Positions 1 through 50,805 of a stretch of 50,805 nucleotides of DNA are shown here, in pieces. The notes under the pieces are model-generated. The model did no database searches. It was not told the origin of the DNA and worked only from the letters and a program-made list of their open reading frames with translations. The translations under genes and the position numbers were made by a program. The DNA lies in IMG/VR virus record IMGVR_UViG_3300007775_000003, positions 1 to 50,805 of that record. The stretch is one strand, 5' to 3'. This stretch comes from a virus. Its lineage: Duplodnaviria > Caudoviricetes. Numbering within the stretch: the stretch's first letter is position 1; each line of letters opens with the position of its first letter.

Positions 1-123
1 CAGGCTGACAGCTTCCTGGTCGTCAACGCCGACCTGACCATTACGGTACTGCGCCCCGACGATGTGGATCCGATTGTAGCCGAGGATGATTTTGGCAACG
101 TCATCGGCTGGCGCGTCACACAG
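1..123. repeat. Terminal direct repeat (circular assembly overlap), copy 1
   Basis: 1-123 is identical to 50683-50805 and lies within the portal reading frame. Confidence 0.97.
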
Positions 124-1287
124 GTGCTGTCACACCCGACCGACCTGGCGCGCAAAATGACGGTGACTGATGAATACACCGCCGAGCGCCGCGTGCATCG
201 GGTGGAAATTGACGGACGGCAGACCGAAGAAACGGTATTCACCAACCTGCTGGGCCGGCTGCCGATTATCCATGTGGCCAACCAGGCCGACGAGGGCCAG
301 ACATTCGGCCACGCCGAGGCGGAGGCGCTGATCGAAGTGCTGCACAGGTACGGTGAGGTGTTTGAGGCGGCCATCGAGGGCAATAAGTTGCAGGGCCGGC
401 CCACACCGGTACTAAGCTTCGAGACCGTGGCTGACCTGGATAAATTCTGGGCGCTCTACGCCCGCACGCAGCACAACACACTGCCCGATGGCAGCACGGA
501 GACGTACCAGGCGCTATCTGTTGACCTGTCGCAACTGCTCACGGTCAGCGGGGCCGAGTTCCAGTATGCCAGCCCCGGCAACTTCGCCGGCGACACCGAG
601 GTACTTCTCGGCCTGATGTTCTACCTGATTTTGGAGCACACCGAGTTACCCGAATTTGTGTTCGGCAATGCCATCGCCAGCAGCAAGGCCAGCGCCGACG
701 CGCAAATGCCGGTTTTTGAGAAATTCATCGAAGGGCGGCGAGGCGAGGTGGCCGGCTGGCTGACCCAGATTGCCGAGATTGCGCTGGGCTATTTGTCGCT
801 GACCGAGCCAGGCGTGACCGCTGAAACGCCGGCGCTGCAATGGCAGAAGTTGACGCAGGATGGGCGGCTCACGCTCGATACGCTCACCTGGGCACTGCAA
901 GCCGGCTTGCTTGATATGCGCACGGCATTGCTGCTCGCGCCGGTCGATGTGGAGGATGTGGACGCCGTGCTGGAACAGGCACAACAGGAGAGCGCAGAGC
1001 GCCAGGCGCAGGCGGTGGAACAGGCCACGGCCATGGCGAAGGTGCAGCCGACGAAGCCGCCACCGGGCAATCAGCAACCGGCGACGCGTGAGATTATGGA
1101 GATGACGCCGGCTCCCACTGTCTACACCAACGGCCACCACGCCGACGCCGAGACGGCCGCCATCGTGGCTGCCGCGGAGCGCATCGTGGCCAACGGCGAC
1201 GCACGCCAGACCAGCGGCAGCGCAATCGAAGTGCTGGCCGGCGGACGTATCATTGACGCAGTGAGGGAGCTGCGCAAATCATTATGA
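1..1287 (+). CDS. Portal protein, C-terminal part (about 551 aa in total)
   Basis: Follows TerL on the circle; NLLGRLPIIHVAN and HTELPEFVFG segments resemble SPP1-like portals. Confidence 0.85.
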   Translation, partial: QADSFLVVNADLTITVLRPDDVDPIVAEDDFGNVIGWRVTQVLSHPTDLARKMTVTDEYTAERRVHRVEIDGRQTEETVFTNLLGRLPIIHVANQADEGQTFGHAEAEALIEVLHRYGEVFEAAIEGNKLQGRPTPVLSFETVADLDKFWALYARTQHNTLPDGSTETYQALSVDLSQLLTVSGAEFQYASPGNFAGDTEVLLGLMFYLILEHTELPEFVFGNAIASSKASADAQMPVFEKFIEGRRGEVAGWLTQIAEIALGYLSLTEPGVTAETPALQWQKLTQDGRLTLDTLTWALQAGLLDMRTALLLAPVDVEDVDAVLEQAQQESAERQAQAVEQATAMAKVQPTKPPPGNQQPATREIMEMTPAPTVYTNGHHADAETAAIVAAAERIVANGDARQTSGSAIEVLAGGRIIDAVRELRKSL

Positions 1288-3041
1288 CGACTGCCCACCT
1301 AGAGCCAACCCTACAGGATTTACCCGACGGCCCGGGTCCGCTGACCGAGGCCAACGACGGCCAGATCATGCAATGGCGCGCCGCTGATGGGCGTTTTGTG
1401 ATGATTGCGTTACCGCGCCCGTCAACGGTGATGATGAGCGCCGGCGGCAGCGGCAATGCTCCTGCGCCGACTGGCGCGCATGATCACGATGGTACATATG
1501 TTCTACTGGCAGACTACACCGGCAGCAATATCCTAGCCAAGCTGCTGGATGTTGACGGCGACGGTAGTGGATTGGACGCCGACACCCTCGACGGCCATGA
1601 TACGGACTATTTCGCCACAGCCGGCCACACGCACGCAGCGGGTGACGCTGATACGCTGGACGGTCTTGATTCGACGGATTTCGCCCTGGCCGGCCATAAC
1701 CATGATGCAGCCTACGCACCGCTTGTCCACGTTCACGCCGGCGAGGACATCACCAGCGGCACGGTGGCCGAGGCGCGTATCGATGCGGCCATTACTCGTG
1801 ATACAGAGGTGTTCGGCATTGTGTTGGCCGCGGATGGCACAGGCAGCGGGTTGGACGCCGATCTGCTCGACGGCGTCGAAGGCGCAGGCTACGCGCTGGC
1901 CGGCCACGATCACAGCGCCACGTACCAGCCGCTTGACGCCGAACTGGCCGCCATCGCGGGGTTGACCAGTGCCGCCGACCGCGTCCCGTATTTCACGGGG
2001 AGTGGCACCGCGGCTCTGGCAACGCTGACCACATTTGGCCGGTCGTTGATTGACGATGCTGCGGCGAGCGATGCGCGCACCACGCTTGGCTTGGTCATCG
2101 GCACGAACGTGCAGGCGCAGGATGCCGAACTTGCGGCTTTAGCGGGCCTAACCAGTGCGGCGGATCGTCTGCCCTATTTCACCGGCAGCGGCACGGCTTC
2201 GCTTGCCACATTTACGACCGCAGGGCGTAACCTGGTTGACGACGCCGATACGACAGCCCAACGCACCACGTTGGGCCTGGGCACGATTGCGACCGAGGCG
2301 GAGACAAATTATCTACTAGCCAGCGGGGCGCGGGCATTGAGTGGCGATTGGGACATAGGCAGTGGGCGCAAAATCAGCGGCGGCATTTACGCGGCGCGCA
2401 GCGCGTCGGGCTTGCGCCTGGAAGATGACGGCGGGAATTTAGGCATGTTCATTCAGGACGGCGGGCGCAATATCGGCATGGGCACAGCCAGCCCTAGCGG
2501 CGTCACCGGCGGGCAGCTCCTGCACGTCTATGGCGATGGCGTCGCGGGGGAGTTTATCGTGCAGCGCAGCGATGGCGCAACGATTAAGTTTTTGGCTGGT
2601 GCGTCAAGCGGGCGCGTGGGGATAGCGAGTAATCATCCGCTGCAAATAGACACCAATAACACGGAGCGCGTACGGATTGACGAAAATGGACTGGTGGGCA
2701 TCAACGTTACCAGCCCGCAAGGTATTCTCCACGGCCACGACGGGACAGGCGGCTCCCTGTTTGTGACCAAGACGGCAATCGCAGGGACGGCGGTAACGAT
2801 AATACCGAATGGGACGGGAGATGTGGTTCGAGGTGTTCGGTTGACAGGTGTATCGTATGCGTCCGATGGAACATTTAATAGTTTTAGTGGCGGAGCCGCC
2901 AACGGGGCGGCGTTTGTGGTCACGGTCCACGGCGGGACAGATGGTTTTACATTTACCGTTGCAGCCAATGGCGAGTTATCCGTTGCACGAACCACTGGCA
3001 GTTTGACGTACGCGATTACACTACATGCCGTTTGGCTCTAG
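1284..3041 (+). CDS. Fibre protein (tail-fibre-type repeats)
   Basis: GSGLDADxLDG and HxH repeats; two copies of DAELAAxAGLTSAADRxPYFTGSGTA; GxxGIGTxSP-type repeats; distinct C-terminal domain. Confidence 0.8.
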   Translation: MTTAHLEPTLQDLPDGPGPLTEANDGQIMQWRAADGRFVMIALPRPSTVMMSAGGSGNAPAPTGAHDHDGTYVLLADYTGSNILAKLLDVDGDGSGLDADTLDGHDTDYFATAGHTHAAGDADTLDGLDSTDFALAGHNHDAAYAPLVHVHAGEDITSGTVAEARIDAAITRDTEVFGIVLAADGTGSGLDADLLDGVEGAGYALAGHDHSATYQPLDAELAAIAGLTSAADRVPYFTGSGTAALATLTTFGRSLIDDAAASDARTTLGLVIGTNVQAQDAELAALAGLTSAADRLPYFTGSGTASLATFTTAGRNLVDDADTTAQRTTLGLGTIATEAETNYLLASGARALSGDWDIGSGRKISGGIYAARSASGLRLEDDGGNLGMFIQDGGRNIGMGTASPSGVTGGQLLHVYGDGVAGEFIVQRSDGATIKFLAGASSGRVGIASNHPLQIDTNNTERVRIDENGLVGINVTSPQGILHGHDGTGGSLFVTKTAIAGTAVTIIPNGTGDVVRGVRLTGVSYASDGTFNSFSGGAANGAAFVVTVHGGTDGFTFTVAANGELSVARTTGSLTYAITLHAVWL

Positions 3042-3049
3042 GAGAATCA

Positions 3050-3241
3050 ATGGCTGACGAACTAACCCGCGAAGAACTACAGGCCAAGCTCGCCGTAGCC
3101 GAGCAGGCCGAACTACAAGAGTGCCTGAAGGCACTCCAATCACTGGCCGCCGAGCGCGGCTTCGTGGTCATCGCCATCCCGCAAATTGCGGCGGATGGCC
3201 GGCTGACGGCGCAGTGGGGCGTGCGACGTGCGCAAGGGTAA
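3050..3241 (+). CDS. Small protein, possible fibre chaperone
   Basis: GGAGA RBS; helical N-terminus; follows the fibre gene. Confidence 0.5.
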   Translation: MADELTREELQAKLAVAEQAELQECLKALQSLAAERGFVVIAIPQIAADGRLTAQWGVRRAQG

Positions 3242-3503
3242 AGTGGCTGCCGCCGCGCAGTTGGGCCGGCGTCATACCGGCGAGCCGGTGGGCTATCGTG
3301 TGTTGTGCCTCGACCGCCGGCCATTTGACGGCGACGATAGCGCGCACTTTGACACGGCCAACGTGGCGGAGACGGCTGTACCAGGCTACTACATCGTGTT
3401 GGGCGGCGTAGATGTACCGCTAGCCGGCGGCTACATCGTTTGGGGAGTCGAAGATCGTGTTCTAGCCGAGGCGACTATCGCTCCGGTCATTATAGGAGAC
3501 TAA
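3228..3503 (+). CDS. Hypothetical protein, paralog of the N-terminus of 4233-4802
   Basis: Shared LGR..GYR.L.LDR..F..ET..PG.Y...GGV..GGYIVWG. Confidence 0.7.
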   Translation: MRKGKVAAAAQLGRRHTGEPVGYRVLCLDRRPFDGDDSAHFDTANVAETAVPGYYIVLGGVDVPLAGGYIVWGVEDRVLAEATIAPVIIGD

Positions 3504-3504
3504 C

Positions 3505-3948
3505 ATGGGCACTGCGGTACGAAGTATGTCATTGCCGGCACTGGACGCTAGCGCCGTGGCCGGCCTGGTCACAGACGCCATTGATTTGCTCACGGCAACC
3601 GAGCGGCCACGCGAACACGACCAGTGGATCGCACACTTGGAATTGCACCCCAATGCGGGCACGCCGGTCTGTTACGCGGGCGTGCTGTGGGACTGGCCGC
3701 CGCCGGATGTCGATCCCGATGCGACGCCGGTGCGCGGCGGTGGCGTCACGCTGCCGGATTTTGATGCGACGGCGTTTGAGACGCTCGTCATGACCGCCAT
3801 CGATGCCCTACACGATACCCGTAAGCCGGGAACGGGCACAGTTTGGGTCGCCATCGTCGATCTCACCATCGACGCATTTACGAATGATGTTACGGCAAAG
3901 GCTGTCCTGCTCTGGGACTGGCCGTTAGCGGACGCGATTACGCTTTAG
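3505..3948 (+). CDS. Hypothetical protein with two internal repeats of about 65 aa
   Basis: LP..DA.A...LV..AID.L..T..P..W.A..L....LWDWP occurs twice; GGAG RBS. Confidence 0.7.
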   Translation: MGTAVRSMSLPALDASAVAGLVTDAIDLLTATERPREHDQWIAHLELHPNAGTPVCYAGVLWDWPPPDVDPDATPVRGGGVTLPDFDATAFETLVMTAIDALHDTRKPGTGTVWVAIVDLTIDAFTNDVTAKAVLLWDWPLADAITL

Positions 3949-3956
3949 GAGGCGAT

Positions 3957-4217
3957 ATGTTTCTGAATCCGATGGATCGTCATGACCGCTACTCGCACGA
4001 TGACGAGTACACCGAGTACGTAGCAGTGGACATTGGCAGCCTGCTCAATTTCGAGCAACTCACCGCACTCATCCAACAAGCCGCCGCCAAGCTGCCAGCC
4101 AGCCAGCAACTGAAAGCCGGTGAGAATTGGGGATACTACATCCAAGTGCATACCAAAGATCGCACGGCTGTGGCGAACATTGTGCGGCCGTATCCATATA
4201 AGACATGGGCATGGTGA
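3957..4217 (+). CDS. Hypothetical protein
   Basis: AGGAGG RBS; in operon. Confidence 0.7.
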   Translation: MFLNPMDRHDRYSHDDEYTEYVAVDIGSLLNFEQLTALIQQAAAKLPASQQLKAGENWGYYIQVHTKDRTAVANIVRPYPYKTWAW

Positions 4218-4232
4218 TAACTTACTAAACTT

Positions 4233-4802
4233 ATGACCCAACGTATACCCGCCGACGCCCGGCTCGGCCGCAGCAACGCCGGCAAGAAGATCGGCTATCG
4301 CATCCTGAATCTTGACCGCTCCTTGTTCGCAGGTTGGGCGGCGGCGCAAGAGACGACCATCCCCGGCCACTACATGGCCGTGGGCGGGGTGGCGGCGCGG
4401 GATGCCGGCGGGTACATCGTTTGGGGCACCGAGAACGAGGATTTTGCGCAAGCGAGTATCGAGCCGGCGCAGCCCGACCTGACGCCGGCCATGTTGGCGA
4501 GGATAGCGGCCTTACTGGATGGTCTCAGCGAACGCATCCTACACGCCGTTTCACTCATCCCCGGCAGTGTGATTGTTGAGACGGACACCGCGCAACTGGA
4601 CGCCGCGATTATGCGCCTAACCGAGATGGCCGAAGCCGCCACGGCCATGCGCCAGGCCGTGGTGATTGCCGAACACATGAGCGGCAACCTGAACCAGTAC
4701 GCGGACACAATGGCGCGAGTCCAGGAGATGGACGCAGCGCAGCGCCGGCGGCTGGTGGTGATTGACGATTTTTTAGAGCAGGTCAAGGAGATAGTGCGCT
4801 GA
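4233..4802 (+). CDS. Hypothetical protein (beta domain plus helical C-terminus)
   Basis: Paralogous to 3228-3503; coupled to the next gene (TGATG). Confidence 0.7.
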   Translation: MTQRIPADARLGRSNAGKKIGYRILNLDRSLFAGWAAAQETTIPGHYMAVGGVAARDAGGYIVWGTENEDFAQASIEPAQPDLTPAMLARIAALLDGLSERILHAVSLIPGSVIVETDTAQLDAAIMRLTEMAEAATAMRQAVVIAEHMSGNLNQYADTMARVQEMDAAQRRRLVVIDDFLEQVKEIVR

Positions 4803-5077
4803 TGGCAAAGTTCAAAAAAAAGCCGGTTGTGATTGAGGCGTTTTTGTGGACGGGTGGGCCAGACCAGACCGAAGACCCCGAATGGATTGTTGATGCCATT
4901 AAAAACGGCGTTGTTTATTTTCAGGATGGCGAAAATCCGTACCTAACCATTGAAACGCTTGAGGGCAAAATGCGTGCGAATTCCGGGGAGTGGATCATTA
5001 GAGGGGTGAAGGGTGAAATTTATCCTTGCAAGTCAGACATTTTCGCGGCTACCTACGAGCAGGTAGAGGATAATTGA
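4802..5077 (+). CDS. Conserved small phage protein (KKPVVIEA / TLEG / YPCKxDIF family)
   Basis: Motifs KFKKKPVVIEA, IETLEGKM, WIIRGVKGEIYPCK; AT-richer than neighbours. Confidence 0.75.
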   Translation: MAKFKKKPVVIEAFLWTGGPDQTEDPEWIVDAIKNGVVYFQDGENPYLTIETLEGKMRANSGEWIIRGVKGEIYPCKSDIFAATYEQVEDN

Positions 5078-5361
5078 TGCCAACTGAACGCTACCAACAT
5101 CAGGCATGGGTTGAATCCCAACTGCGCACGCTCGTGGACATCGGGCTTGATTTGGCCGAAGCGGAACGCTCTGTACGCTGGGTGCTGGATCACCTGCCCG
5201 CCGGCGCTGACCCGGCTACGTGGATACCGTCGCCCGGCGAACTGTGGACTGCGCCGGATAGTGACGAGGCGATAGCGGATGCGCGGCAGGCATGGATAGC
5301 CAGCCCGGCGGTGCAGGCGAGATTCAAGCGGCTTTTGGACGCAAGGGCGGAAAATGCCTGA
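5077..5361 (+). CDS. Hypothetical protein
   Basis: GAGGA RBS; overlaps both neighbours. Confidence 0.6.
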   Translation: MPTERYQHQAWVESQLRTLVDIGLDLAEAERSVRWVLDHLPAGADPATWIPSPGELWTAPDSDEAIADARQAWIASPAVQARFKRLLDARAENA

Positions 5362-6016
5362 CCTGTTACCCGGCTACACATTCTCGCCAAACGTCGCTCG
5401 CTACCGCAGCGCCGCTTCTGGCCGCTTCGTTGCCAGGCGCGACATCGTCAGCCAACTGGATGCGCAAGTGCGGCACGGCGAGCAGAGTCTGGCGAATCTG
5501 ACCGAAGCGCTACACGAGGGCCGGATCAGCCCTAGCGTATGGACGGAGCAGATGCGCACCGAGTTGCGGCAATTGCATAGCCAAAACAGGGCGCTAGGTG
5601 CCGGCGGATGGGACAGGATGACGCAGCGGGACTGGGGCGCTGTAGGCGGCAAGTTGCAAAGTGACTACCGCTATTTGACACATTTCGCTTTAGAAATCCA
5701 AGAGGGCAAAGTCACGCTTCCGCAGGCGCTGAACCGGGCAAACCTGTACGCCGGCAATGCCCGCACACAATTTTGGGCCGCAGAGCGCGAGCGCCGGCCA
5801 CGGCAAGCCGGTATGGTGAGTATCGAACGGCGGGTGTTGGGGGCAGCGGAGCATTGTAACGATTGTGTGGGTTATTATGATCAGGGCTGGACGATGGCCG
5901 GTCAATTGCCGGTGCCTGGCGAAGCGTCCGTATGCCGGACAAACTGCAAATGTATTTTGGCGAATCGGGATGTGCCAGCCGAGGAACTCGGGGAATGGCT
6001 AGGAAGCAAGCGTTAG
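5354..6016 (+). CDS. Minor head/morphogenesis protein (MuF/gp7-like)
   Basis: Between portal and protease; C-terminal HCxxC...CRTNCKC motif. Confidence 0.7.
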   Translation: MPDLLPGYTFSPNVARYRSAASGRFVARRDIVSQLDAQVRHGEQSLANLTEALHEGRISPSVWTEQMRTELRQLHSQNRALGAGGWDRMTQRDWGAVGGKLQSDYRYLTHFALEIQEGKVTLPQALNRANLYAGNARTQFWAAERERRPRQAGMVSIERRVLGAAEHCNDCVGYYDQGWTMAGQLPVPGEASVCRTNCKCILANRDVPAEELGEWLGSKR

Positions 6017-6025
6017 GAGATCATC

Positions 6026-6190
6026 ATGGTATCGAAGAGCATTACCGCCATTCTGGAACGCCTGGAGAAATTGCAGGCCGCATTGCAACCATTACTGGAC
6101 GCCGCGGCGCGCATGGAGCGTATCGAGGCAAAGCTTGACAAGTTGCTGACCGCGCAAGGGGCGAAGTCGGCAGCTGACAAGAAGGGGTAG
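6026..6190 (+). CDS. Small coiled-coil protein (54 aa, not in ORF track)
   Basis: AGGAGA RBS; MVSKSITAILERLEKLQAALQPLLDAAARMERIEAKLDKLL... Confidence 0.65.
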   Translation: MVSKSITAILERLEKLQAALQPLLDAAARMERIEAKLDKLLTAQGAKSAADKKG

Positions 6191-6192
6191 AC

Positions 6193-7284
6193 ATGGAACG
6201 AGTACAAGAGTTCAAGGGTGCATTCACCGACATCATGGCTATCACGGAACTGCGCGGCAGCTACCCCAACGTGCCGATAGCGCCGGATGTGGACTACGCA
6301 GCCCTGATTGCCGGGGACGATGAACCACAGTTTATTACGTTGCCAATTGCGAAGGTTAACTCAAAGTCGCTGAATAATCGCTATTATGACGAGGCCTTTG
6401 TAATGGAGTTAATGCGCCAAACGGTGGCCAACAAGCCAGCGGGCTTATTTGGCCACCTGAGCGAAACGGAACGTGCGACGGCCTTTAAGCCGGAAGCCGT
6501 TCACTGGGTGGGTGCCCTGAGAGAGGGTGATACCATCTGGGGGAAGGGCTATGTTTCAAAGGACGCTAGAGAGCGTATATTGAAATACAGAGCTTTGAGC
6601 AAGTCCATCGCCACGTCTATCGATGCGCAAGCCGAAGGCACCTGGGACGAGTCCCTAAAAGCGTATCGCATGAAAGCGGACACGTTGAGGCTGGGACAAA
6701 TCGACTTTGCCCCAGCCGACCGGGCCGGCATTCCTGACCTGGCCAGCGTGCCGCACTTAACAACCGAAATGACAGAAGATTCCTCGCAAGAGGAGGAGGT
6801 AATTTTGGATAAGTTACAAATTATCCGCGAGATGACCGTCGAGGATGCGCAATTGCTGCCGGCCACCGTGCGCAACGCCATCCTTGCCGAAGTCAAGCCC
6901 GCGCCGGAGGTGGCACAGGTCGCCGCCATCCGTGAGGCGCTGGGCGTTGACGACAAGGCCGATCCGGTGCAGGCCATTGCAGAGATGCGCCGCACGCAGA
7001 CGGAACAGGCGAAAGTCGCCGTCGCTACGAAGATCACCGAACTGGTGAGCGCCGGCGTCAAGCTCGAAACCATGCGCCCGCTCGTCACCGAGCTGGTCGC
7101 AGCCCGCAATCCCGCCACCGTGGCCGACGCCGAGACGGCCGTCAAGGCCGTGCTGGAAAGCGAGGCGATCAAGGGTCTGCTCGCCACCCACGTGCGCGAG
7201 ACGATGGGGCCGGCACAACGCACGACTGTGCAAGCGCAGAGTAACGGAAACAAGTATTTTGTTATCCCGAAAGTGGAGGCATAA
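6193..7284 (+). CDS. Prohead protease/scaffold fusion
   Basis: SLNNRYY and GH motifs, N-terminal protease-like half, Ala/Glu-rich helical C-terminal half; upstream of capsid genes. Confidence 0.7.
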   Translation: MERVQEFKGAFTDIMAITELRGSYPNVPIAPDVDYAALIAGDDEPQFITLPIAKVNSKSLNNRYYDEAFVMELMRQTVANKPAGLFGHLSETERATAFKPEAVHWVGALREGDTIWGKGYVSKDARERILKYRALSKSIATSIDAQAEGTWDESLKAYRMKADTLRLGQIDFAPADRAGIPDLASVPHLTTEMTEDSSQEEEVILDKLQIIREMTVEDAQLLPATVRNAILAEVKPAPEVAQVAAIREALGVDDKADPVQAIAEMRRTQTEQAKVAVATKITELVSAGVKLETMRPLVTELVAARNPATVADAETAVKAVLESEAIKGLLATHVRETMGPAQRTTVQAQSNGNKYFVIPKVEA

Positions 7285-7286
7285 CC

Positions 7287-7748
7287 ATGAGCAAACGACT
7301 TTTCTGGCCACTGCTGGCCATTGTTCTGACAATTGCGTTGCTGGCACCGATGTTGGCTGCGCCAATGCCGAGCGTGCAGGGTGCGCCGGTCGCAGTCGTG
7401 ACGCCAATCACGCAGTACCCGCGTCAGCCCGCGCCGAAGGTGCTGAATTTCTGGGCCAGCCCCACCGGACTGACTGAGGACACTCGTGTCTGCATTAACA
7501 TTGACGGTTACAACACCGTTGATCTGCATTACATTATCGACCAGGGGACGGTCAACACGACCACGCTCAAGCTCCAAATCAGCAACATCGATGGGGCATA
7601 CGTGGATCAGGTGACTGTACTGAGCGCAAACGCGGCGGATACTGCCGACCTGAAGCAGTACCAGTTGTTCGGACGCACCGCCTGTCTGTTTGCGGATGTC
7701 GTGAATAGCAACGCGTGGACTATCACAGCCGTTGGGCTGGCGAAATAG
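7287..7748 (+). CDS. Beta-rich protein with N-terminal signal peptide/TM
   Basis: MSKRLFWPLLAIVLTIALLAPMLAA; GGAGG RBS. Confidence 0.7.
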   Translation: MSKRLFWPLLAIVLTIALLAPMLAAPMPSVQGAPVAVVTPITQYPRQPAPKVLNFWASPTGLTEDTRVCINIDGYNTVDLHYIIDQGTVNTTTLKLQISNIDGAYVDQVTVLSANAADTADLKQYQLFGRTACLFADVVNSNAWTITAVGLAK

Positions 7749-7757
7749 GGGGATACT

Positions 7758-8150
7758 ATGGCTACAACTGTTGCGGGCAGCAATGCCTGGTTTGAGGGAG
7801 ATGGACGTGCCGTCAACGTGGATCTGCTCTACACCGTCGCCAAAGGCAGCGTCATCTATGCGGACACTTGGCTTGGTCTGGCGGGCGAGTCTGGCGACAG
7901 CGGCGACAGTATCGCGCTGATTGCCGATGACCGCGAATATCAGTTCAAAGTGCCGGCTGGCCTGAGTGTGAGCAAGGGCGCGATTGTGTACATCACGGTC
8001 GCCACCGTCACCGGCCATTACCCCGACGACGAGGCTTACACCACGTCCGCCGGGGCCGGCCATTTGGCGTTTTTCAAGGCTACGGCTGCGAAGGATGCCA
8101 ATAATATCGTCACGGGCGTTATGATTGCGCATAACGCGCTGTTGAGCTAG
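7758..8150 (+). CDS. Head decoration/cement protein (DUF2190-like)
   Basis: 130 aa, G/A/T-rich, directly before the capsid gene; KGAIVY motif. Confidence 0.65.
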   Translation: MATTVAGSNAWFEGDGRAVNVDLLYTVAKGSVIYADTWLGLAGESGDSGDSIALIADDREYQFKVPAGLSVSKGAIVYITVATVTGHYPDDEAYTTSAGAGHLAFFKATAAKDANNIVTGVMIAHNALLS

Positions 8151-8162
8151 GGAGGGATTATC

Positions 8163-9176
8163 ATGATCAAGATTTACAGTAAGGAGCACCTGGCCAAGCA
8201 GCGCGCGAAAATTGCGTTTCCGCGCGACTTCCGCCTACAAGACCAGGTGCGTGAGATTCGCGACCCGAACGGCGGACGAATCTATGAGTTCATCGGCACC
8301 GACACGTTCGGCGCTGAGTGGAACGAGCGCCGGCGCTTCGAGGTTGACGCCGGGCGTGATGAGGAACCAATCCTCTACACGCCGATCTACGACGAAATCC
8401 GCGACGCATCATTGCCGGAAAACATCAGCGTTTTTCGCATCGGCCCTGGCGGCGTGGTGCTGGAAGAAATCTTCGAGGGTGGCGAGGTCAAGTTTGCCAG
8501 CGTGACCAGTTCGGAAGTCACGGTGCGCATCCGCCATTACGGCGTCGGTATCGAGTATTCAAAGGATTTGGTTACGTACAATCAACTCTGGCGCGTGCCG
8601 ATTATCGAGCGCCAGGCCGGCATTGCCTACAATGCGCTGCTCAATCATGTCCACCTGTCGCCAATTCTCAATTTCGCCTACGGCGCGGGCAATCAAACCG
8701 GCCCGAATCCGAGCGGCGACACCTTGGTCGAAGACTTCATGCTGACGATTGAGGACGCCATCGTGGCGGCCAAAACCGATGCGACCAACCCACGGCGTGG
8801 CCCGTATGTCCTGCTCATTAGCAGCGCGGAGATGTTTATCGTCGAAAAGGCGTTGCAACGGGTTGCGCAGCAAGGGATCGCACGGCAATCCAGCGCAATC
8901 GACATGATCCGCGCTGTCATCGCCTATGATGGTTGGACGGGCACGCGGGGCAGCAAGACGACCACGTACACCGGTGTGACCGCCGGCATGGGCTATCTGA
9001 TCAGCCAGCAGTACCGCGGGATCGACTATCAGTCATACGTGAAGCAGGACTTCGGGCTTGACGGACAGGACAATGACGCCAGCCGGTTCATGTTCCAAAA
9101 TGTGTATGATACCTACTTCGGGCTGTTTGCTGACCCGGAACGAAGCGTCGAAGAGATCACTTTCCCGACCGCCTAG
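8163..9176 (+). CDS. Major capsid protein
   Basis: 337 aa, syntenic position; EGGEVKFA and YGVGIEYS motifs typical of HK97-fold capsids. Confidence 0.8.
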   Translation: MIKIYSKEHLAKQRAKIAFPRDFRLQDQVREIRDPNGGRIYEFIGTDTFGAEWNERRRFEVDAGRDEEPILYTPIYDEIRDASLPENISVFRIGPGGVVLEEIFEGGEVKFASVTSSEVTVRIRHYGVGIEYSKDLVTYNQLWRVPIIERQAGIAYNALLNHVHLSPILNFAYGAGNQTGPNPSGDTLVEDFMLTIEDAIVAAKTDATNPRRGPYVLLISSAEMFIVEKALQRVAQQGIARQSSAIDMIRAVIAYDGWTGTRGSKTTTYTGVTAGMGYLISQQYRGIDYQSYVKQDFGLDGQDNDASRFMFQNVYDTYFGLFADPERSVEEITFPTA

Positions 9177-9179
9177 CCT

Positions 9180-10256
9180 ATGACGATCATTAATGTCTGT
9201 ACTCCTGGATCAATAGACGGCTGTGATAGTTACGGCCTGATCTGCATCCAACTGGCCCGCGGCCTTACTGCGCTGGGCTGCCACGTCAACCTGTTTGCGC
9301 TGGGCGACAATCGTCACCCTAACCAACCGGCGGACGTGGCGGCCATCACGGTGCAGCCCATCCGGGCGGCGCTGGGTGGGATCATGCTGGGCTATCCGGC
9401 CACCTATGCCCGGCATGGCGCGCTAACCCAAATTGGGCCGCGCGTGGCGCTGACCATGTTCGAGAGCAGTCGCCTGCCGGCGGGGTGGGCGGAGACGCTC
9501 AACACGATGGACGCGGTGATTGTGCCGGGCCGGTTTTGCCGCGATGTATTTTTGGATTGTGGAATTACCACTGCAATCCATATTGCGCCGCTGGGCGTCA
9601 ACGAGATCTACCAACCCGCGGCGCGCAACACGGATGGGCCGTGTACGTTCCTGGCCTTCCTGGATCGGGGACTTCGCAAAGGCGGCCTGGTGGCGCTCCA
9701 TGCGTTTGTGCGGGCGTTTGGGGACGATCCAGAATACCGGTTGATTCTCAAATGCCGGACACCGCGTGTTGAGATGCACATCACGAATCCGAATGTTGAG
9801 ATAGTGCAACGGGACATGAGCGAGACGGAGTTATACGAATTGTACCTATCCGCTCATTGCCTGGTATTCCCCACCAAGGGCGAAGGCTTCGGCTTGCCGC
9901 CGCGTGAGTTTGCCGCGACCGGTGGCATCGCACTCGCCACCGGCTGGGGCGGCACGGCTGACGGTATCGAACAGTGGGGCGTGCCAATACCCTACAAACT
10001 CGTGCCGGCAGATTGGCGCGGGGCCAAACGGTTGGAAGGCCAGCCGCTTGGCGAGTGGGCTGAGGTGGATGTTGCGGATGTGGCCGAGGCCATGCGCTAC
10101 GTGGCGCTGGAACGAGAGCAGTTATTACGCCGGGCGTACAGCCAAGCGCCGCGGGTGCGTGCCATGTATGACTGGCGCAAGTTCGCCGGGCAGGCGTTGA
10201 GTACTTACGAGGGGGTGGCCGATGGCGCTCACAGTCGCTACGCAATCGCAAGCTGA
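9180..10256 (+). CDS. Glycosyltransferase, GT-B fold (GT4-like)
   Basis: RKG motif and FPTKGEGFGLPPRE (EX7E) motif. Confidence 0.9.
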   Translation: MTIINVCTPGSIDGCDSYGLICIQLARGLTALGCHVNLFALGDNRHPNQPADVAAITVQPIRAALGGIMLGYPATYARHGALTQIGPRVALTMFESSRLPAGWAETLNTMDAVIVPGRFCRDVFLDCGITTAIHIAPLGVNEIYQPAARNTDGPCTFLAFLDRGLRKGGLVALHAFVRAFGDDPEYRLILKCRTPRVEMHITNPNVEIVQRDMSETELYELYLSAHCLVFPTKGEGFGLPPREFAATGGIALATGWGGTADGIEQWGVPIPYKLVPADWRGAKRLEGQPLGEWAEVDVADVAEAMRYVALEREQLLRRAYSQAPRVRAMYDWRKFAGQALSTYEGVADGAHSRYAIAS

Positions 10257-10599
10257 CAGATTACGGGCCGATACTAACACTACTACAACCAGTCTGCCGG
10301 ATGCATCGATTGACGACATCTGGACGGAAGCCGGCGAGACATACAGCGGGGTCAGCCTGACCGCCTACACGCGCGTGATTGTCTTTCGGCGCATCCTGGC
10401 TGGGGTAATTCCGCTAAATGACTATCGCCAAAACGAGAGCGAGGAGAAAGCCGGCCAGATGTTTGCCAAAGTCGAAAAGGCGCTCAAATTCTGGCAGGAT
10501 GAACTTGCCGCGGCGGTCGTGTTGGGTGCGGGTAGTGCGGCGCGCTTTGGGCGAACAGCCGGCATACCGGCGCGTGTGAAGGAGTACCCAGGATTATGA
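10222..10599 (+). CDS. Head-tail adaptor (putative)
   Basis: Size and position; GAGGGGG RBS. Confidence 0.55.
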   Translation: MALTVATQSQADRLRADTNTTTTSLPDASIDDIWTEAGETYSGVSLTAYTRVIVFRRILAGVIPLNDYRQNESEEKAGQMFAKVEKALKFWQDELAAAVVLGAGSAARFGRTAGIPARVKEYPGL

Positions 10600-11063
10600 C
10601 CAGTAGCTTACTAAAAAGCGTACAGGACACACGAAAGCATATCGCAAGGGTGGAAGGCTATTTATCCCTCTGTGCTGATCTGTTACGCGGGCGGGCTGCC
10701 CGCCACGATGCCAGCAAACTACAGGAGCCGGAGCTATCCGGCTATGCTGGGTTATCCGACGCGCTGCAAGGGTTGCAGTACGGCACGCCGGAGCATCGAG
10801 CGGCCTTCGCACCATTCAAGGCGATCATTCAACATCACTATGAGCACAACAGCCATCATCCAGAGTACTGGCCGGATGGCGTCGATGACATGAGTTTGCT
10901 TGATGTAATCGAAATGTTGTGTGACTGGAAAGCGGCTAGCGAACGGGGGAATGGTGATTTTGCCGAGTCTATCAGGGTCAGTATGGAGAGATTCAAAATT
11001 AGCGATCAACTGGCAGCGATTCTCCTCAATACTGCCACAGAGATCGGTTGGGTGAACCCATGA
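10596..11063 (+). CDS. DUF5662-like HD-type protein
   Basis: HDASKL, HHYEHNSHHPEYW and EMLCDW motifs. Confidence 0.75.
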   Translation: MTSSLLKSVQDTRKHIARVEGYLSLCADLLRGRAARHDASKLQEPELSGYAGLSDALQGLQYGTPEHRAAFAPFKAIIQHHYEHNSHHPEYWPDGVDDMSLLDVIEMLCDWKAASERGNGDFAESIRVSMERFKISDQLAAILLNTATEIGWVNP

Positions 11064-11446
11064 GCATCAGCCTATCTTCCTGGTTCGGCGTCGCCAGCGC
11101 ACTCGCGCCTACCCCGACCGCAACCGAGGCCCAGCGCGCCGCCCTGGCGTGGAAGCGCATTCAGGACAAGCCTGCATCGGTCGCGTTCAAGACCGCGGCC
11201 GGCACAACCCTGGCCGCGCAAACGGTGCGGCTCGAATCCGACAGCAACGCCAGCCAGGCCACGAGCGCCGCCGGTCTTGCGCCGGTGCGGCGTGTGGTGG
11301 TGTTTGGTGTGCGTAATCACGCCACGGTTGCGGACACTAACATGGCGGAGGGTTACAGGTTCGTTTACGGTTCGGATCAGCTAAGAATCGTTGACATAAT
11401 TCTCACGCTGGGTGAGGTTCAGGGGATAGGGGAGGCTACCGGATGA
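11060..11446 (+). CDS. Head closure/neck protein (putative)
   Basis: Beta-rich 128 aa protein in neck position. Confidence 0.55.
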   Translation: MSISLSSWFGVASALAPTPTATEAQRAALAWKRIQDKPASVAFKTAAGTTLAAQTVRLESDSNASQATSAAGLAPVRRVVVFGVRNHATVADTNMAEGYRFVYGSDQLRIVDIILTLGEVQGIGEATG

Positions 11447-12081
11447 CAAAGCGCGCATTTCTCGTACTCGGCCCCGAATCGAGCGGCACGCGGCTGATGA
11501 CTTGCCTGCTCATTTCCGCCGGCTGCTACGGCGACGATGGCCACGAGCAGCGGCTAGATCACGGGTTGCCGGTTGCCGAACCGCTCATTGTCTGGCGGCG
11601 CAGTTTGCCGCACCGCGGAGAATGGCCGGACTTGCGCGCCATAATCCGTAATCTAAAAGGCGCTGGCTATGAGACTACAGCGCTGGTGATGAGCCGCGAT
11701 TGGCACGCGTTGGTGCAAAGTCAACTTGCCGCACCGCACGCATTGGACACGGAGACGGCGCTGGCGCAAATTCGCCAGGCGTATGCGCTAATTTTCTACA
11801 TGTTGCACGTGACCGACACGCCGAGCGAGATTGTGAATCTGGAAGCGCTGATCCAGCGGCCAAACGAAGTGGCCGGCCACTTGATGCAGCGGCTGGGATT
11901 GCCCCAGCCAACGGGCGTTGAGATTTACGACGCTAACGCAAAATACTACAGCGCGCTGCCACTGGTGCGAGACGCGGAGACGGTGCGCCGCGTGATGATG
12001 GAGAAATACGGTTTCGAGCCGACTTCTGAGTTTATTGCGGATTTTGTTAGCTTCGTTGAGGCGATGACAGATGAGTCGTGA
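11443..12081 (+). CDS. Sulfotransferase-like P-loop protein
   Basis: 5'-PSB-like FLVLGPESSGT, 3'-PB-like VMSRDxxxxxxS, and VNLEALIQRP resembling YEDLxxxP. Confidence 0.7.
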   Translation: MTKRAFLVLGPESSGTRLMTCLLISAGCYGDDGHEQRLDHGLPVAEPLIVWRRSLPHRGEWPDLRAIIRNLKGAGYETTALVMSRDWHALVQSQLAAPHALDTETALAQIRQAYALIFYMLHVTDTPSEIVNLEALIQRPNEVAGHLMQRLGLPQPTGVEIYDANAKYYSALPLVRDAETVRRVMMEKYGFEPTSEFIADFVSFVEAMTDES

Positions 12082-12520
12082 ATCGGATGTCGCCACACGC
12101 CTAAATGACGTAACGCTGTTGGCCACGCTGACCGGCGGCATATTCCAATACAGCGCTGTAGGGCTGGAAGGCATCACGCGCGAGACCGCCGCCGCGTTCG
12201 ACGGGTCTGGATGGCTGAAACCCTGTGCGCTGGTCAAGCAACGCGGTTTGATACCCGATGGGATTCTACAGGACGAAATGGTGCAGAAGATCAGCACGCG
12301 CCAGGTGGTGGAGGTTTGGTTCTACGCCGACAGCGGAGCCGGTTACGCCGGCCTTGACACAGCGATGGCGCGGGTGTTTGTACTGCTCTATGGCTACCAG
12401 TTCACCGGTGCGTTTCCGGCGCAACTGGTCAACGTGATTGACCGACAGCGCGATGTCGGCGCACTGACCGGCGCGTGCATGGCGCGACAAGATTGGTTGA
12501 TTGTGAGTATTTTTGGATAA
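12071..12520 (+). CDS. Tail terminator/completion protein (putative)
   Basis: Directly before the tail tube gene; size. Confidence 0.55.
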   Translation: MSRESDVATRLNDVTLLATLTGGIFQYSAVGLEGITRETAAAFDGSGWLKPCALVKQRGLIPDGILQDEMVQKISTRQVVEVWFYADSGAGYAGLDTAMARVFVLLYGYQFTGAFPAQLVNVIDRQRDVGALTGACMARQDWLIVSIFG

Positions 12521-12532
12521 GGAGTTTATACA

Positions 12533-13084
12533 ATGCCTTTGCAAACGTTCCACAGAGGGTTGCGCGATCTAAAAGTGGCCTCATGGACTTCGCCCGCTTC
12601 GTATGGCACCGCCTACGACGTGCTGGGCGCGCGCGAGATGTCCGTTGAGTTCCAGATGGAGACGGACGAATTGCGCGGGGATGACGTAGTTTTGGATCGG
12701 TACACTCGTTTGGTGGCGGCCACATTCCGCCTTAGCAACGCCGCCGTCGATCTCAATTTGCTCGACATTCTGCTTGGCGGTACGTTGGTATCGAATGCCA
12801 GTTACGAAGACTTCTTTGTCGGTGAGAATGATGACGTGCCCTATGTCGCCATTGCAGGCAGGGTGGTGGGCAGTGGCGGCACGAATGACCTGCATATTTT
12901 CGCGCCCAAATGCAAATTGGCCGGTAACCTGCAATACTCGGCACAGGTGGACACCTACCTGATTCCGCAGGCCCAATTTCAAGCGGTGCATGAAGGCACG
13001 GCCAATGGGATTATTCGCCTGCGCAATTTCACCGCTGCCACCGGCCTCGAGATTCCTCTGCGTACTAGCACCGGAGGACTGTAA
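12533..13084 (+). CDS. Major tail tube protein
   Basis: GLRDLKVA and DELRGDD motifs typical of siphovirus tube proteins; AAGGAG RBS. Confidence 0.8.
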   Translation: MPLQTFHRGLRDLKVASWTSPASYGTAYDVLGAREMSVEFQMETDELRGDDVVLDRYTRLVAATFRLSNAAVDLNLLDILLGGTLVSNASYEDFFVGENDDVPYVAIAGRVVGSGGTNDLHIFAPKCKLAGNLQYSAQVDTYLIPQAQFQAVHEGTANGIIRLRNFTAATGLEIPLRTSTGGL

Positions 13085-13545
13085 TGGCGGACACCCCTAC
13101 GCCGGGTAACGAGTGGCGCAAGCCGCGCGAGGAAGGTTACGTGATTAAGCTAATCACGTCCGGCAACACTGTGCGCCTGCGTCCGGTGGCGCTCGACATG
13201 CTGATCGCGAGCGGTTCCATCCCCGACATTCTCACGCCGGCGGCGGCAAAAATCCTGTGGGATGGACCAGACGCCGGCCTGATTGCCGCGCGCAGCGAGA
13301 TAGACCACGAGTTTATCGACCTGGTGAACGTGGTTGTGCCGGCCGCCATGCTGTACCCGCGCGTGGTGGACACCCCGCAGGCGGATGACGAAATCTCACT
13401 CGATGATCTCGACTTTAGCGATAAGGTCGCGATCTATCAGCTTGCCATTCAGCCCGCGGCGGTGCTGCGTCGCTTTCGTGACCAACAAGCGACAGATGTG
13501 GAGCTTGTACGTGACGGCCAAGACGACGAGCCAGCGCCCGAGTAG
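13084..13545 (+). CDS. Tail assembly chaperone (G)
   Basis: Between tube and tape measure genes; contains ...RRFR... (CGC TTT CGT). Confidence 0.75.
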   Translation: MADTPTPGNEWRKPREEGYVIKLITSGNTVRLRPVALDMLIASGSIPDILTPAAAKILWDGPDAGLIAARSEIDHEFIDLVNVVVPAAMLYPRVVDTPQADDEISLDDLDFSDKVAIYQLAIQPAAVLRRFRDQQATDVELVRDGQDDEPAPE

Positions 13546-13786
13546 CTTAGTGAAAATCCAGGATGATTGGGCGGCGCTGCAATTCGACAATGCGGTGACG
13601 CTGCTAGGACTGGCCATCGAAAACGCGGCGCAGGAACTAGAGAAAGTGGGCGACGACATGAAGCCTAGATACACGATGGCGCAACTACTCGACCAGGGAT
13701 TCCGCCTGCCGGCTAACGCCGAACCGGACGCAGATACAGCTATGTTGCGCGGGGTCGATGGTGTGATATTCGACGAGGTGGGCTAA
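13475..13786 (+). CDS. Tail assembly chaperone extension (T), +1 frame, probably reached by frameshift
   Basis: Overlapping +1 ORF with no obvious RBS; ends TAATG-coupled to the next gene. Confidence 0.65.
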   Translation, partial: FVTNKRQMWSLYVTAKTTSQRPSSLVKIQDDWAALQFDNAVTLLGLAIENAAQELEKVGDDMKPRYTMAQLLDQGFRLPANAEPDADTAMLRGVDGVIFDEVG

Positions 13787-14148
13787 TGCCCTTCATATGG
13801 CAACGCCGGCCAGAACAGGCTTTGGGCGAACTGACCGAAGCCTACGTACTAGCCATCCGGCGGGGGGTGCTGGTGCTGGCGGAGCGCTATACCGGCGAAA
13901 TAGAATCATGGATGAAAGACAACGCGCCGTGGACGGACCGCACGGGCGAGGCGCGCCGCACGCTACACAGCGAAGTGCTGGAGATTGCCGATCAGGCCGT
14001 AGTCATCATCCTGGGGCATGGCCAGGATTATGGCGTATTTCTCGAACTAAAATTCGGTGGGCGTGATTCCGTGATATTCCCGGCACTCGATTATTTTCTG
14101 CCACGCATTGGGGCCGACGTGCAAGTCATGTTGAGGGGGATTCGCTAA
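13786..14148 (+). CDS. HK97 gp10-like neck/tail protein
   Basis: NAPWTDRTGEARR and YGVFLE motifs. Confidence 0.8.
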   Translation: MPFIWQRRPEQALGELTEAYVLAIRRGVLVLAERYTGEIESWMKDNAPWTDRTGEARRTLHSEVLEIADQAVVIILGHGQDYGVFLELKFGGRDSVIFPALDYFLPRIGADVQVMLRGIR

Positions 14149-16421
14149 TGGGTTTCGGCGCAGTAACAGGCGGATTTGCCGGCGGCACAGAGTTAGGGGC
14201 CGCTCATGGCTCCGTCGTCATCGACCTGGATCAGCTGCGCAGCGCAGCGCAAACAGCGCGCCAACTGGGTCGCCAAATCGAGCAGTCGCTGGGTGGCATT
14301 TCCGCCGGCACACAAAAGGCCGAGGCTGGTATCGGGAGTCTGTCGGCCTCACTCACGCGTCTGGGCGGCGCGTTCGGCATCGTGGGCGGTGCGGCTGCGT
14401 TGGTGGCGATCACGCGCTTTGTCGGACAATCAGACGCGCTGGCTACATCCTACCGGCGGCAGAACGTGGCCGCAGAGAGTTTGGCCGGGTCGCAACAGAA
14501 GTTAAATGCGTTGCTAACAACCTACGACCGTGTAACCGGCGGCGTGATCGGCAAGGCGCAGGCGCTGGCTGATGTGACATCACTCCAGGCGATTGGGTTT
14601 GCCGACACAACGCAGGAGATGGAGCGCTTCGTCACCGCGGCACGCGGGATTAGTATAGCGACCGGGCGCAGCCTGGATTACGTCATCAGCCAATTGCAGC
14701 TTGCCATTGCCAATCAATCGGCGCTGCGGCTTGACCAAATCGGGCTAGGTGTTGACGAGGTTCAAAACAGGGTTGAACAATTAAAAAACTCCGAGACCGG
14801 CCTGACTGACGCGATGGTTTACCAAAACGCCGTTCTGGGCCTCGCTGAGCAGAAGTTTGGGGCGTTGGTAAAATCGGTCGAAGCGCAAGCCACCGGCGCG
14901 GAGAAAGCGCGCAAAGCCTGGCGAGATTTGTCGCTCGTGGTCGGGGAGACATTCGGGCCGGCAGTTTCAGCCGTGCTATCTGGCATTGCGCGCGAGGTCG
15001 ATGGACTGGCGGCCAGCCTGCAACATGTCGCCGCAATTCTGGCCGCCATCCGCGCGGGCGATTTTAACGCGTACATTAAAACATCGATTGATTTTGGCAA
15101 CGCCATCCTGGGGCGTGCCGGGCCGGCCGCAACCCCTGGCGGTGGAACAGGCGGACAAGACCCGATGGTCGAGCAGGACACAAATTTCGCTGCCCGCCGC
15201 GAGGCCAGGATTGACTTTGCGCGCCAGATCCAGGAGATCGAACGCGACGCCAACGAGCAGCGCCTGGACGCCACTCGCAGCTACGAGAGCCAACGTAGCC
15301 AGACCATCTCCGAGTACGAGCGCACCATCGCCCGCGAAGCCGAGGATTTTGGCCGGCAACGCCTGCGCGCGCAGGAGGCTTTCCTACGCCAGATCGGTGA
15401 CATCGAGGAGGCAGGCCGCCGGCGCAATGCAGAGATGGCGGCCGACCTGGTCGAGCGTATCGGGGAACTGACCAGCGACAGCGGCCAACGCATTGCCGAA
15501 GCGCAAGCCGACACCAACAAGCGCATCCAGGAAATCGAAGCCGACTACCAGCGCAACCGCGAGCGCGCCGAACGTGACCACCGCGACCGCCTCTTTGACG
15601 CCGCCGCGCGGTTGGATGCGGTGGCCGTGTTCACCGAGCAGCGCAATTTCAAGCGCCAGCAAGCGGACGCCGACGAAGCGCACCGCGAGCAGATTGACAA
15701 ACTAAACGACCAACTAGCGGAACGCACACAGAAAGAGCAGCAGAATCTAGCCGAACGCATTGCGCAGGAACAGCGCGCCAACGCCAAGCGCCTGGCCGAA
15801 GCGAAAGCGGCCGACGACCAGCGCATTGCCGACATGCGCGAAGAGTTCGCCCGCCGGCTGGCGGAGGAAGACGCTGATCGAGCCATTCGTTTGGCGCGCA
15901 TGGCGGAAGACCACGCCGCCCAACTGGCACAGCAGGCCGCCGCCCAGGCCGAACGCCTGGCGCAGATCGACCGCCACGCCGCCGAGGAACGCAAGGCCGC
16001 CGAGGACGCGCATCTAAAACAGATGCAGGAGCTGGGTGGTGTGGTGGCGAAGGGTTGGCTGCTGATCCAGGAGGCCATCCAGAAAGCTATGCTGAAATCC
16101 TACGACGAGTTCAACAAAGATTTAGCGAAACGCGACAAACGCTTGATGCAGGCTATGTCCGAAGCCGAAGCCGGCCCATCCGGCGGGCTGAATCTTGCCA
16201 ACCTGCCCGGCTACGCCACCGGCGGCTGGGTCAATCGCACGGGCTTGGCCATGGTGCATCAGGGTGAGTACGTGATGAACCGCCAGCAGGCCCAACGCGC
16301 CGGCGGCTCACTCACCATCGGCGCGTTGAACGTCTACGGCACGCCGGGCATGAACGAGCAGGATTTGGCGCGGGCGGTTCGGGGTGAATTGGTTTCTGTG
16401 CTGAGAGGGGTGGCAAATTGA
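14148..16421 (+). CDS. Tape measure protein
   Basis: 757 aa, long Ala/Glu/Arg coiled coil; C-terminal GYATGGWV...AMVHQGEYV. Confidence 0.9.
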   Translation: MGFGAVTGGFAGGTELGAAHGSVVIDLDQLRSAAQTARQLGRQIEQSLGGISAGTQKAEAGIGSLSASLTRLGGAFGIVGGAAALVAITRFVGQSDALATSYRRQNVAAESLAGSQQKLNALLTTYDRVTGGVIGKAQALADVTSLQAIGFADTTQEMERFVTAARGISIATGRSLDYVISQLQLAIANQSALRLDQIGLGVDEVQNRVEQLKNSETGLTDAMVYQNAVLGLAEQKFGALVKSVEAQATGAEKARKAWRDLSLVVGETFGPAVSAVLSGIAREVDGLAASLQHVAAILAAIRAGDFNAYIKTSIDFGNAILGRAGPAATPGGGTGGQDPMVEQDTNFAARREARIDFARQIQEIERDANEQRLDATRSYESQRSQTISEYERTIAREAEDFGRQRLRAQEAFLRQIGDIEEAGRRRNAEMAADLVERIGELTSDSGQRIAEAQADTNKRIQEIEADYQRNRERAERDHRDRLFDAAARLDAVAVFTEQRNFKRQQADADEAHREQIDKLNDQLAERTQKEQQNLAERIAQEQRANAKRLAEAKAADDQRIADMREEFARRLAEEDADRAIRLARMAEDHAAQLAQQAAAQAERLAQIDRHAAEERKAAEDAHLKQMQELGGVVAKGWLLIQEAIQKAMLKSYDEFNKDLAKRDKRLMQAMSEAEAGPSGGLNLANLPGYATGGWVNRTGLAMVHQGEYVMNRQQAQRAGGSLTIGALNVYGTPGMNEQDLARAVRGELVSVLRGVAN

Positions 16422-16798
16422 GCGACTATCGAGCCTATGTGGGGCATGATGTTGCGCTGAGCTCACTCACCGTTCTTTCGCCGCAACCACACAGCGCCGG
16501 CATCAAAGCGAGCCAACGCACCTACGCGGCGTCGGGCGCGGTCTACGATCAGGGGTTGTATGTTGAGTTGGAGTGGGATTTATTGGGCAAAGTCGCCACC
16601 TACACGACGGTGCTGACCGTCTTCGGCTTGCACAATGTGCTATTTGCAAACGTGACCGTTTACGTGCGCAATCGCATTTTTAGCTACGTGCGCATGAATG
16701 GCGTGGCGGTCCGTCCGCAGCCGGGGCCGGAGGTGGATTGGAACATCTTCCCACGGAACATTAAAATTCTCGTCAAAGATTTGGTGGCGGCGGTATGA
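16418..16798 (+). CDS. Distal tail protein (putative)
   Basis: Directly after the tape measure gene. Confidence 0.55.
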   Translation: MSDYRAYVGHDVALSSLTVLSPQPHSAGIKASQRTYAASGAVYDQGLYVELEWDLLGKVATYTTVLTVFGLHNVLFANVTVYVRNRIFSYVRMNGVAVRPQPGPEVDWNIFPRNIKILVKDLVAAV

Positions 16799-19700
16799 GA
16801 TTATTTTTACTTTTGCCGTCTATTGTTTTCGCCGCTCGCGTCAATGAGCCGGCGGGCGTGCTCTATCCGCTGAATTCCGTTGATTTTGACGGTGTGACCA
16901 CTGGCGCGTACACGGATGTACTCCCTGGCCAGACTGTCATCTTCGGGAGCGCCGCCGGCTTTGACGACTTGGGCCGGCAGCGTGTGCGCAAAGCGCCGAC
17001 CGCCAGCGAACTCTACATTGGGCGGAGTAGTCTAGGCGTTCGCGACGGCGAAGTTAACATTATCGACAACGCCTATATTACCGTGCTGGATGACTACCGC
17101 ATTTGGAGTAAGATCCCGTTTTTCGATACCGATGGCTTACAGTTCAAAGACTCGGATTTGGCCTACGTCGACCAGACCCTTGAGCCGCCGCCGGTGGCCA
17201 ATTGTGGGCCGGGCACGGCCGGCACGATTGACCCGGCGGACGATCTGCTCGACGTTGCTTTTAGCGCCGCCGCCTCGATCGCTGTGGCCGATGGCGCGAC
17301 GATTACCGGCTGGGCCTGGAATCTAGGCGACGGCAATGTGATCGCCGGCGACAGCGACGAAGAAGATGTGACCGCCGAATTCCCCGCCGGCTTCCGCTGG
17401 GTGTCATTGACCGTGCAGGATAGCAACGGCAAAACGCACACGGCGCGCTGTCCAGTGTTGGCAATCGACCCAGACGACGATCCAACTATACGCGCTTTTG
17501 AGATCGAGACCCACCGCATCACGCCGCAGGGTCAACAGCTTGCCGTGCGCGTACGCGAGGACATTAGCCTGGCTAGTTATCCCGACGGCACGCTTGTTCT
17601 ATTGTGGGATAGCGAGCCGGCGGATGAGAGCGACCGTAGCCACATGCAATTTATCGGTTGGATCCAGCAGGAGCCGATTGACCAACAGGCCCAGCGCACG
17701 GGATTTTTGCAGGATGTAACACTAAACTGTGTAGATGTGGCCGGGCGGCTGGCCACCCTGCCCGGTTTCCCGCAGATCATCGAAAATGAAGACGCGCCTG
17801 AAAACTGGTCACAGATGAACGCGCCCAACATCGACAAATATTTGCATTATCTTTTGCACTGGCACAGCACGGCGCTGGAACTAGCAGATTGGACGTGGAG
17901 CGGAACCGGCGACGATTACGAGTTCCAAGCGCTCGCCAGCGACGGACAGAATCTATTTGACCAGGTGGAACAGCGCGCTGGCGCAATTGTGCCCGACCAC
18001 CATCTGACCTGCAACCGGCTGGGCCAGTTGCAAACGGTGGTTGATCCGATGCTCCAGGATACCGCCGACCGCACAGCCACCGAGCAGGCGACCATTACGC
18101 TGGCGGACTGGTCAGCCGTGCGCTACGAACGCACACGCCCCCCGCGCGTCTACTGGCTACGCGGCAGCGCCATCAAGGCGCAGAGCGTGCCGGAGATCGA
18201 AGTATTTTTCTGTGAGTCGCCAGGTCACACGCCGGGCCAGGGTGAGCAGGAGATGACGCACGGCGAGCAACTAGCCATTAGCCAAGCCGACTTGAACACC
18301 GTTACCGGCCACCGCTATGCGCGCATTAACGCGCCACAAAGCAAATTCACGGTGTCGCTGGCGACCGGCGACGATCTGGGCATCGAGCCGGCGGATCTGA
18401 CCTGGGTGCGCTTGGTGGTGGGTGCGGCGCAGCGCACGCCTGGCCAGACGTTTGACCGCCGCGGGCTAGTGGCGGAACTCAACATTCGCTATGACCATCA
18501 GCGGACGGGGCTGGTGAAAACGGTTGAGATGGTATGGGAGCGAGAGACATCTGGCACGCCGGCGGTGACAGTAATACCGAGCGCGGCGGAGCCGGTGCCC
18601 GATGGGGATTGGTGGGTGCCGCCGCCAGTGGAGGAGTGGATTCCGCCGTCATTTGGTGATCCGACCGTCTATTATGGAGTACCGGCTGGATATGTACTAT
18701 GGGATGGCGCACATATTATGCGCACCTGGGATGTACTGGACTCCTCACCAACCTGGGCGCTGATTGATTCCGGCATTTCTGGTAATATCGAAGATTTGCA
18801 ATATGTCCACACCGGCGCGGACACGGTGGGCGGCTGGTTAAAAACTTCTACAGCGATTTTCTGGTGCGCAGATTTACTGGCCACGACGCCAACGTGGACG
18901 AATGTATTGGCGCTATCAACCGTACAGGCTACAGACGCCACACCGGCCAGCGGCGTGGTAACATTTCAGTGTATGTCGCATTATCCCAGCCAACCAGGTA
19001 CGCTCACGGTTGCCACCGGCCCCAACGCGGCTGAAACATTCAATACAACCTATCAACACGGTTATTTTTGGCTTACTGAGGATTATGGCGCGAATTGGAC
19101 GCAGATCGATACGGATTACCTGCTGGAAACATTCACGAGTTCTACGCGTGGTTACTGTCATTCTGCATTGTACGCAATGGACACCTTCCACAGCAGTCCT
19201 GGCACAATTTACTGTGTGCGCGCCACGCCAGTGATCGGCAACCGCTTTGTTCAGGTACTTGTTTCAGAGGACCGCGGGCTGACCTGGGCGAAAGTGCAAA
19301 GCCTTGAACCGGATGGCAATAATCGGCGCGACTTCTCATTACTGCATCCATTCCCGGACGCTGCATCCGCCAGCTACGGAATGCACGGACCAATCAGTGG
19401 TGATACACGACCATTAGGATATGTTTCCACGGATGGTTGGGCCACCAAAACGCAACTCACGCTGCCTAGCGGTTACGGCGGCTTTTCGAGTTTGTGGCGT
19501 TTCAACAAACGCACGTTTGACGATGACCATGTAATGGCCTGGATGCGCAATAGCACGTCTACATTCTATGAGCTAATGGAGTCCTATGACCAGGGAGCGA
19601 CCTGGGCGAGTCTTTTCGACAGCGGCCTGGCAGGACAATCCGTTAGCAACACGGGCAACATTTCTCTGGGCAACTGTGCCGCATACAACACGCCTAACGG

Positions 19701-19914
19701 GTGGCCGGCTGACGTGGCCAGCTGGTTTTTGGTGCGCGCCGTATCACCTGGTGGTTCTACGACTGGCGTCATCCAGTCCACCGTAGATAATTTCGCTACA
19801 TCAGTCGTGAGTCGAGTAGGCAATCTGGCGAGTATCCTGCCGGGCGGATCGTCGGGCTGGACAAATGGACCGGCGAATGGATTCGCCTTGCCGAGAGTTG
19901 GCGTAAACGCATGA
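16795..19914 (+). CDS. Tail tip/hub protein with PKD domain and C-terminal Asp-box beta-propeller
   Basis: PKD-like WAWNLGDG...VSLTVQDSNG; Asp-boxes TEDYGANW, SEDRGLTW, SYDQGATW. Confidence 0.75.
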   Translation: MRLFLLLPSIVFAARVNEPAGVLYPLNSVDFDGVTTGAYTDVLPGQTVIFGSAAGFDDLGRQRVRKAPTASELYIGRSSLGVRDGEVNIIDNAYITVLDDYRIWSKIPFFDTDGLQFKDSDLAYVDQTLEPPPVANCGPGTAGTIDPADDLLDVAFSAAASIAVADGATITGWAWNLGDGNVIAGDSDEEDVTAEFPAGFRWVSLTVQDSNGKTHTARCPVLAIDPDDDPTIRAFEIETHRITPQGQQLAVRVREDISLASYPDGTLVLLWDSEPADESDRSHMQFIGWIQQEPIDQQAQRTGFLQDVTLNCVDVAGRLATLPGFPQIIENEDAPENWSQMNAPNIDKYLHYLLHWHSTALELADWTWSGTGDDYEFQALASDGQNLFDQVEQRAGAIVPDHHLTCNRLGQLQTVVDPMLQDTADRTATEQATITLADWSAVRYERTRPPRVYWLRGSAIKAQSVPEIEVFFCESPGHTPGQGEQEMTHGEQLAISQADLNTVTGHRYARINAPQSKFTVSLATGDDLGIEPADLTWVRLVVGAAQRTPGQTFDRRGLVAELNIRYDHQRTGLVKTVEMVWERETSGTPAVTVIPSAAEPVPDGDWWVPPPVEEWIPPSFGDPTVYYGVPAGYVLWDGAHIMRTWDVLDSSPTWALIDSGISGNIEDLQYVHTGADTVGGWLKTSTAIFWCADLLATTPTWTNVLALSTVQATDATPASGVVTFQCMSHYPSQPGTLTVATGPNAAETFNTTYQHGYFWLTEDYGANWTQIDTDYLLETFTSSTRGYCHSALYAMDTFHSSPGTIYCVRATPVIGNRFVQVLVSEDRGLTWAKVQSLEPDGNNRRDFSLLHPFPDAASASYGMHGPISGDTRPLGYVSTDGWATKTQLTLPSGYGGFSSLWRFNKRTFDDDHVMAWMRNSTSTFYELMESYDQGATWASLFDSGLAGQSVSNTGNISLGNCAAYNTPNGWPADVASWFLVRAVSPGGSTTGVIQSTVDNFATSVVSRVGNLASILPGGSSGWTNGPANGFALPRVGVNA

Positions 19915-20732
19915 GTGCAACCAATGACGACATCCGCCGCCTGTTCGACAACGCTTGGCGCGGTAGCGAGCAGCGTTCGTGGATTGCCGGGATCTTAGGT
20001 CGCGTCAACGCGGACGCGACCATCACCGTGGACGTGCCCAACCGCTCCGCGTTTGTGTTCGTCCGCGTCGGCGCGACCGGCCAGCAGACGACCACCATCG
20101 CCCGCGACGCCTACCGAGTGCCACGCCGGGCCAATCTGCCGGTGCGGATGCGCCGCGAGGGCAACCAGTTGGTCGTCTACGATGTAGACACGGTACGGGC
20201 TGAAGCCGCGACCGCCGGCGAGACGGTGACGACCGTCGCCAAACACACACACCGCATCGGCACGGGGCTGGAATACGAAGTCGAAGCCTTGCGCCTGGAG
20301 CCAGGTCGCGTGAGTTGGTACGGCGGGCTGAGCGTGTATGTAGGCGCGTTGCGCTACTACTACAATGGCGCGTGGGATACCTGGCAAGGCGGCGACATCG
20401 ACCTGACCGCCTATGTGCCGGCGGCAAGCGGTGAATGGGCCTGGGTGCTTACGGGCGTCGATCCAACCACCAACACGGCGGTTGCCGCGGCCGGCGTGAG
20501 CCAGATATACGCCACACCGCTGACCATTGATCTGATTGACGCCATTGATTTTGGCGATGCCATCCCCTGCGCGGCGGTGCGCGTACGCAATGACGACACG
20601 GTGCTGAGTGACATCACGCGTTACGTTGATGCCCATGGCTGGTTCAATGGCGCGATTGAGACGGTAGATCGGTTATTGGTGTTTGAGGATGATTTCGTAT
20701 TTTTTGACGAGGAGCCAGTGCTATGGCCGTGA
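19911..20732 (+). CDS. Minor tail protein
   Basis: Position; coupled ORF. Confidence 0.6.
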   Translation: MSATNDDIRRLFDNAWRGSEQRSWIAGILGRVNADATITVDVPNRSAFVFVRVGATGQQTTTIARDAYRVPRRANLPVRMRREGNQLVVYDVDTVRAEAATAGETVTTVAKHTHRIGTGLEYEVEALRLEPGRVSWYGGLSVYVGALRYYYNGAWDTWQGGDIDLTAYVPAASGEWAWVLTGVDPTTNTAVAAAGVSQIYATPLTIDLIDAIDFGDAIPCAAVRVRNDDTVLSDITRYVDAHGWFNGAIETVDRLLVFEDDFVFFDEEPVLWP

Positions 20733-21115
20733 AACTGAGGGAGAACGCAGTCACCAAACTGGCGACCGTAACCGGCATTGACGCCACGGCAATCGCCGCG
20801 ACAACCCTGTTCGTCGTGCCGGCCGGCAAAACGCTAGTCGTTACACAGGTCGTGATCCGCTGCACAACCTATACGGTGGTCGTCAAAACCACTCAGGCGG
20901 TTGCTTCGTTTGGTGGCAACGCCAGCACCTATGACGACTATCTCAACAGCGTCACCTACACGATAGCTGCGGCGGATGTGGCGATTCACGATAGCGTGCT
21001 AGACGCCGCCGTGCCGGTCTATGCCGCGGGCGCTGCGTTTACGTTGGCAATCGAGACCGGCAGCGACGCGACGGCAGAGGTGTGGGCCGTCGATTTGTTG
21101 GGCTATCTGGTTTGA
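20723..21115 (+). CDS. Small beta-rich virion-type protein
   Basis: GAGGAG RBS; last gene of the late arm. Confidence 0.55.
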   Translation: MAVKLRENAVTKLATVTGIDATAIAATTLFVVPAGKTLVVTQVVIRCTTYTVVVKTTQAVASFGGNASTYDDYLNSVTYTIAAADVAIHDSVLDAAVPVYAAGAAFTLAIETGSDATAEVWAVDLLGYLV

Positions 21116-21120
21116 TCGCC

Positions 21121-21149
21121 AAACAAACCCCGCCGGGTGAGGGCGGGCG
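21121..21149. terminator. Probable terminator between the convergent arms
   Basis: CCCGCC-gggtga-GGGCGGG hairpin with an A-rich flank. Confidence 0.45.
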
Positions 21150-21168
21150 TCGTCCATTATCTGAGGCG

Positions 21169-21546
21169 TCACCACTCCCAGTCTCGCATAAACTGCGGTC
21201 TCTCCGGCTCGTGGTATTCGTCCGGTGCAACGATCTTGTACCAGGCGTTGAATGCCTCGACCGTCTGGCGCAGATTGGCCGGCGTGACTGGACGCTCCCA
21301 CACGTCCAGGATGAAGCGATCCATGTCCACTGAGTCGCCGCCGACGAAGACCGGCCAGGTGGACAGTGCCGAGTCTTCTTTCTCCGACAGCGCCGCGGTA
21401 AGCTCCTGCCACCGCTTGCCGCTCTCGCGGTCGGCGGCGGCGAGCAGGACGGTGCGACGCTTATCTGGCGTGAGCGTGTCCATGACATACTCGTATTCTG
21501 CGGCGCTGAGGCCACTGCGTAGTAATTTGGTTCCGTTGCCGGGCAT
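21169..21546 (-). CDS. Hypothetical protein
   Basis: AAGGAG RBS. Confidence 0.7.
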   Translation of the reverse strand: MPGNGTKLLRSGLSAAEYEYVMDTLTPDKRRTVLLAAADRESGKRWQELTAALSEKEDSALSTWPVFVGGDSVDMDRFILDVWERPVTPANLRQTVEAFNAWYKIVAPDEYHEPERPQFMRDWEW

Positions 21547-21555
21547 TTGATCTCC

Positions 21556-21764
21556 TTAATAATAACGAACCAAAATATGGAAAGGTATACCTTTTTGAAT
21601 TGGGCCTTCCCGTCCCCCATCTTCATCGCACGGTCGCACCCATGCGACACGATGATAAAGTTTTACAATCTTGTACAATGGATAACGTTTGTACACACTG
21701 GCGACAATATCACCTATAGCAAGACCGCGCTTGCCCGCCGATACGCCAAATCATAAACCTTCAT
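21556..21764 (-). pseudogene. Small KOW/SH3-like gene with an apparent 1-nt frameshift
   Basis: GGAGA + ATG (MKVYDLAYRR) stops early; the adjacent frame continues GKRGLAIGDIVASVYKRYPLYKIVKL... to TAA at 21556. Confidence 0.45.
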
Positions 21765-21768
21765 GATT

Positions 21769-21987
21769 TTATCTCCCGTCTCGCATCAACCACAAAATAA
21801 TTTTCTCCCGGTACAAACCCTTCTTGACCGGTGCGCAAATTTTGCGCATCTTGGCGACGGTTGTTCGATAGCTGGCGGCGATGCTGGCTAGTCTTATGTT
21901 GATCGTAGCCACTTCCCGACAGGTCGCTGGTTCCATGTCTAGAACCATGATTTCCCTGTCGGTTAGTCGCTTCAAAGTTTTCATCAT
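21769..21987 (-). CDS. Hypothetical protein
   Basis: ORF with AGGA RBS. Confidence 0.55.
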   Translation of the reverse strand: MMKTLKRLTDREIMVLDMEPATCREVATINIRLASIAASYRTTVAKMRKICAPVKKGLYREKIILWLMRDGR

Positions 21988-22068
21988 CCTATTTCTCTCG
22001 GCGACTATGGCGCGCGATGCGCCCTGGTTTGGTGTGTTGCCCGGCGGGGGATGCCGGGCTGGGTGGTT

Positions 22069-22422
22069 CTATTTCAGCAGATGACGCACACGCACCGCTG
22101 CCGGTGCGTAGAAAATTTCGTCGGGCAGGCCGGTGGCCGCTTGCGCAAGTTTTGCTAGTTGCTCGTCGTCCAAGTCCGGGCGCTGGCGTTTTGCTTCTGT
22201 GGCATCCGCCAGTGCCCAGCCGATCTCCCGATTGCGAAAATCTGCACCGTTGCCGCGAACGGTGGTGTCACCGTCATTATTGGCTGCGCTGGCTAGTGCC
22301 GCCAATAATGACTCGTGTGTTTCTACAACATCAAACACGTCTGGTTTCCCGTAGGTCACATTTTGATACGCATTTGCCAGGCGTGCGCTGAACTCACAGA
22401 CTTCCCATTTGTTGCTTTTCAT
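22069..22422 (-). CDS. Hypothetical protein
   Basis: AGGAGA RBS; first gene after the promoter at 22473-22501. Confidence 0.7.
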   Translation of the reverse strand: MKSNKWEVCEFSARLANAYQNVTYGKPDVFDVVETHESLLAALASAANNDGDTTVRGNGADFRNREIGWALADATEAKRQRPDLDDEQLAKLAQAATGLPDEIFYAPAAVRVRHLLK

Positions 22423-22472
22423 CGTCCATTCTCCTGTTTCCCGTGGGCCGCTCCGTGCTGCCCTATGTCACC

Positions 22473-22501
22473 AGTATACACCCGTTTACGCCCAATGTCA
22501 A
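22473..22501 (-). promoter_or_regulatory. Sigma70-type promoter TTGACA-17-TATACT
   Basis: Near-consensus hexamers in intergenic DNA. Confidence 0.85.
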
Positions 22502-22514
22502 GCCTTTTTGGTGT

Positions 22515-22565
22515 GAGTTTTGAAAACTCGTGAAACCCTTAACATTGTGTTCTATTCGTAGAACA
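22515..22565. promoter_or_regulatory. Operator-like palindromes GAGTTTT-G-AAAACTC and TGTTCT-N6-AGAACA
   Basis: Repeated with nearly identical spacing at 28408-28456. Confidence 0.7.
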
Positions 22566-22598
22566 AAAAAGCCCCGGCCAGCGCAAGCCAGCCGGGGC
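22565..22598 (-). terminator. Intrinsic terminator of the FtsK operon
   Basis: GCCCCGGC stem followed by T6 on the minus strand. Confidence 0.85.
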
Positions 22599-22644
22599 AG
22601 TCAACGTCGTCTGCGTCGCTGTTGGCGGCGTCGGGTGCGCTGTG

Positions 22645-23085
22645 TTATTTGCCTCTCTTTTTTGCCCAAGCCGCGTGACCCTCTTTGCATGTCGGTTCGA
22701 TCCACGGTGTGGGCAGCTTGCCGCCGTACTTTGCCGCCCATGCTTGGTTGCGCGGGTCAATCACGCCGCCCACGATTGCAAGTTTCTGCGTCCGCTCCAT
22801 TAAGTACTCCGCCCAATTCGCTTGAGACGTGCGCACCGCCACCCGCGCCTCTTGCGCCGCCGGTTGGGGCGGTGATCCAACCGTGTGGACGCCCTCGCTG
22901 TAACGTAGAATTTCAACGCCGCGTGGTTCCAGCGCCGTGTAAATGGTGTCACGCGCCGGGGTGCAGTACGCTTTTTGCACTACGAACGTATGCATGCCTG
23001 CCGGTTTTGCCTTCGCTTTGGCGGGACTGCGTCTTGCACCTTGCCGCGCTTTGCTTCTCCACTCTGTACGCCAGTTGCTTGCCAT
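22645..23085 (-). CDS. Basic hypothetical protein, last gene of the FtsK operon
   Basis: Start MASNW coupled to the upstream stop (TAATG); AAGGTGAG RBS. Confidence 0.7.
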   Translation of the reverse strand: MASNWRTEWRSKARQGARRSPAKAKAKPAGMHTFVVQKAYCTPARDTIYTALEPRGVEILRYSEGVHTVGSPPQPAAQEARVAVRTSQANWAEYLMERTQKLAIVGGVIDPRNQAWAAKYGGKLPTPWIEPTCKEGHAAWAKKRGK

Positions 23086-23645
23086 TAGCTCACCTTTGGT
23101 AGTCTGTACATGGTTGCCTGTTCGCCTTCCAGGGGTAGCGCATATTGCGGCGTATCGTCCGGCTCCACTTCGGCCAGCCGGTTGCGCTGCTCGGCGTCGT
23201 TGGCACGGTAAGCCAGTTCCGCCAGGCGCTTTTCGTACATGGCCCCGATTTTGCCGTAGCTGCTCAAAATGTCCTGCTGCGTCTTGGCGTCGGCGGCGTT
23301 CATTTGGTTGACGCCGCGCACAACCTCCGTCACCGCTCGCGCCTGCTGTGCCCCGCTCATGGCGTGGGCGTGGAGCAGATCCGCGTTGCTCTGGGCGATG
23401 CCGTGGCCGAACCGTACCAACAGCGCCATCGTTGCATGAATGCCGCCGTACAGCACGGCCAGCACAACCAGCACGCCGACGGCCACACCATACCAGCGCG
23501 CCCACTCCTTGCCACCTAGCCAGACGGAAACACCAAAGCCGCCGAAGATGAACACGACGGCCAGAATCGAGAACGCGACAAACGCCCACAGGCGGGCGCT
23601 CTGGTCGGTCGTGCCACTGCGGGTATAGGTTGGTTCGTTGTACAT
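23085..23645 (-). CDS. Two-TM membrane protein with helical C-terminus
   Basis: Hydrophobic LWAFVAFSILAVVFIFGGFGVSVWL and WYGVAVGVLVVLAVLYGG; AAGGAG RBS. Confidence 0.75.
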   Translation of the reverse strand: MYNEPTYTRSGTTDQSARLWAFVAFSILAVVFIFGGFGVSVWLGGKEWARWYGVAVGVLVVLAVLYGGIHATMALLVRFGHGIAQSNADLLHAHAMSGAQQARAVTEVVRGVNQMNAADAKTQQDILSSYGKIGAMYEKRLAELAYRANDAEQRNRLAEVEPDDTPQYALPLEGEQATMYRLPKVS

Positions 23646-23656
23646 GGCATGGCTCC

Positions 23657-25105
23657 TTATTGCGGCTTCAATGCGCTACTACTACTGTACATAAACGGCG
23701 CTACACGGGCCACAGAAGGGCGCTGAGGCGCTTTGTCGCTAGAAGTAGTAGCGGTAGTAGCGGTTGGCGCTTTCTCTTTATCTAGCACCGCTAACGCCGC
23801 CAACAAGCGCCGCCGGTTAGCGCCGCCGGTGTAAGCGTTGTCGTCACCAGTGAGAAGTCGAATCATATCCGCCTGCGTAGCGTCCGCGGCGTAAGCCTCA
23901 CGGATGGCGGCGGCGTCGATTTCGTCTTGTGTTACCGCTACCGGCGCTACCGGCGCAGTAGCGGCTGGTAGCGGCTTGGTAGTAGCGATGGTAGCGACCT
24001 CTGAACGGTGGCCGTAGTTGCGCCAGATGGCCCGACACAAGCCCATCGGCGTATCAATTAGCGGCGTTTGGTAACGAAACATGGTGCGGTTCAGTCGGTA
24101 AATAAATGAACCATACCCCGGCAACATTTCGGCCCCGCTCGCCTTGACCTGCACCGCCGTGTTGGCGTCGTCCTTGCTGGTCACGCTGCCCACTAGGCGC
24201 ATGAGTAGGTTCGACTTGAGTTGGTCGCCTAGCACATCGGCGGTCGGCTTCTGTGTGCAGATTATCAAATTCATGTTGTTCTCACGACACCGGCGGGCGA
24301 TGTCGGCCAAAAAGAATAGAATCTTGTTTCGTGTGTTCTTGTCTGGATGCTCGGTCAAGCTGGCGGCTTCCTCAATTGCCAGGATGTGCCGTGTGTCCCG
24401 CGAGACAATGCCCCGCTCGCGTTGCTCCATTTCGGCGTAAAATGTCGTGATGGCGTGTACAGCGTCTTCCAGGTCACGCGCCACGGTGCGGACGTGGGGC
24501 AAATTGTCTAGGAACTGTACGCCGTCGCTGTGTTTTGGGTCAACGACCGTGATCGCCAAGTCCGACGGCGAGTTGTGTAGCATAAGCGAAAACAACACCG
24601 ACAGTAGTTGGTTGGTCTTGCCGCTGCCGGTGGAGCCTGCAATCAACCCATGCGGCTGGTCGGGCTTCGCCATATTCCACAAGACCGGCGCGGTGCCATC
24701 GCCGGTGTAGCGCAGGCCACAAAATGCCGTCATCGGTGTACCAGGCCATTGCACCGACGACCAGGACAGCACGTCGCGCTGTGGCCGGCTGATCTCCATC
24801 GTGTGTTCGTAGCGGTCAATGCGCACGGTGGGCATGATCTCCATGCCGCTTTCGTCGGTGCTGGTTATGCCATTCATGCGCCGAAACTGGCGCACATAGG
24901 ACAACGTGTCATCCTGTTGCGCCAACAGCTTGCCGCCGTCAATACCCATCGGCACGCTCAGGTCATAGACGACCGTGGTGGGCGTCAGGTAGTGCGACGG
25001 CAGGCGGCGCGAGGTGCAAGGCACGGACACAGACAGGCCACGCGCCTTGAATAGTTGATTGATGATTGTCGCTTCGCTAACGATTCGTGCCAGGTCGTCT
25101 TGCAT
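23657..25105 (-). CDS. FtsK/SpoIIIE-family DNA translocase (TraB-like)
   Basis: HGLIAGSTGSGKT Walker A, VVDPK, LAIEEA Walker B, IICTQKP; small helical C-terminal domain; GAGGAGG RBS before MQDDL. Confidence 0.9.
   Translation of the reverse strand: MQDDLARIVSEATIINQLFKARGLSVSVPCTSRRLPSHYLTPTTVVYDLSVPMGIDGGKLLAQQDDTLSYVRQFRRMNGITSTDESGMEIMPTVRIDRYEHTMEISRPQRDVLSWSSVQWPGTPMTAFCGLRYTGDGTAPVLWNMAKPDQPHGLIAGSTGSGKTNQLLSVLFSLMLHNSPSDLAITVVDPKHSDGVQFLDNLPHVRTVARDLEDAVHAITTFYAEMEQRERGIVSRDTRHILAIEEAASLTEHPDKNTRNKILFFLADIARRCRENNMNLIICTQKPTADVLGDQLKSNLLMRLVGSVTSKDDANTAVQVKASGAEMLPGYGSFIYRLNRTMFRYQTPLIDTPMGLCRAIWRNYGHRSEVATIATTKPLPAATAPVAPVAVTQDEIDAAAIREAYAADATQADMIRLLTGDDNAYTGGANRRRLLAALAVLDKEKAPTATTATTSSDKAPQRPSVARVAPFMYSSSSALKPQ
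23674..23996. repeat. Cluster of 11 GTAGCG/CGCTAC hexamers
   Basis: CGCTAC at 23674, 23699, 23936, 23945; GTAGCG at 23748, 23757, 23877, 23958, 23968, 23982, 23991. Confidence 0.85.
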
Positions 25106-25107
25106 TG

Positions 25108-25194
25108 TCACCTCCTCATCACATACCACGCCAACAACGGGACGGTCAGCCATGCCAGCGCCACCAGGATTGTGCCGAACGTGTGGTCGGTCAT
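25108..25194 (-). CDS. 28-aa single-TM peptide
   Basis: MTDHTFGTILVALAWLTVPLLAWYVMRR; coupled to the HNH stop. Confidence 0.55.
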   Translation of the reverse strand: MTDHTFGTILVALAWLTVPLLAWYVMRR

Positions 25195-25451
25195 AGCGTC
25201 AATCCACCGTGCGCTTTGCCGTGGCACGCTGCGCACACGGTCGTCAGGTCGAACAGTTCGCGCAACCACGAGCCGCCCCGGTGTGTGTACGAATGGTGGT
25301 GGACTTCTAACCGCTGGGACGTTCCGCACATCCGGCAACGGTTGCCGTCGATGTGGCGGCGCACCCAGCGCAGGATGCGCCAACGCGGTGTGCGGAGATA
25401 CGCACGGTAGGCGATCTGTTCGGGTGAGAGCGGCGAGACGAAGTTGGTCAT
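25191..25451 (-). CDS. Small HNH-fold Zn-finger protein
   Basis: YLRTPRW, CRMC, LEVHH, LTTVCAACH. Confidence 0.8.
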   Translation of the reverse strand: MTNFVSPLSPEQIAYRAYLRTPRWRILRWVRRHIDGNRCRMCGTSQRLEVHHHSYTHRGGSWLRELFDLTTVCAACHGKAHGGLTL

Positions 25452-26200
25452 GTGTTCGCCTCTGCTTTGCCGTGTCCGTTTAATTGCGCCCGCGCTTCTT
25501 TCAGTCGATTGTTGACGGTACGCTCCGATTTGCCGATTTGACCGGAGATTTGCGAAATCGTGTAGCCGTTTTGCTTCATATTCCACACCTGCAAAACCTC
25601 AGACGGCAGCGCAATCACGGGCGTGTCGTCGGCAACTTCTTGCACTACTGGTTGCGTGATTTTTGCGCTTTTGCGCCCTGTTACGCCATTGCGTTTTTGC
25701 GTGATTTTTGCGTCCTCATTGCGTTCGTGCCACCGTTTCAAGCCAAGCGCCACGAATGCAAACATACTGATTAGTGGCAATCCGGCAAGTACCCAGTGCC
25801 CGCCGGTCTTGATTTCTAGCTGGTAAACGACGGTCATCACAATCGCCAACATGCCTACACTAGCAACCACGGCCACCCCCAGCGGCCACGCATAGCGTTT
25901 GCGGTTACCTAGCAAGCCGTCCCACATATGCAGCGCAACTTCGATGATTGCAAACAGCGCAAGTTCCACCGCCATTGCGAACGCAAATGCTTGCAATTGC
26001 GTGTAACCGAGGCTGTGCTGGCTAATGTTGTAGACGCTCACAGCGTTGGGCAATGGCGCAAGCAACGCCAAAGCACGGGCGGCAATGTCTGCGCCCTTGT
26101 CGCTGGTTTCGGTAGCGATGTACCACAGCATGTGGATCAGCGCGCCGTAGTGACGCTTTAGAAATTTGACGTAAGAAGGATATTCGTTGTTGTCAATCAT
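25448..26200 (-). CDS. Multi-TM membrane protein with C-terminal HTH (SpdB2-like architecture)
   Basis: About 4 hydrophobic segments, a linker, then GYTISQISGQIGKSERTVNNRL. Confidence 0.75.
   Translation of the reverse strand: MIDNNEYPSYVKFLKRHYGALIHMLWYIATETSDKGADIAARALALLAPLPNAVSVYNISQHSLGYTQLQAFAFAMAVELALFAIIEVALHMWDGLLGNRKRYAWPLGVAVVASVGMLAIVMTVVYQLEIKTGGHWVLAGLPLISMFAFVALGLKRWHERNEDAKITQKRNGVTGRKSAKITQPVVQEVADDTPVIALPSEVLQVWNMKQNGYTISQISGQIGKSERTVNNRLKEARAQLNGHGKAEANT
25652..25723. repeat. 16-bp direct repeat TTGCGTGATTTTTGCG (x2) within a TTGCG cluster
   Basis: Copies at 25652-25667 and 25697-25712; 7 TTGCG in about 72 bp. Confidence 0.8.
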
Positions 26201-26315
26201 GGCCTCACCTTGTCAGTTTGGCCGGAGGTGCTGCATAATGTTCGCAGCCGCCAGCCGGTCATGTCGGTTGTTGGTCAGCGCGTCGTTGGTGGTTTCGTCA
26301 CTGGCGACGCGCGCG

Positions 26316-26564
26316 CTACTCTACTACTTCCACATTCTCGGCGCGCCAAGCGCACCATTCCGCATGGATGGCAGGCGGCACGCTATAGCGCACCACACGA
26401 AGAACTCCCCAGCCATCACCGGGCCATTCTTCGCCGGTTTCCTCAATCAACCCAGCGGCCACCAATGTCGCCAGTGTCGCCGGGCGGTGGCCCTTGTCCT
26501 GGTTGACGGCCACCTGCTCAAACACTCGCAGTTGCGCCGGGGTCAGGTTGCAGAATCGTTTCAT
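26316..26564 (-). CDS. Small winged-helix-like hypothetical protein
   Basis: LTPAQLRVFEQV...TLATLVAAGLIEE; GGAGG RBS. Confidence 0.6.
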   Translation of the reverse strand: MKRFCNLTPAQLRVFEQVAVNQDKGHRPATLATLVAAGLIEETGEEWPGDGWGVLRVVRYSVPPAIHAEWCAWRAENVEVVE

Positions 26565-26779
26565 CCCTCCACCTCCTCATCCGCTGCGTCTTCCAGCGCT
26601 ATGCTATCAAAACCAACCGGCGCATAGCCTTCTGTATTCAACACTTTTTGCGCTTGGTCGCGCGCCGCCTCGGCAACTGCTCGCCTTACTAATTGCTTTA
26701 CTCCAAGCCGCTTGCCGTAGCGGCGTTTAAGTAGCCAAATGGTTCTCCGATCCAATAGGATTGTTGCGGCTTCGTTCAC
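26561..26779 (-). CDS. Hypothetical (possibly RHH-like) protein
   Basis: GTG start with AGGAGG RBS; coupled ORFs. Confidence 0.55.
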   Translation of the reverse strand: MNEAATILLDRRTIWLLKRRYGKRLGVKQLVRRAVAEAARDQAQKVLNTEGYAPVGFDSIALEDAADEEVEG

Positions 26780-27018
26780 CCGTCTACCTCCTGCGCTGCG
26801 TGCGCCAACAGGCACTCAAGCTCACTGGCCGTCATGCCACCACGTAGCAGCGCCACGAGCGCACCGTACACAATCGAGCGGCGTTCGTCGGGGTGTAGTT
26901 TGAGTAGCAAATCGGTCAGCGAATTTGCTTGCATGGCCGCTCGTACCCACATGGCACTACGTCCGATGGTCGGCACATCAATCGGGGCCGCTGGGCGGTC
27001 AAGCGTGATCGTAGTCAT
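26776..27018 (-). CDS. Hypothetical protein
   Basis: Coupled ORF in operon. Confidence 0.6.
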   Translation of the reverse strand: MTTITLDRPAAPIDVPTIGRSAMWVRAAMQANSLTDLLLKLHPDERRSIVYGALVALLRGGMTASELECLLAHAAQEVDG

Positions 27019-27247
27019 TTGTCATCATCTCCATTAGGATGCCTAGCATTTCCTCGATCCGTTCCAGGCGTTCGGCTGTCTGCGCACGGGAGCCGGTACG
27101 CTCGTCGTCTCGTAGCCGGTTCCAGTCAGCCAAAATTTGCCGGATCAGCTCGGACTGATTCCATGCGTGCTCACCCCAAATGCAGGCCGCTCGCTCGATA
27201 ACCTGCAAAGCGTGGGCGTCCAGTCGAATTGTTGTGCGCTTTTCCAT
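26999..27247 (-). CDS. Ribbon-helix-helix (CopG-like) regulator
   Basis: KRTTIRLD...NQSELIRQIL; first gene after the promoter. Confidence 0.7.
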   Translation of the reverse strand: MEKRTTIRLDAHALQVIERAACIWGEHAWNQSELIRQILADWNRLRDDERTGSRAQTAERLERIEEMLGILMEMMTNDYDHA

Positions 27248-27290
27248 GAGGCTCCATTAGTTCAGTTGGCATACTTTGTCATACAGGGCC

Positions 27291-27320
27291 AGTATAGCAC
27301 GCCCACACCCCCCCTGTCAA
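27291..27320 (-). promoter_or_regulatory. Promoter TTGACA-18-TATACT driving the FtsK operon
   Basis: Near-consensus hexamers with extended TG. Confidence 0.8.
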
Positions 27321-27348
27321 TTCCCAAAATTTCCGCACGCATGGCAAC

Positions 27349-27379
27349 AAAAAAAGCCCGACGTGGTGAGCGTCGGGCT
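27349..27379 (-). terminator. Intrinsic terminator
   Basis: AGCCCGACG stem followed by T7 on the minus strand. Confidence 0.85.
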
Positions 27380-27390
27380 GTGTGTGGGGT

Positions 27391-27645
27391 CTACTCCCAC
27401 GCCGGTTTTCCGGCTTTCTTGTGCGCCGCTGCGCCGGTCGGCGTAGGCGTCTCCAGGTATGCAACCCAACTGGCGCGGTCGATATACCAACGCGAGCCGC
27501 GCTTCTCGGCCTGGATCTTGCCGTCGCGACACAGCCGGCCAATCCAGGCCAGTTCCATGCCCCGCCCCAGCAGGCGAGACAGGGCGCGGGCCTCACCTGC
27601 GTCGAGTGTGGGCTGGGCGAGAAGTTCGGTTTTGGTTTTGCTCAT
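27391..27645 (-). CDS. Excisionase-like/MerR-type HTH DNA-binding protein
   Basis: WIGRLCRDGKIQAEKRGSRWYID; AGGAG RBS. Confidence 0.7.
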   Translation of the reverse strand: MSKTKTELLAQPTLDAGEARALSRLLGRGMELAWIGRLCRDGKIQAEKRGSRWYIDRASWVAYLETPTPTGAAAHKKAGKPAWE

Positions 27646-27693
27646 AGTGGCTCCTGTGTTAGTGGGGGCGGCTTTCACACCGCCCCTGGTTGG

Positions 27694-28032
27694 TTACTTT
27701 ATCAGCCCGACTTGCTTCGCCATCTTGCGGCTGTACTCGCTTAGATCTACACGCATACAAATTAGCCGCACTTCTTCCCGCCATCCCCTCTCAAATTCCG
27801 GGTAACACTCTTCCGGTAAATCCTGATTTTCACGAGCGGCCCGACGCCCCGCTTCAAAAATCTTTTCGTCAATTTCCTTGCGGGCTTCTTTTAGGCTAGA
27901 GCAACTTCCATTTCGCGTCGCCTGAATATACCAACGGCCAAAATAACCAGGGCTAATGCTATCATTACGACCGATTGAATATCCACAGTAGTAATACCCA
28001 CCTGCACACTTAGTCATTTTCGCTTTCATCAT
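27694..28032 (-). CDS. Hypothetical protein
   Basis: GGAGG RBS; AT-richer. Confidence 0.65.
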   Translation of the reverse strand: MMKAKMTKCAGGYYYCGYSIGRNDSISPGYFGRWYIQATRNGSCSSLKEARKEIDEKIFEAGRRAARENQDLPEECYPEFERGWREEVRLICMRVDLSEYSRKMAKQVGLIK

Positions 28033-28078
28033 CCTATCCTCCGTGCTAGTGGGGCTAGTCGCCTAGCCCCTGGGTTTG

Positions 28079-28273
28079 TCACGCAAACATAAACCGTAAC
28101 TCGTCTTCGTCAATCCCGTGTTCCGCCGCCCAGGTCGCATTCTCTGCGACAATTTGGGCGTTGCGGCGCTCAATTTCTTCCTGCTTGCGCTGCTCGGCTG
28201 CGAACCATGCTGCCTGAAACTTCGGTTGGAATTTGCCGCCGTTGGTCTTGCGTGTGGTATAATTAGTGTTCAT
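28079..28273 (-). CDS. Hypothetical protein
   Basis: AAGGA RBS; first gene after the promoter at 28366-28394. Confidence 0.65.
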   Translation of the reverse strand: MNTNYTTRKTNGGKFQPKFQAAWFAAEQRKQEEIERRNAQIVAENATWAAEHGIDEDELRFMFA

Positions 28274-28333
28274 TAGTTTGATGTCCTTAGAAGTGGGGCC
28301 GGAGGTGTTAGCTCACCTATCGGCCTTTTTTTT
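28270..28333 (+). ncRNA. Putative antisense sRNA covering the RBS/start of 28079-28273
   Basis: Extended -10 TGgTATAAT at 28255-28263 and a plus-strand hairpin + T8 terminator at 28297-28333. Confidence 0.5.
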
Positions 28334-28365
28334 GTTGGTTGGCTCGTTTGTTTCCCTATGTCCTA

Positions 28366-28394
28366 AGTATAGCAGAAATCGATACACTTGTCAA
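28366..28394 (-). promoter_or_regulatory. Promoter TTGACA-17-TATACT
   Basis: Near-consensus; shares downstream GACATAGGG with the 22473 promoter. Confidence 0.85.
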
Positions 28395-28406
28395 GTGTTT
28401 TTGTCA

Positions 28407-28456
28407 CGAGTTTTCAAAACTCGCAAAACTGTAAGCTTTTGTTCTAATTTAGAACA
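28407..28456. promoter_or_regulatory. Operator-like palindromes CGAGTTTT-C-AAAACTCG and TGTTCT-N5-AGAACA
   Basis: Matches 22515-22565. Confidence 0.7.
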
Positions 28457-28463
28457 TACAACC

Positions 28464-28497
28464 AAAAAAGCCGCCCTGGTTTTGCGCCAGGGCGGCT
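28464..28497 (-). terminator. Intrinsic terminator
   Basis: AGCCGCCCTGG stem followed by T run on the minus strand. Confidence 0.85.
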
Positions 28498-28583
28498 CGT
28501 GTTCGCCCGTGGCAGCACGGGCACACTCATCATCTTTGCAGCCTAATTTGATTCGATGCCGACGGCCACGGTTGCCCGTGTGT

Positions 28584-28742
28584 CTATGTCATCGCCCTGG
28601 TGGGCGTTGGCAACAGTATCCAACTCCGCGTCGGGATGTAGTCAAACGCGTTGGCCTCATATTTCTGTTCGTCCAAAATGGCCTGTTCGATTTCGGTCAA
28701 TTCGGCGCTGCCATTCAGCGCCATGAGAGCGTTGTTACTCAT
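28584..28742 (-). CDS. Hypothetical protein, possibly an internally deleted remnant
   Basis: AGGAGA RBS; MSNNALMAL...YIPTR then an atypical tail. Confidence 0.45.
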   Translation of the reverse strand: MSNNALMALNGSAELTEIEQAILDEQKYEANAFDYIPTRSWILLPTPTRAMT

Positions 28743-28771
28743 GTGTTTTGGATCTCCTGATTGAATGAAAA

Positions 28772-29023
28772 TTATACAAATCGCATCATGTCGTCTGCGG
28801 CTCGTTCCATGCGCACCACCTGAGTAAAGGTGAGATTGCCGAACGTCCAACAATAGTTCGTTTGGTGCCACTCACGAGCATCCATGTGAGTGGTCATCTG
28901 TCGCTGACCTTTTGTCGTTTTCAGGTCGATACCATGTACGGACTGAGCATGGTCGAAAAATTCGACCATCGTAAATTCTGGTTCATCCTGGCATGTCTGG
29001 CATGTACATACGTTGATGCTCAT
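28772..29023 (-). CDS. Small Zn-finger-like protein
   Basis: CQTC...HAQSVH; AGGAGA RBS. Confidence 0.65.
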   Translation of the reverse strand: MSINVCTCQTCQDEPEFTMVEFFDHAQSVHGIDLKTTKGQRQMTTHMDAREWHQTNYCWTFGNLTFTQVVRMERAADDMMRFV

Positions 29024-29066
29024 GTGGTTTGGATCTCCTGTCGAAAAAGTGAATCGAAATAACGGA

Positions 29067-29246
29067 CTACCTGCGCAGCACCTCGTCAGTTCGCAGCCAT
29101 CGCGGCATCACCGGACGGGGGAACGGCGGCGGGGCTGCTGCCCCCGGCGGCTCTAGCATCCCGGCATCATACATAAGCCAGGCTAGTTGCTGCCAGCGGT
29201 GGCGATGATACCACCACAGGCGGCAAAGTTTTTTGAGTAGGTTCAC
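29067..29246 (-). CDS. Hypothetical protein (59 aa, not in ORF track)
   Basis: GTG start overlapping the upstream stop; MNLLKKLCRLWWYHRHRW... Confidence 0.4.
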   Translation of the reverse strand: MNLLKKLCRLWWYHRHRWQQLAWLMYDAGMLEPPGAAAPPPFPRPVMPRWLRTDEVLRR

Positions 29247-29461
29247 TTTCTTACCGCCTTTTTCGCTACGTCCACAAGCGTGTCATGCTGCGCTACTCCC
29301 TGCACCAGCCCCGGCGGGATGATGCCCAGCGCCCGACACGTCGCAAGGTTGGCGGCGTCCAGATTGGCGATGGCGAGGTCTGCGAGTGCGTCCGCTGTGG
29401 CCGTCGTGACGACAAGCTGGCCGTCTATGGTGTGGCCGGTGGCGATTAGGTGCTTGGTCAT
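29243..29461 (-). CDS. Hypothetical protein
   Basis: Coupled ORF. Confidence 0.6.
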   Translation of the reverse strand: MTKHLIATGHTIDGQLVVTTATADALADLAIANLDAANLATCRALGIIPPGLVQGVAQHDTLVDVAKKAVRK

Positions 29462-29679
29462 GCCAACACCCCCTGCGCTACCAAATACTCACTAGCCTCG
29501 GCCCACGCCTCGGCGCGGTTTGCCTGGTGCCAACCGGCACGCTTCGCCTGTGTCCACATCGGGTTGAGCGCGGCTCCGGCCACGTATGCACGATAGCCCG
29601 CCAAGCGTTCGGCGGCGGCATCTGTGGGGGCGATGAAGCTAGGCGCTTTTGATTGTTTTTGCAATTGTACGACTGTCAT
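29458..29679 (-). CDS. Hypothetical protein
   Basis: AAGGAGA RBS before MTVVQLQ. Confidence 0.6.
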   Translation of the reverse strand: MTVVQLQKQSKAPSFIAPTDAAAERLAGYRAYVAGAALNPMWTQAKRAGWHQANRAEAWAEASEYLVAQGVLA

Positions 29680-29757
29680 GATAAAATCTCCTTGCTTAAC
29701 AAACCTCATTCTTCCGACGCCCGGCTCATTGGCCCTAACCAATGAGCCGGTTCGCGT

Positions 29758-30306
29758 TTATCGCTTGCGTTCTGCCAAGATGGCGGGCAATTCAGCCGTC
29801 AGGCGTTCACGCATGGCGGCAGTAATGGCGGTTAGCTCGCCCTTCAGCATACCTTCCATCTTCGAGGTAACTACCGCATTGCACGCCCATTTCCAGCGCG
29901 ACTGGCCTGAATAGCTCGTTGCATCCCCGCTGCTGTCAACCTTTTCCTCCAGGAATTTCGCCGCCTTCTCTCGCAGCAGGTCGCGCACGGTCGTTATTTC
30001 GCCGGTCGGCTCGCCCCATTCATCTGTTGGCTGAACCTTGCCGGCCAATGCTTCTGTTACGATGGCAGACAATTGGCGGTCAATTTCGTGCTTGATGCTG
30101 TTGCGTACATCCTTCTGGATTTCGTGGCGCAAATTTTGGAACAACTCACGCGCCGTTGCCTGTACAATGTCGGAACGGATGCCGATACAGATAGCCTCCA
30201 TGTCCAAACTGACATTTACGGCGCTGGGATACTTCGGCGCTTCGTCCGACACTTCGGTCGTACCTGGTGCAAAATCCTGTTCGTCAAAATCGGGTTCGTC
30301 GTACAT
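29758..30306 (-). CDS. Hypothetical helical protein
   Basis: AGGAGA RBS; TDEWGEP motif. Confidence 0.7.
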   Translation of the reverse strand: MYDEPDFDEQDFAPGTTEVSDEAPKYPSAVNVSLDMEAICIGIRSDIVQATARELFQNLRHEIQKDVRNSIKHEIDRQLSAIVTEALAGKVQPTDEWGEPTGEITTVRDLLREKAAKFLEEKVDSSGDATSYSGQSRWKWACNAVVTSKMEGMLKGELTAITAAMRERLTAELPAILAERKR

Positions 30307-30351
30307 TGTGATTCTCCTATTGAATGAATGTTGGTTGAATGCCGGTTCGCG

Positions 30352-30561
30352 TTACGCCGCCAGTTTCGCCCGCAACCGCGCTTGGTCGGCGCGCGCCTGC
30401 ATGTGCTCCGATTGCCCAGCCACGTAGCCGTCGCGCTCGGCGTCGGTGGCGCAGCGGCTGTATGGCTGATTGGTCGCGTACAGGCGGCGGCCATATTTGC
30501 GCGCCTCAACCGTCGTCAGCGCGCCCAGGGCGTCTGCGAATTGACCTAGTGTTGTGATCAT
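30352..30561 (-). CDS. Hypothetical protein
   Basis: ORF in the leftward operon. Confidence 0.55.
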   Translation of the reverse strand: MITTLGQFADALGALTTVEARKYGRRLYATNQPYSRCATDAERDGYVAGQSEHMQARADQARLRAKLAA

Positions 30562-30564
30562 GTC

Positions 30565-30711
30565 CTATTTCCCCTTCTTGGCTTCTTCGACCGCTTTCTC
30601 GGCGGCCTTGACCAAATTTCGGTGATCTTCAACGGTCGCGGGTTTCTCCGCGGCCTTGTCCAGTTTGCCCTGGACATCCTTGTCGTCGGTCTTGGTATCG
30701 AAGTAAATTAT
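30565..30711 (-). CDS. First gene of the leftward operon, apparent ATA start
   Basis: AAAGGA RBS 9 nt before ATA; open frame IYFDTKTDDKDVQGKLDKAAEK... with phage-like codon use. Confidence 0.5.
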   Translation of the reverse strand: MIYFDTKTDDKDVQGKLDKAAEKPATVEDHRNLVKAAEKAVEEAKKGK

Positions 30712-30792
30712 TGTCTATTGTCCTTTCGCTTGGCCCCGTTTTGCGTGACTACACCGGGCGGGGCTTCGTTTTGTTTGCGGTCGGGGTGATTT

Positions 30793-30881
30793 ATTTCCCT
30801 ACGGTCAATCTTAGCATTGGTTCCGCCGGATGTCAAGCGTTTTTAGTACCAATTTTCCCTACGGTCAATAATTTTAAGGTT
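30793..30881 (-). promoter_or_regulatory. PL-like promoter TTGACA-17-TAAGAT (30836-30808) with two operators (A/T)TTTCCCTACGGTCAAT
   Basis: Operators at 30793-30809 and 30853-30869, 60 bp apart. Confidence 0.85.
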
Positions 30882-31005
30882 AAAAAAATTCCACCCGCAT
30901 TTTTGCAGGTGGAAAAAGAAGGATTTACGGATTCCTGACGATTATTATTGTATACTCCGCTCTGCAATCAATCGTTAGGAATCAAAAATGAAAAATAACG
31001 CAGAC

Positions 31006-31605
31006 TCATTCCGCCAACTCACGCCAGAGCAGCGGGCGGCTATACTGAGTAGCCTCCGCGACATTGCCGCCGACATCGTTACTGAGGACATGCAACGTCG
31101 TGCCGTCACCAGCGGGTACTTCGCCGGGCGGCATCAAACGACGTTCGATCTGCCGGGCCACGTTCGCACCCGCAACCTCGCCAATTAGTTTGATTAGCGC
31201 ATTATATTCTTGATTTTCCGCCTCGAATTTCGAGCGGATTGATTGCGCCTGCGCCAAGACGACTGCACGATATTTTGGCGGTAGATCATCGACCAGGCGC
31301 GCCACCTCGTCTGCCTCTTGCGAAAAATAGACCGGTTCATCCTCTTTCCTCCTGTATGGGTTCTCCGCGCCCTGGCTAGGCACAAGCCAATCGATGGATA
31401 CGTCAAGCTCGCGCGCCAGGGCGATGAGCGTCTCCATGGATGGGTTTTTTTGATCGTGTTCGATTTTCGACAGCATGGCCGGCGAAATTTTCGCACGGCT
31501 CGCCAACTCTTTGCTTTGCCAGCCCTTGATCCTATCCCTGGCGAAACGCACCCGCTGACCCGTAGTCGTCAAAAAATCCTCGATATTCGACATGACCGCA
31601 ATCAT
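31006..31605 (-). CDS. XRE-family HTH repressor (cI-like)
   Basis: ELASRAKISPAMLSKIEHDQKNPS...LDVSIDWL; divergent from a cro-like gene; AGGAG RBS. Confidence 0.85.
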   Translation of the reverse strand: MIAVMSNIEDFLTTTGQRVRFARDRIKGWQSKELASRAKISPAMLSKIEHDQKNPSMETLIALARELDVSIDWLVPSQGAENPYRRKEDEPVYFSQEADEVARLVDDLPPKYRAVVLAQAQSIRSKFEAENQEYNALIKLIGEVAGANVARQIERRLMPPGEVPAGDGTTLHVLSNDVGGNVAEATQYSRPLLWRELAE

Positions 31606-31642
31606 AATCCACTCCTGATAAAAGTTGACCAACCTTAAAATT

Positions 31643-31719
31643 ATCGACCGCGGGGAAATTTGCTCTTAAAAATGCTTGACATTGAGGCTTGCATGGTGTA
31701 AGATTTCCCGTAGGTCAAT
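31643..31719 (+). promoter_or_regulatory. PR-like promoter TTGACA-17-TAAGAT (31676-31704) with two operators
   Basis: ATCGACCGCGGGGAAAT at 31643-31659 and ATTTCCCGTAGGTCAAT at 31703-31719. Confidence 0.85.
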
Positions 31720-31742
31720 TATTTTCACACGGGGGGGTCATC

Positions 31743-31955
31743 ATGGCAATCGGGCATCGAATCAGAACGCTTCGCGAAGAGCGCAACTTGAAACAATACG
31801 AACTGGCCGAACGGATTCGAGCCAGCGGACAAAAAATCTCGATCAGTTTCTTGTCGAAGATCGAGACCGGACAAAAAAATCCGTCGATCCACGTCGCCAC
31901 GGCTATCGCCGCCGCGTTGGCTGTGACTCTGGACGACATTGTATCGGTCAATTAG
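31743..31955 (+). CDS. Cro-like XRE HTH regulator
   Basis: IRTLREERNLKQYELA...SFLSKIETGQKNPS; 70 aa. Confidence 0.85.
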   Translation: MAIGHRIRTLREERNLKQYELAERIRASGQKISISFLSKIETGQKNPSIHVATAIAAALAVTLDDIVSVN

Positions 31956-32271
31956 CCACCAGGACGCCCACGCGCGTAGCCTGCCAGGCGGAGCAAGGCC
32001 GCCGGTGGTGTTTGCAGTTGCTTCCTCCTTGTGTTTTGTGTGGGTGTGCCGTTCCGTAGCCACGCGGACAAGGTTGTGCAAGCCAACCTGCGGCAACTTG
32101 CTCCGGTGTTCGTTTTCATTGATCTTGCTGTCAGCTTATCTCGGACGGCACCGGGGCAAAAATTGACCGCCAGGGGGTGAAGCCTGACGGCCGGGGTGAT
32201 GAATAGAGGTTGTGTGGGTGGGATATAGGCGGCTCCTCAAAGTTTCTGCATTGTTAACCATTGCCGCCCAC

Positions 32272-32300
32272 AAAATAGCACTACATCGCCGCCCCGTCAA
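32272..32300 (-). promoter_or_regulatory. Possible leftward promoter TTGACG-17-TATTTT (PRE-like position)
   Basis: Hexamer match with extended TG; points through cro towards cI. Confidence 0.45.
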
Positions 32301-32340
32301 GCAATTTCGATAAATTTTGACCAACGTAAGGTAAACCGTA

Positions 32341-32631
32341 ATGTCAGAGGGTCAAGCATTATTTTATTTATTTGTAGCCTCAGTGCCTTACGCCGGTCTG
32401 GTCGCCCTTTTTCGCTGGCAGCTTCCCGGCCACAAAATCACCCCGTTCTTTGTCGTTGGCGGCAACCTGCTGATTATCGCCTTCGCATTTCCAATCATCG
32501 GTCAAGATAGCGCAATTTTCCTGTTCAAGCTGAACGCGGTCGCGGCTGTGGGCGTCTGCGTTGAATACTACGTTTCGGCCTGGTGCATGGAACAACGTAA
32601 GCGCCGACGACAGCAGGAGAATAAGTTTTGA
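32341..32631 (+). CDS. Three-TM membrane protein
   Basis: Three hydrophobic segments and a basic C-terminus. Confidence 0.65.
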   Translation: MSEGQALFYLFVASVPYAGLVALFRWQLPGHKITPFFVVGGNLLIIAFAFPIIGQDSAIFLFKLNAVAAVGVCVEYYVSAWCMEQRKRRRQQENKF

Positions 32632-32927
32632 CACGGCCACAGCGACAATCTGACTATAGGCCGCTAGTTGGCGGGCAGAAGTGGAATGAACTGGTGGCGG
32701 ATTTGCTGCGCACCGAGCATGAGGAAAAAGACAACCTGATGGCGCAGCAGGAAGCCATTTTAGAACTGTTCAAATTGGCGAGCAATAAAACGACGCAACA
32801 ATTTTTGTTTGAACTGAGTACGGCACAAACCCGCCTGATTGCGTCGAAGCTGCGCCGTATCGAATCACTGTACACGTTGCTGGCAATGCGCGAGCGGCCA
32901 GCGGATGACGACAAAGGCGCAACGTAG
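32628..32927 (+). CDS. Hypothetical helical protein
   Basis: AGGAGA RBS with TTG start. Confidence 0.6.
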   Translation: MTRPQRQSDYRPLVGGQKWNELVADLLRTEHEEKDNLMAQQEAILELFKLASNKTTQQFLFELSTAQTRLIASKLRRIESLYTLLAMRERPADDDKGAT

Positions 32928-32939
32928 CGCCGGGGGGCA

Positions 32940-33689
32940 GTGATGGCGACATGGCAAGTGATGAGTTACGGGGGCGGAATCCAGTCCGTCGCCATGATTG
33001 CGCTCGTGCTACAGGGCAGACTGCCCCGGCCCGACCGCATCCTGATTGCAGACACCGGGCGCGAGAAGAAAAGCACCTGGGACTACCTGAACGAAGTGGT
33101 GCAGTCTGCGCTGGCGACGGTGGGGCTGCACGTCGAGATTGCGCCACACTCGCTGGCGACGGTTGACTTGCACGCTGGCAATGGTGATCTGCTCATCCCG
33201 GTTTACACAGCTACCGGCAAGCTGCCCACGTTCTGCTCGAACGAATGGAAGGAGCGCGTCATCCAACGCTATCTGCGGGCGGCTGGCTGCGAGGCGTGCG
33301 AATGCTGGATTGGCTACAGCCTCGACGAACAGGAGCGCGCCAAGCGCGCGGACGATCTACAGTGGTATACGCGGCGTTATCCCCTGCTCGAACTCGGGTT
33401 AACTCGCGCTGATTGCCATGTGATTATCAAAGAGGCCGGCTGGCCTCTCCCATACAAATCCGCCTGCTGGATGTGCCCAAATATGGATGATGAGGGTTGG
33501 CGGGAAATGAAGTTACATTATCCCGGCGACTTCCAAAAAGCAGTCGCGCTAGAATCTGAAATTCGAGAATGGGACGACGACGTATGGCTACATGAATCCC
33601 GCCAACCGATTGGGGATGTGATTTTCCAGCCGGGGCGCAAGCGTTCACGGGCTGGAAAATACCAATGCAGTTTCGGATGTTTTGTGTAG
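32940..33689 (+). CDS. PAPS reductase-family (PP-loop) protein
   Basis: SYGGGIQS, ADTGRE, YPLLELG, KSACWMCP, C-terminal CxxxC. Confidence 0.8.
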   Translation: MMATWQVMSYGGGIQSVAMIALVLQGRLPRPDRILIADTGREKKSTWDYLNEVVQSALATVGLHVEIAPHSLATVDLHAGNGDLLIPVYTATGKLPTFCSNEWKERVIQRYLRAAGCEACECWIGYSLDEQERAKRADDLQWYTRRYPLLELGLTRADCHVIIKEAGWPLPYKSACWMCPNMDDEGWREMKLHYPGDFQKAVALESEIREWDDDVWLHESRQPIGDVIFQPGRKRSRAGKYQCSFGCFV

Positions 33690-33718
33690 GCGCACCGCAG
33701 CGCCGGGAGGGGGCAGTG

Positions 33719-33928
33719 ATGGCGACAAATCGAATACCGATCAGTGAAACGATGCGCAATGCGTTTAAGCAGCGTGACGAACCACGCCCCAAAACGCTAT
33801 GCGCCAATTGCGTGTACGCCCTACGCCCGTGGGGAGTGTGTGACGATCTGCACGCGCCCCTGGTGCGGATTGCTGACGGGCGGCATCTGATCGTCAGATG
33901 CGACGGGCAGATGCCGGTGAAGCCGTGA
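33719..33928 (+). CDS. Small Cys-rich protein
   Basis: CANC...C...C; GGAGG RBS. Confidence 0.55.
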   Translation: MATNRIPISETMRNAFKQRDEPRPKTLCANCVYALRPWGVCDDLHAPLVRIADGRHLIVRCDGQMPVKP

Positions 33929-34167
33929 CTCGCCTAATCATTGCCGGTCTATTCCTCCTGCTGCTCTGCCTACTCAGTAGCAGTACGAACGCTCGCGAGT
34001 CCAATATCGTCACCCAGGAGCGCGTCGCCATTTGCCCGGACGCACTCAGCCCCTGGGGCGTCCGGGTGGAGTTCAAGTCGGGGCGAGTGCTGGTCTATTG
34101 CGCGGACGGCATTTACACGCCGGAGCAGGTGCAGACGGGGCGGCTGTGGGATGAGGGGACGAGATAA
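33925..34167 (+). CDS. Small secreted/membrane-anchored protein
   Basis: MTRLIIAGLFLLLLCLLSS N-terminus. Confidence 0.55.
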   Translation: MTRLIIAGLFLLLLCLLSSSTNARESNIVTQERVAICPDALSPWGVRVEFKSGRVLVYCADGIYTPEQVQTGRLWDEGTR

Positions 34168-34207
34168 TTATCGTATCTGATAAGTTTAAATTATCAGATA
34201 CGATAAT
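34167..34207. other. Perfect 17-bp inverted repeat with a 7-bp spacer (tyrosine-recombinase-site-like)
   Basis: ATTATCGTATCTGATAA-GTTTAAA-TTATCAGATACGATAAT. Confidence 0.6.
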
Positions 34208-34253
34208 ATGCCATGTACAGGGTTTGTACAATGACAGTTAGAGGATTTGTAGA

Positions 34254-34844
34254 ATGACCAACATCGTGACCGGCGACAACTATCCGAAAAAATATGGCGT
34301 AATCATTGCTGATCCACCGTGGAACTATAACAACGCTAGATGTCGTGGTGCAGCCGAAAACATATATTCAACTATGACGGTTGACGACATTTGCGCCCTA
34401 CCAGTTGAGTCATTAGCCGCTGACGACTGCGTTTTGCTTGAGTGGTGTACATGGCCCCAAATGCAAGAGGGTTTGCGAGTTATGGAGGCGTGGGGGTTCA
34501 CCTATACAACCGGATTCCCCTGGGTAAAGGTGACGGACGTAAGCAAAACATTGTGGGACGAATTGACTATCGATGTTCCATACGGCATCGGGTTCTGGGC
34601 GCGTGGCTGTACTGAGTTCGTCCTAATCGGCAAGCGGGGCAACCCAAAGCCGCCACCTAATGGTTTTATCGGGTTGTTGTCTCCTAACCTGCACCATAGC
34701 CGCAAGCCTGACAGTGTCCACCATTACGCTATGTCAATGCCTGGGCCATATTTGGAGCTTTTCGCACGCCGCTCATTCCCTGGATTTGACGTGTGGGGCA
34801 ACCAGATAGAGAGCGCTCCATTGTTTGCAGAGATGACGCAATGA
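34254..34844 (+). CDS. MT-A70-family adenine methyltransferase
   Basis: IIADPPW, WGFTY, HSRKP, LELFAR, WGNQ. Confidence 0.9.
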   Translation: MTNIVTGDNYPKKYGVIIADPPWNYNNARCRGAAENIYSTMTVDDICALPVESLAADDCVLLEWCTWPQMQEGLRVMEAWGFTYTTGFPWVKVTDVSKTLWDELTIDVPYGIGFWARGCTEFVLIGKRGNPKPPPNGFIGLLSPNLHHSRKPDSVHHYAMSMPGPYLELFARRSFPGFDVWGNQIESAPLFAEMTQ

Positions 34845-35061
34845 CCACCTACCTAATCCCCGCCCGCACCCGCCGCATCCCCGGCGACTCGCACGCCTGC
34901 CACATCGAGCAGGATGGCGCTGCGCTGTGTGGGGCGGTGCTAGGCGAGCCGTACCGGGAAAGTCAGTTCAGTTCAGTTATGCTTACAACGTCTGCAAGGC
35001 CTGTGAGCGTGCGCAGGCGTCGCCACAAATGGCGCTATTGACGGAGGCAACCACATGCTAG
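34841..35061 (+). pseudogene. Zn-finger gene frameshifted by (CAGTT)x3
   Basis: Removing one repeat unit gives a 71-aa ORF ending CKACERAQASPQMALLTEATTC, paralogous to 35055-35336. Confidence 0.7.
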
Positions 35062-35336
35062 TCCTAATCGCATCGCAAGAGCACGGGATGCTTGCCCACG
35101 ACGACGGCATCACACAGGCCGACATCGACCGGCTGCGCTGGCTGATTCCCGACGCCGCCGACAACGCCGCCAGCCGCTTCTCGGCGCACATCAACGACAA
35201 CGGGCGACCACGGTGTGGCGCTGTGTTGCCTTACCCGTACCTGGCTAGCAGGTGGCGCGCCGGGTGGTATCCATGCCCAGCGTGCGAGGATGCCGACGAA
35301 AGCCCGCAGATGGTGTTGATTGCGGAGGCCACATGA
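35055..35336 (+). CDS. Small Zn-finger protein (H..C..CxxC)
   Basis: HINDNGRPRCGAVL...CPAC; GGAGG RBS. Confidence 0.65.
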   Translation: MLVLIASQEHGMLAHDDGITQADIDRLRWLIPDAADNAASRFSAHINDNGRPRCGAVLPYPYLASRWRAGWYPCPACEDADESPQMVLIAEAT

Positions 35337-35989
35337 CGATGATTCAGCAAGCACAACTGTTTGAGACTAGCAACCATATACCCAACCGCAACCGGGAATG
35401 GTTCTTGTCGGTTGGGTATGACCAGGACGAAATCTTGCGCTCGATTTCCATCCTGCACAATGCCGGCAATCCGTTTGAGTGCGACCCGACCTATAGCAAG
35501 GGCGTGTTCTACCGTAACTTTCCTGAGCCACGGTTGAAGTTTGATTTGGTGCCGCAATTGCCAGAGGTTCGCCAGGCGGATTGTCGGGCGCTACCGTTGG
35601 CTGGTGCTTCGGTGCAAAGCATTATGTTTGACCCGCCGTTCGTGATGAGCGGAGATACCCACAAAGAGATTAAGACCGGGAAAATAATGGATCGCTTTAG
35701 CTGCTTTCAGAACTACAAAGAGCTAACGGCGCTATACTATCCGGCCATTTTTGAGATGTATCGTATCTTAAAGCCGGGTGGATTATTGGTCTTTAAGTGT
35801 CAAGATAGCGTTTCATCTGGACAGCAATATATGACCCATATTGACACAACCACATGGGCGCAGGAGGCCGGATTTTATGCTAAGGATTTATTTATTCTTA
35901 TCAACTCAAATTTGCTCATGGGGCCATTCTGGAAGAACCAACAGCACGCCCGCAAAGCGCACAGTTATTTCCTGGTATTCCGCAAATGA
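35333..35989 (+). CDS. DNA amino-methyltransferase-like protein
   Basis: DPTYSKGVFY, MFDPPF, RILKPGGLLVFK, HSYFLVF. Confidence 0.8.
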   Translation: MTMIQQAQLFETSNHIPNRNREWFLSVGYDQDEILRSISILHNAGNPFECDPTYSKGVFYRNFPEPRLKFDLVPQLPEVRQADCRALPLAGASVQSIMFDPPFVMSGDTHKEIKTGKIMDRFSCFQNYKELTALYYPAIFEMYRILKPGGLLVFKCQDSVSSGQQYMTHIDTTTWAQEAGFYAKDLFILINSNLLMGPFWKNQQHARKAHSYFLVFRK

Positions 35990-36078
35990 ACCACATCGAC
36001 CCAACGCTATTCGTTGCGTTCCTGGTTGCGCTGGCCCTCGTGCTGGCGGTGCCGGTTGGGAGGGGGCCGTGGATGTGA
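35986..36078 (+). CDS. Small TM peptide
   Basis: MNHIDPTLFVAFLVALALVLAVPVGRGPWM; ATGA overlap. Confidence 0.4.
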   Translation: MNHIDPTLFVAFLVALALVLAVPVGRGPWM

Positions 36079-36179
36079 TTACCGCTACCGTCCTGCTGTG
36101 GACGTTGGGCGTCCTGGTGTGGGCGCTGGCTGAGTATGTAGAGGGGTTGCCGAAACGAGCGAAATTCAAGAAAAAATGA
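36075..36179 (+). CDS. Small TM peptide
   Basis: GGAGG RBS, GTG start; ITATVLLWTLGVLVWALAEY...KKK. Confidence 0.4.
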   Translation: MITATVLLWTLGVLVWALAEYVEGLPKRAKFKKK

Positions 36180-36186
36180 GGAGCAT

Positions 36187-38328
36187 ATGAGACCAGGAAT
36201 CAATGAAAACCTAGTTAGCAAACGGTACGCGCAGGGCGATGAAAAAACATGGGCGGATATTTGCCGACGTGTTGCCCATCATGCCGGGGCAAACAGCGGA
36301 CGTGAGCAGGAGTATTTTGACGCCATCAACAGTGGGTTATTTTTCCCGTCCCGTATGACCTACATGGGAACAGACTACCCATTTGCGTCATCATGTTTTG
36401 TGTTTCCGGTTGAGGATAGTTTGGCCGGCATTATGAAAACATTGTCGGACGCCTGCCAGGTGCAAAAATATGGCGGCGGAACTGGCTATAATTTTAGCCA
36501 TTTGCGGCCCAAAGGCGACCTCATCAACACGTCCAAAGGCGAGGCATCCGGCCCGGTTTCGTTTATGAAGCTATTCCATAACGCGATGGAGGTCGTCCAT
36601 CGAGCGGGGAAAAAACACGCCGCGCAGATGGGGATTTTGAATTGTGACCATCCCGATATTTTCGAGTTCATCCACTGCAAGGATGTTGAGGGGGCGCTGT
36701 GGACGTTCAACATTTCGGTTGGGATCAGCGACGCATTTTTTGCCGCGGTCGATAAAAACGATGAGTGGGAACTCCGTTTTGGTGGCCGCGTCTACCGCAC
36801 TATCCAGGCGCGGGATCTGTGGAAGGCCATCGTCCAACACGCCTGGGGCAATGGTGACCCCGGCGTTATCTTTTTGGATACCGTCAACCGGCACAACCGT
36901 TACCCTGAGAAAATCGAAGCATCCAATCCATGCGGTGAGCAAATGTTGCCGCCATACGTTTCGTGCAACCTCGGCAGCATCGACCTGTCCTGCTTTGTGG
37001 CCGATGGGCAAATTGATTGGGACGCGCTAGAAGCCACCACGCGCACCGGCGTCCGTTTTTTGGACGATTCAATCAGCCAAGCATTTTGGCCGGTTGCGGA
37101 AGTGGCAGCCAAAACGCAGCGTTACAAAAACATTGGGCTGGGCGTGATGGGCTGGGCCGATATGCTGATTTTGCTCGGTATCCAATACGATTCTGACGAA
37201 GCCGTGCATTTGGCTGACACAGTTATGCAGTGCATCAACGACGCCGCCGACAGAGAATCAATCGCCATCGGAAACGGTACGCGCAAAAACACCACCGTTA
37301 CCAGCATTGCCCCGACCGGCTCCATTTCCATGCTGGCCGGTTGTTCATCTGGCATCGAGCCGGTGTTTGGCATTGTCACTACCAAAAACACCTACGTTGG
37401 CAGTCAGACCAACGCTCATTGGATTTTTGAGCAAATCGCTCGCGAGCGTGGATTTTATAGTGACGCCATTCTGGCCGAAATCGCCCGAACTGGCAGCGTG
37501 CAACAGGCGGATGGCGTGCCCGATGACGTGAAGACGCTATTCAAGACCGCCAACGAGATCGGCTGGCAGTGGCACGTCAAACACCAGGCCGCATTTCAGG
37601 TCCACACCGACAACGCAGTGTCGAAAACTATCAACCTTGCCAACAGCGCCACGGTGCAGGATGTGGCCGCGGCCTACCGTATGGCGTTTGAGACTGGCTG
37701 CAAATCTACCACTGTCTACCGCGATGGCTCGCGCCAGGTGCAGGTACTCGATTCCAAAACGACAACCCGCGAGATATGCCCGAACTGCAACGCCATTTTG
37801 TTTATGAGCGATGGCGAGAAAGTTTGTGTTAGCTGTGGCTACAAGCCTAGCGCTCCCACAGCCCCCACCAAACGCCCGCGCCCATCTCGGCTTCGCGGCA
37901 CCACCTATCGCAAAGAGACGCCGTTGGGCCGTGCCTACATTACCGTCAACAGCGACGACCACGGCGAACCGTTAGAGGTCTTCTTGAACGTGGGCAAGGC
38001 CGGCAGCGAGACCAGCGCCGTCAGCGAGGCTATCGGGCGGCTCATCAGCCTGACGTTGCGGATGCCGGCAGTGGTTGCCCCGGGGGAGCGTCTACGCTGG
38101 ATTGTGGACGAACTGGCCGGTATCGGTGGCGGGCGTCCACTGGGCTTTGGCCCTAGCCGCGTGCGCAGCCTGCCCGATGGCATTGCGCAGGTGTTAACCG
38201 AACACATGGGCGGGGAGCCAACGCAAGCCGCGCCGCTGGGTGACATTTGCCCCGACTGCGGCGAGGCGACTTTACTCAACGTCGAAGGGTGTCGCAAGTG
38301 CGCGGCGTGTGGATATAGCGAGTGCTAG
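36187..38328 (+). CDS. nrdJ: Class II (adenosylcobalamin-dependent) ribonucleotide reductase with TSCPD domain
   Basis: SSCFV, GGGTG, NPCGEQ, CNLGSI, IAPTGSIS, VSKTIN; TSCPD-like SLPDGIA; C-terminal EGCxxCxxCGYSxC; no beta subunit gene seen. Confidence 0.92.
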   Translation: MRPGINENLVSKRYAQGDEKTWADICRRVAHHAGANSGREQEYFDAINSGLFFPSRMTYMGTDYPFASSCFVFPVEDSLAGIMKTLSDACQVQKYGGGTGYNFSHLRPKGDLINTSKGEASGPVSFMKLFHNAMEVVHRAGKKHAAQMGILNCDHPDIFEFIHCKDVEGALWTFNISVGISDAFFAAVDKNDEWELRFGGRVYRTIQARDLWKAIVQHAWGNGDPGVIFLDTVNRHNRYPEKIEASNPCGEQMLPPYVSCNLGSIDLSCFVADGQIDWDALEATTRTGVRFLDDSISQAFWPVAEVAAKTQRYKNIGLGVMGWADMLILLGIQYDSDEAVHLADTVMQCINDAADRESIAIGNGTRKNTTVTSIAPTGSISMLAGCSSGIEPVFGIVTTKNTYVGSQTNAHWIFEQIARERGFYSDAILAEIARTGSVQQADGVPDDVKTLFKTANEIGWQWHVKHQAAFQVHTDNAVSKTINLANSATVQDVAAAYRMAFETGCKSTTVYRDGSRQVQVLDSKTTTREICPNCNAILFMSDGEKVCVSCGYKPSAPTAPTKRPRPSRLRGTTYRKETPLGRAYITVNSDDHGEPLEVFLNVGKAGSETSAVSEAIGRLISLTLRMPAVVAPGERLRWIVDELAGIGGGRPLGFGPSRVRSLPDGIAQVLTEHMGGEPTQAAPLGDICPDCGEATLLNVEGCRKCAACGYSEC

Positions 38329-38332
38329 CAAC

Positions 38333-38566
38333 ATGCGCAGACACGGTGCGAAAAATGGCGGACAGGACATTAACGAAATAATGTTCTATCCGCCGAACAT
38401 TGTCTACATCCACGTGCGCGACCGCGTCCCAACGCACAATCGCCCCGTGAACGTGGTGCTGCCAGGTGGCCAGCGCGCCATCGCATACCGCAGCCAGGTC
38501 AACCACGTTTGGCTGCTACACGACAGATCGACGGTCGTGTGGCCGGTGTGGTGGTATGAGGACTAG
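38333..38566 (+). CDS. Hypothetical protein
   Basis: ORF after nrdJ; start uncertain. Confidence 0.45.
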   Translation: MRRHGAKNGGQDINEIMFYPPNIVYIHVRDRVPTHNRPVNVVLPGGQRAIAYRSQVNHVWLLHDRSTVVWPVWWYED

Positions 38567-38570
38567 GGGG

Positions 38571-38765
38571 CTAGGCGGTGGGCGCGCGGTGGTGTGCATC
38601 CGGTTGCTCGGTGCATCGTTGATCCTTTATAGCCATATGAACAATTTGAGCATTAAACGAGCGGTGATTTCGTTTCGCCTGTTCGTTCAGCCACTCATAG
38701 ATGCTTTCTGGAATCCGAACAGTTGTCGCCTTTAGTTTTTCGTCTGATACAACTTTTGCGGTCAT
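38571..38765 (-). CDS. Arc-family RHH repressor
   Basis: TTVRIPESIYEWL...AKRNHRSFNAQIV; AGGAGA RBS. Confidence 0.85.
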   Translation of the reverse strand: MTAKVVSDEKLKATTVRIPESIYEWLNEQAKRNHRSFNAQIVHMAIKDQRCTEQPDAHHRAPTA

Positions 38766-38810
38766 GTTTTCTCCTGCGTTGATTTTGTAAGCAAATTCTA
38801 TGTGATTGCA

Positions 38811-38883
38811 TATTGACATCTATCTAACTATGTGCTATCATATCGATGTCAATACAATACCACATCGCAAAGAAGTTTGTCAA
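38811..38883. promoter_or_regulatory. Face-to-face promoters with a 10-bp inverted repeat
   Basis: Plus TTGACA-17-TATCAT (38813-38841); minus TTGACA-18-TATTGT (38883-38854); TATTGACATC...GATGTCAATA. Confidence 0.7.
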
Positions 38884-39086
38884 GTACGAGTTTTGAAAAA
38901 GCAACGCCCCGGCGCAACCGTCAAGCCCGCCGGGCCATCAAAGGGAGGTGATGCAGTCTCAACTAAAACGACAAGCGACCTCGGCAAAGGTCGCTCATTG
39001 GCACAGCAAATTATTTTTCAACTGTAGTCTACCACAATCAAACATGATTGTGTGTATGAATTTCGTATCAAATAGGAGCTTTCACA

Positions 39087-39782
39087 ATGACAATCTCTAA
39101 TGACCCGTTGGCCGCCGCGGTTGAATCTGCCGAGCGTGGTAGTTTCTTCTACGGACAAATTCAGGTGCAAGGCTCGTTTGTGAAGTTGCAGAAGGGCATT
39201 GGCAAATCCGCATGGATCGAAGGCCAAGACGACCTCAAAGATCGTCGCACTGAGATCACCTTTACGATCAACCCGCTTGATCAAACTGGATTCACGCAGT
39301 TGATTACCCGCTCCATGCTGGCCGAATCCGCCGAGTTTAGCAAAATCGTGTGGCCGTCGTTGCGGGATGCGTGCAGCGTGGCAAACCTGCCCGACATTGA
39401 TGGTAAGTTTGTCAAAACTGAATCCGTCAAATCTGGCCGCACTTGGAACGACCGGAAAACCGGCGAGCCACGCGAAGGCACTACCCTTAAATTTCATTCC
39501 ATCTATGACACTGAAGCGTTTTGTGTGGCTGGCTACGAAGCCGATGGCTATACGTCAAAGACGACCACAACCGAGGCTGACCCCGCTGGTGACATCGATA
39601 TGACACCCAACGCCGACAACCCTGAGCGCGAAGCCGCCAAGCAATTTTTGGTTGCGCTGGTCAAACAAGCCAATGGCAACAAAGATGCGCTTGGCACCAT
39701 GTTGGCGACCATGCCGATGATTACGAAGTATTTCTCGGTTGACGGCCCCGAAGTGGCGGAACTGATGAAGGTGGCCGCATGA
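39087..39782 (+). CDS. Hypothetical replication/recombination protein (possible SSB)
   Basis: First gene of the replication operon; beta-rich core with acidic linker; AGGAG RBS. Confidence 0.5.
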   Translation: MTISNDPLAAAVESAERGSFFYGQIQVQGSFVKLQKGIGKSAWIEGQDDLKDRRTEITFTINPLDQTGFTQLITRSMLAESAEFSKIVWPSLRDACSVANLPDIDGKFVKTESVKSGRTWNDRKTGEPREGTTLKFHSIYDTEAFCVAGYEADGYTSKTTTTEADPAGDIDMTPNADNPEREAAKQFLVALVKQANGNKDALGTMLATMPMITKYFSVDGPEVAELMKVAA

Positions 39783-39988
39783 CAATCAAACAGATGACCC
39801 CACTTACAGCGGAAACTATCTTTTTTGATTTTACTAAAATCAAAAAACTGCCAGACGATGAAGATGACCGATTCCTTACCGTTTTGGCCCGTCATCCTGA
39901 TATGCACTGTCTGCGCTTGAGTTTATGTTTTTCCGCCATGCTTGTCGACAACGAAGCCGCCGACACGTTGCGCTTTGATTTTGAGTAA
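39779..39988 (+). CDS. Hypothetical protein
   Basis: ATGA-coupled. Confidence 0.5.
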   Translation: MTIKQMTPLTAETIFFDFTKIKKLPDDEDDRFLTVLARHPDMHCLRLSLCFSAMLVDNEAADTLRFDFE

Positions 39989-40039
39989 ATAATACAACCC
40001 GGCTGGGTGACTGGCCGGGTTGTGTCAATTGGAGGCGTG

Positions 40040-40783
40040 ATGATTAGGGCGATACTCGTTGACTCAAGAGAACCGACCTGGGTACAAAATTTACAGTTCG
40101 GTGGCGCTATGAAGCTAGTCACAGCACTAGACCACGGCGATGCGCTGATTACCACAGCAGCGGGCGATCTGGTCTGTGTGGAGCGCAAGACACCGACCGA
40201 CTTACTCGGCAGTATCAAAGATGGCCGTGTGTTTGCACAAGCCGCCGGGATGCGGGTACTAACACGATTTGCTTACCTAGTCGTGACTGGCATCCTAACC
40301 GACACAATGGCCGGGCTGGTGGTTGCAGACGACCGCCCGACCGGCTGGAAGTGGGCCAGCGTGCAAGGCGCGTTGTTGGAGGTGCAGGAGCTTGGTGTGC
40401 AGATTATCACATGCCGGAATGATGGCGAGTACGAAGGCACACTTTGCAGTTTGGCTAGCCGGGAGCGGAACCGTGAAAAAGTTCTTAAGCCGACAACACA
40501 CCCGCGCATCATGTCGCCCGGCGAGGTGTTGCTTTGCAGCTTGCCAGGCATCGGTTTTGAGCGTGCGCAGATTCTGCTGCGCGAATTTGAAAATCAACCC
40601 GCCGCGGCTTTGGCTTGGCTTACCTGGCATCGCTGGCCGATGGAGCAGCCAATCGCCGGAATTAGCACAGGCACAAAGACAAAAGTCCGCGAGGCGCTTG
40701 GTCTCGCGGATTGGGCAGTTATCGACGTTGTGAAAGACGAAGCATACAAGGAGCCGACAAATGGGCAAACCGATGAATCCTGA
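40040..40783 (+). CDS. ERCC4/XPF-family nuclease with HhH
   Basis: VDSRE, GD, [17 protein letters not shown], LPGIG. Confidence 0.85.
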
Positions 40784-41306
40784 AAAGTTCTGGTCTAAAG
40801 TTGATAAATCAAATAGTTGTTGGCTATGGACTGGAGCAGTAGGAAAATCGGGTTACGGAGTCGTTGGGTATCAATATAAGAACTGGCTCGCGCATCGACT
40901 TGCGTGGTTTTTTGCTACGGAAAACATCCCTACTGATTTGTTTGTATGCCATGAATGCGACAACAAATTGTGTGTCAATCCAGATCATCTTTGGTTGGGC
41001 ACCCCTCAAGATAATAGTCGGGATATGGTAAACAAAGGACGGAGCGCCAAAGGTGAAATCAGTAGTGCTCGTTTACACCCTGAAAGTTTACTGAGGGGCG
41101 ATCATCATTGGTCTATCAGGCACCCTGAATGGACACGCAAAGGTACACAGCATCATAAGGCAAAGCTAACCGAAGCAACAGTCATTATGATCCGTCAACG
41201 TGTGAAATCTGGTGAAATCGTAAAATCAGTTGCACAAGAACTGAATTTACATATTTCATCAATTTACTTGATTGTCAATCGAAAAACCTGGACACATATA
41301 AAGTGA
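40761..41306 (+). CDS. HNH homing endonuclease
   Basis: [32 protein letters not shown]-terminal HTH; AT-rich. Confidence 0.9.
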
Positions 41307-42106
41307 GGATGACAGAGATGAGTACAGAAATTACACGACAACAGAGGTTAACACCAGATGTATGGGCAACAATCGAAAAGGTTGCTCCTACCATGCAAAA
41401 ATCACGCTTGTTTGGTGTTGCAACACAAGAACAAGCAGCGGCCATCATGCTAAAGGGCTACGAATTAGGATTGGGAATGGCTGCATCGTTTGAGTTCATC
41501 AACATTATCAGCGACAAGCCAGCGCTAACGCCGCGTGGAGCACTGGCTCTAATCATACAGTCGGGAGAATGTGAGGGGTTGAAAATTGACGACCAAACCG
41601 ACAAAGCAGGCGTCCCTACAGCCTGCTCAGTAACAATGAGACGGCGCGGCGGTATTGAGTATACGGCCACTTTTACCATGAAAGACGCCGAACGCGCCGA
41701 CTTGGTCAAAGCAGGTGGCGGTTGGGCTAAATACCCATCGAACATGATGAGATGGCGCGCAGTAGGATTTTGCGCCGATGTAGTATTCCCTGACATTACT
41801 GGCGGCATGAAACGCTCAGATGAATTTGGCGCAGACATCACACCAGAGGGCGATGTAATCGAGGGTCAATGGACGGTTGCGCCGATGGCATCGAACGGCA
41901 GCGCTAAGACGGCCACCCCGCCCGCCGATACGCCCGCCGTCATGCTCAACACCCTGATCAATCGCCACGGTGCCGACGCCGTGCTGGCAGCGTGTGGCAA
42001 TGTATTGCCTGACACTGTGGAGGGTATCGCGGCGCTGACTGAAAAACTCAAGATTGAAATCCTGCCATCATTGGATAATGTCGAGGAGGTCAACCCCAAC
42101 CCATGA
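41303..42106 (+). CDS. RecT-like ssDNA annealing protein
   Basis: [22 protein letters not shown], WAKYPxxMMxWRA, FPD; start may be 41309 or 41318. Confidence 0.75.
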
Positions 42107-42696
42107 GTGAGATAAAATTGTTTGAAGTGCGCTACATCGGGCGGGCTAAAACCAGGCCCGATGGCTCACAGACGGCACTCGGCTGGTGCGGCAAATCGTG
42201 GTCCGTGGTCTTCCCAAAGCCGGTGCTGTATGACTGGTTCGGTGTGACCACACGGCCAGGCGAGGCCGGCAGCTTATACAACGTGTTAGGTGTCCCGGCA
42301 ACGGCCACAATGGACGATGTGAAGACCGCCTACCGCCGCATGGCGAAACAATGGCATCCTGACCGGTGCAAAGAGCCAGACGCCAAGCGGCAGTTTATCG
42401 CCATCCAGCGGGCTTATGAGGTGTTGGGCGGCAAGCGCCGCGCCAAGTACGATGCAGGGCTGGCATTGCAAGCTAGTTTGACCAGCACACGAGCCGCCCA
42501 GGTGGCCGAAAATGATTACGGTTATCGCTCGCCGCTGCGCTGTGGAAACATCCTGGTGCAAGGACAGCGCGACCGTGGCCGGTTTATTGTCGAGAAAATT
42601 CTGCAATGGGGCGATATTTTCAATAACCGCGGCCAAACATTGGTCGCCAGTTGGACATACGGACAGGACGCACCAACGGAGGAATGGACAACATGA
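42103..42696 (+). CDS. J-domain (DnaJ) protein
   Basis: YNVLGV...VKTAYRRMAKQWHPD...AYEVL. Confidence 0.9.
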   Translation: MSEIKLFEVRYIGRAKTRPDGSQTALGWCGKSWSVVFPKPVLYDWFGVTTRPGEAGSLYNVLGVPATATMDDVKTAYRRMAKQWHPDRCKEPDAKRQFIAIQRAYEVLGGKRRAKYDAGLALQASLTSTRAAQVAENDYGYRSPLRCGNILVQGQRDRGRFIVEKILQWGDIFNNRGQTLVASWTYGQDAPTEEWTT

Positions 42697-43268
42697 GGCA
42701 CACCCTAACACAGTATGCGGAGCCGGTCGCCGGAAGCTTGGCGGACGTGGCCCGCAACGCTCACACAAGCCTAGCGGAATCATTCATCAATGCGGATGCG
42801 ATCTGCATTGTGGACGTATCCGGCAGCATGGACGCCCGCGACGGACGCGACAATATGACCCGCTATGAAGTGGCTTGTGACGAACTGGCCGCGCTACAGC
42901 AGACCCTACCGGGCAAGATTGCGGTCTTAGCATTCAGTAATCAAACGGTCTTTTGCCCCAACGGCGTGCCCCTCAACATGGGTGGAAGCACCGACCTAGC
43001 CGGGGCGCTCACCTTCGCCAAAGTAGCCGACGTTCCCGACATGCGATTCATCGTCATCAGTGACGGTGAGCCAGACGACCAAAGCGCCGCCCTTCGTGTA
43101 GCCAAGAGATACACCCAGCGGATTGACGTGATTTATGTCGGCTCGGAGGTCTCGCCACGCGGGCGCGACTTTTTAACACAACTGGCAAAAGCCAGCGGCG
43201 GGCAGGCGGTGACGGCGGATCGGGTGACGGCGTTGAGCGATAAAGTGCAATTACTCCTAGCGGCATAG
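42693..43268 (+). CDS. von Willebrand factor A domain protein
   Basis: MIDAS DVSGSM, GSTDL, ISDGEP. Confidence 0.9.
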   Translation: MRHTLTQYAEPVAGSLADVARNAHTSLAESFINADAICIVDVSGSMDARDGRDNMTRYEVACDELAALQQTLPGKIAVLAFSNQTVFCPNGVPLNMGGSTDLAGALTFAKVADVPDMRFIVISDGEPDDQSAALRVAKRYTQRIDVIYVGSEVSPRGRDFLTQLAKASGGQAVTADRVTALSDKVQLLLAA

Positions 43269-43275
43269 GTGGATC

Positions 43276-45687
43276 ATGGCAGTTGACCCGCGGTTTTACG
43301 ATCTCGTTGCTCACCTGTGGCGCAATGGCGTCGCCGGGTATTATTGGACCCCGGATACTGACGAAGGCAAACTTTCCTTTTGGTTTCCGGCTGGCCGGCC
43401 CAAAGAAGTATCGTCGCTGTGGAAATCTATCAACGTCTATTTCGGCGTGCATCCGTCTAGCGTCGAGCGCGGCCACAGAGAGCGGGCGCTAATTGAGCAT
43501 ATCGCCGTGGTCAACTGCCTGTTTGCCGAGTTTGATTTGGCACCGGGGCAGACGCCCGAACACTTGCTACAGTCAATCATGCAGATTGATACACCGCCCA
43601 GCGTGGTTGTGTTTTCCGGCGGCGGCTATCATTGCTACTGGCTACTCGCACAGACCTACCACATTGACGACGACATTGCCCGCAAACGGATTATTGAGAT
43701 TCAGTACGCTTGGGCGGACTTCGTAGGCAGCGACGGCGCGGCTAAAGATTTGGCGCGGGTACTGCGCGTGCCAGGCACTTACAACCGCAAGCCTGAGTAC
43801 GGCCCCAAATTCCCACAGGTTGAAATTGTACGTTTCGATCTGGATGCCACCTATGAGCTTGACGAACTAGCCAGCCAGGTTGAAACAATCATCGAGCTAA
43901 ATCGAACTCGTAAAATTGCCGCCGCTAACGTTGATGTGGTGCCGGTCGATTTTGACGATCAAACCATACTAGAACGCATGTGGCAGAAAGACGCCGCGTC
44001 AGTCTCTCTATGGGGCGGCGATTTGTCTGCCTACAATGATGACCACAGCAGCGCAGATCTGGCGCTATGTAGCAAACTTGCGTTCTGGTTCGGGCGTGAT
44101 CCGGTACGCATTGATCGGGTGTTTCGCCGCTCGGCATTGTATCGGGACAAATGGCTACGCGAGGACTACCGCAACAATACCATTGATAAAGCAATAGCTG
44201 GCACTGTAAACACGTACACGGTTGGCAGCGCCAACCTCGGAGGCGCTGCCGACTTGGCGGCACAGGCAAACGGCCACAAAGGGGCGCAAACTACCGCGGG
44301 GGGTACAGTGCAGGGCAATACAGCAACACCTACCCCAACAAGCTATTTGTTAAATCAAGGCGCTCACGACGAGGGCAACGCTCAATGTGTTCACGAACGA
44401 TATCAAAGTCGTTTTTTGTATAGCGATTCGTTTGGCTGGATGCAATTTACCGGCACGCACTGGATGATCAGCCGCGCTGAATCAGTAGTTGAGCGGGCGA
44501 TTACCGAAACATTGATCGCCCGTATGCAGGAAGCCATTAGAGTTGATGTAAATAGATACGCCGGTTTGATTCGACAAACCGTGCCGAACAGCGCAAAGGT
44601 CAAAGGCGCAAAAGCTCAATTGAGCAGCCTGGTCAGCGTCAGTGAAGATCAATTCGATATTGAACCAGATTTTCTTAACTGCCCAAACGGTTTGGTCAAT
44701 CTGAAAACCGGCCAAATATCACCACACTCCCCCGCACAGCGGTTTATGCACTGTACAGCCGTGCCATACAACCCGAAAGCCGACCAAAGTTTTTGGGTTG
44801 ACTGGCTTACCGATGCCGTCGGCAGTGCGGATGTTGCATTTTGGCTGAAACTGGCTATTGGCTATTCGCTCACGGGTCACACACGGGAGGAAGTGCTTTT
44901 TTATCTCTTTGGGCCACCTCGCAGCGGCAAGGGGACATTCACAGAGACAATGTTGGCGTTACTGGGTTCTCCATTAGCAAAAGAAATTAACTTCGCTACA
45001 TTCACAGCGCAGCGCAGTGGCGACAGTCAGAATTTTGACCTTGCACCGCTCAAGCCTTGCCGGTTCCTGGCTGCCAGCGAGTCAAATACCTATGAGCGAT
45101 TCAACGAAGCGAAAGTAAAGGCGCTTACGGGTGGCAACGAAATCTATTGCGCCTATAAACACAAGACACACTTTAACTATCGACCTCAATTCAAAATATG
45201 GTTGTCATCGAATCAGCCGGTCAACGCAGACCCTGACGATGATGCCGCATGGGGGCGTATTCGGGTCGTTGAATTTCCACACTCTCACCAGGGGCAAGAG
45301 GACAAAGAATTAAAAGCCCGAATGCGTTCGCGAGAAGTGCTTGAAGGTGTTTTGGCCTGGGCTATCGAAGGCGCAAAATTTTGGAATCTCCTGGGCAAAA
45401 ACGGACTGCCCGAACTAGATGCGGGAGCGAAAACCAAACACGCCCAGCGATCTGAACTAGACAACGTGCAAGCATGGATTGATGAAAAGTGCGAGCTTGG
45501 CAGCCATCACTTCGCCGCCAACGCGTCGCTGTATCCTAATTATTCCGAATGGTGCAAGACCAACGGCGTGACCGCCAAACAACAGAAGGCGTTTTCGCAG
45601 AGCCTGAAACGAAAAGGCTTGCATGACAAGGTAGTCAAACTGCATGGAAAGACCGTGAGAGGCTATGAGGGCATCAAAGTTAACTAA
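43276..45687 (+). CDS. Primase-helicase (AEP/RepB-like + helical bundle + D5/P4 SF3 helicase)
   Basis: SGGGYHCYW, RVLRVPGT; DxSSADLAL...FRRSALYRDKW; LNCPNG; GPPRSGKGT; KALTGG. Confidence 0.9.
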   Translation: MAVDPRFYDLVAHLWRNGVAGYYWTPDTDEGKLSFWFPAGRPKEVSSLWKSINVYFGVHPSSVERGHRERALIEHIAVVNCLFAEFDLAPGQTPEHLLQSIMQIDTPPSVVVFSGGGYHCYWLLAQTYHIDDDIARKRIIEIQYAWADFVGSDGAAKDLARVLRVPGTYNRKPEYGPKFPQVEIVRFDLDATYELDELASQVETIIELNRTRKIAAANVDVVPVDFDDQTILERMWQKDAASVSLWGGDLSAYNDDHSSADLALCSKLAFWFGRDPVRIDRVFRRSALYRDKWLREDYRNNTIDKAIAGTVNTYTVGSANLGGAADLAAQANGHKGAQTTAGGTVQGNTATPTPTSYLLNQGAHDEGNAQCVHERYQSRFLYSDSFGWMQFTGTHWMISRAESVVERAITETLIARMQEAIRVDVNRYAGLIRQTVPNSAKVKGAKAQLSSLVSVSEDQFDIEPDFLNCPNGLVNLKTGQISPHSPAQRFMHCTAVPYNPKADQSFWVDWLTDAVGSADVAFWLKLAIGYSLTGHTREEVLFYLFGPPRSGKGTFTETMLALLGSPLAKEINFATFTAQRSGDSQNFDLAPLKPCRFLAASESNTYERFNEAKVKALTGGNEIYCAYKHKTHFNYRPQFKIWLSSNQPVNADPDDDAAWGRIRVVEFPHSHQGQEDKELKARMRSREVLEGVLAWAIEGAKFWNLLGKNGLPELDAGAKTKHAQRSELDNVQAWIDEKCELGSHHFAANASLYPNYSEWCKTNGVTAKQQKAFSQSLKRKGLHDKVVKLHGKTVRGYEGIKVN

Positions 45688-45704
45688 TTTCAGAAATAAG
45701 TTGA

Positions 45705-45910
45705 AAACAGTGTAACTTTGCGTAACCTGTAACCAGAGGCCAAAATACACCTGTAGAACCGGTTACACGTAGTGTAACCGTAACTCGAAATAGTTACAGG
45801 TTACGCAAAGTTACGGCCATTTTACCTTATTTTCAATATTTAATCTCATATAGGAATATATTGAATTACACGTAACTATCTGTAACCTGTAACTATAGGT
45901 GTAATTAGCA
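45705..45910. other. Probable replication origin
   Basis: Many GTAAC/GTTAC units, a 22-bp perfect inverted repeat (45712-45733 / 45793-45814) and an AT-rich tract, directly after the primase-helicase. Confidence 0.75.
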
Positions 45911-46072
45911 TGTCTATACGAAAAAGCAACGAAAATAAGTCCTTACAATTTTCTTAACGGGGGGGATATGTGAAAGTTCGACTAATTCCAGAAAATGCGC
46001 GGCGGCGGAACGACAGGCGGCGAAGTATGAGGTGTATCGGCTGACGGCGCAATGGTGGAGGATGGTGAGGCA

Positions 46073-46321
46073 ATGAACAGAACCACACAGATACAGCCAG
46101 GTCAGACGCTAACAATCGTCTGCGAGGACAACGGTCTAAGTCGGGAATGCGAACGGTTGCGCGCTGAACTCGCCACCCCCGGCTACACCGTTCGCTGGAC
46201 CGGGCAATGCTGGCTTGCGCGCCACAGCGACAACCCGACCCTGAGTGCGGGGGCCATGACGCCAGAGGCGGCGGTCGCGGATCTGCGGATGGCGATGGAG
46301 GCGAAAAACGACGATAATTGA
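46073..46321 (+). CDS. Hypothetical protein
   Basis: GAGG RBS. Confidence 0.55.
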   Translation: MNRTTQIQPGQTLTIVCEDNGLSRECERLRAELATPGYTVRWTGQCWLARHSDNPTLSAGAMTPEAAVADLRMAMEAKNDDN

Positions 46322-46338
46322 TAATTTTATATTCGTTA

Positions 46339-46367
46339 TTGATTTTTTTGTAAAGTTGGTGTAGACT
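46339..46367 (+). promoter_or_regulatory. Putative late promoter TTGATT-17-TAGACT
   Basis: AT-rich intergenic region upstream of the late arm. Confidence 0.6.
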
Positions 46368-46379
46368 AGGCGGTGAGGG

Positions 46380-46601
46380 ATGGATGATCGACAGCCAGAC
46401 GCATTATTGCTGGCCATTCTGATGAGGTTGCGGGCCGAATGGCCCGAACTTATTGACCGATACGCCGAACCTGGCGGCTTCAAGATAATTATTCATGTCG
46501 CGGCAAAGCGAGAGCAGGCGCGCATCGAATGGCCACCGCCGATCAGCCAGGTAGAAGCAAAAAATAATCAAGGCGCGCAAAGCGAAAGCAGGGCGCATTG
46601 A
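46380..46601 (+). CDS. Small hypothetical protein at the head of the late arm
   Basis: GAGGG just upstream; follows the promoter. Confidence 0.5.
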   Translation: MDDRQPDALLLAILMRLRAEWPELIDRYAEPGGFKIIIHVAAKREQARIEWPPPISQVEAKNNQGAQSESRAH

Positions 46602-46642
46602 TGTTGGGATTTTTCCAATGTCAGTGCGCCCTTTTCATTTTT
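46590..46642 (+). terminator. Long hairpin terminator/attenuator
   Basis: 18-bp stem AGGGCGCATTGATGTTGG / CCAATGTCAGTGCGCCCT with 3 G-U pairs and a T-rich tail. Confidence 0.65.
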
Positions 46643-46850
46643 CGGACGGACCGCCGTGTGCAACCACGGCAGCCCTAACCGGCGGGGACGAATCCGCCGG
46701 CTGTGTAAATTGTAGCATTGGTTGGCCCTCATTGCTATCGTATTTTTGTGTGACTACTGGACGTTTTGTGGCAAAACTGACGACTCGCTGACGACGCCGG
46801 ACGCCTGAATTTGGACGGAGCCGGGCAACCGGCAATTCAGGATTTTGCAG

Positions 46851-47225
46851 ATGAATGAATTTTTTCCGTGGATTGCCGGCGCGGTGCTACTGGCTACGAT
46901 CCAAACCGGCGGCGGGACCGGCATCGGGCGCGATGTAGAAGCGGGTCGCGATTTTGTTGGCCATGACCAAATCATCCACGCTGATCGCGGGGAGTGGAGG
47001 CGCTATGTTGATGACAAAATGCGCCAAAACCAGGATGACATTATGGATTAGAGGAGAGCGCAAAATCACCAATGGATAGTGCTAGCGCTCATGGCGGTAA
47101 TTTTTTTGTTTGCACTCACCATCTCGTCTGGTGTGATTGTGAGACAATTTGATTTGCTGGGTACGCAAATTGAACGTCAGTTTGATCGTATCGACCGGCG
47201 CTTGGATGGAGTGCGCACACCCTAA
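46851..47225 (+). CDS. Holin-like membrane protein interrupted by an in-frame TAG (47049-47051)
   Basis: Frame continues past TAG through TM WIVLALMAVIFLFALTISSGVIV to a TAATG overlap with the next gene. Confidence 0.55.
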
Positions 47226-48676
47226 TGGCCATAATCGAAGCAACGCCAATCAACCTGCAAGCCAAGCTCGACGCCGCCACCCCCGGCGATGTGGTTGCTC
47301 TACGCGGTGGTGAATACCCCGGCGAGTATGCTATCCGTCGCCCCGGCCTGACGTTACAGTCTGTGCCTGGCGCGCCCAGCGGGCACCCGCCCGTCTTCGT
47401 CGGTCCGGCCAAACCCGTCAGCGGTGACAAACCGGCTTGGCTGCTCATCTACCCCAGCGCCGCCAATACAACCCTGAGCGGCTTGACATTCGCCCGCGAA
47501 GGCGACATTACGAAAGCCAAAGCCTATAACGATTTCGGCGTCATCATCGAAGCGCCGGGCGTAACGGTGCAGGATTGCCGCATCAGTGGTATGACGAAGG
47601 GTATCCATGTCAAAGGCCCAAAAAGCACCGGCGTCACTATCCGCAATAACGTCATTGGTCCTACCTACCAGAGCAATATCGTCGTTGGCACATCTTACGG
47701 TGTGGTGCGTGCCTTGCTAATCGCCTACAACCTGCTGGAGCGCTCGTATATCGAAGATGGTATCCAGTTCATGCAGAATTTCGACCTGTCTGACGACGCA
47801 AAAGCGGCGGACGTGTCGAACCTGGGCACCATCATCTACCAGAACACTATCCGCGATCATGGTGAAAACGCCATCGACCTGAAGGGCGCGGGGTTGGTGG
47901 TCATCGACGGCAACGTTATCACGCGCATCGCGGGGAGCAACAACGGGCCGTTGGACGGCTGGAATCACAATGCCAACCAGAGCATTGGCAAGGGCGCGCA
48001 TGCATCTAGCGGCTATGTGCTAATCCGCAATAACGACATTCAGGACAATTGCAGCGGCATCCGCTCGCAGCCTGGATGGAAGATTGTCCACAACCTGATT
48101 GCCAATAACAACTATTCGTCAGACGGAACGATTTGGGCCGGCTATGGCATCGGTAACCAAAACGGTGGCGGGCGGCTGGCCATCGTCAACAATCTGGTTT
48201 ACGGCCACGGCGGTAGCGACCTGATCAATATGCCGGCCAACGCCGATGTACGCGGCAACCGGGTCGATGCCGGGCCGGGTGTTCCGCTCACTACCACGCG
48301 GCAAGGCGGCGGCGGGCGCGATTTACCCGTCATTGACGCCAGTTACTTCACGGACTGGCTTGGCCGTAAGGACCTGCCGGCGGAGGTAATTTTCGTCGGC
48401 GACGAGCGTTACGAGGTGACCGGCGTCAACTACGCGACTAACACGGTGCAGCTAGATCGCACCGCGGCTTGGACGGAAGGTGCGCCGGTGTGCTGGGGCA
48501 GTCCGCTGCCGGTGGCTGGCATCCAACCACATTGGCAAGCGCCGCCCGTGGTGGACCCGCCGGTCCCGGAACTTGAGATGGTGCGCTTGCTGCTTGAGTC
48601 GCAAATGACGCCGGCCGACGCCGCACAGTTGCGCGCTCTGCTGGCCGGGAAAGCGTATACGGTGAGTTTGACATAA
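47225..48676 (+). CDS. Right-handed beta-helix (pectate-lyase-like) protein
   Basis: LQAKLDAATPGDVVALRGGEY cap; repeated IRNNVI / IAYNLL / IYQNTI; EDGIQ; ENAIDLK. Confidence 0.85.
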   Translation: MAIIEATPINLQAKLDAATPGDVVALRGGEYPGEYAIRRPGLTLQSVPGAPSGHPPVFVGPAKPVSGDKPAWLLIYPSAANTTLSGLTFAREGDITKAKAYNDFGVIIEAPGVTVQDCRISGMTKGIHVKGPKSTGVTIRNNVIGPTYQSNIVVGTSYGVVRALLIAYNLLERSYIEDGIQFMQNFDLSDDAKAADVSNLGTIIYQNTIRDHGENAIDLKGAGLVVIDGNVITRIAGSNNGPLDGWNHNANQSIGKGAHASSGYVLIRNNDIQDNCSGIRSQPGWKIVHNLIANNNYSSDGTIWAGYGIGNQNGGGRLAIVNNLVYGHGGSDLINMPANADVRGNRVDAGPGVPLTTTRQGGGGRDLPVIDASYFTDWLGRKDLPAEVIFVGDERYEVTGVNYATNTVQLDRTAAWTEGAPVCWGSPLPVAGIQPHWQAPPVVDPPVPELEMVRLLLESQMTPADAAQLRALLAGKAYTVSLT

Positions 48677-49077
48677 TGGCAGGTAGACCCAGCAAGCTGA
48701 CACCAGAGTTACAGGCGGAGATTGTCAAGCTACTCAGCGAAGGAAACTTTGTTGAGACGGTTTGCGATTACGTTGGCTTGAGCAAAAACACGTTTTACGA
48801 TTGGGTACGGCGCGGAGAAAGAGGATGGCAATCCGACATCGAGCCGGTTAATTTTGTGGAATTTTCGGACGCCATAAAAAAAGCAATGGCCGAAGTCGAA
48901 AAAAGTACGTTGATCGAACTGCGCGCCGGCCCACTAAACTGGCAGGCCAAAGCATGGTGGCTAGAGCGTCGCCATCCCGACAAATGGGGCAATCGGCAGA
49001 AAGTTGACCTTACGCATAAAGTTGTGGCGGTGAATTGGGGCGATGGCAAAACAGACGACAACAACGATACAAATTAA
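48676..49077 (+). CDS. terS: Terminase small subunit
   Basis: GRPSKLTPE, HTH, WQAKAWWLERRHP; upstream of TerL. Confidence 0.85.
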   Translation: MAGRPSKLTPELQAEIVKLLSEGNFVETVCDYVGLSKNTFYDWVRRGERGWQSDIEPVNFVEFSDAIKKAMAEVEKSTLIELRAGPLNWQAKAWWLERRHPDKWGNRQKVDLTHKVVAVNWGDGKTDDNNDTN

Positions 49078-50317
49078 CGCCCGCCCCCATCCGGGACAAG
49101 CGGAAGTGCATAAACACCCGGCGCGTTTTAAAGTTTTGGCCGCGGGAAGACGTTGGGGAAAAACTCGACTGGGCGTCAACGAATGCTTAGACGTGGCTGC
49201 GCGGGGTGGCCGTGCCTGGTGGGTTGCTCCAACCTACAAAATGACTGAGGTGGGCTGGCGTCCGCTGCGTCAACTCAGTATGCAGATTGGAGCGCAAGTC
49301 TCGAAGGTTGACCGCCAGGTCATTCTACCGGGCGGCGGCGAAGTAACAGTGCGCAGCGCAGACAATCCCGACACGCTCCGCGGCGAAGGGTTGGACTTCG
49401 TGGTGATTGACGAGTGCGCCTTTGCGGTAGAGGAAGTTTGGACGGAAGCGTTACGTCCGGCACTCAGCGACCGGCAAGGCAAAGCGATGTTTTTCAGCAC
49501 GCCGGCCGGCCGTAATTGGTTTTGGCGGCTGTGGCAGCGTGGGCTTGGCGACGATCCAGAATGGCAATCGTGGCAACTGCCCACTAGCGGCAATCCGTAC
49601 ATTCCCGCTAGTGAGATTGAAGCCGCCAGGCAATCATTACCGGAACTGACATTTGAGCAAGAATATCTCGCACAATTCCTAGAAGGCGAAGGAATTGTTT
49701 TCAGGAATATCGCCAACTGCACCAAAGCGCCGGCCACTACCCCAGAAGCGCACGCTGGCCACCGCATTGTCGCCGGCTTGGACTGGGCCAAACAAAATGA
49801 TTTTACCTGCACCAGTATCGGCTGTGTAGATTGCAAAATAGAAATTGCGCGCGACCGGTTCAACAAAATCGACTACACGTTTCAGCGCGACCGGCTAAAG
49901 GCGCTCTACGAACTGTGGGGGGTTGATGAAATACTGGCCGAATCCAACAGTATTGGCGAGCCGAACCGCGAGATGCTTCAGCGGGACGGATTGCCGGTGA
50001 TCGCATTTGAGACGACCGCCAGCAGCAAGCCGCCGCTCATTGAGAATTTGGCGCTGAGCTTCGAGCGTGCCGAGTGGCAATTCCAAGCCGATCCGATATG
50101 GACGGCGGAGCTTGAAGCCTATGAGCGCAAGGTGAGCGCCATTACCGGCCGCAGTCAGTACAGCGCGCCGGAAGGCTTGCATGATGACACGGTGATCGCC
50201 CGTGCATTGGCCCGCTGGCAAGCCAACCAGGGCATTACCGCTATGCGCCAGGCGAGCGTGTATCAGGTGCGACCCGGGGCCGGCACGCGCACCGCCGTGC
50301 GGAGGATAGCCGCATGA
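49043..50317 (+). CDS. terL: Terminase large subunit
   Basis: AGRRWGKT Walker A, VIDE Walker B, STP, QEYLAQF, GLDWA, HDD. Confidence 0.95.
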   Translation: MAKQTTTTIQINARPHPGQAEVHKHPARFKVLAAGRRWGKTRLGVNECLDVAARGGRAWWVAPTYKMTEVGWRPLRQLSMQIGAQVSKVDRQVILPGGGEVTVRSADNPDTLRGEGLDFVVIDECAFAVEEVWTEALRPALSDRQGKAMFFSTPAGRNWFWRLWQRGLGDDPEWQSWQLPTSGNPYIPASEIEAARQSLPELTFEQEYLAQFLEGEGIVFRNIANCTKAPATTPEAHAGHRIVAGLDWAKQNDFTCTSIGCVDCKIEIARDRFNKIDYTFQRDRLKALYELWGVDEILAESNSIGEPNREMLQRDGLPVIAFETTASSKPPLIENLALSFERAEWQFQADPIWTAELEAYERKVSAITGRSQYSAPEGLHDDTVIARALARWQANQGITAMRQASVYQVRPGAGTRTAVRRIAA

Positions 50318-50805
50318 TCACACAGCCAAACATCATCCGCCGCATAGTGGGCCGTGTACGCGAGTTCTTCACCACGTCCAGCAACGTGGTGAGTCGCACC
50401 GTGCGGTCAACGGTGATGACCATGCGCCGGTCTATGTTCCGCCCCACCAACGATTGGGGGCGTGTGGACTATGATTGGTATCGACGAGCCTACTACTGCC
50501 AGGTGCGTGGGCTGGAAATCAGCGGGCTTTTTATCAAGCCGCTAGTTAGCAAAATTAGCGCCTGGACGCTTGGCCGGCCACCGGAGTGGAAATGCGAGAG
50601 CGAGACCAGCCAGGAGGCACTCGACAACTGGTGGTCAACACGCCACGCCGACATTCTCAAAGCGTTTCGGTCTGCGCTCAAACAGGCTGACAGCTTCCTG
50701 GTCGTCAACGCCGACCTGACCATTACGGTACTGCGCCCCGACGATGTGGATCCGATTGTAGCCGAGGATGATTTTGGCAACGTCATCGGCTGGCGCGTCA
50801 CACAG
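50314..50805 (+). CDS. Portal protein, N-terminal part (continues at position 1)
   Basis: ATG at 50314 overlaps the TerL stop (ATGA), GGAGG upstream; 123 codons to 50682 join frame 1 of the window start. Confidence 0.85.
   Translation, partial: MITQPNIIRRIVGRVREFFTTSSNVVSRTVRSTVMTMRRSMFRPTNDWGRVDYDWYRRAYYCQVRGLEISGLFIKPLVSKISAWTLGRPPEWKCESETSQEALDNWWSTRHADILKAFRSALKQADSFLVVNADLTITVLRPDDVDPIVAEDDFGNVIGWRVTQ
50683..50805. repeat. Terminal direct repeat (circular assembly overlap), copy 2
   Basis: Identical to 1-123. Confidence 0.97.

Follow-up and report, generated by a model that had tools for sequence, protein, structure and literature searches.

In Streptomyces, recognition of the site clt by the C-terminus of TraB is described in two studies (PMC4447253 and PMC3429521), one of which reports that the TraB C-terminus of pSVH1 reads the direct 8-bp repeats of clt (PMC4447253). 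Loading of the cellular FtsK and SpoIIIE motors is directed by a small C-terminal DNA-reading domain and the dispersed, polar motifs KOPS and SRS. TcpA of Clostridium perfringens pCW3 is an FtsK-like conjugation ATPase that works with a relaxase-based system. FtsK-family ATPases are also borne by the Bacillus phages Gamma, Wbeta, and Cherry near the lysogeny region, as in the phage described here. According to PMC8597652, FtsK/SpoIIIE is an accessory gene of a Chloroflexi-associated vOTU, and the role cited there for the Bacillus-phage genes is the segregation of the phage genome into spores. In the literature searched, we found neither a report of a cis array at phage FtsK/SpoIIIE-like genes nor a description of the pair formed in Chloroflexota by a short FtsK-like gene and a gene for a protein with two transmembrane segments (2-TM).

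Gene organization of the operon

The DNA analysed (hereafter the window), a virus record of 50,805 bp, is the complete genome of a soil phage with direct terminal repeats. The packaging genes named in the first-pass annotation are present, namely TerL (phrog_2, E 1.1e-42), TerS (PF20901, 28.4 bits), and the portal gene, the last with a weak match (phrog_104, E 1.2e-4). No integrase, resolvase, or ParA was found in the complete genome. Unlike the TraB system, the operon is carried by a tailed phage that has a full set of packaging genes, and its host is probably not an actinomycete.

The operon forms part of the leftward arm, with the tail genes on one side and a gene for a CI-like repressor on the other. 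As first described, it is a single minus-strand unit (22571–27320) containing the genes listed and possessing its own promoter and terminator. The near-consensus, sigma-70-like promoter (27291–27320, minus strand) reads TTGACA-18-TATACT, with 11 of 12 matches and a TG before the -10 (extended -10); 20 promoter-like sites occur in 21000–32500, compared with 6.3 +/- 3.0 in shuffles. The terminator of the preceding leftward unit (27355–27379, minus strand) is situated just upstream of the promoter and insulates the operon on that side, and the unit ends in a strong, T-tailed intrinsic terminator with a 12-bp stem (22571–22598, minus strand).

The first gene (26999–27247, minus strand, as are all genes below; 82 aa) is kept in soil variants and possibly encodes an RHH-type autoregulator. 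Its earlier RHH label was based on the look of the N-terminus and found no HMM support; the product had no match in Pfam, PHROGs, NCBIfam, or PDB sequences. Two small, function-unassigned genes (26561–27018; 80 aa at 26776–27018 and 84 aa at 26561–26815) form a variable part, and in a near-identical variant contig 188 other letters take the place of 26558–26989. The next gene encodes an 82-aa protein (26316–26564), whose counterpart in the related locus L087 is 95% identical over 58 aa. It is followed by the gene for a 250-aa helical membrane protein (25448–26200) with 3 hydropathy peaks, a disordered linker, and a C-terminal sigma-70-r4/LuxR-like HTH (Sigma70_r4_2, E 4.6e-5). This protein had been likened to SpdB2/DUF2637, but we detected no such homology: DUF2637 is absent among the families listed for 23 or 86 members of its family, and hhalign against pIJ101 SpdB gave 3.3%. 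It belongs to a large family of phage and Chloroflexota proteins and is a frequent, not obligatory, neighbour of the ATPase, being missing from two ATPase loci and present without the ATPase in one complete phage. As in the TraB/Spd systems of pSVH1 and pIJ101, small membrane proteins are encoded in the operon and a putative regulator gene heads it, but the phage operon contains neither a GntR-type repressor nor an SpdB/DUF2637 homologue.

The HNH endonuclease (25191–25451; Pfam 21.2 bits vs a cut-off of 21.4; PHROG HNH E 2.2e-9) had been counted as a component of the system. Judging from the comparison of related loci, it is an optional insertion outside the machine: 152 other letters take its place in the near-identical variant, its slot in L083 holds DUF3102+GIY-YIG, and it is absent from L084 and L087.

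The ATPase, its membrane partners and its relatives

The soluble FtsK-type ATPase (23657–25105, 482 aa; PF01580, E 8.5e-18; phrog_1358, E 8.6e-43) consists of an alpha+beta motor (residues 1–365), a disordered linker, a three-helix C-terminal domain carrying a basic helix (residues 393–445), and a disordered tail. In Foldseek, the top match of its AF2 model (pLDDT 83; 84–89 in the C-terminal domain) was FtsK 6t8o (E 2.6e-21, TM 0.71 by target, ~395 columns), and the family profile matched FtsK 2iuu (E 5e-31), with EccC and TcpA ranking lower. The alpha+beta motor fold, the Walker A motif (invariant in the family), and the CTQxP motif are shared with cellular FtsK/SpoIIIE; Walker B is EE, not DE, in the subclade of the window ATPase. 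Based on sequence profiles and the predicted structure, the protein is a true FtsK alpha-beta motor of the DNA-translocase type, as had been proposed. A grouping with EssC or HerA, named beforehand as evidence to the contrary, was not seen, because the best PDB matches are FtsK 6t8o/2ius, with TcpA, EccC/EssC, and HerA ranking behind. Unlike FtsK, the phage motor has no N-terminal 4-TM domain, a separate 2-TM gene being found instead, and its C-terminal domain has no sequence match to FtsK_gamma or any solved HTH.

Other described motors are more distant. TcpA is the second-best structural family (6o1w, Foldseek E 6.4e-21; sequence profile E 8e-16), but its superposition is worse than that of FtsK (rmsd 8.5 A, TM 0.45 by query), and no relaxase or other Tcp-type protein was matched here in Pfam or NCBIfam. 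The ATPase of the Bacillus phages differs as well (25.9% identity over 52% of the query), and the genes neighbouring that of Gamma encode an integrase and a replication-initiation protein rather than membrane partners. The earlier assignment to the TraB family was not upheld, NCBIfam plasmid_TraB giving 25 bits vs a cut-off of 800 and pIJ101 Tra being, of all sequences scored with the family profile, the furthest removed (29 bits). The phage protein is, like Streptomyces TraB, a single FtsK-superfamily motor (hhalign of its family vs pIJ101 Tra 97%, 183 core columns), but unlike TraB it has no membrane part of its own.

The absence of TM segments from the ATPase had been recognized in the first-pass annotation, and a 2-TM ORF always follows directly downstream (window, L083, L084/85, L087, L002, and L227). 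In the window, the 2-TM protein (23085–23645, 186 aa) has a cytoplasmic domain that is helical, ends in a Y(R/K)(L/M)P tail, and is the presumed membrane anchor of the ATPase. A 28-aa single-TM peptide (25108–25194), 93% identical in L087, abuts the ATPase start, and small TM ORFs occupy this position in L083 and L084. A basic 146-aa protein (22645–23085; K+R 26 vs D+E 12), whose start overlaps the 2-TM gene stop, is homologous to the same-position proteins of L002 and L084; its gene carries a 309-nt deletion in one low-depth variant contig. The core, comprising the small TM peptide, the ATPase, the 2-TM protein, and often the ~146-aa protein, recurs in six other metagenomic/viral loci, and the gene set is thus conserved together as expected at the outset. 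Complex prediction for ATPase residues 1–366 with residues 72–186 of the 2-TM protein scored 0.59 vs 0.00 for the best control (at least 92% contact agreement among runs; partner pLDDT at least 59), which weakly supports the suggested association of the ATPase with a TM protein: among 80 solved complexes and 110 mismatches, 58 and 2, respectively, reach the mark used, and scores of 0.60 or less were obtained by only 7 of those 80 plus both passing mismatches.

Among genome loci retrieved as candidate ATPase relatives through two peptide patterns, the best 60 of the 80 kept comprise 59 from Chloroflexota MAGs and 1 from an unclassified bacterium. On the family profile, the phage family scores 507–773 bits, Chloroflexota short forms 172–212, canonical FtsK ~100–125 (best or summed stretches), EssC-like proteins 108–119, and phage Gamma 61. 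In the tree, a single clade (support 0.98) unites the 11 closest family rows and lies on the same branch as the short forms, and the next branch consists of the last ATPase domains of EssC-like proteins. By these sequence comparisons, the nearest cellular kin of the ATPase are short FtsK-like genes of Chloroflexota, which share its two-gene order and partner architecture: among the short non-phage loci that could be evaluated (116), a TM ORF comes immediately after the gene in 87, and it has exactly two TMs in 78. The phage and host 2-TM partners resemble each other in architecture, and comparison of their sequences gave no clear match (hhalign 21%; only L002 matches the host profile, with 12 bits). 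Unlike the phage gene, the Chloroflexota short forms lack both the C-terminal domain and the arrays described below. They belong to the chromosome, not to conjugative elements, and are surrounded by housekeeping genes and often situated beside lexA (21 of 90 evaluable loci have a LexA-like gene upstream); a long canonical FtsK is also held by 5 of 5 Chloroflexota genomes. The phage operon has no LexA-like gene and no GAAC-N4-GTTC site. Because the ATPase lineage leads to this chromosomal pair, the host is probably a Chloroflexota bacterium; many members of Chloroflexota are filamentous. One 43%-identical ATPase relative is filed under a Chloracidobacterium MAG, and no family member was found in the three Chloroflexota genomes with the best TerL relatives.

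Two other roles for such a motor were considered. Export of a small phage protein via the membrane partners, with the ATPase as a type VII secretion-like motor, could be suspected from the NCBIfam EssC score (60 bits, near the 63 bits of FtsK), the four ~80-aa proteins encoded upstream, and the neighbouring EssC-like branch of the tree. It is nevertheless highly improbable, given the presence of just one ATPase domain and of an alpha domain of the FtsK type, Foldseek matches to EccC/EssC (E 1e-12 and weaker) far below those to FtsK (~E 1e-21), the lack of any match to WXG100 or other T7SS families in Pfam and NCBIfam, and the replacement of two small genes in the near-identical variant. Improbable, too, is a defence or superinfection-exclusion cassette whose membrane ATPase blocks or expels the incoming DNA of competing phages. 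Its site between tail genes and a CI-like repressor is a usual place for cargo, it has its own promoter and terminator, the module is swapped as a cassette among related phages, and FtsK-like PADLOC models match (SspH, E 2e-24; mad8, E 2.4e-13); however, these matches cover only the shared P-loop domain of much larger proteins (1534–1631 of a 1766-position model), no Ssp or mads partner was detected among the operon proteins with PADLOC models, and a recognition array within the phage genome is more consistent with self-handling than with exclusion.

Repeat arrays at the end of the ATPase gene

The 3' part of the ATPase gene contains an array that was missed in the first-pass annotation and is a clt-like candidate cis site. 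Cluster A (23936–23996) contains CGCTAC six times, four times in gene sense and twice inverted, and codes for the disordered linker. Cluster B (23674–23764), at the ORF end, comprises two tandem GCTACTAC copies in gene sense and, ~40–70 nt further, two inverted CGCTAC copies, one of which is part of GCTACTAC; it is a candidate loading site or RNA stem. In total, 11 of the genome's 39 CGCTAC copies are found in 23674–23996 in both orientations, 9 of the 39 GCTACY copies lie within 350 nt (0.27 expected), and GCTACTAC occurs six times in the genome (0.40 expected), four of them in the array. No strongly skewed 8–10-mer was seen genome-wide. The repeats use rare codons, ACT accounting for 6 of 13 Thr codons (9% in the genome), GCT for 9 of 27 (10%), AGT for 3 of 7 (13%), and GTA for 4 of 7 (12%). 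The array DNA codes for two disordered segments on either side of the three-helix domain, and the proximity of a C-terminal helical domain and a repeat cluster, borne by the element itself, recalls TraB/clt. The phage repeats are, however, hexamer- or pentamer-based and inverted, unlike the direct 8-bp repeats of clt, and are clustered in one 330-nt stretch, unlike KOPS and SRS.

The array described above (type 1) is kept in relatives with the same C-terminal domain, L083 having five copies (0.39 expected) as well as a palindromic AGTAGCGCTACC, and L087 having six copies (0.71 expected), with motors 42 and 32% identical to that of the window, respectively. In L084/85, L002, and L227, another C-terminal domain is accompanied by a type 2 array in the corresponding position, (ACTTC)3 with an inverted arm 53–58 nt on; in L002 this arm starts at the stop codon, is non-coding, and immediately precedes the 2-TM gene's ribosome-binding site. 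Array type and domain type co-vary: the motors of L083 and L084 are 69% identical, yet both types differ, whereas L084, L002, and L227, with motors only 30–36% identical, share the domain type (41–47% identity) and the array. Because the same DNA stretch encodes both, this co-inheritance reflects linkage and is not independent evidence. Between the window and L083, identical residues use the same codon in 26 of 53 cases in the C-terminal part and 49 of 143 in the motor, a modestly higher share that is about equal in some other pairs.

The arms pair in the predicted RNA folds of all six loci (z -1.2 to -4.2), and the inverted symmetry could therefore be due to an mRNA hairpin instead. The operon might then encode a septal or SOS-type DNA pump that resembles those of the host and loads without sequence specificity, the arrays being mRNA or cruciform structures that tune expression of the ATPase and the 2-TM protein. 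In four of the six loci the fold is equalled by none or only 1–2 of 200 shuffles, the two array types differ in letters but both keep complementarity, the L002 arm is placed suitably, and the host short forms function although they have no C-terminal domain. We consider this explanation unlikely, since the hexamer is exact in all copies across 32–42% identical motors with no compensating drift, the tandem copies (six in cluster A, and the L083 palindrome) exceed the needs of a stem, the window fold is no better than shuffles (z -1.18; equalled by 26 of 200), and the well-folded C-terminal domain with its basic helix needs a role.

Possible functions of the translocase

We give about even chances to the operon encoding a two-part, membrane-anchored FtsK-type dsDNA translocase that is loaded on the phage genome via the array in its own gene. 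The 2-TM partner and the upstream tiny TM peptide would hold the soluble alpha-beta motor at the membrane, and the C-terminal three-helix domain would read the inverted GCTACY array in the 3' end of the motor gene, in principle like the DNA-reading domain of FtsK with KOPS or SRS. Because the array lies in the motor gene, the pump would load on the phage genome itself, and once loaded it could move or hold phage dsDNA at the host membrane or division septum.

The first-pass annotation had envisaged a TraB/clt/Spd-like conjugation-type module, pumping phage dsDNA through septa along a filamentous host independently of virions. An FtsK-type motor that is encoded together with membrane partners behind its own promoter, a repeat cluster beside a C-terminal helical domain comparable with the TraB–clt pair of pSVH1, the Chloroflexota kinship, and a complete genome without integrase, resolvase, or ParA are consistent with such a module. 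It is nonetheless quite unlikely, as the ATPase falls outside the TraB family, the multi-TM protein is neither an SpdB/DUF2637 homologue nor an obligatory partner, profile searches found no wall-binding or wall-cutting protein in the operon, and the closest cellular relatives are chromosomal. The translocase and its array resemble TraB–clt in logic; cell-to-cell spread is speculative.

For the membrane-anchored translocase, the purpose that we tentatively favour is to ensure that the genome of a non-integrating phage ends up on the correct side when septa close; delivery of copies to adjacent cells ranks lower and seems unlikely. What is new is the conserved repeat array at the end of the motor gene, which resembles an address label for the pump, and such a pump may enable the phage to transport its DNA, or retain it, at the membrane of the host.

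Genome layout and the leftward operon

The record is a complete virus genome of 50,805 bp with direct terminal repeats (DTRs). The structural genes (positions 1 to ~21,100) are oriented rightward and include those for a capsid protein (PF25209) and tail-fibre-like proteins, together with a weak portal match. A second rightward set, starting at ~32,000, encodes replication proteins (RNR and a primase-helicase), TerL and an Sf6-like TerS. The middle region (21,169-31,632) is leftward and ends in a gene for a CI-type HTH repressor (31006-31632). Whole-genome searches in six frames gave no match to a tyrosine integrase, a serine recombinase or a ParA-type ATPase. Carrying a CI-type repressor and no integrase, resolvase or ParA, the phage may be non-integrating temperate, or virulent. 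A 52-nt inverted repeat (85% complementary; 30794-30881 and 31631-31719) lies on both sides of the repressor gene, and TTTCCCTACGGTCAAT-like 16-mers occur in three copies at the two promoter regions; these repeats are probably immunity operators. Further cargo genes, at 9180-10256, 32940-33689, 34254-35989 and 42103-42696, encode a GT4/GT1-like glycosyltransferase (among the structural genes), a PAPS-reductase-like protein, two DNA methyltransferases and a DnaJ-domain protein.

The operon containing the FtsK-like gene starts with a near-consensus promoter (27320-27291; TTGACA-18-TATACT with a TG), which is preceded by a terminator (27379-27355), and ends at a terminator with a 12-bp stem (22598-22571), all on the minus strand. 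This agrees with the first-pass annotation, which had described a leftward unit with its own promoter and terminator, and every gene that it listed is present. HMM searches supported the FtsK/SpoIIIE ATPase (23657-25105), the HNH protein (25191-25451) and the C-terminal HTH of a 250-aa membrane protein (25448-26200). The first gene (82 aa; 26999-27247) had been labelled an RHH regulator, an impression only, as family searches returned no match of any kind; comparison with PDB sequences yielded chance-level rows. Megablast of the operon against GenBank phages gave no match. Two sister leftward promoters (at 22501 and 28394, each TTGACA-17-TATACT) have a near-perfect palindrome, GAGTTTT(G/C)AAAACTC, immediately ahead of their -35 (palindromes at 22512-22533 and 28404-28425). 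The palindrome is missing at the promoter of the FtsK operon and looks like an operator shared by the two sister promoters. When both strands are counted, the genome contains 10 copies of the octamer CGCCAACA, of which 7 fall within the operon (22620-26810), scattered and not in a cluster.

The ATPase and its putative membrane partners

The start codon of the ATPase gene is most likely at 25105, giving a protein of 482 aa that matches its database copy (P0001). The protein scores 65 bits with PF01580, the FtsK/SpoIIIE translocase domain, and a profile of 18 family members retrieved FtsK motor structures best (2iuu, E 5e-31), followed by EccC and TcpA. In the AF2 model (pLDDT 83), an alpha+beta motor (residues 1-365) is followed by a disordered linker (367-390), a three-helix domain (393-445; pLDDT 80-89) and a disordered tail (446-482). 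Foldseek with this model placed FtsK first (6t8o, E 2.6e-21; TM 0.71 by target for 6t8o/2ius), then TcpA, EccC/EssC and HerA. The Walker A motif GSGKT is invariant across the family, and Walker B follows hhhh[D/E]E; at residues ~244-246, the window and its closest relatives have I-E-E and the remaining family has D-E, the second Glu being invariant. The ATPase is thus an FtsK-type motor, as had been proposed, and neither the profile nor the fold groups it with EssC or HerA. A Type VII EssC/EccC motor was rejected as a candidate, since tandem ATPase domains are expected in such motors and the phage protein has one, and EccC/EssC rank below FtsK and TcpA in both profile and fold.

The more specific assignment to TraB did not hold. 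The NCBIfam model plasmid_TraB (NF041214) scored 25 bits against a cut-off of 800, over residues 152-236 only, and against the profile of the phage family no sequence had a lower score than pIJ101 Tra (29 bits). Although hhalign aligned the family with pIJ101 Tra at 97.3% probability, this covers 183 columns, and only the P-loop core is common to the two. The phage ATPase also differs from FtsK/SpoIIIE, in which an N-terminal membrane domain resides in the same polypeptide and the gamma domain reads dispersed polar motifs: the phage protein has no such membrane domain and no match to PF09397 (E up to 0.1), and its candidate motif is clustered. No strongly strand-skewed or abundant 8- to 10-mer, as a KOPS-like word would be, was detected genome-wide. 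The C-terminal domain (CTD) has no match to known HTH sequences, and a PDB sequence search with it gave chance-level rows only. The suggestion that the ATPase lacks its own TM anchor was correct, with no hydropathy peak in the sequence and no TM helix in the model.

An anchor may be provided by the 2-TM protein encoded directly downstream (23085-23645). Three related metagenomic or viral loci (L083, L084/85 and L087) share one gene order, with the small TM ORF(s) followed by the ATPase gene and then the 2-TM gene, and a fourth, L086, has the same order up to the contig end, which falls within the ATPase gene. In two further viral loci, L002 and the 39-kb contig G306 (L227), the ATPase gene is followed by that for the 2-TM protein. 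A complex prediction for the ATPase and the 2-TM protein returned the verdict "weak support", with a score of 0.59 versus 0.00 for the best control, contact agreement of at least 92% and partner pLDDT of at least 59. Among 80 solved complexes, 58 attain the mark applied, and among 110 mismatches, 2; scores of 0.60 or under occur in just 7 of these 80 solved complexes and in both of the passing mismatches. Synteny and this prediction are together weakly in favour of the 2-TM protein anchoring the ATPase at the membrane.

The remaining genes are less constant, and the gene set, which had been expected to be conserved together, is so in part: the gene for the multi-TM/HTH protein is not always present, and that for HNH is optional. 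The multi-TM/HTH gene lies ahead of the ATPase gene in the window, L083, L084-86 and L087 and is absent from L002 and L227, and a 61%-identical copy is found in a complete 59.7-kb phage (G307) without a family ATPase. The family of this protein is large, with 579 cluster representatives counted at E up to 1e-10. A helical membrane domain and an HTH were predicted for it, of which Foldseek matched only the HTH part. Its proposed identity with SpdB2/DUF2637 found no support: DUF2637 is absent from the 8 families matched by the window protein and from the 25 families listed for each of two member sets, one of 23 members (54 families matched in total) and one of 86 (89 in total). The profile of the 86 members aligned with pIJ101 SpdB in hhalign at 3.3%, and the DUF2637 and SpdB_N clusters of the ESM Atlas surfaced at a chance-level score of 0.80 and no better. 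The HNH gene, which had been counted as part of the system, is an insertion, a near-identical soil variant having 152 other letters in place of 25194-25446; the same slot holds a DUF3102+GIY-YIG gene in L083 and is empty in L084 and L087. A homologue of the 146-aa protein (22645-23085) follows the 2-TM gene in L002 and L084, and the ESM Atlas contained no usable match to this protein.

Exchanges are also seen elsewhere in the operon. In soil variants, the genes for the 80- and 84-aa proteins (26558-26989) are replaced by 188 other letters and positions 26249-26341 by 111 other letters, and one low-depth variant contig has a 309-nt deletion within the 146-aa gene (22692-23002). L087 is a mosaic (4-195, 1394-1552, 1423-2916), in which the 82-aa protein and the 28-aa TM peptide (25108-25194 in the window) are 95 and 93% identical to those of the window, whereas the multi-TM gene, the ATPase gene (37% by BLASTP) and the 2-TM gene represent another subtype. 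The presence of near-identical small proteins around genes of another subtype suggests that the membrane-ATPase block has been exchanged as a cassette.

Relatives of the ATPase and the likely host

The best 23 rows of a search of 5.8 billion proteins, one being the database copy of the window protein and another a fragment of 314 aa, were 35-100% identical to the ATPase, and one of these rows carried an organism name, that of a Chloracidobacterium MAG. A first scan of viral contigs with the single ATPase protein gave no match. The family is small. A second tier of relatives consists of short FtsK-like proteins of ~340-440 aa; in the species-genome collection, where retrieval of such loci relied on two peptide patterns, the best 60 of the 80 kept loci belonged to Chloroflexota MAGs (59) and one unclassified bacterium. 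The short form is regarded as a paralogue because the same genomes also hold a long canonical FtsK (five of five Chloroflexota genomes with the short form). A TM ORF (80-260 aa) is located directly downstream in 87 of the 116 evaluable short non-phage loci, with exactly two TM segments in 78. Of the 90 short FtsK-like loci evaluable for the upstream side, 21 have a LexA-like ORF at a distance of up to 600 nt. The LexA-box motif GAAC-N4-GTTC does not occur in the window.

On the family profile, members of the phage family reached 507-773 bits and the short forms from Chloroflexota 172-212, compared with ~100-125 for canonical FtsK (best or summed stretches), 108-119 for the last domains of EssC-like proteins and 61 for phage Gamma. 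In a tree built with MAFFT and FastTree and arbitrarily rooted on pIJ101 Tra, the 11 closest family rows formed one clade (support 0.98, a value for this clade alone), which shares a branch with L002, the short forms and phage Gamma. Gamma, on a long branch, falls inside the clade that joins the phage family to the short forms of Chloroflexota. The Chloroflexota pair of a short FtsK-like protein and a 2-TM protein is therefore the closest kin in sequence of the phage motor, and in both a 2-TM gene lies directly downstream. The phage and host 2-TM partners themselves aligned in hhalign at 21% probability over 32 columns, a TM helix, and among the phage-type partners only that of L002 matched the host 2-TM profile (12 bits). 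In full-text literature searches, no description of the Chloroflexota pair was found. Phage FtsK/SpoIIIE genes have been recorded as accessory genes, one of them on a Chloroflexi-associated viral contig (PMC8597652).

TerL relatives of 37-47% identity were present in 3 of 301 sampled Chloroflexota genomes, none of the three containing a member of the ATPase family, and TerL matches at E up to 1e-10 in 24 of the 301, two of them unpublished and not relied on here. DNA near-identical to the window was found in soil metagenomes from three studies; no RNA sequencing run was among those listed as containing it. Going by these gene relationships, the host is likely a member of the Chloroflexota. In the viral loci L002 (1793-2479) and L227 (11504-12337), a gene for a ParA-type ATPase occurs close to that for the FtsK-like protein, as it also does in the Chloroflexota locus L014 (12680-13549), the FtsK-like gene of which has the branch closest to the phage family; Pfam confirms the ParA-type identity only for the L002 protein. 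These neighbours hint at a link between FtsK-like genes and partition functions.

Repeat arrays in the ATPase gene and possible roles of the module

Codon-by-codon reading of the 3' end of the ATPase gene revealed that the DNA of two conserved protein tracts is mutually reverse-complementary: the "ATT/TTT" tract is encoded by GCT ACT AC[T/C] and the C-terminal "SSS" by AGT AGT AGC. A repeat search at 10 nt or longer detected no array in the operon, and the arrays were seen by k-mer counts and codon reading. GCTACY has 9 of its 39 genome copies in one 350-nt stretch (0.27 expected), the densest place in the genome, and CGCTAC has 11 of 39 within 23674-23996; GCTACTAC occurs six times in the genome against 0.40 expected from shuffles, four of these copies being in the array. 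The codons ACT, GCT, AGT and GTA, otherwise avoided (each 9-13% of its codon family genome-wide), reach 33-57% here. The array is located in the DNA coding for both disordered segments that flank the three-helix domain.

Two types of array can be distinguished among the related loci. L083 and L087 belong to type 1, with the CTD type of the window, motors 42 and 32% identical to that of the window, and 5 and 6 copies of GCTACY (0.39 and 0.71 expected), respectively. The window and L083 agree in all of the last 18 nt that precede the two terminal codons. A search of viral contigs for an exact 18-mer from the type-1 tail gave no match. L084/85, L002 and L227 belong to type 2, with a different CTD and TACTTCACTTCACTTCAC followed by an inverted copy 53-58 nt later; no GCTACY cluster is present in the three type-2 loci counted (one copy each in L084 and L085, none in L002). 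In L002, the inverted arm begins at the stop codon and is non-coding. The motors of L083 and L084 are 69% identical, yet their CTD and array types differ, whereas L084, L002 and L227 share one CTD/array type with motors only 30-36% identical. Judged from these loci, CTD and array are an exchangeable unit. Because the two occupy the same stretch of DNA, however, their co-inheritance is expected from linkage alone. The sequence (ACTTC)3AC is present in 49 viral contigs, but in 47 of them the stretch stored lacks a family ATPase, so that the pentamer repeat alone is not diagnostic. One such run lies in the complete 59.7-kb DTR phage G307 (L218, 4330-4346), which has no family ATPase.

The simplest function would be that the CTD reads the array, by which the pump would be loaded on the phage's own genome. 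KOPS are read by FtsK-gamma in this manner. The C-terminus of TraB recognises clt repeats (PMC4447253 and PMC3429521). These clt are direct 8-bp repeats, unlike the phage motifs, which are 6- to 8-mers in inverted sets beside a three-helix CTD. A serious rival is that the inverted arrays form an mRNA stem, and the array arms do pair in the predicted RNA folds of all six loci (z -1.2 to -4.2); the hexamer, however, is unchanged across deep divergence and the tandem copies exceed the need of a stem. With the CTD as reader of the array, we hypothesise that the module falls with the FtsK/TraB-type sequence-addressed DNA translocases, as a variant with a candidate cis site. No phage FtsK module that combines a separate anchor with a cognate repeat array was found in full-text literature searches.

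The observation made in the first-pass annotation stands, and its interpretation in part. As to the purpose of the pump, we incline to a role in keeping or rescuing a non-integrated phage genome at closing septa, because the phage has a CI-type repressor without integrase or ParA and the kin of its motor are chromosomal, often beside lexA. The pushing of phage DNA into neighbouring cells of a filament, as originally proposed, is a less probable alternative, and similar speculation on SpdB2 homologues of actinophages appears in PMC4447253. The complete scenario appears improbable to us: a tailed phage of filamentous Chloroflexota would pump its own dsDNA genome via septa to neighbour cells by a TraB-clt-like two-part FtsK pump, addressed by the in-gene array, and so spread along the filament without virions, the exchangeable CTD/array pairs acting as specificity cassettes that bar cross-mobilisation by related phages.

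Phage FtsK/SpoIIIE genes are usually listed as accessory, without a mechanism. The present analysis adds a defined machine (a motor, a separate putative anchor and small membrane components), a cellular lineage from which the phage motor probably stems, and a candidate DNA address whose type varies with that of the motor's CTD. The question of what DNA a phage FtsK acts on, and where, thereby becomes directly testable. Should the address prove real, phages of another phylum would share the logic of Streptomyces plasmids, in which a single protein transfers dsDNA with a sequence as its address, suggesting a route by which non-integrating phages may persist or spread in multicellular filaments.

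Follow-up and report, generated by a model that had tools for sequence, protein, structure and literature searches.

A GTAG-core repeat array at the 3' end of an FtsK/SpoIIIE-like ATPase gene in a tailed phage: a candidate docking site for the protein's own tail

The 3' end of an FtsK/SpoIIIE-like ATPase gene in the phage analyzed here is crowded with copies of the hexamer GTAGCG and its complement, CGCTAC, which raises the question of whether these repeats follow from the protein that they encode or form a DNA element in their own right and, in the latter case, what might read them. The whole stretch of DNA that was analyzed (the window, 50805 nt) is a complete phage genome of 50.8 kb with terminal repeats, and it encodes the terminase and tail genes of a tailed phage. 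Soil metagenome runs from three studies contain the window stretch, and some of these are possibly its source; contigs from four metagenome runs show no differences in the array DNA wherever the array is covered, with gaps in two of the runs, and so provide no informative variation.

The ATPase gene and its repeat array

The features of the locus are the following:

23657–25153, minus strand: FtsK/SpoIIIE-like ATPase gene (P0001), 498 aa, from the open reading frame and its translation
24251–24661, minus strand: match to the FtsK_SpoIIIE ATPase model, including the Walker A motif GSGKT (residues 165–301)
23936–23996, no strand assigned: upstream cluster of six GTAGCG-type copies; in the coding direction, CGCTAC four times, then GTAGCG twice
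23877–23882, no strand assigned: lone GTAGCG copy within the HTH-coding segment, read as GAC GCT ACG (Asp-Ala-Thr)
23771–23929, minus strand: predicted three-helix, HTH-like tail domain (protein residues about 409–461)
23674–23765, no strand assigned: downstream cluster, an inverted repeat; in the coding direction, ACCGCTACTACCGCTACTACT, about 54–58 nt, then AGTAGTAGTAGCG
23085–23645, minus strand: downstream gene (P0106), 186 aa, with two hydrophobic helices, from the translation and its hydrophobic stretches

A sequence-only reading of this DNA had called the gene FtsK, and the FtsK/SpoIIIE type is borne out: residues 165–301 match PF01580 with 65.1 bits against a cut-off of 24, placing P0001 in the FtsK/SpoIIIE ATPase superfamily. 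The Walker A motif is invariant in the family alignment (GSGKT, within G173–T180), the protein matches phrog_1358 (E 8.6e-43), and the closest solved structures to its motor are FtsK motor domains (2iuu, E 3.8e-21; also 2ius). FtsK/SpoIIIE-like proteins are common in phages: P0001 is matched in 348 phage records, and such proteins fall in the moron/host-takeover category of PHROGs, which gives no mechanism. Three more specific identities were rejected. As FtsK proper, the protein scores 63 bits against the PRK10263 cut-off of 1566, and the FtsK-specific domains PF13491 (4TM), PF17854 (FtsK alpha) and PF09397 (gamma) are absent from Pfam matches at E≤0.1; as the TraB of Streptomyces plasmids, it scores 25 bits against the NF041214 cut-off of 800 (E 6.2e-6, ATPase core only); and as a known anti-phage defense protein, it gives only partial ATPase-core matches in PADLOC (SspH, residues 163–259). 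Prediction found neither an N-terminal membrane domain nor a membrane segment of its own in P0001, which by these comparisons is neither a TraB nor an FtsK orthologue. The two-helix gene P0106, for which no Pfam or PHROG family was found, starts 12 nt past the ATPase stop codon, and its ribosome-binding site, TAAGGAG, overlaps that stop.

Of the 39 copies of GTAGCG/CGCTAC in the window (shuffle mean 25.3, sd 4.5), 11 fall within 23674–23996, starting at 23674(−), 23699(−), 23748(+), 23757(+), 23877(+), 23936(−), 23945(−), 23958(+), 23968(+), 23982(+) and 23991(+). The density in the rest of the genome predicts 0.19 copies for 23660–24000, in keeping with the earlier statement that 11 copies occur in about 325 bp where fewer than one is expected by chance. 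The 350-nt stretch with the array is also the top window of the genome for GTAG (16 occurrences, median 2) and for GTAGC (11, median 0). Outside the array the hexamer is not enriched, with 28 copies set against a whole-window expectation of 25.3, and the 41 other genes of the window hold 18 copies against 21.3 expected, so that over-representation of the KOPS/SRS type is absent; the 16:2 orientation skew in these other genes follows the coding strand. There is no KOPS-like genome-wide bias or guidance system.

The repeat units share a GTAG core, as (A/G)GTAGCG and GTAGTAG, and were said to flank a small helical domain; six copies indeed lie upstream of it (23936–23996), four downstream (23674–23762) and one inside (23877), and the tandem GTAGTAGCG ×2 described earlier was located at 23745–23762. 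The upstream cluster encodes the linker VATIATTKPLPAATAPVAPVAV in the frames xxC GCT ACx, xCG CTA Cxx and GTA GCG, and the downstream cluster encodes TATTATT ... SSSSA, its inverted-repeat arms (23674–23686 and 23741–23753) being 13 nt long, 92% complementary and 54 nt apart. Two units, each a CTAC-array followed by a GTAG-array, bracket the coding sequence of the small three-helix HTH.

The codons at the array are atypical, as had been claimed: GCT accounts for 9 of 27 Ala codons (11% genome-wide), ACT for 6 of 13 Thr codons (10%) and GTA for 4 of 7 Val codons (13%). Codon nulls were run on the last 115 codons of the ATPase gene with 20000 draws each. Resampling from genome codon usage gave a mean of 0.68 copies (maximum 5), permuting synonymous codons within the region gave 2.46 (maximum 8), and shuffling codon order gave 0.83 (maximum 6), all against the observed 11, where the most that this protein sequence permits is 13. 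An Ala/Thr/Val linker, which the sequence-only reading had named as the explanation that would undo its claim, does not account for the enrichment under either genome or local codon usage. The hexamer is moreover read in four contexts: xxC GCT ACx six times, GTA GCG three times, and xCG CTA Cxx and xGT AGC Gxx once each. Because 11 copies of a possible 13 stand against 0.68 or 2.46 expected, and because the same hexamer is read in four contexts, the repeats are an element selected at the DNA level, not a protein feature.

The tail domain and the element in homologous loci

The tail was modeled with AlphaFold2 on alignment A3, which predicts helices at tail residues 45–58, 63–71 and 80–97 (pLDDT >90), with no strand and no wing. 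Its closest structural neighbors are DNA-binding HTH domains at a Z of only 3.5–4.6 (VIA), a Foldseek search of the model against the PDB gave no match at E≤1e-3, and a Pfam search of the tails gave no family; the label "HTH" reflects a generic three-helix resemblance. The proposal of a winged-helix tail like that of TraB or FtsK-gamma found no support: the model is a three-helix HTH without a predicted wing, and no FtsK gamma family or TraB match was found. At E≤1e-3, just 52 of 1.84 billion cluster representatives match the window tail domain, and in 8 of 10 scanned representatives PF01580 lies upstream of the matching tail, which suggests that the domain is tied to these ATPases. A TTT run occurs in the last 110 aa of 27 of the 52 tail-matching proteins, but in none of 81 other FtsK-like proteins and in just one of the 96 blocks taken further upstream in the tail-matching proteins; such a run is the footprint expected from read-through of an ACT-frame arm.

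The same element was found at seven loci, here termed type i (the window, L005, L007, L008, L010, L018, and L019). In the coding direction, all seven have a CTAC-array, a spacer of 43–58 nt, and then a GTAG-array, and the window's downstream cluster is the counterpart of the inverted repeat at the six homologue loci. The position and orientation of the element are conserved in these distant homologues. Its relation to the reading frame varies: the window and L005 have two coding arms; in L019 the stop codon falls within arm 2; L010 and L007 have an intergenic arm 2 and translate arm 1 (as LLLP or ATATAT); and in L018 and L008 neither arm is coding, both being intergenic. The earlier description of the array as "written inside its own gene" names a feature that is non-essential. 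Because the element of the homologues can be partly or wholly intergenic, it is the DNA element that pre-exists and the frame that slides across it. The arms vary jointly between loci, as (CTA)n/(TAG)n or (GCUACC)n/(GGUAGC)n, and the GTAG core is kept across ATPases that are about 25–35% identical. All exact copies of GTAGTAGTAG in four whole homologue records sit in the element (4/4, 3/3, 3/3, and 2/2; in the window, 1/2), and the element is essentially unique in the homologue phage records. A two-TM gene also follows the element in L010, L018, and L008, with no detectable sequence similarity between P0106 and its counterpart in L018.

The type-i tails themselves show 17–25% identity to the window tail and are linked transitively only, by BLAST chains of 2–5 steps in a small database. 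Two type-i subgroups were related weakly by hhalign (E 0.0045, probability 7.7%), and the type-i tail HMM matched its own training loci only among 161 sequences; the unity of these tails is weak. When viral, genome and metagenome contigs were searched for close homologues (P0003–P0024), only distant FtsK-like loci (≤39% identity) or chance pattern matches were recovered; two contig-search sets, of 7 loci and 2 loci, gave no tblastn match, and megablast of 22500–26500 against the phage collection gave no match. The T and S runs of P0003–P0024 are protein-level footprints only, known from protein sequences alone.

Five further loci carry a different tail (type ii), likewise a three-helix bundle, with an HMM of its own. 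Their linker-coding DNA contains 20-bp palindromes, GCACCGGTGCGCACCGGTGC, about 300 nt before the gene end. Strand-counts of CACCGGTG are 4–8 in the type-ii tails; the remainder of each locus and all 7 type-i tails have none, and the mean over 137 other FtsK-like loci is 0.01. Conversely, GTAG-type words number 4–20 in type-i tails and 0–2 in type-ii tails, with a mean of 0.86 in the 137 others. All exact copies of GCACCGGTGC in the five whole type-ii records are located there (3/3, 1/1, 2/2, 3/3, and 4/4). The sequence-only reading had asked whether homologues would carry a different repeat co-varying with the C-terminal domain, and those with the other domain do carry the palindrome GCACCGGTGC in place of the GTAG-type repeat. 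Since the five different-tail homologues carry GCACCGGTGC, absent elsewhere in their records, repeat and tail change together. Among close relatives, P0003 has the window's tail type, and P0004–P0011 (75–90% identical to the window ATPase; P0013, 58%) have the type-ii tail with the peptide PVRTG, which in P0004–P0013 is predicted to be encoded by CCGGTGCGCACCGG. These relatives suggest that a tail/repeat cassette may be exchanged among close ATPases.

A generic repeat survey covered 161 sequences, of which 149 were evaluated and 12 were dropped (match not on the plus strand, frame off the locus, locus <4 kb, or tail region <450 nt). In 20 of the 149 loci, no 525-nt window scored higher than that of the tail. 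These 20 include loci with other motifs, such as CACAGA in L036 and L055 and GAAGAA in L013 and L014.

A docking site and its alternatives

The explanation that we favor, with somewhat better than even confidence, is that the array is a clt-like docking or loading site for the ATPase's own tail, beside a two-TM partner gene. Here we infer tail binding, ring loading, translocation, and biological purpose alike. The last ~340 nt of the ATPase gene would overlie a cis-acting DNA element, whose GTAG-core repeats would be bound by the HTH tails of the ATPases, assembled in a presumably hexameric ring. Tail binding would give the motor a defined orientation as it docks or loads on the DNA of the phage itself, as for TraB on clt or FtsK-gamma on KOPS, and the motor would then move phage DNA, probably with the co-transcribed two-TM membrane protein.

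The nearest model is the TraB/clt system of Streptomyces plasmids (pSVH1, pJV1, pIJ101, and pWTY27, where the protein is TraA). As published, it likewise combines an FtsK-like ATPase with a C-terminal HTH-type tail, repeats at or over the 3' end of the translocase's own gene, and adjoining genes for small membrane proteins (PMC3583192, PMC4170104, PMC4447253). According to these accounts, clt sites carry direct and inverted repeats, lie at the 3' end of the tra gene or extend into it, and are bound by the C-terminal HTH of the translocase (PMC3583192, PMC4170104, PMC4447253). The clt of pWTY27 comprises 16 bp of traA and the 159 bp that adjoin them, and its repeats are both direct and inverted (PMC3583192). 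In the window, too, a cluster of short repeats in both arrangements overlaps the end of a translocase gene, and the position of the array matches that of the published clt loci (PMC3583192). The window system differs in that it lies on a tailed phage and not on a plasmid or AICE; its ATPase is without a membrane segment of its own, and its tail is a three-helix bundle without a predicted wing; its repeats are 6–7 bp GTAG-core units in paired arrays of opposite orientation, mostly inside the reading frame; and its role in transfer is putative. A title-level literature search found no described phage FtsK/TraB-clt module.

With FtsK gamma/KOPS and SpoIIIE/SRS, the window system shares its nearest solved motor relative and the idea of a small C-terminal domain that reads a short directional motif and so sets the orientation of a hexameric pump. 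Unlike KOPS, the window motif clusters at a single 340-nt site without genome-wide over-representation, and no gamma, alpha or 4TM domain was found. Cis sites within the gene of their own reader are familiar from the ori iterons in gene O of lambda and from parS in or near parB. There too, repeats overlie the linker-coding DNA of the proposed reader's gene, and site and reader are inherited jointly; the protein family and process are different, and the window-type overlap with the frame is facultative (intergenic in L018 and L008).

An alternative that is possible, to which we give a low probability, is that the repeats are an operator or roadblock, bound by the tail HTH or by another phage regulator, which would control the two-TM gene or the operon with no loading of a motor. 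In the window, L007, L010, L018, and L019, the next gene has its ribosome-binding site and start 0–25 nt downstream of arm 2, and co-variation of repeat and tail fits an operator as well as docking. Palindromes are typical operators of dimeric HTH proteins, and those of the type-ii loci resemble them; yet these palindromes, like the window's upstream cluster, lie well away from the next start, at about 300 nt ahead of the gene end. Promoter-like sites in 22900–25400 are at chance level (one, at 24543–24514, against a shuffle mean of 0.7), a fusion of a regulator to a translocase ATPase would be unusual, and multi-copy arrays in both orientations are more than one operator needs.

The position of arm 2 would also suit an RNA or single-strand structure, namely an mRNA hairpin (or cruciform) acting as a terminator, attenuator, processing site or translational coupler between the ATPase and membrane-protein genes, a reading that we regard as unlikely. 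Pairing of the arms is much stabler than in shuffles in L005, L010, L018, L007, and L008 (z −4.8 to −5.6; none of 200 shuffles was as good), the L018 stem is followed by UAUUUU, and the joint variation of the arms between loci fits a stem. In the window, however, the signal is weak (z −1.41, 17 of 200 shuffles equal; z 0.03 for a wider piece), with no terminator-like site on the minus (coding) strand of 22900–25400 and no Rfam match at E≤1 in 23000–24500. A hairpin needs complementarity only, whereas the GTAG core is kept across the divergent ATPases, and it leaves the upstream cluster of the window, the direct tandem copies and the link to tail type unexplained.

Very unlikely, in our estimation, is a site for another machine at the gene end (replication-origin iterons, a partition centromere or a recombination site). 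Such cis sites are known in linker-coding DNA, the lambda iterons being a precedent, and the downstream product in L019 starts with a ParA-type Walker A motif (read by eye from the sequence); a scan of window ORFs also gave no integrase, which leaves room for a plasmid-like prophage. Against this, the repeat type tracks the tail type of the ATPase, no Rep, ParA or ParB gene was found beside the array in the window, and the replication genes are 12–20 kb distant. Finally, a by-product of the protein or of mutation, in which replication slippage produced a low-complexity Ala/Thr/Val/Ser linker and carried rare codons along, can hardly be credited: the array does contain four local tandem pairs (periods 9, 9, 9–10, and 10 nt) and T-rich linkers do occur in the protein family alignment, but the nulls that keep protein and local codon usage reached 8 in 20000 draws and never 11, the copies fall in four frame/orientation contexts, with one tandem pair read in two frames because its period is 10 nt, and the arrays lie between genes in L018 and L008 and encode Leu in L010.

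Implications for the phage family

Under the docking-site reading, a binding-site array and a reading frame share the same bases, and one set of DNA words can encode Thr, Ser, Leu, Ala-Thr, or Val-Ala, or stay untranslated, according to the position of the stop codon; the odd T-run and S-run tails in the protein family arise because of this. A cognate cis site that travels with a DNA-reading tail would also provide a testable handle on the substrate of the motor, the phage's own genome. A bolder and improbable extension is that a self-addressed pump, comprising an exchangeable cassette of HTH tail and repeat together with a two-TM partner, occurs in a widespread, unannotated family of soil tailed phages and moves the phage genome as naked dsDNA between cells or compartments without virions. 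If this were true, a route of the Streptomyces TraB/clt/Spd type would exist outside plasmids, and perhaps outside Actinobacteria; and if the motor moves phage DNA between cells, the boundary between phages and conjugative elements would be blurred.

The repeat array and its codons

23657-25153, minus strand: FtsK/SpoIIIE-type ATPase gene (498 aa; FtsK_SpoIIIE model match)
23674-23996: array of GTAGCG/CGCTAC copies inside the 3' end of the ATPase gene
23085-23645, minus strand: gene for a protein with two transmembrane segments (two-TM protein, 186 aa)

Soil metagenome runs contain near-identical copies of the window, a complete 50,805-bp viral record bounded by direct terminal repeats. It encodes tail-fibre genes, large terminase, primase, ribonucleotide reductase, methyltransferase and, on the minus strand, a CI-like HTH gene; no integrase or partition gene was found among the scanned ORFs, which are part of all ORFs. 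The ATPase matches the FtsK_SpoIIIE model at 65.1 bits (cut-off 24), and also matches phrog_1358. Membership of FtsK proper (score 63, cut-off 1566) and of plasmid TraB (25, cut-off 800) was rejected, and a family-model scan found none of the FtsK gamma, alpha and 4TM domains in the protein. Upstream, within 25191-26200 (minus strand), a 250-aa ORF ends in a weak sigma-70 region-4-like HTH (23.4 bits where the model requires 25.7) and shares ∼139 nt with an ORF whose HNH nuclease motif scores 21.2 bits against a cut-off of 21.4.

Of the 39 copies of GTAGCG/CGCTAC in the window, 11 lie within 23674-23996, where the density elsewhere in the genome predicts 0.19. Nowhere else in the genome is GTAG as dense (16 in 350 nt against a median of 2), and GTAGC peaks there as well (11 per 350 nt; median 0). 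Four readings of the hexamer occur on the coding strand, with six copies as xxC GCT ACx, three as GTA GCG, and one each as xCG CTA Cxx and xGT AGC Gxx. The sequence-only reading, which took the array for a clt-like loading site, had allowed that the linker and the genome's codon usage might explain the enrichment. They do not: over the last 115 codons of the gene, 11 copies were never attained in 20,000 draws each of resampling by genome codon usage (mean 0.68, maximum 5), synonymous permutation within the region (mean 2.46, maximum 8), or codon-order shuffling (mean 0.83, maximum 6). Since the protein sequence permits at most 13 copies, 11 of 13 possible sites are in use. The region is rich in codons that are rare in the rest of the genome, with GCT for 9 of 27 Ala (11% genome-wide), ACT for 6 of 13 Thr (10%), and GTA for 4 of 7 Val (13%).

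Across the 41 other curated genes the hexamer is not enriched: their coding strands carry 16 CGCTAC where 13.1 are expected and 2 GTAGCG where the expectation is 8.2 (total, P = 0.82), and there is no KOPS-like genome-wide bias. GTAGCG is depleted among these genes (sd of the expectation 2.5) and CGCTAC is not, so that orientation is mildly skewed in line with the direction of transcription. The sole other exact GTAGTAGTAG of the genome (20352-20363, minus strand) is part of CGCTACTACTAC, a 12-mer also in the array, which reads CGC TAC TAC TAC (Arg-Tyr-Tyr-Tyr) within a gene on the plus strand (19911-20732); this copy may be an additional, remote site or a chance occurrence. At 26314-26328, where a small minus-strand ORF (26316-26564) reaches its stop codon, lies CGCTACTCTACTACT, which closely resembles the array word, and the second-densest GTAG region of the genome is 26600-27050 (8 per 350 nt).

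One DNA element in distant loci, and its link to tail type

The small C-terminal domain of the ATPase (the tail) can be aligned with those of six distant viral-collection loci (L005, L007, L008, L010, L018, and L019). In all seven loci, including the window, a CTAC-type array (arm 1) is followed after 43-58 nt by a GTAG-type array (arm 2) in the coding direction, and the position of the stop codon relative to this inverted repeat varies.

Setting of the two arms in the seven loci
Window: arm 1 coding (TATTATT); arm 2 coding (SSSSA)
L005: arm 1 coding, T run (ACT)n; arm 2 coding, S run (AGT)n
L019: arm 1 coding; arm 2 overlapping the stop codon
L010: arm 1 coding, CTA CTA CTA CCA (LLLP); arm 2 intergenic
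L007: arm 1 coding, (GCT ACC)x3 (ATATAT); arm 2 intergenic
L018: arm 1 intergenic; arm 2 intergenic
L008: arm 1 intergenic; arm 2 intergenic

Because the arms are kept while the stop codon moves, the peptide runs (T, S, L, AT, and VA) arise incidentally from one DNA element, each reflecting whichever frame is open over it; the DNA of these distant phages settles the nature of the repeats. Exact GTAGTAGTAG is confined to the element in four whole homologue records (4/4, 3/3, 3/3, and 2/2), and one of the two copies in the window lies within it. The array is a genuine feature and is under selection as DNA.

A word-indexed protein search returned ∼23 relatives of similar length, which align over a common ATPase and carry tails of two types. 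The window's type i is shared by P0003 (81% identity to the window) and by P0014-P0020 and P0022-P0024 (36-44%), and runs from a linker with IATT/TTT runs through a small helical domain and a further T run to a C-terminal sequence such as SSSDLKPM. The type-ii proteins (P0004-P0011 and P0013; 58-90% identity to the window across the aligned stretch of the ATPase) have a different small domain with the peptide PVRTG in front. As the window's nearest ATPase relatives bear the other tail type, tail and repeats appear, judging from peptide footprints only, to be exchanged as one cassette. In the last ∼15 residues of the family alignment (A1), the C-terminal peptide F.FRG...KPQ/M is common to type-i and some type-ii relatives; its SSS run occurs in type i only, where the GTAG arm overlaps.

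Five loci with DNA have type-ii tails (L009, L011, L012, L015, and L017). Here APVRTGA is coded by a tandem pair of the 10-bp palindrome GCACCGGTGC, and this DNA is present twice, ∼63 nt apart. The sequence-only reading had suggested looking for a repeat that co-varies with the C-terminal domain, and such co-variation is found: CACCGGTG has 4-8 strand-counts in type-ii tails and none in the rest of each locus or in type-i tails (mean 0.01 across 137 other FtsK-like loci), while GTAG-type words number 4-20 in type-i tails and 0-2 in type-ii tails (average 0.86 in the 137 loci, seven of which have at least 4). All exact palindromes of five whole type-ii records fall in tail DNA.

In L011 (3658-3900) and L012 (3661-3900), the central GCACCGGTGC palindrome has six GGTGC half-sites before it and one directly after it; downstream, opposite-oriented GCACC half-sites predominate (3 in L011, 4 in L012), the overall effect being a convergent array around the palindromes. 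In other FtsK-like phage loci, other short words cluster at the 3' end of unrelated FtsK-like genes or just beyond it; examples are GAAGAA in L013 and L014 (9 in the tail vs. 1 elsewhere) and CACAGA in L036 and L055 (6 vs. 1-2). The tail is the top-scoring stretch in 20 of 149 FtsK-like loci.

Structure and distribution of the tail

AlphaFold2 models the window's tail and one type-ii tail as confident three-helix bundles (in the window, helices at tail residues 45-58, 63-71, and 80-97), with disordered linkers and no predicted strand. Foldseek returned no match to the tail model at E<=1e-3, and most entries listed by a wide structural search were HTH domains that bind DNA (DeoR, a small terminase, ParB/KorB/VirB, sigma region 4, and a resolvase), a resemblance that is generic given Z scores of only 3.5-4.6. 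The tails match no Pfam family. A tail profile search of the full library found 52 representatives in 1.84 billion, and an FtsK ATPase lies upstream of the tail in 8 of the 10 scanned. A TTT run occurs in the last 110 residues of 27 of the 52; none of 81 other FtsK-like proteins has one, and upstream blocks have it in 1 case of 96.

By hhalign, the window-like tails are linked only weakly to those resembling L005 and L018 (E 0.0045, probability 7.7%); BLAST connects the two groups in chains of 2-5 steps. A chain leading to type ii passes through P0127, an 89-aa fragment from the representative library in which the end of a type-i tail is directly followed by a type-ii tail domain; its sequence suggests that tandem or chimeric tails exist.

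A candidate docking site for the ATPase

The best-supported reading of the array is a clt-like docking or loading site, in which the tail of the ATPase would recognize the repeats as its cis-acting DNA site. In the published accounts, the clt of plasmid pWTY27, to which the translocase binds, comprises 16 bp within traA and 159 bp next to it and contains both direct and inverted repeats (PMC3583192), and TraB of pSVH1 reads 8-bp repeats via helix alpha-3 of its C-terminal winged HTH (PMC3583192, PMC4170104, PMC4447253). The phage element matches clt loci in anatomy, with repeats at the 3' end of a translocase-type gene, and on this reading the tail would bind them.

An RNA hairpin or an operator is a possible alternative, since the inverted repeat is predicted as a strong hairpin in five of the seven loci (z -4.8 to -5.6) and arm 2 adjoins the ribosome-binding site of the next gene; however, the hairpin is weak in the window (z -1.41) and L019 (z -1.54), and the conserved GTAG core, the direct tandem copies, the second cluster upstream of the window's tail domain, and the linkage of repeat type to tail type all speak against it, as does the absence of terminator, promoter, and Rfam signals in site scans of 22900-25400 and an Rfam search of 23000-24500. 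Slippage or a linker artefact is ruled out by the codon nulls together with the same arrays in differing frame and intergenic settings elsewhere.

In the window, L008, L010, and L018, the element is followed by a gene for a two-TM protein. These proteins have no mutual similarity detectable by sequence comparison; a neighbour of this kind is reminiscent of the Spd proteins, the membrane partners of TraB. As read from its translation, the product of a gene downstream of the FtsK-like gene in L019 (4579-5364) opens with KGGVGKTT, a putative Walker A motif of the ParA type. No description of such a phage module was among the papers listed by our literature searches. On the docking-site reading, we infer that the system works like a TraB/clt or FtsK/KOPS pair, while lying outside both families.
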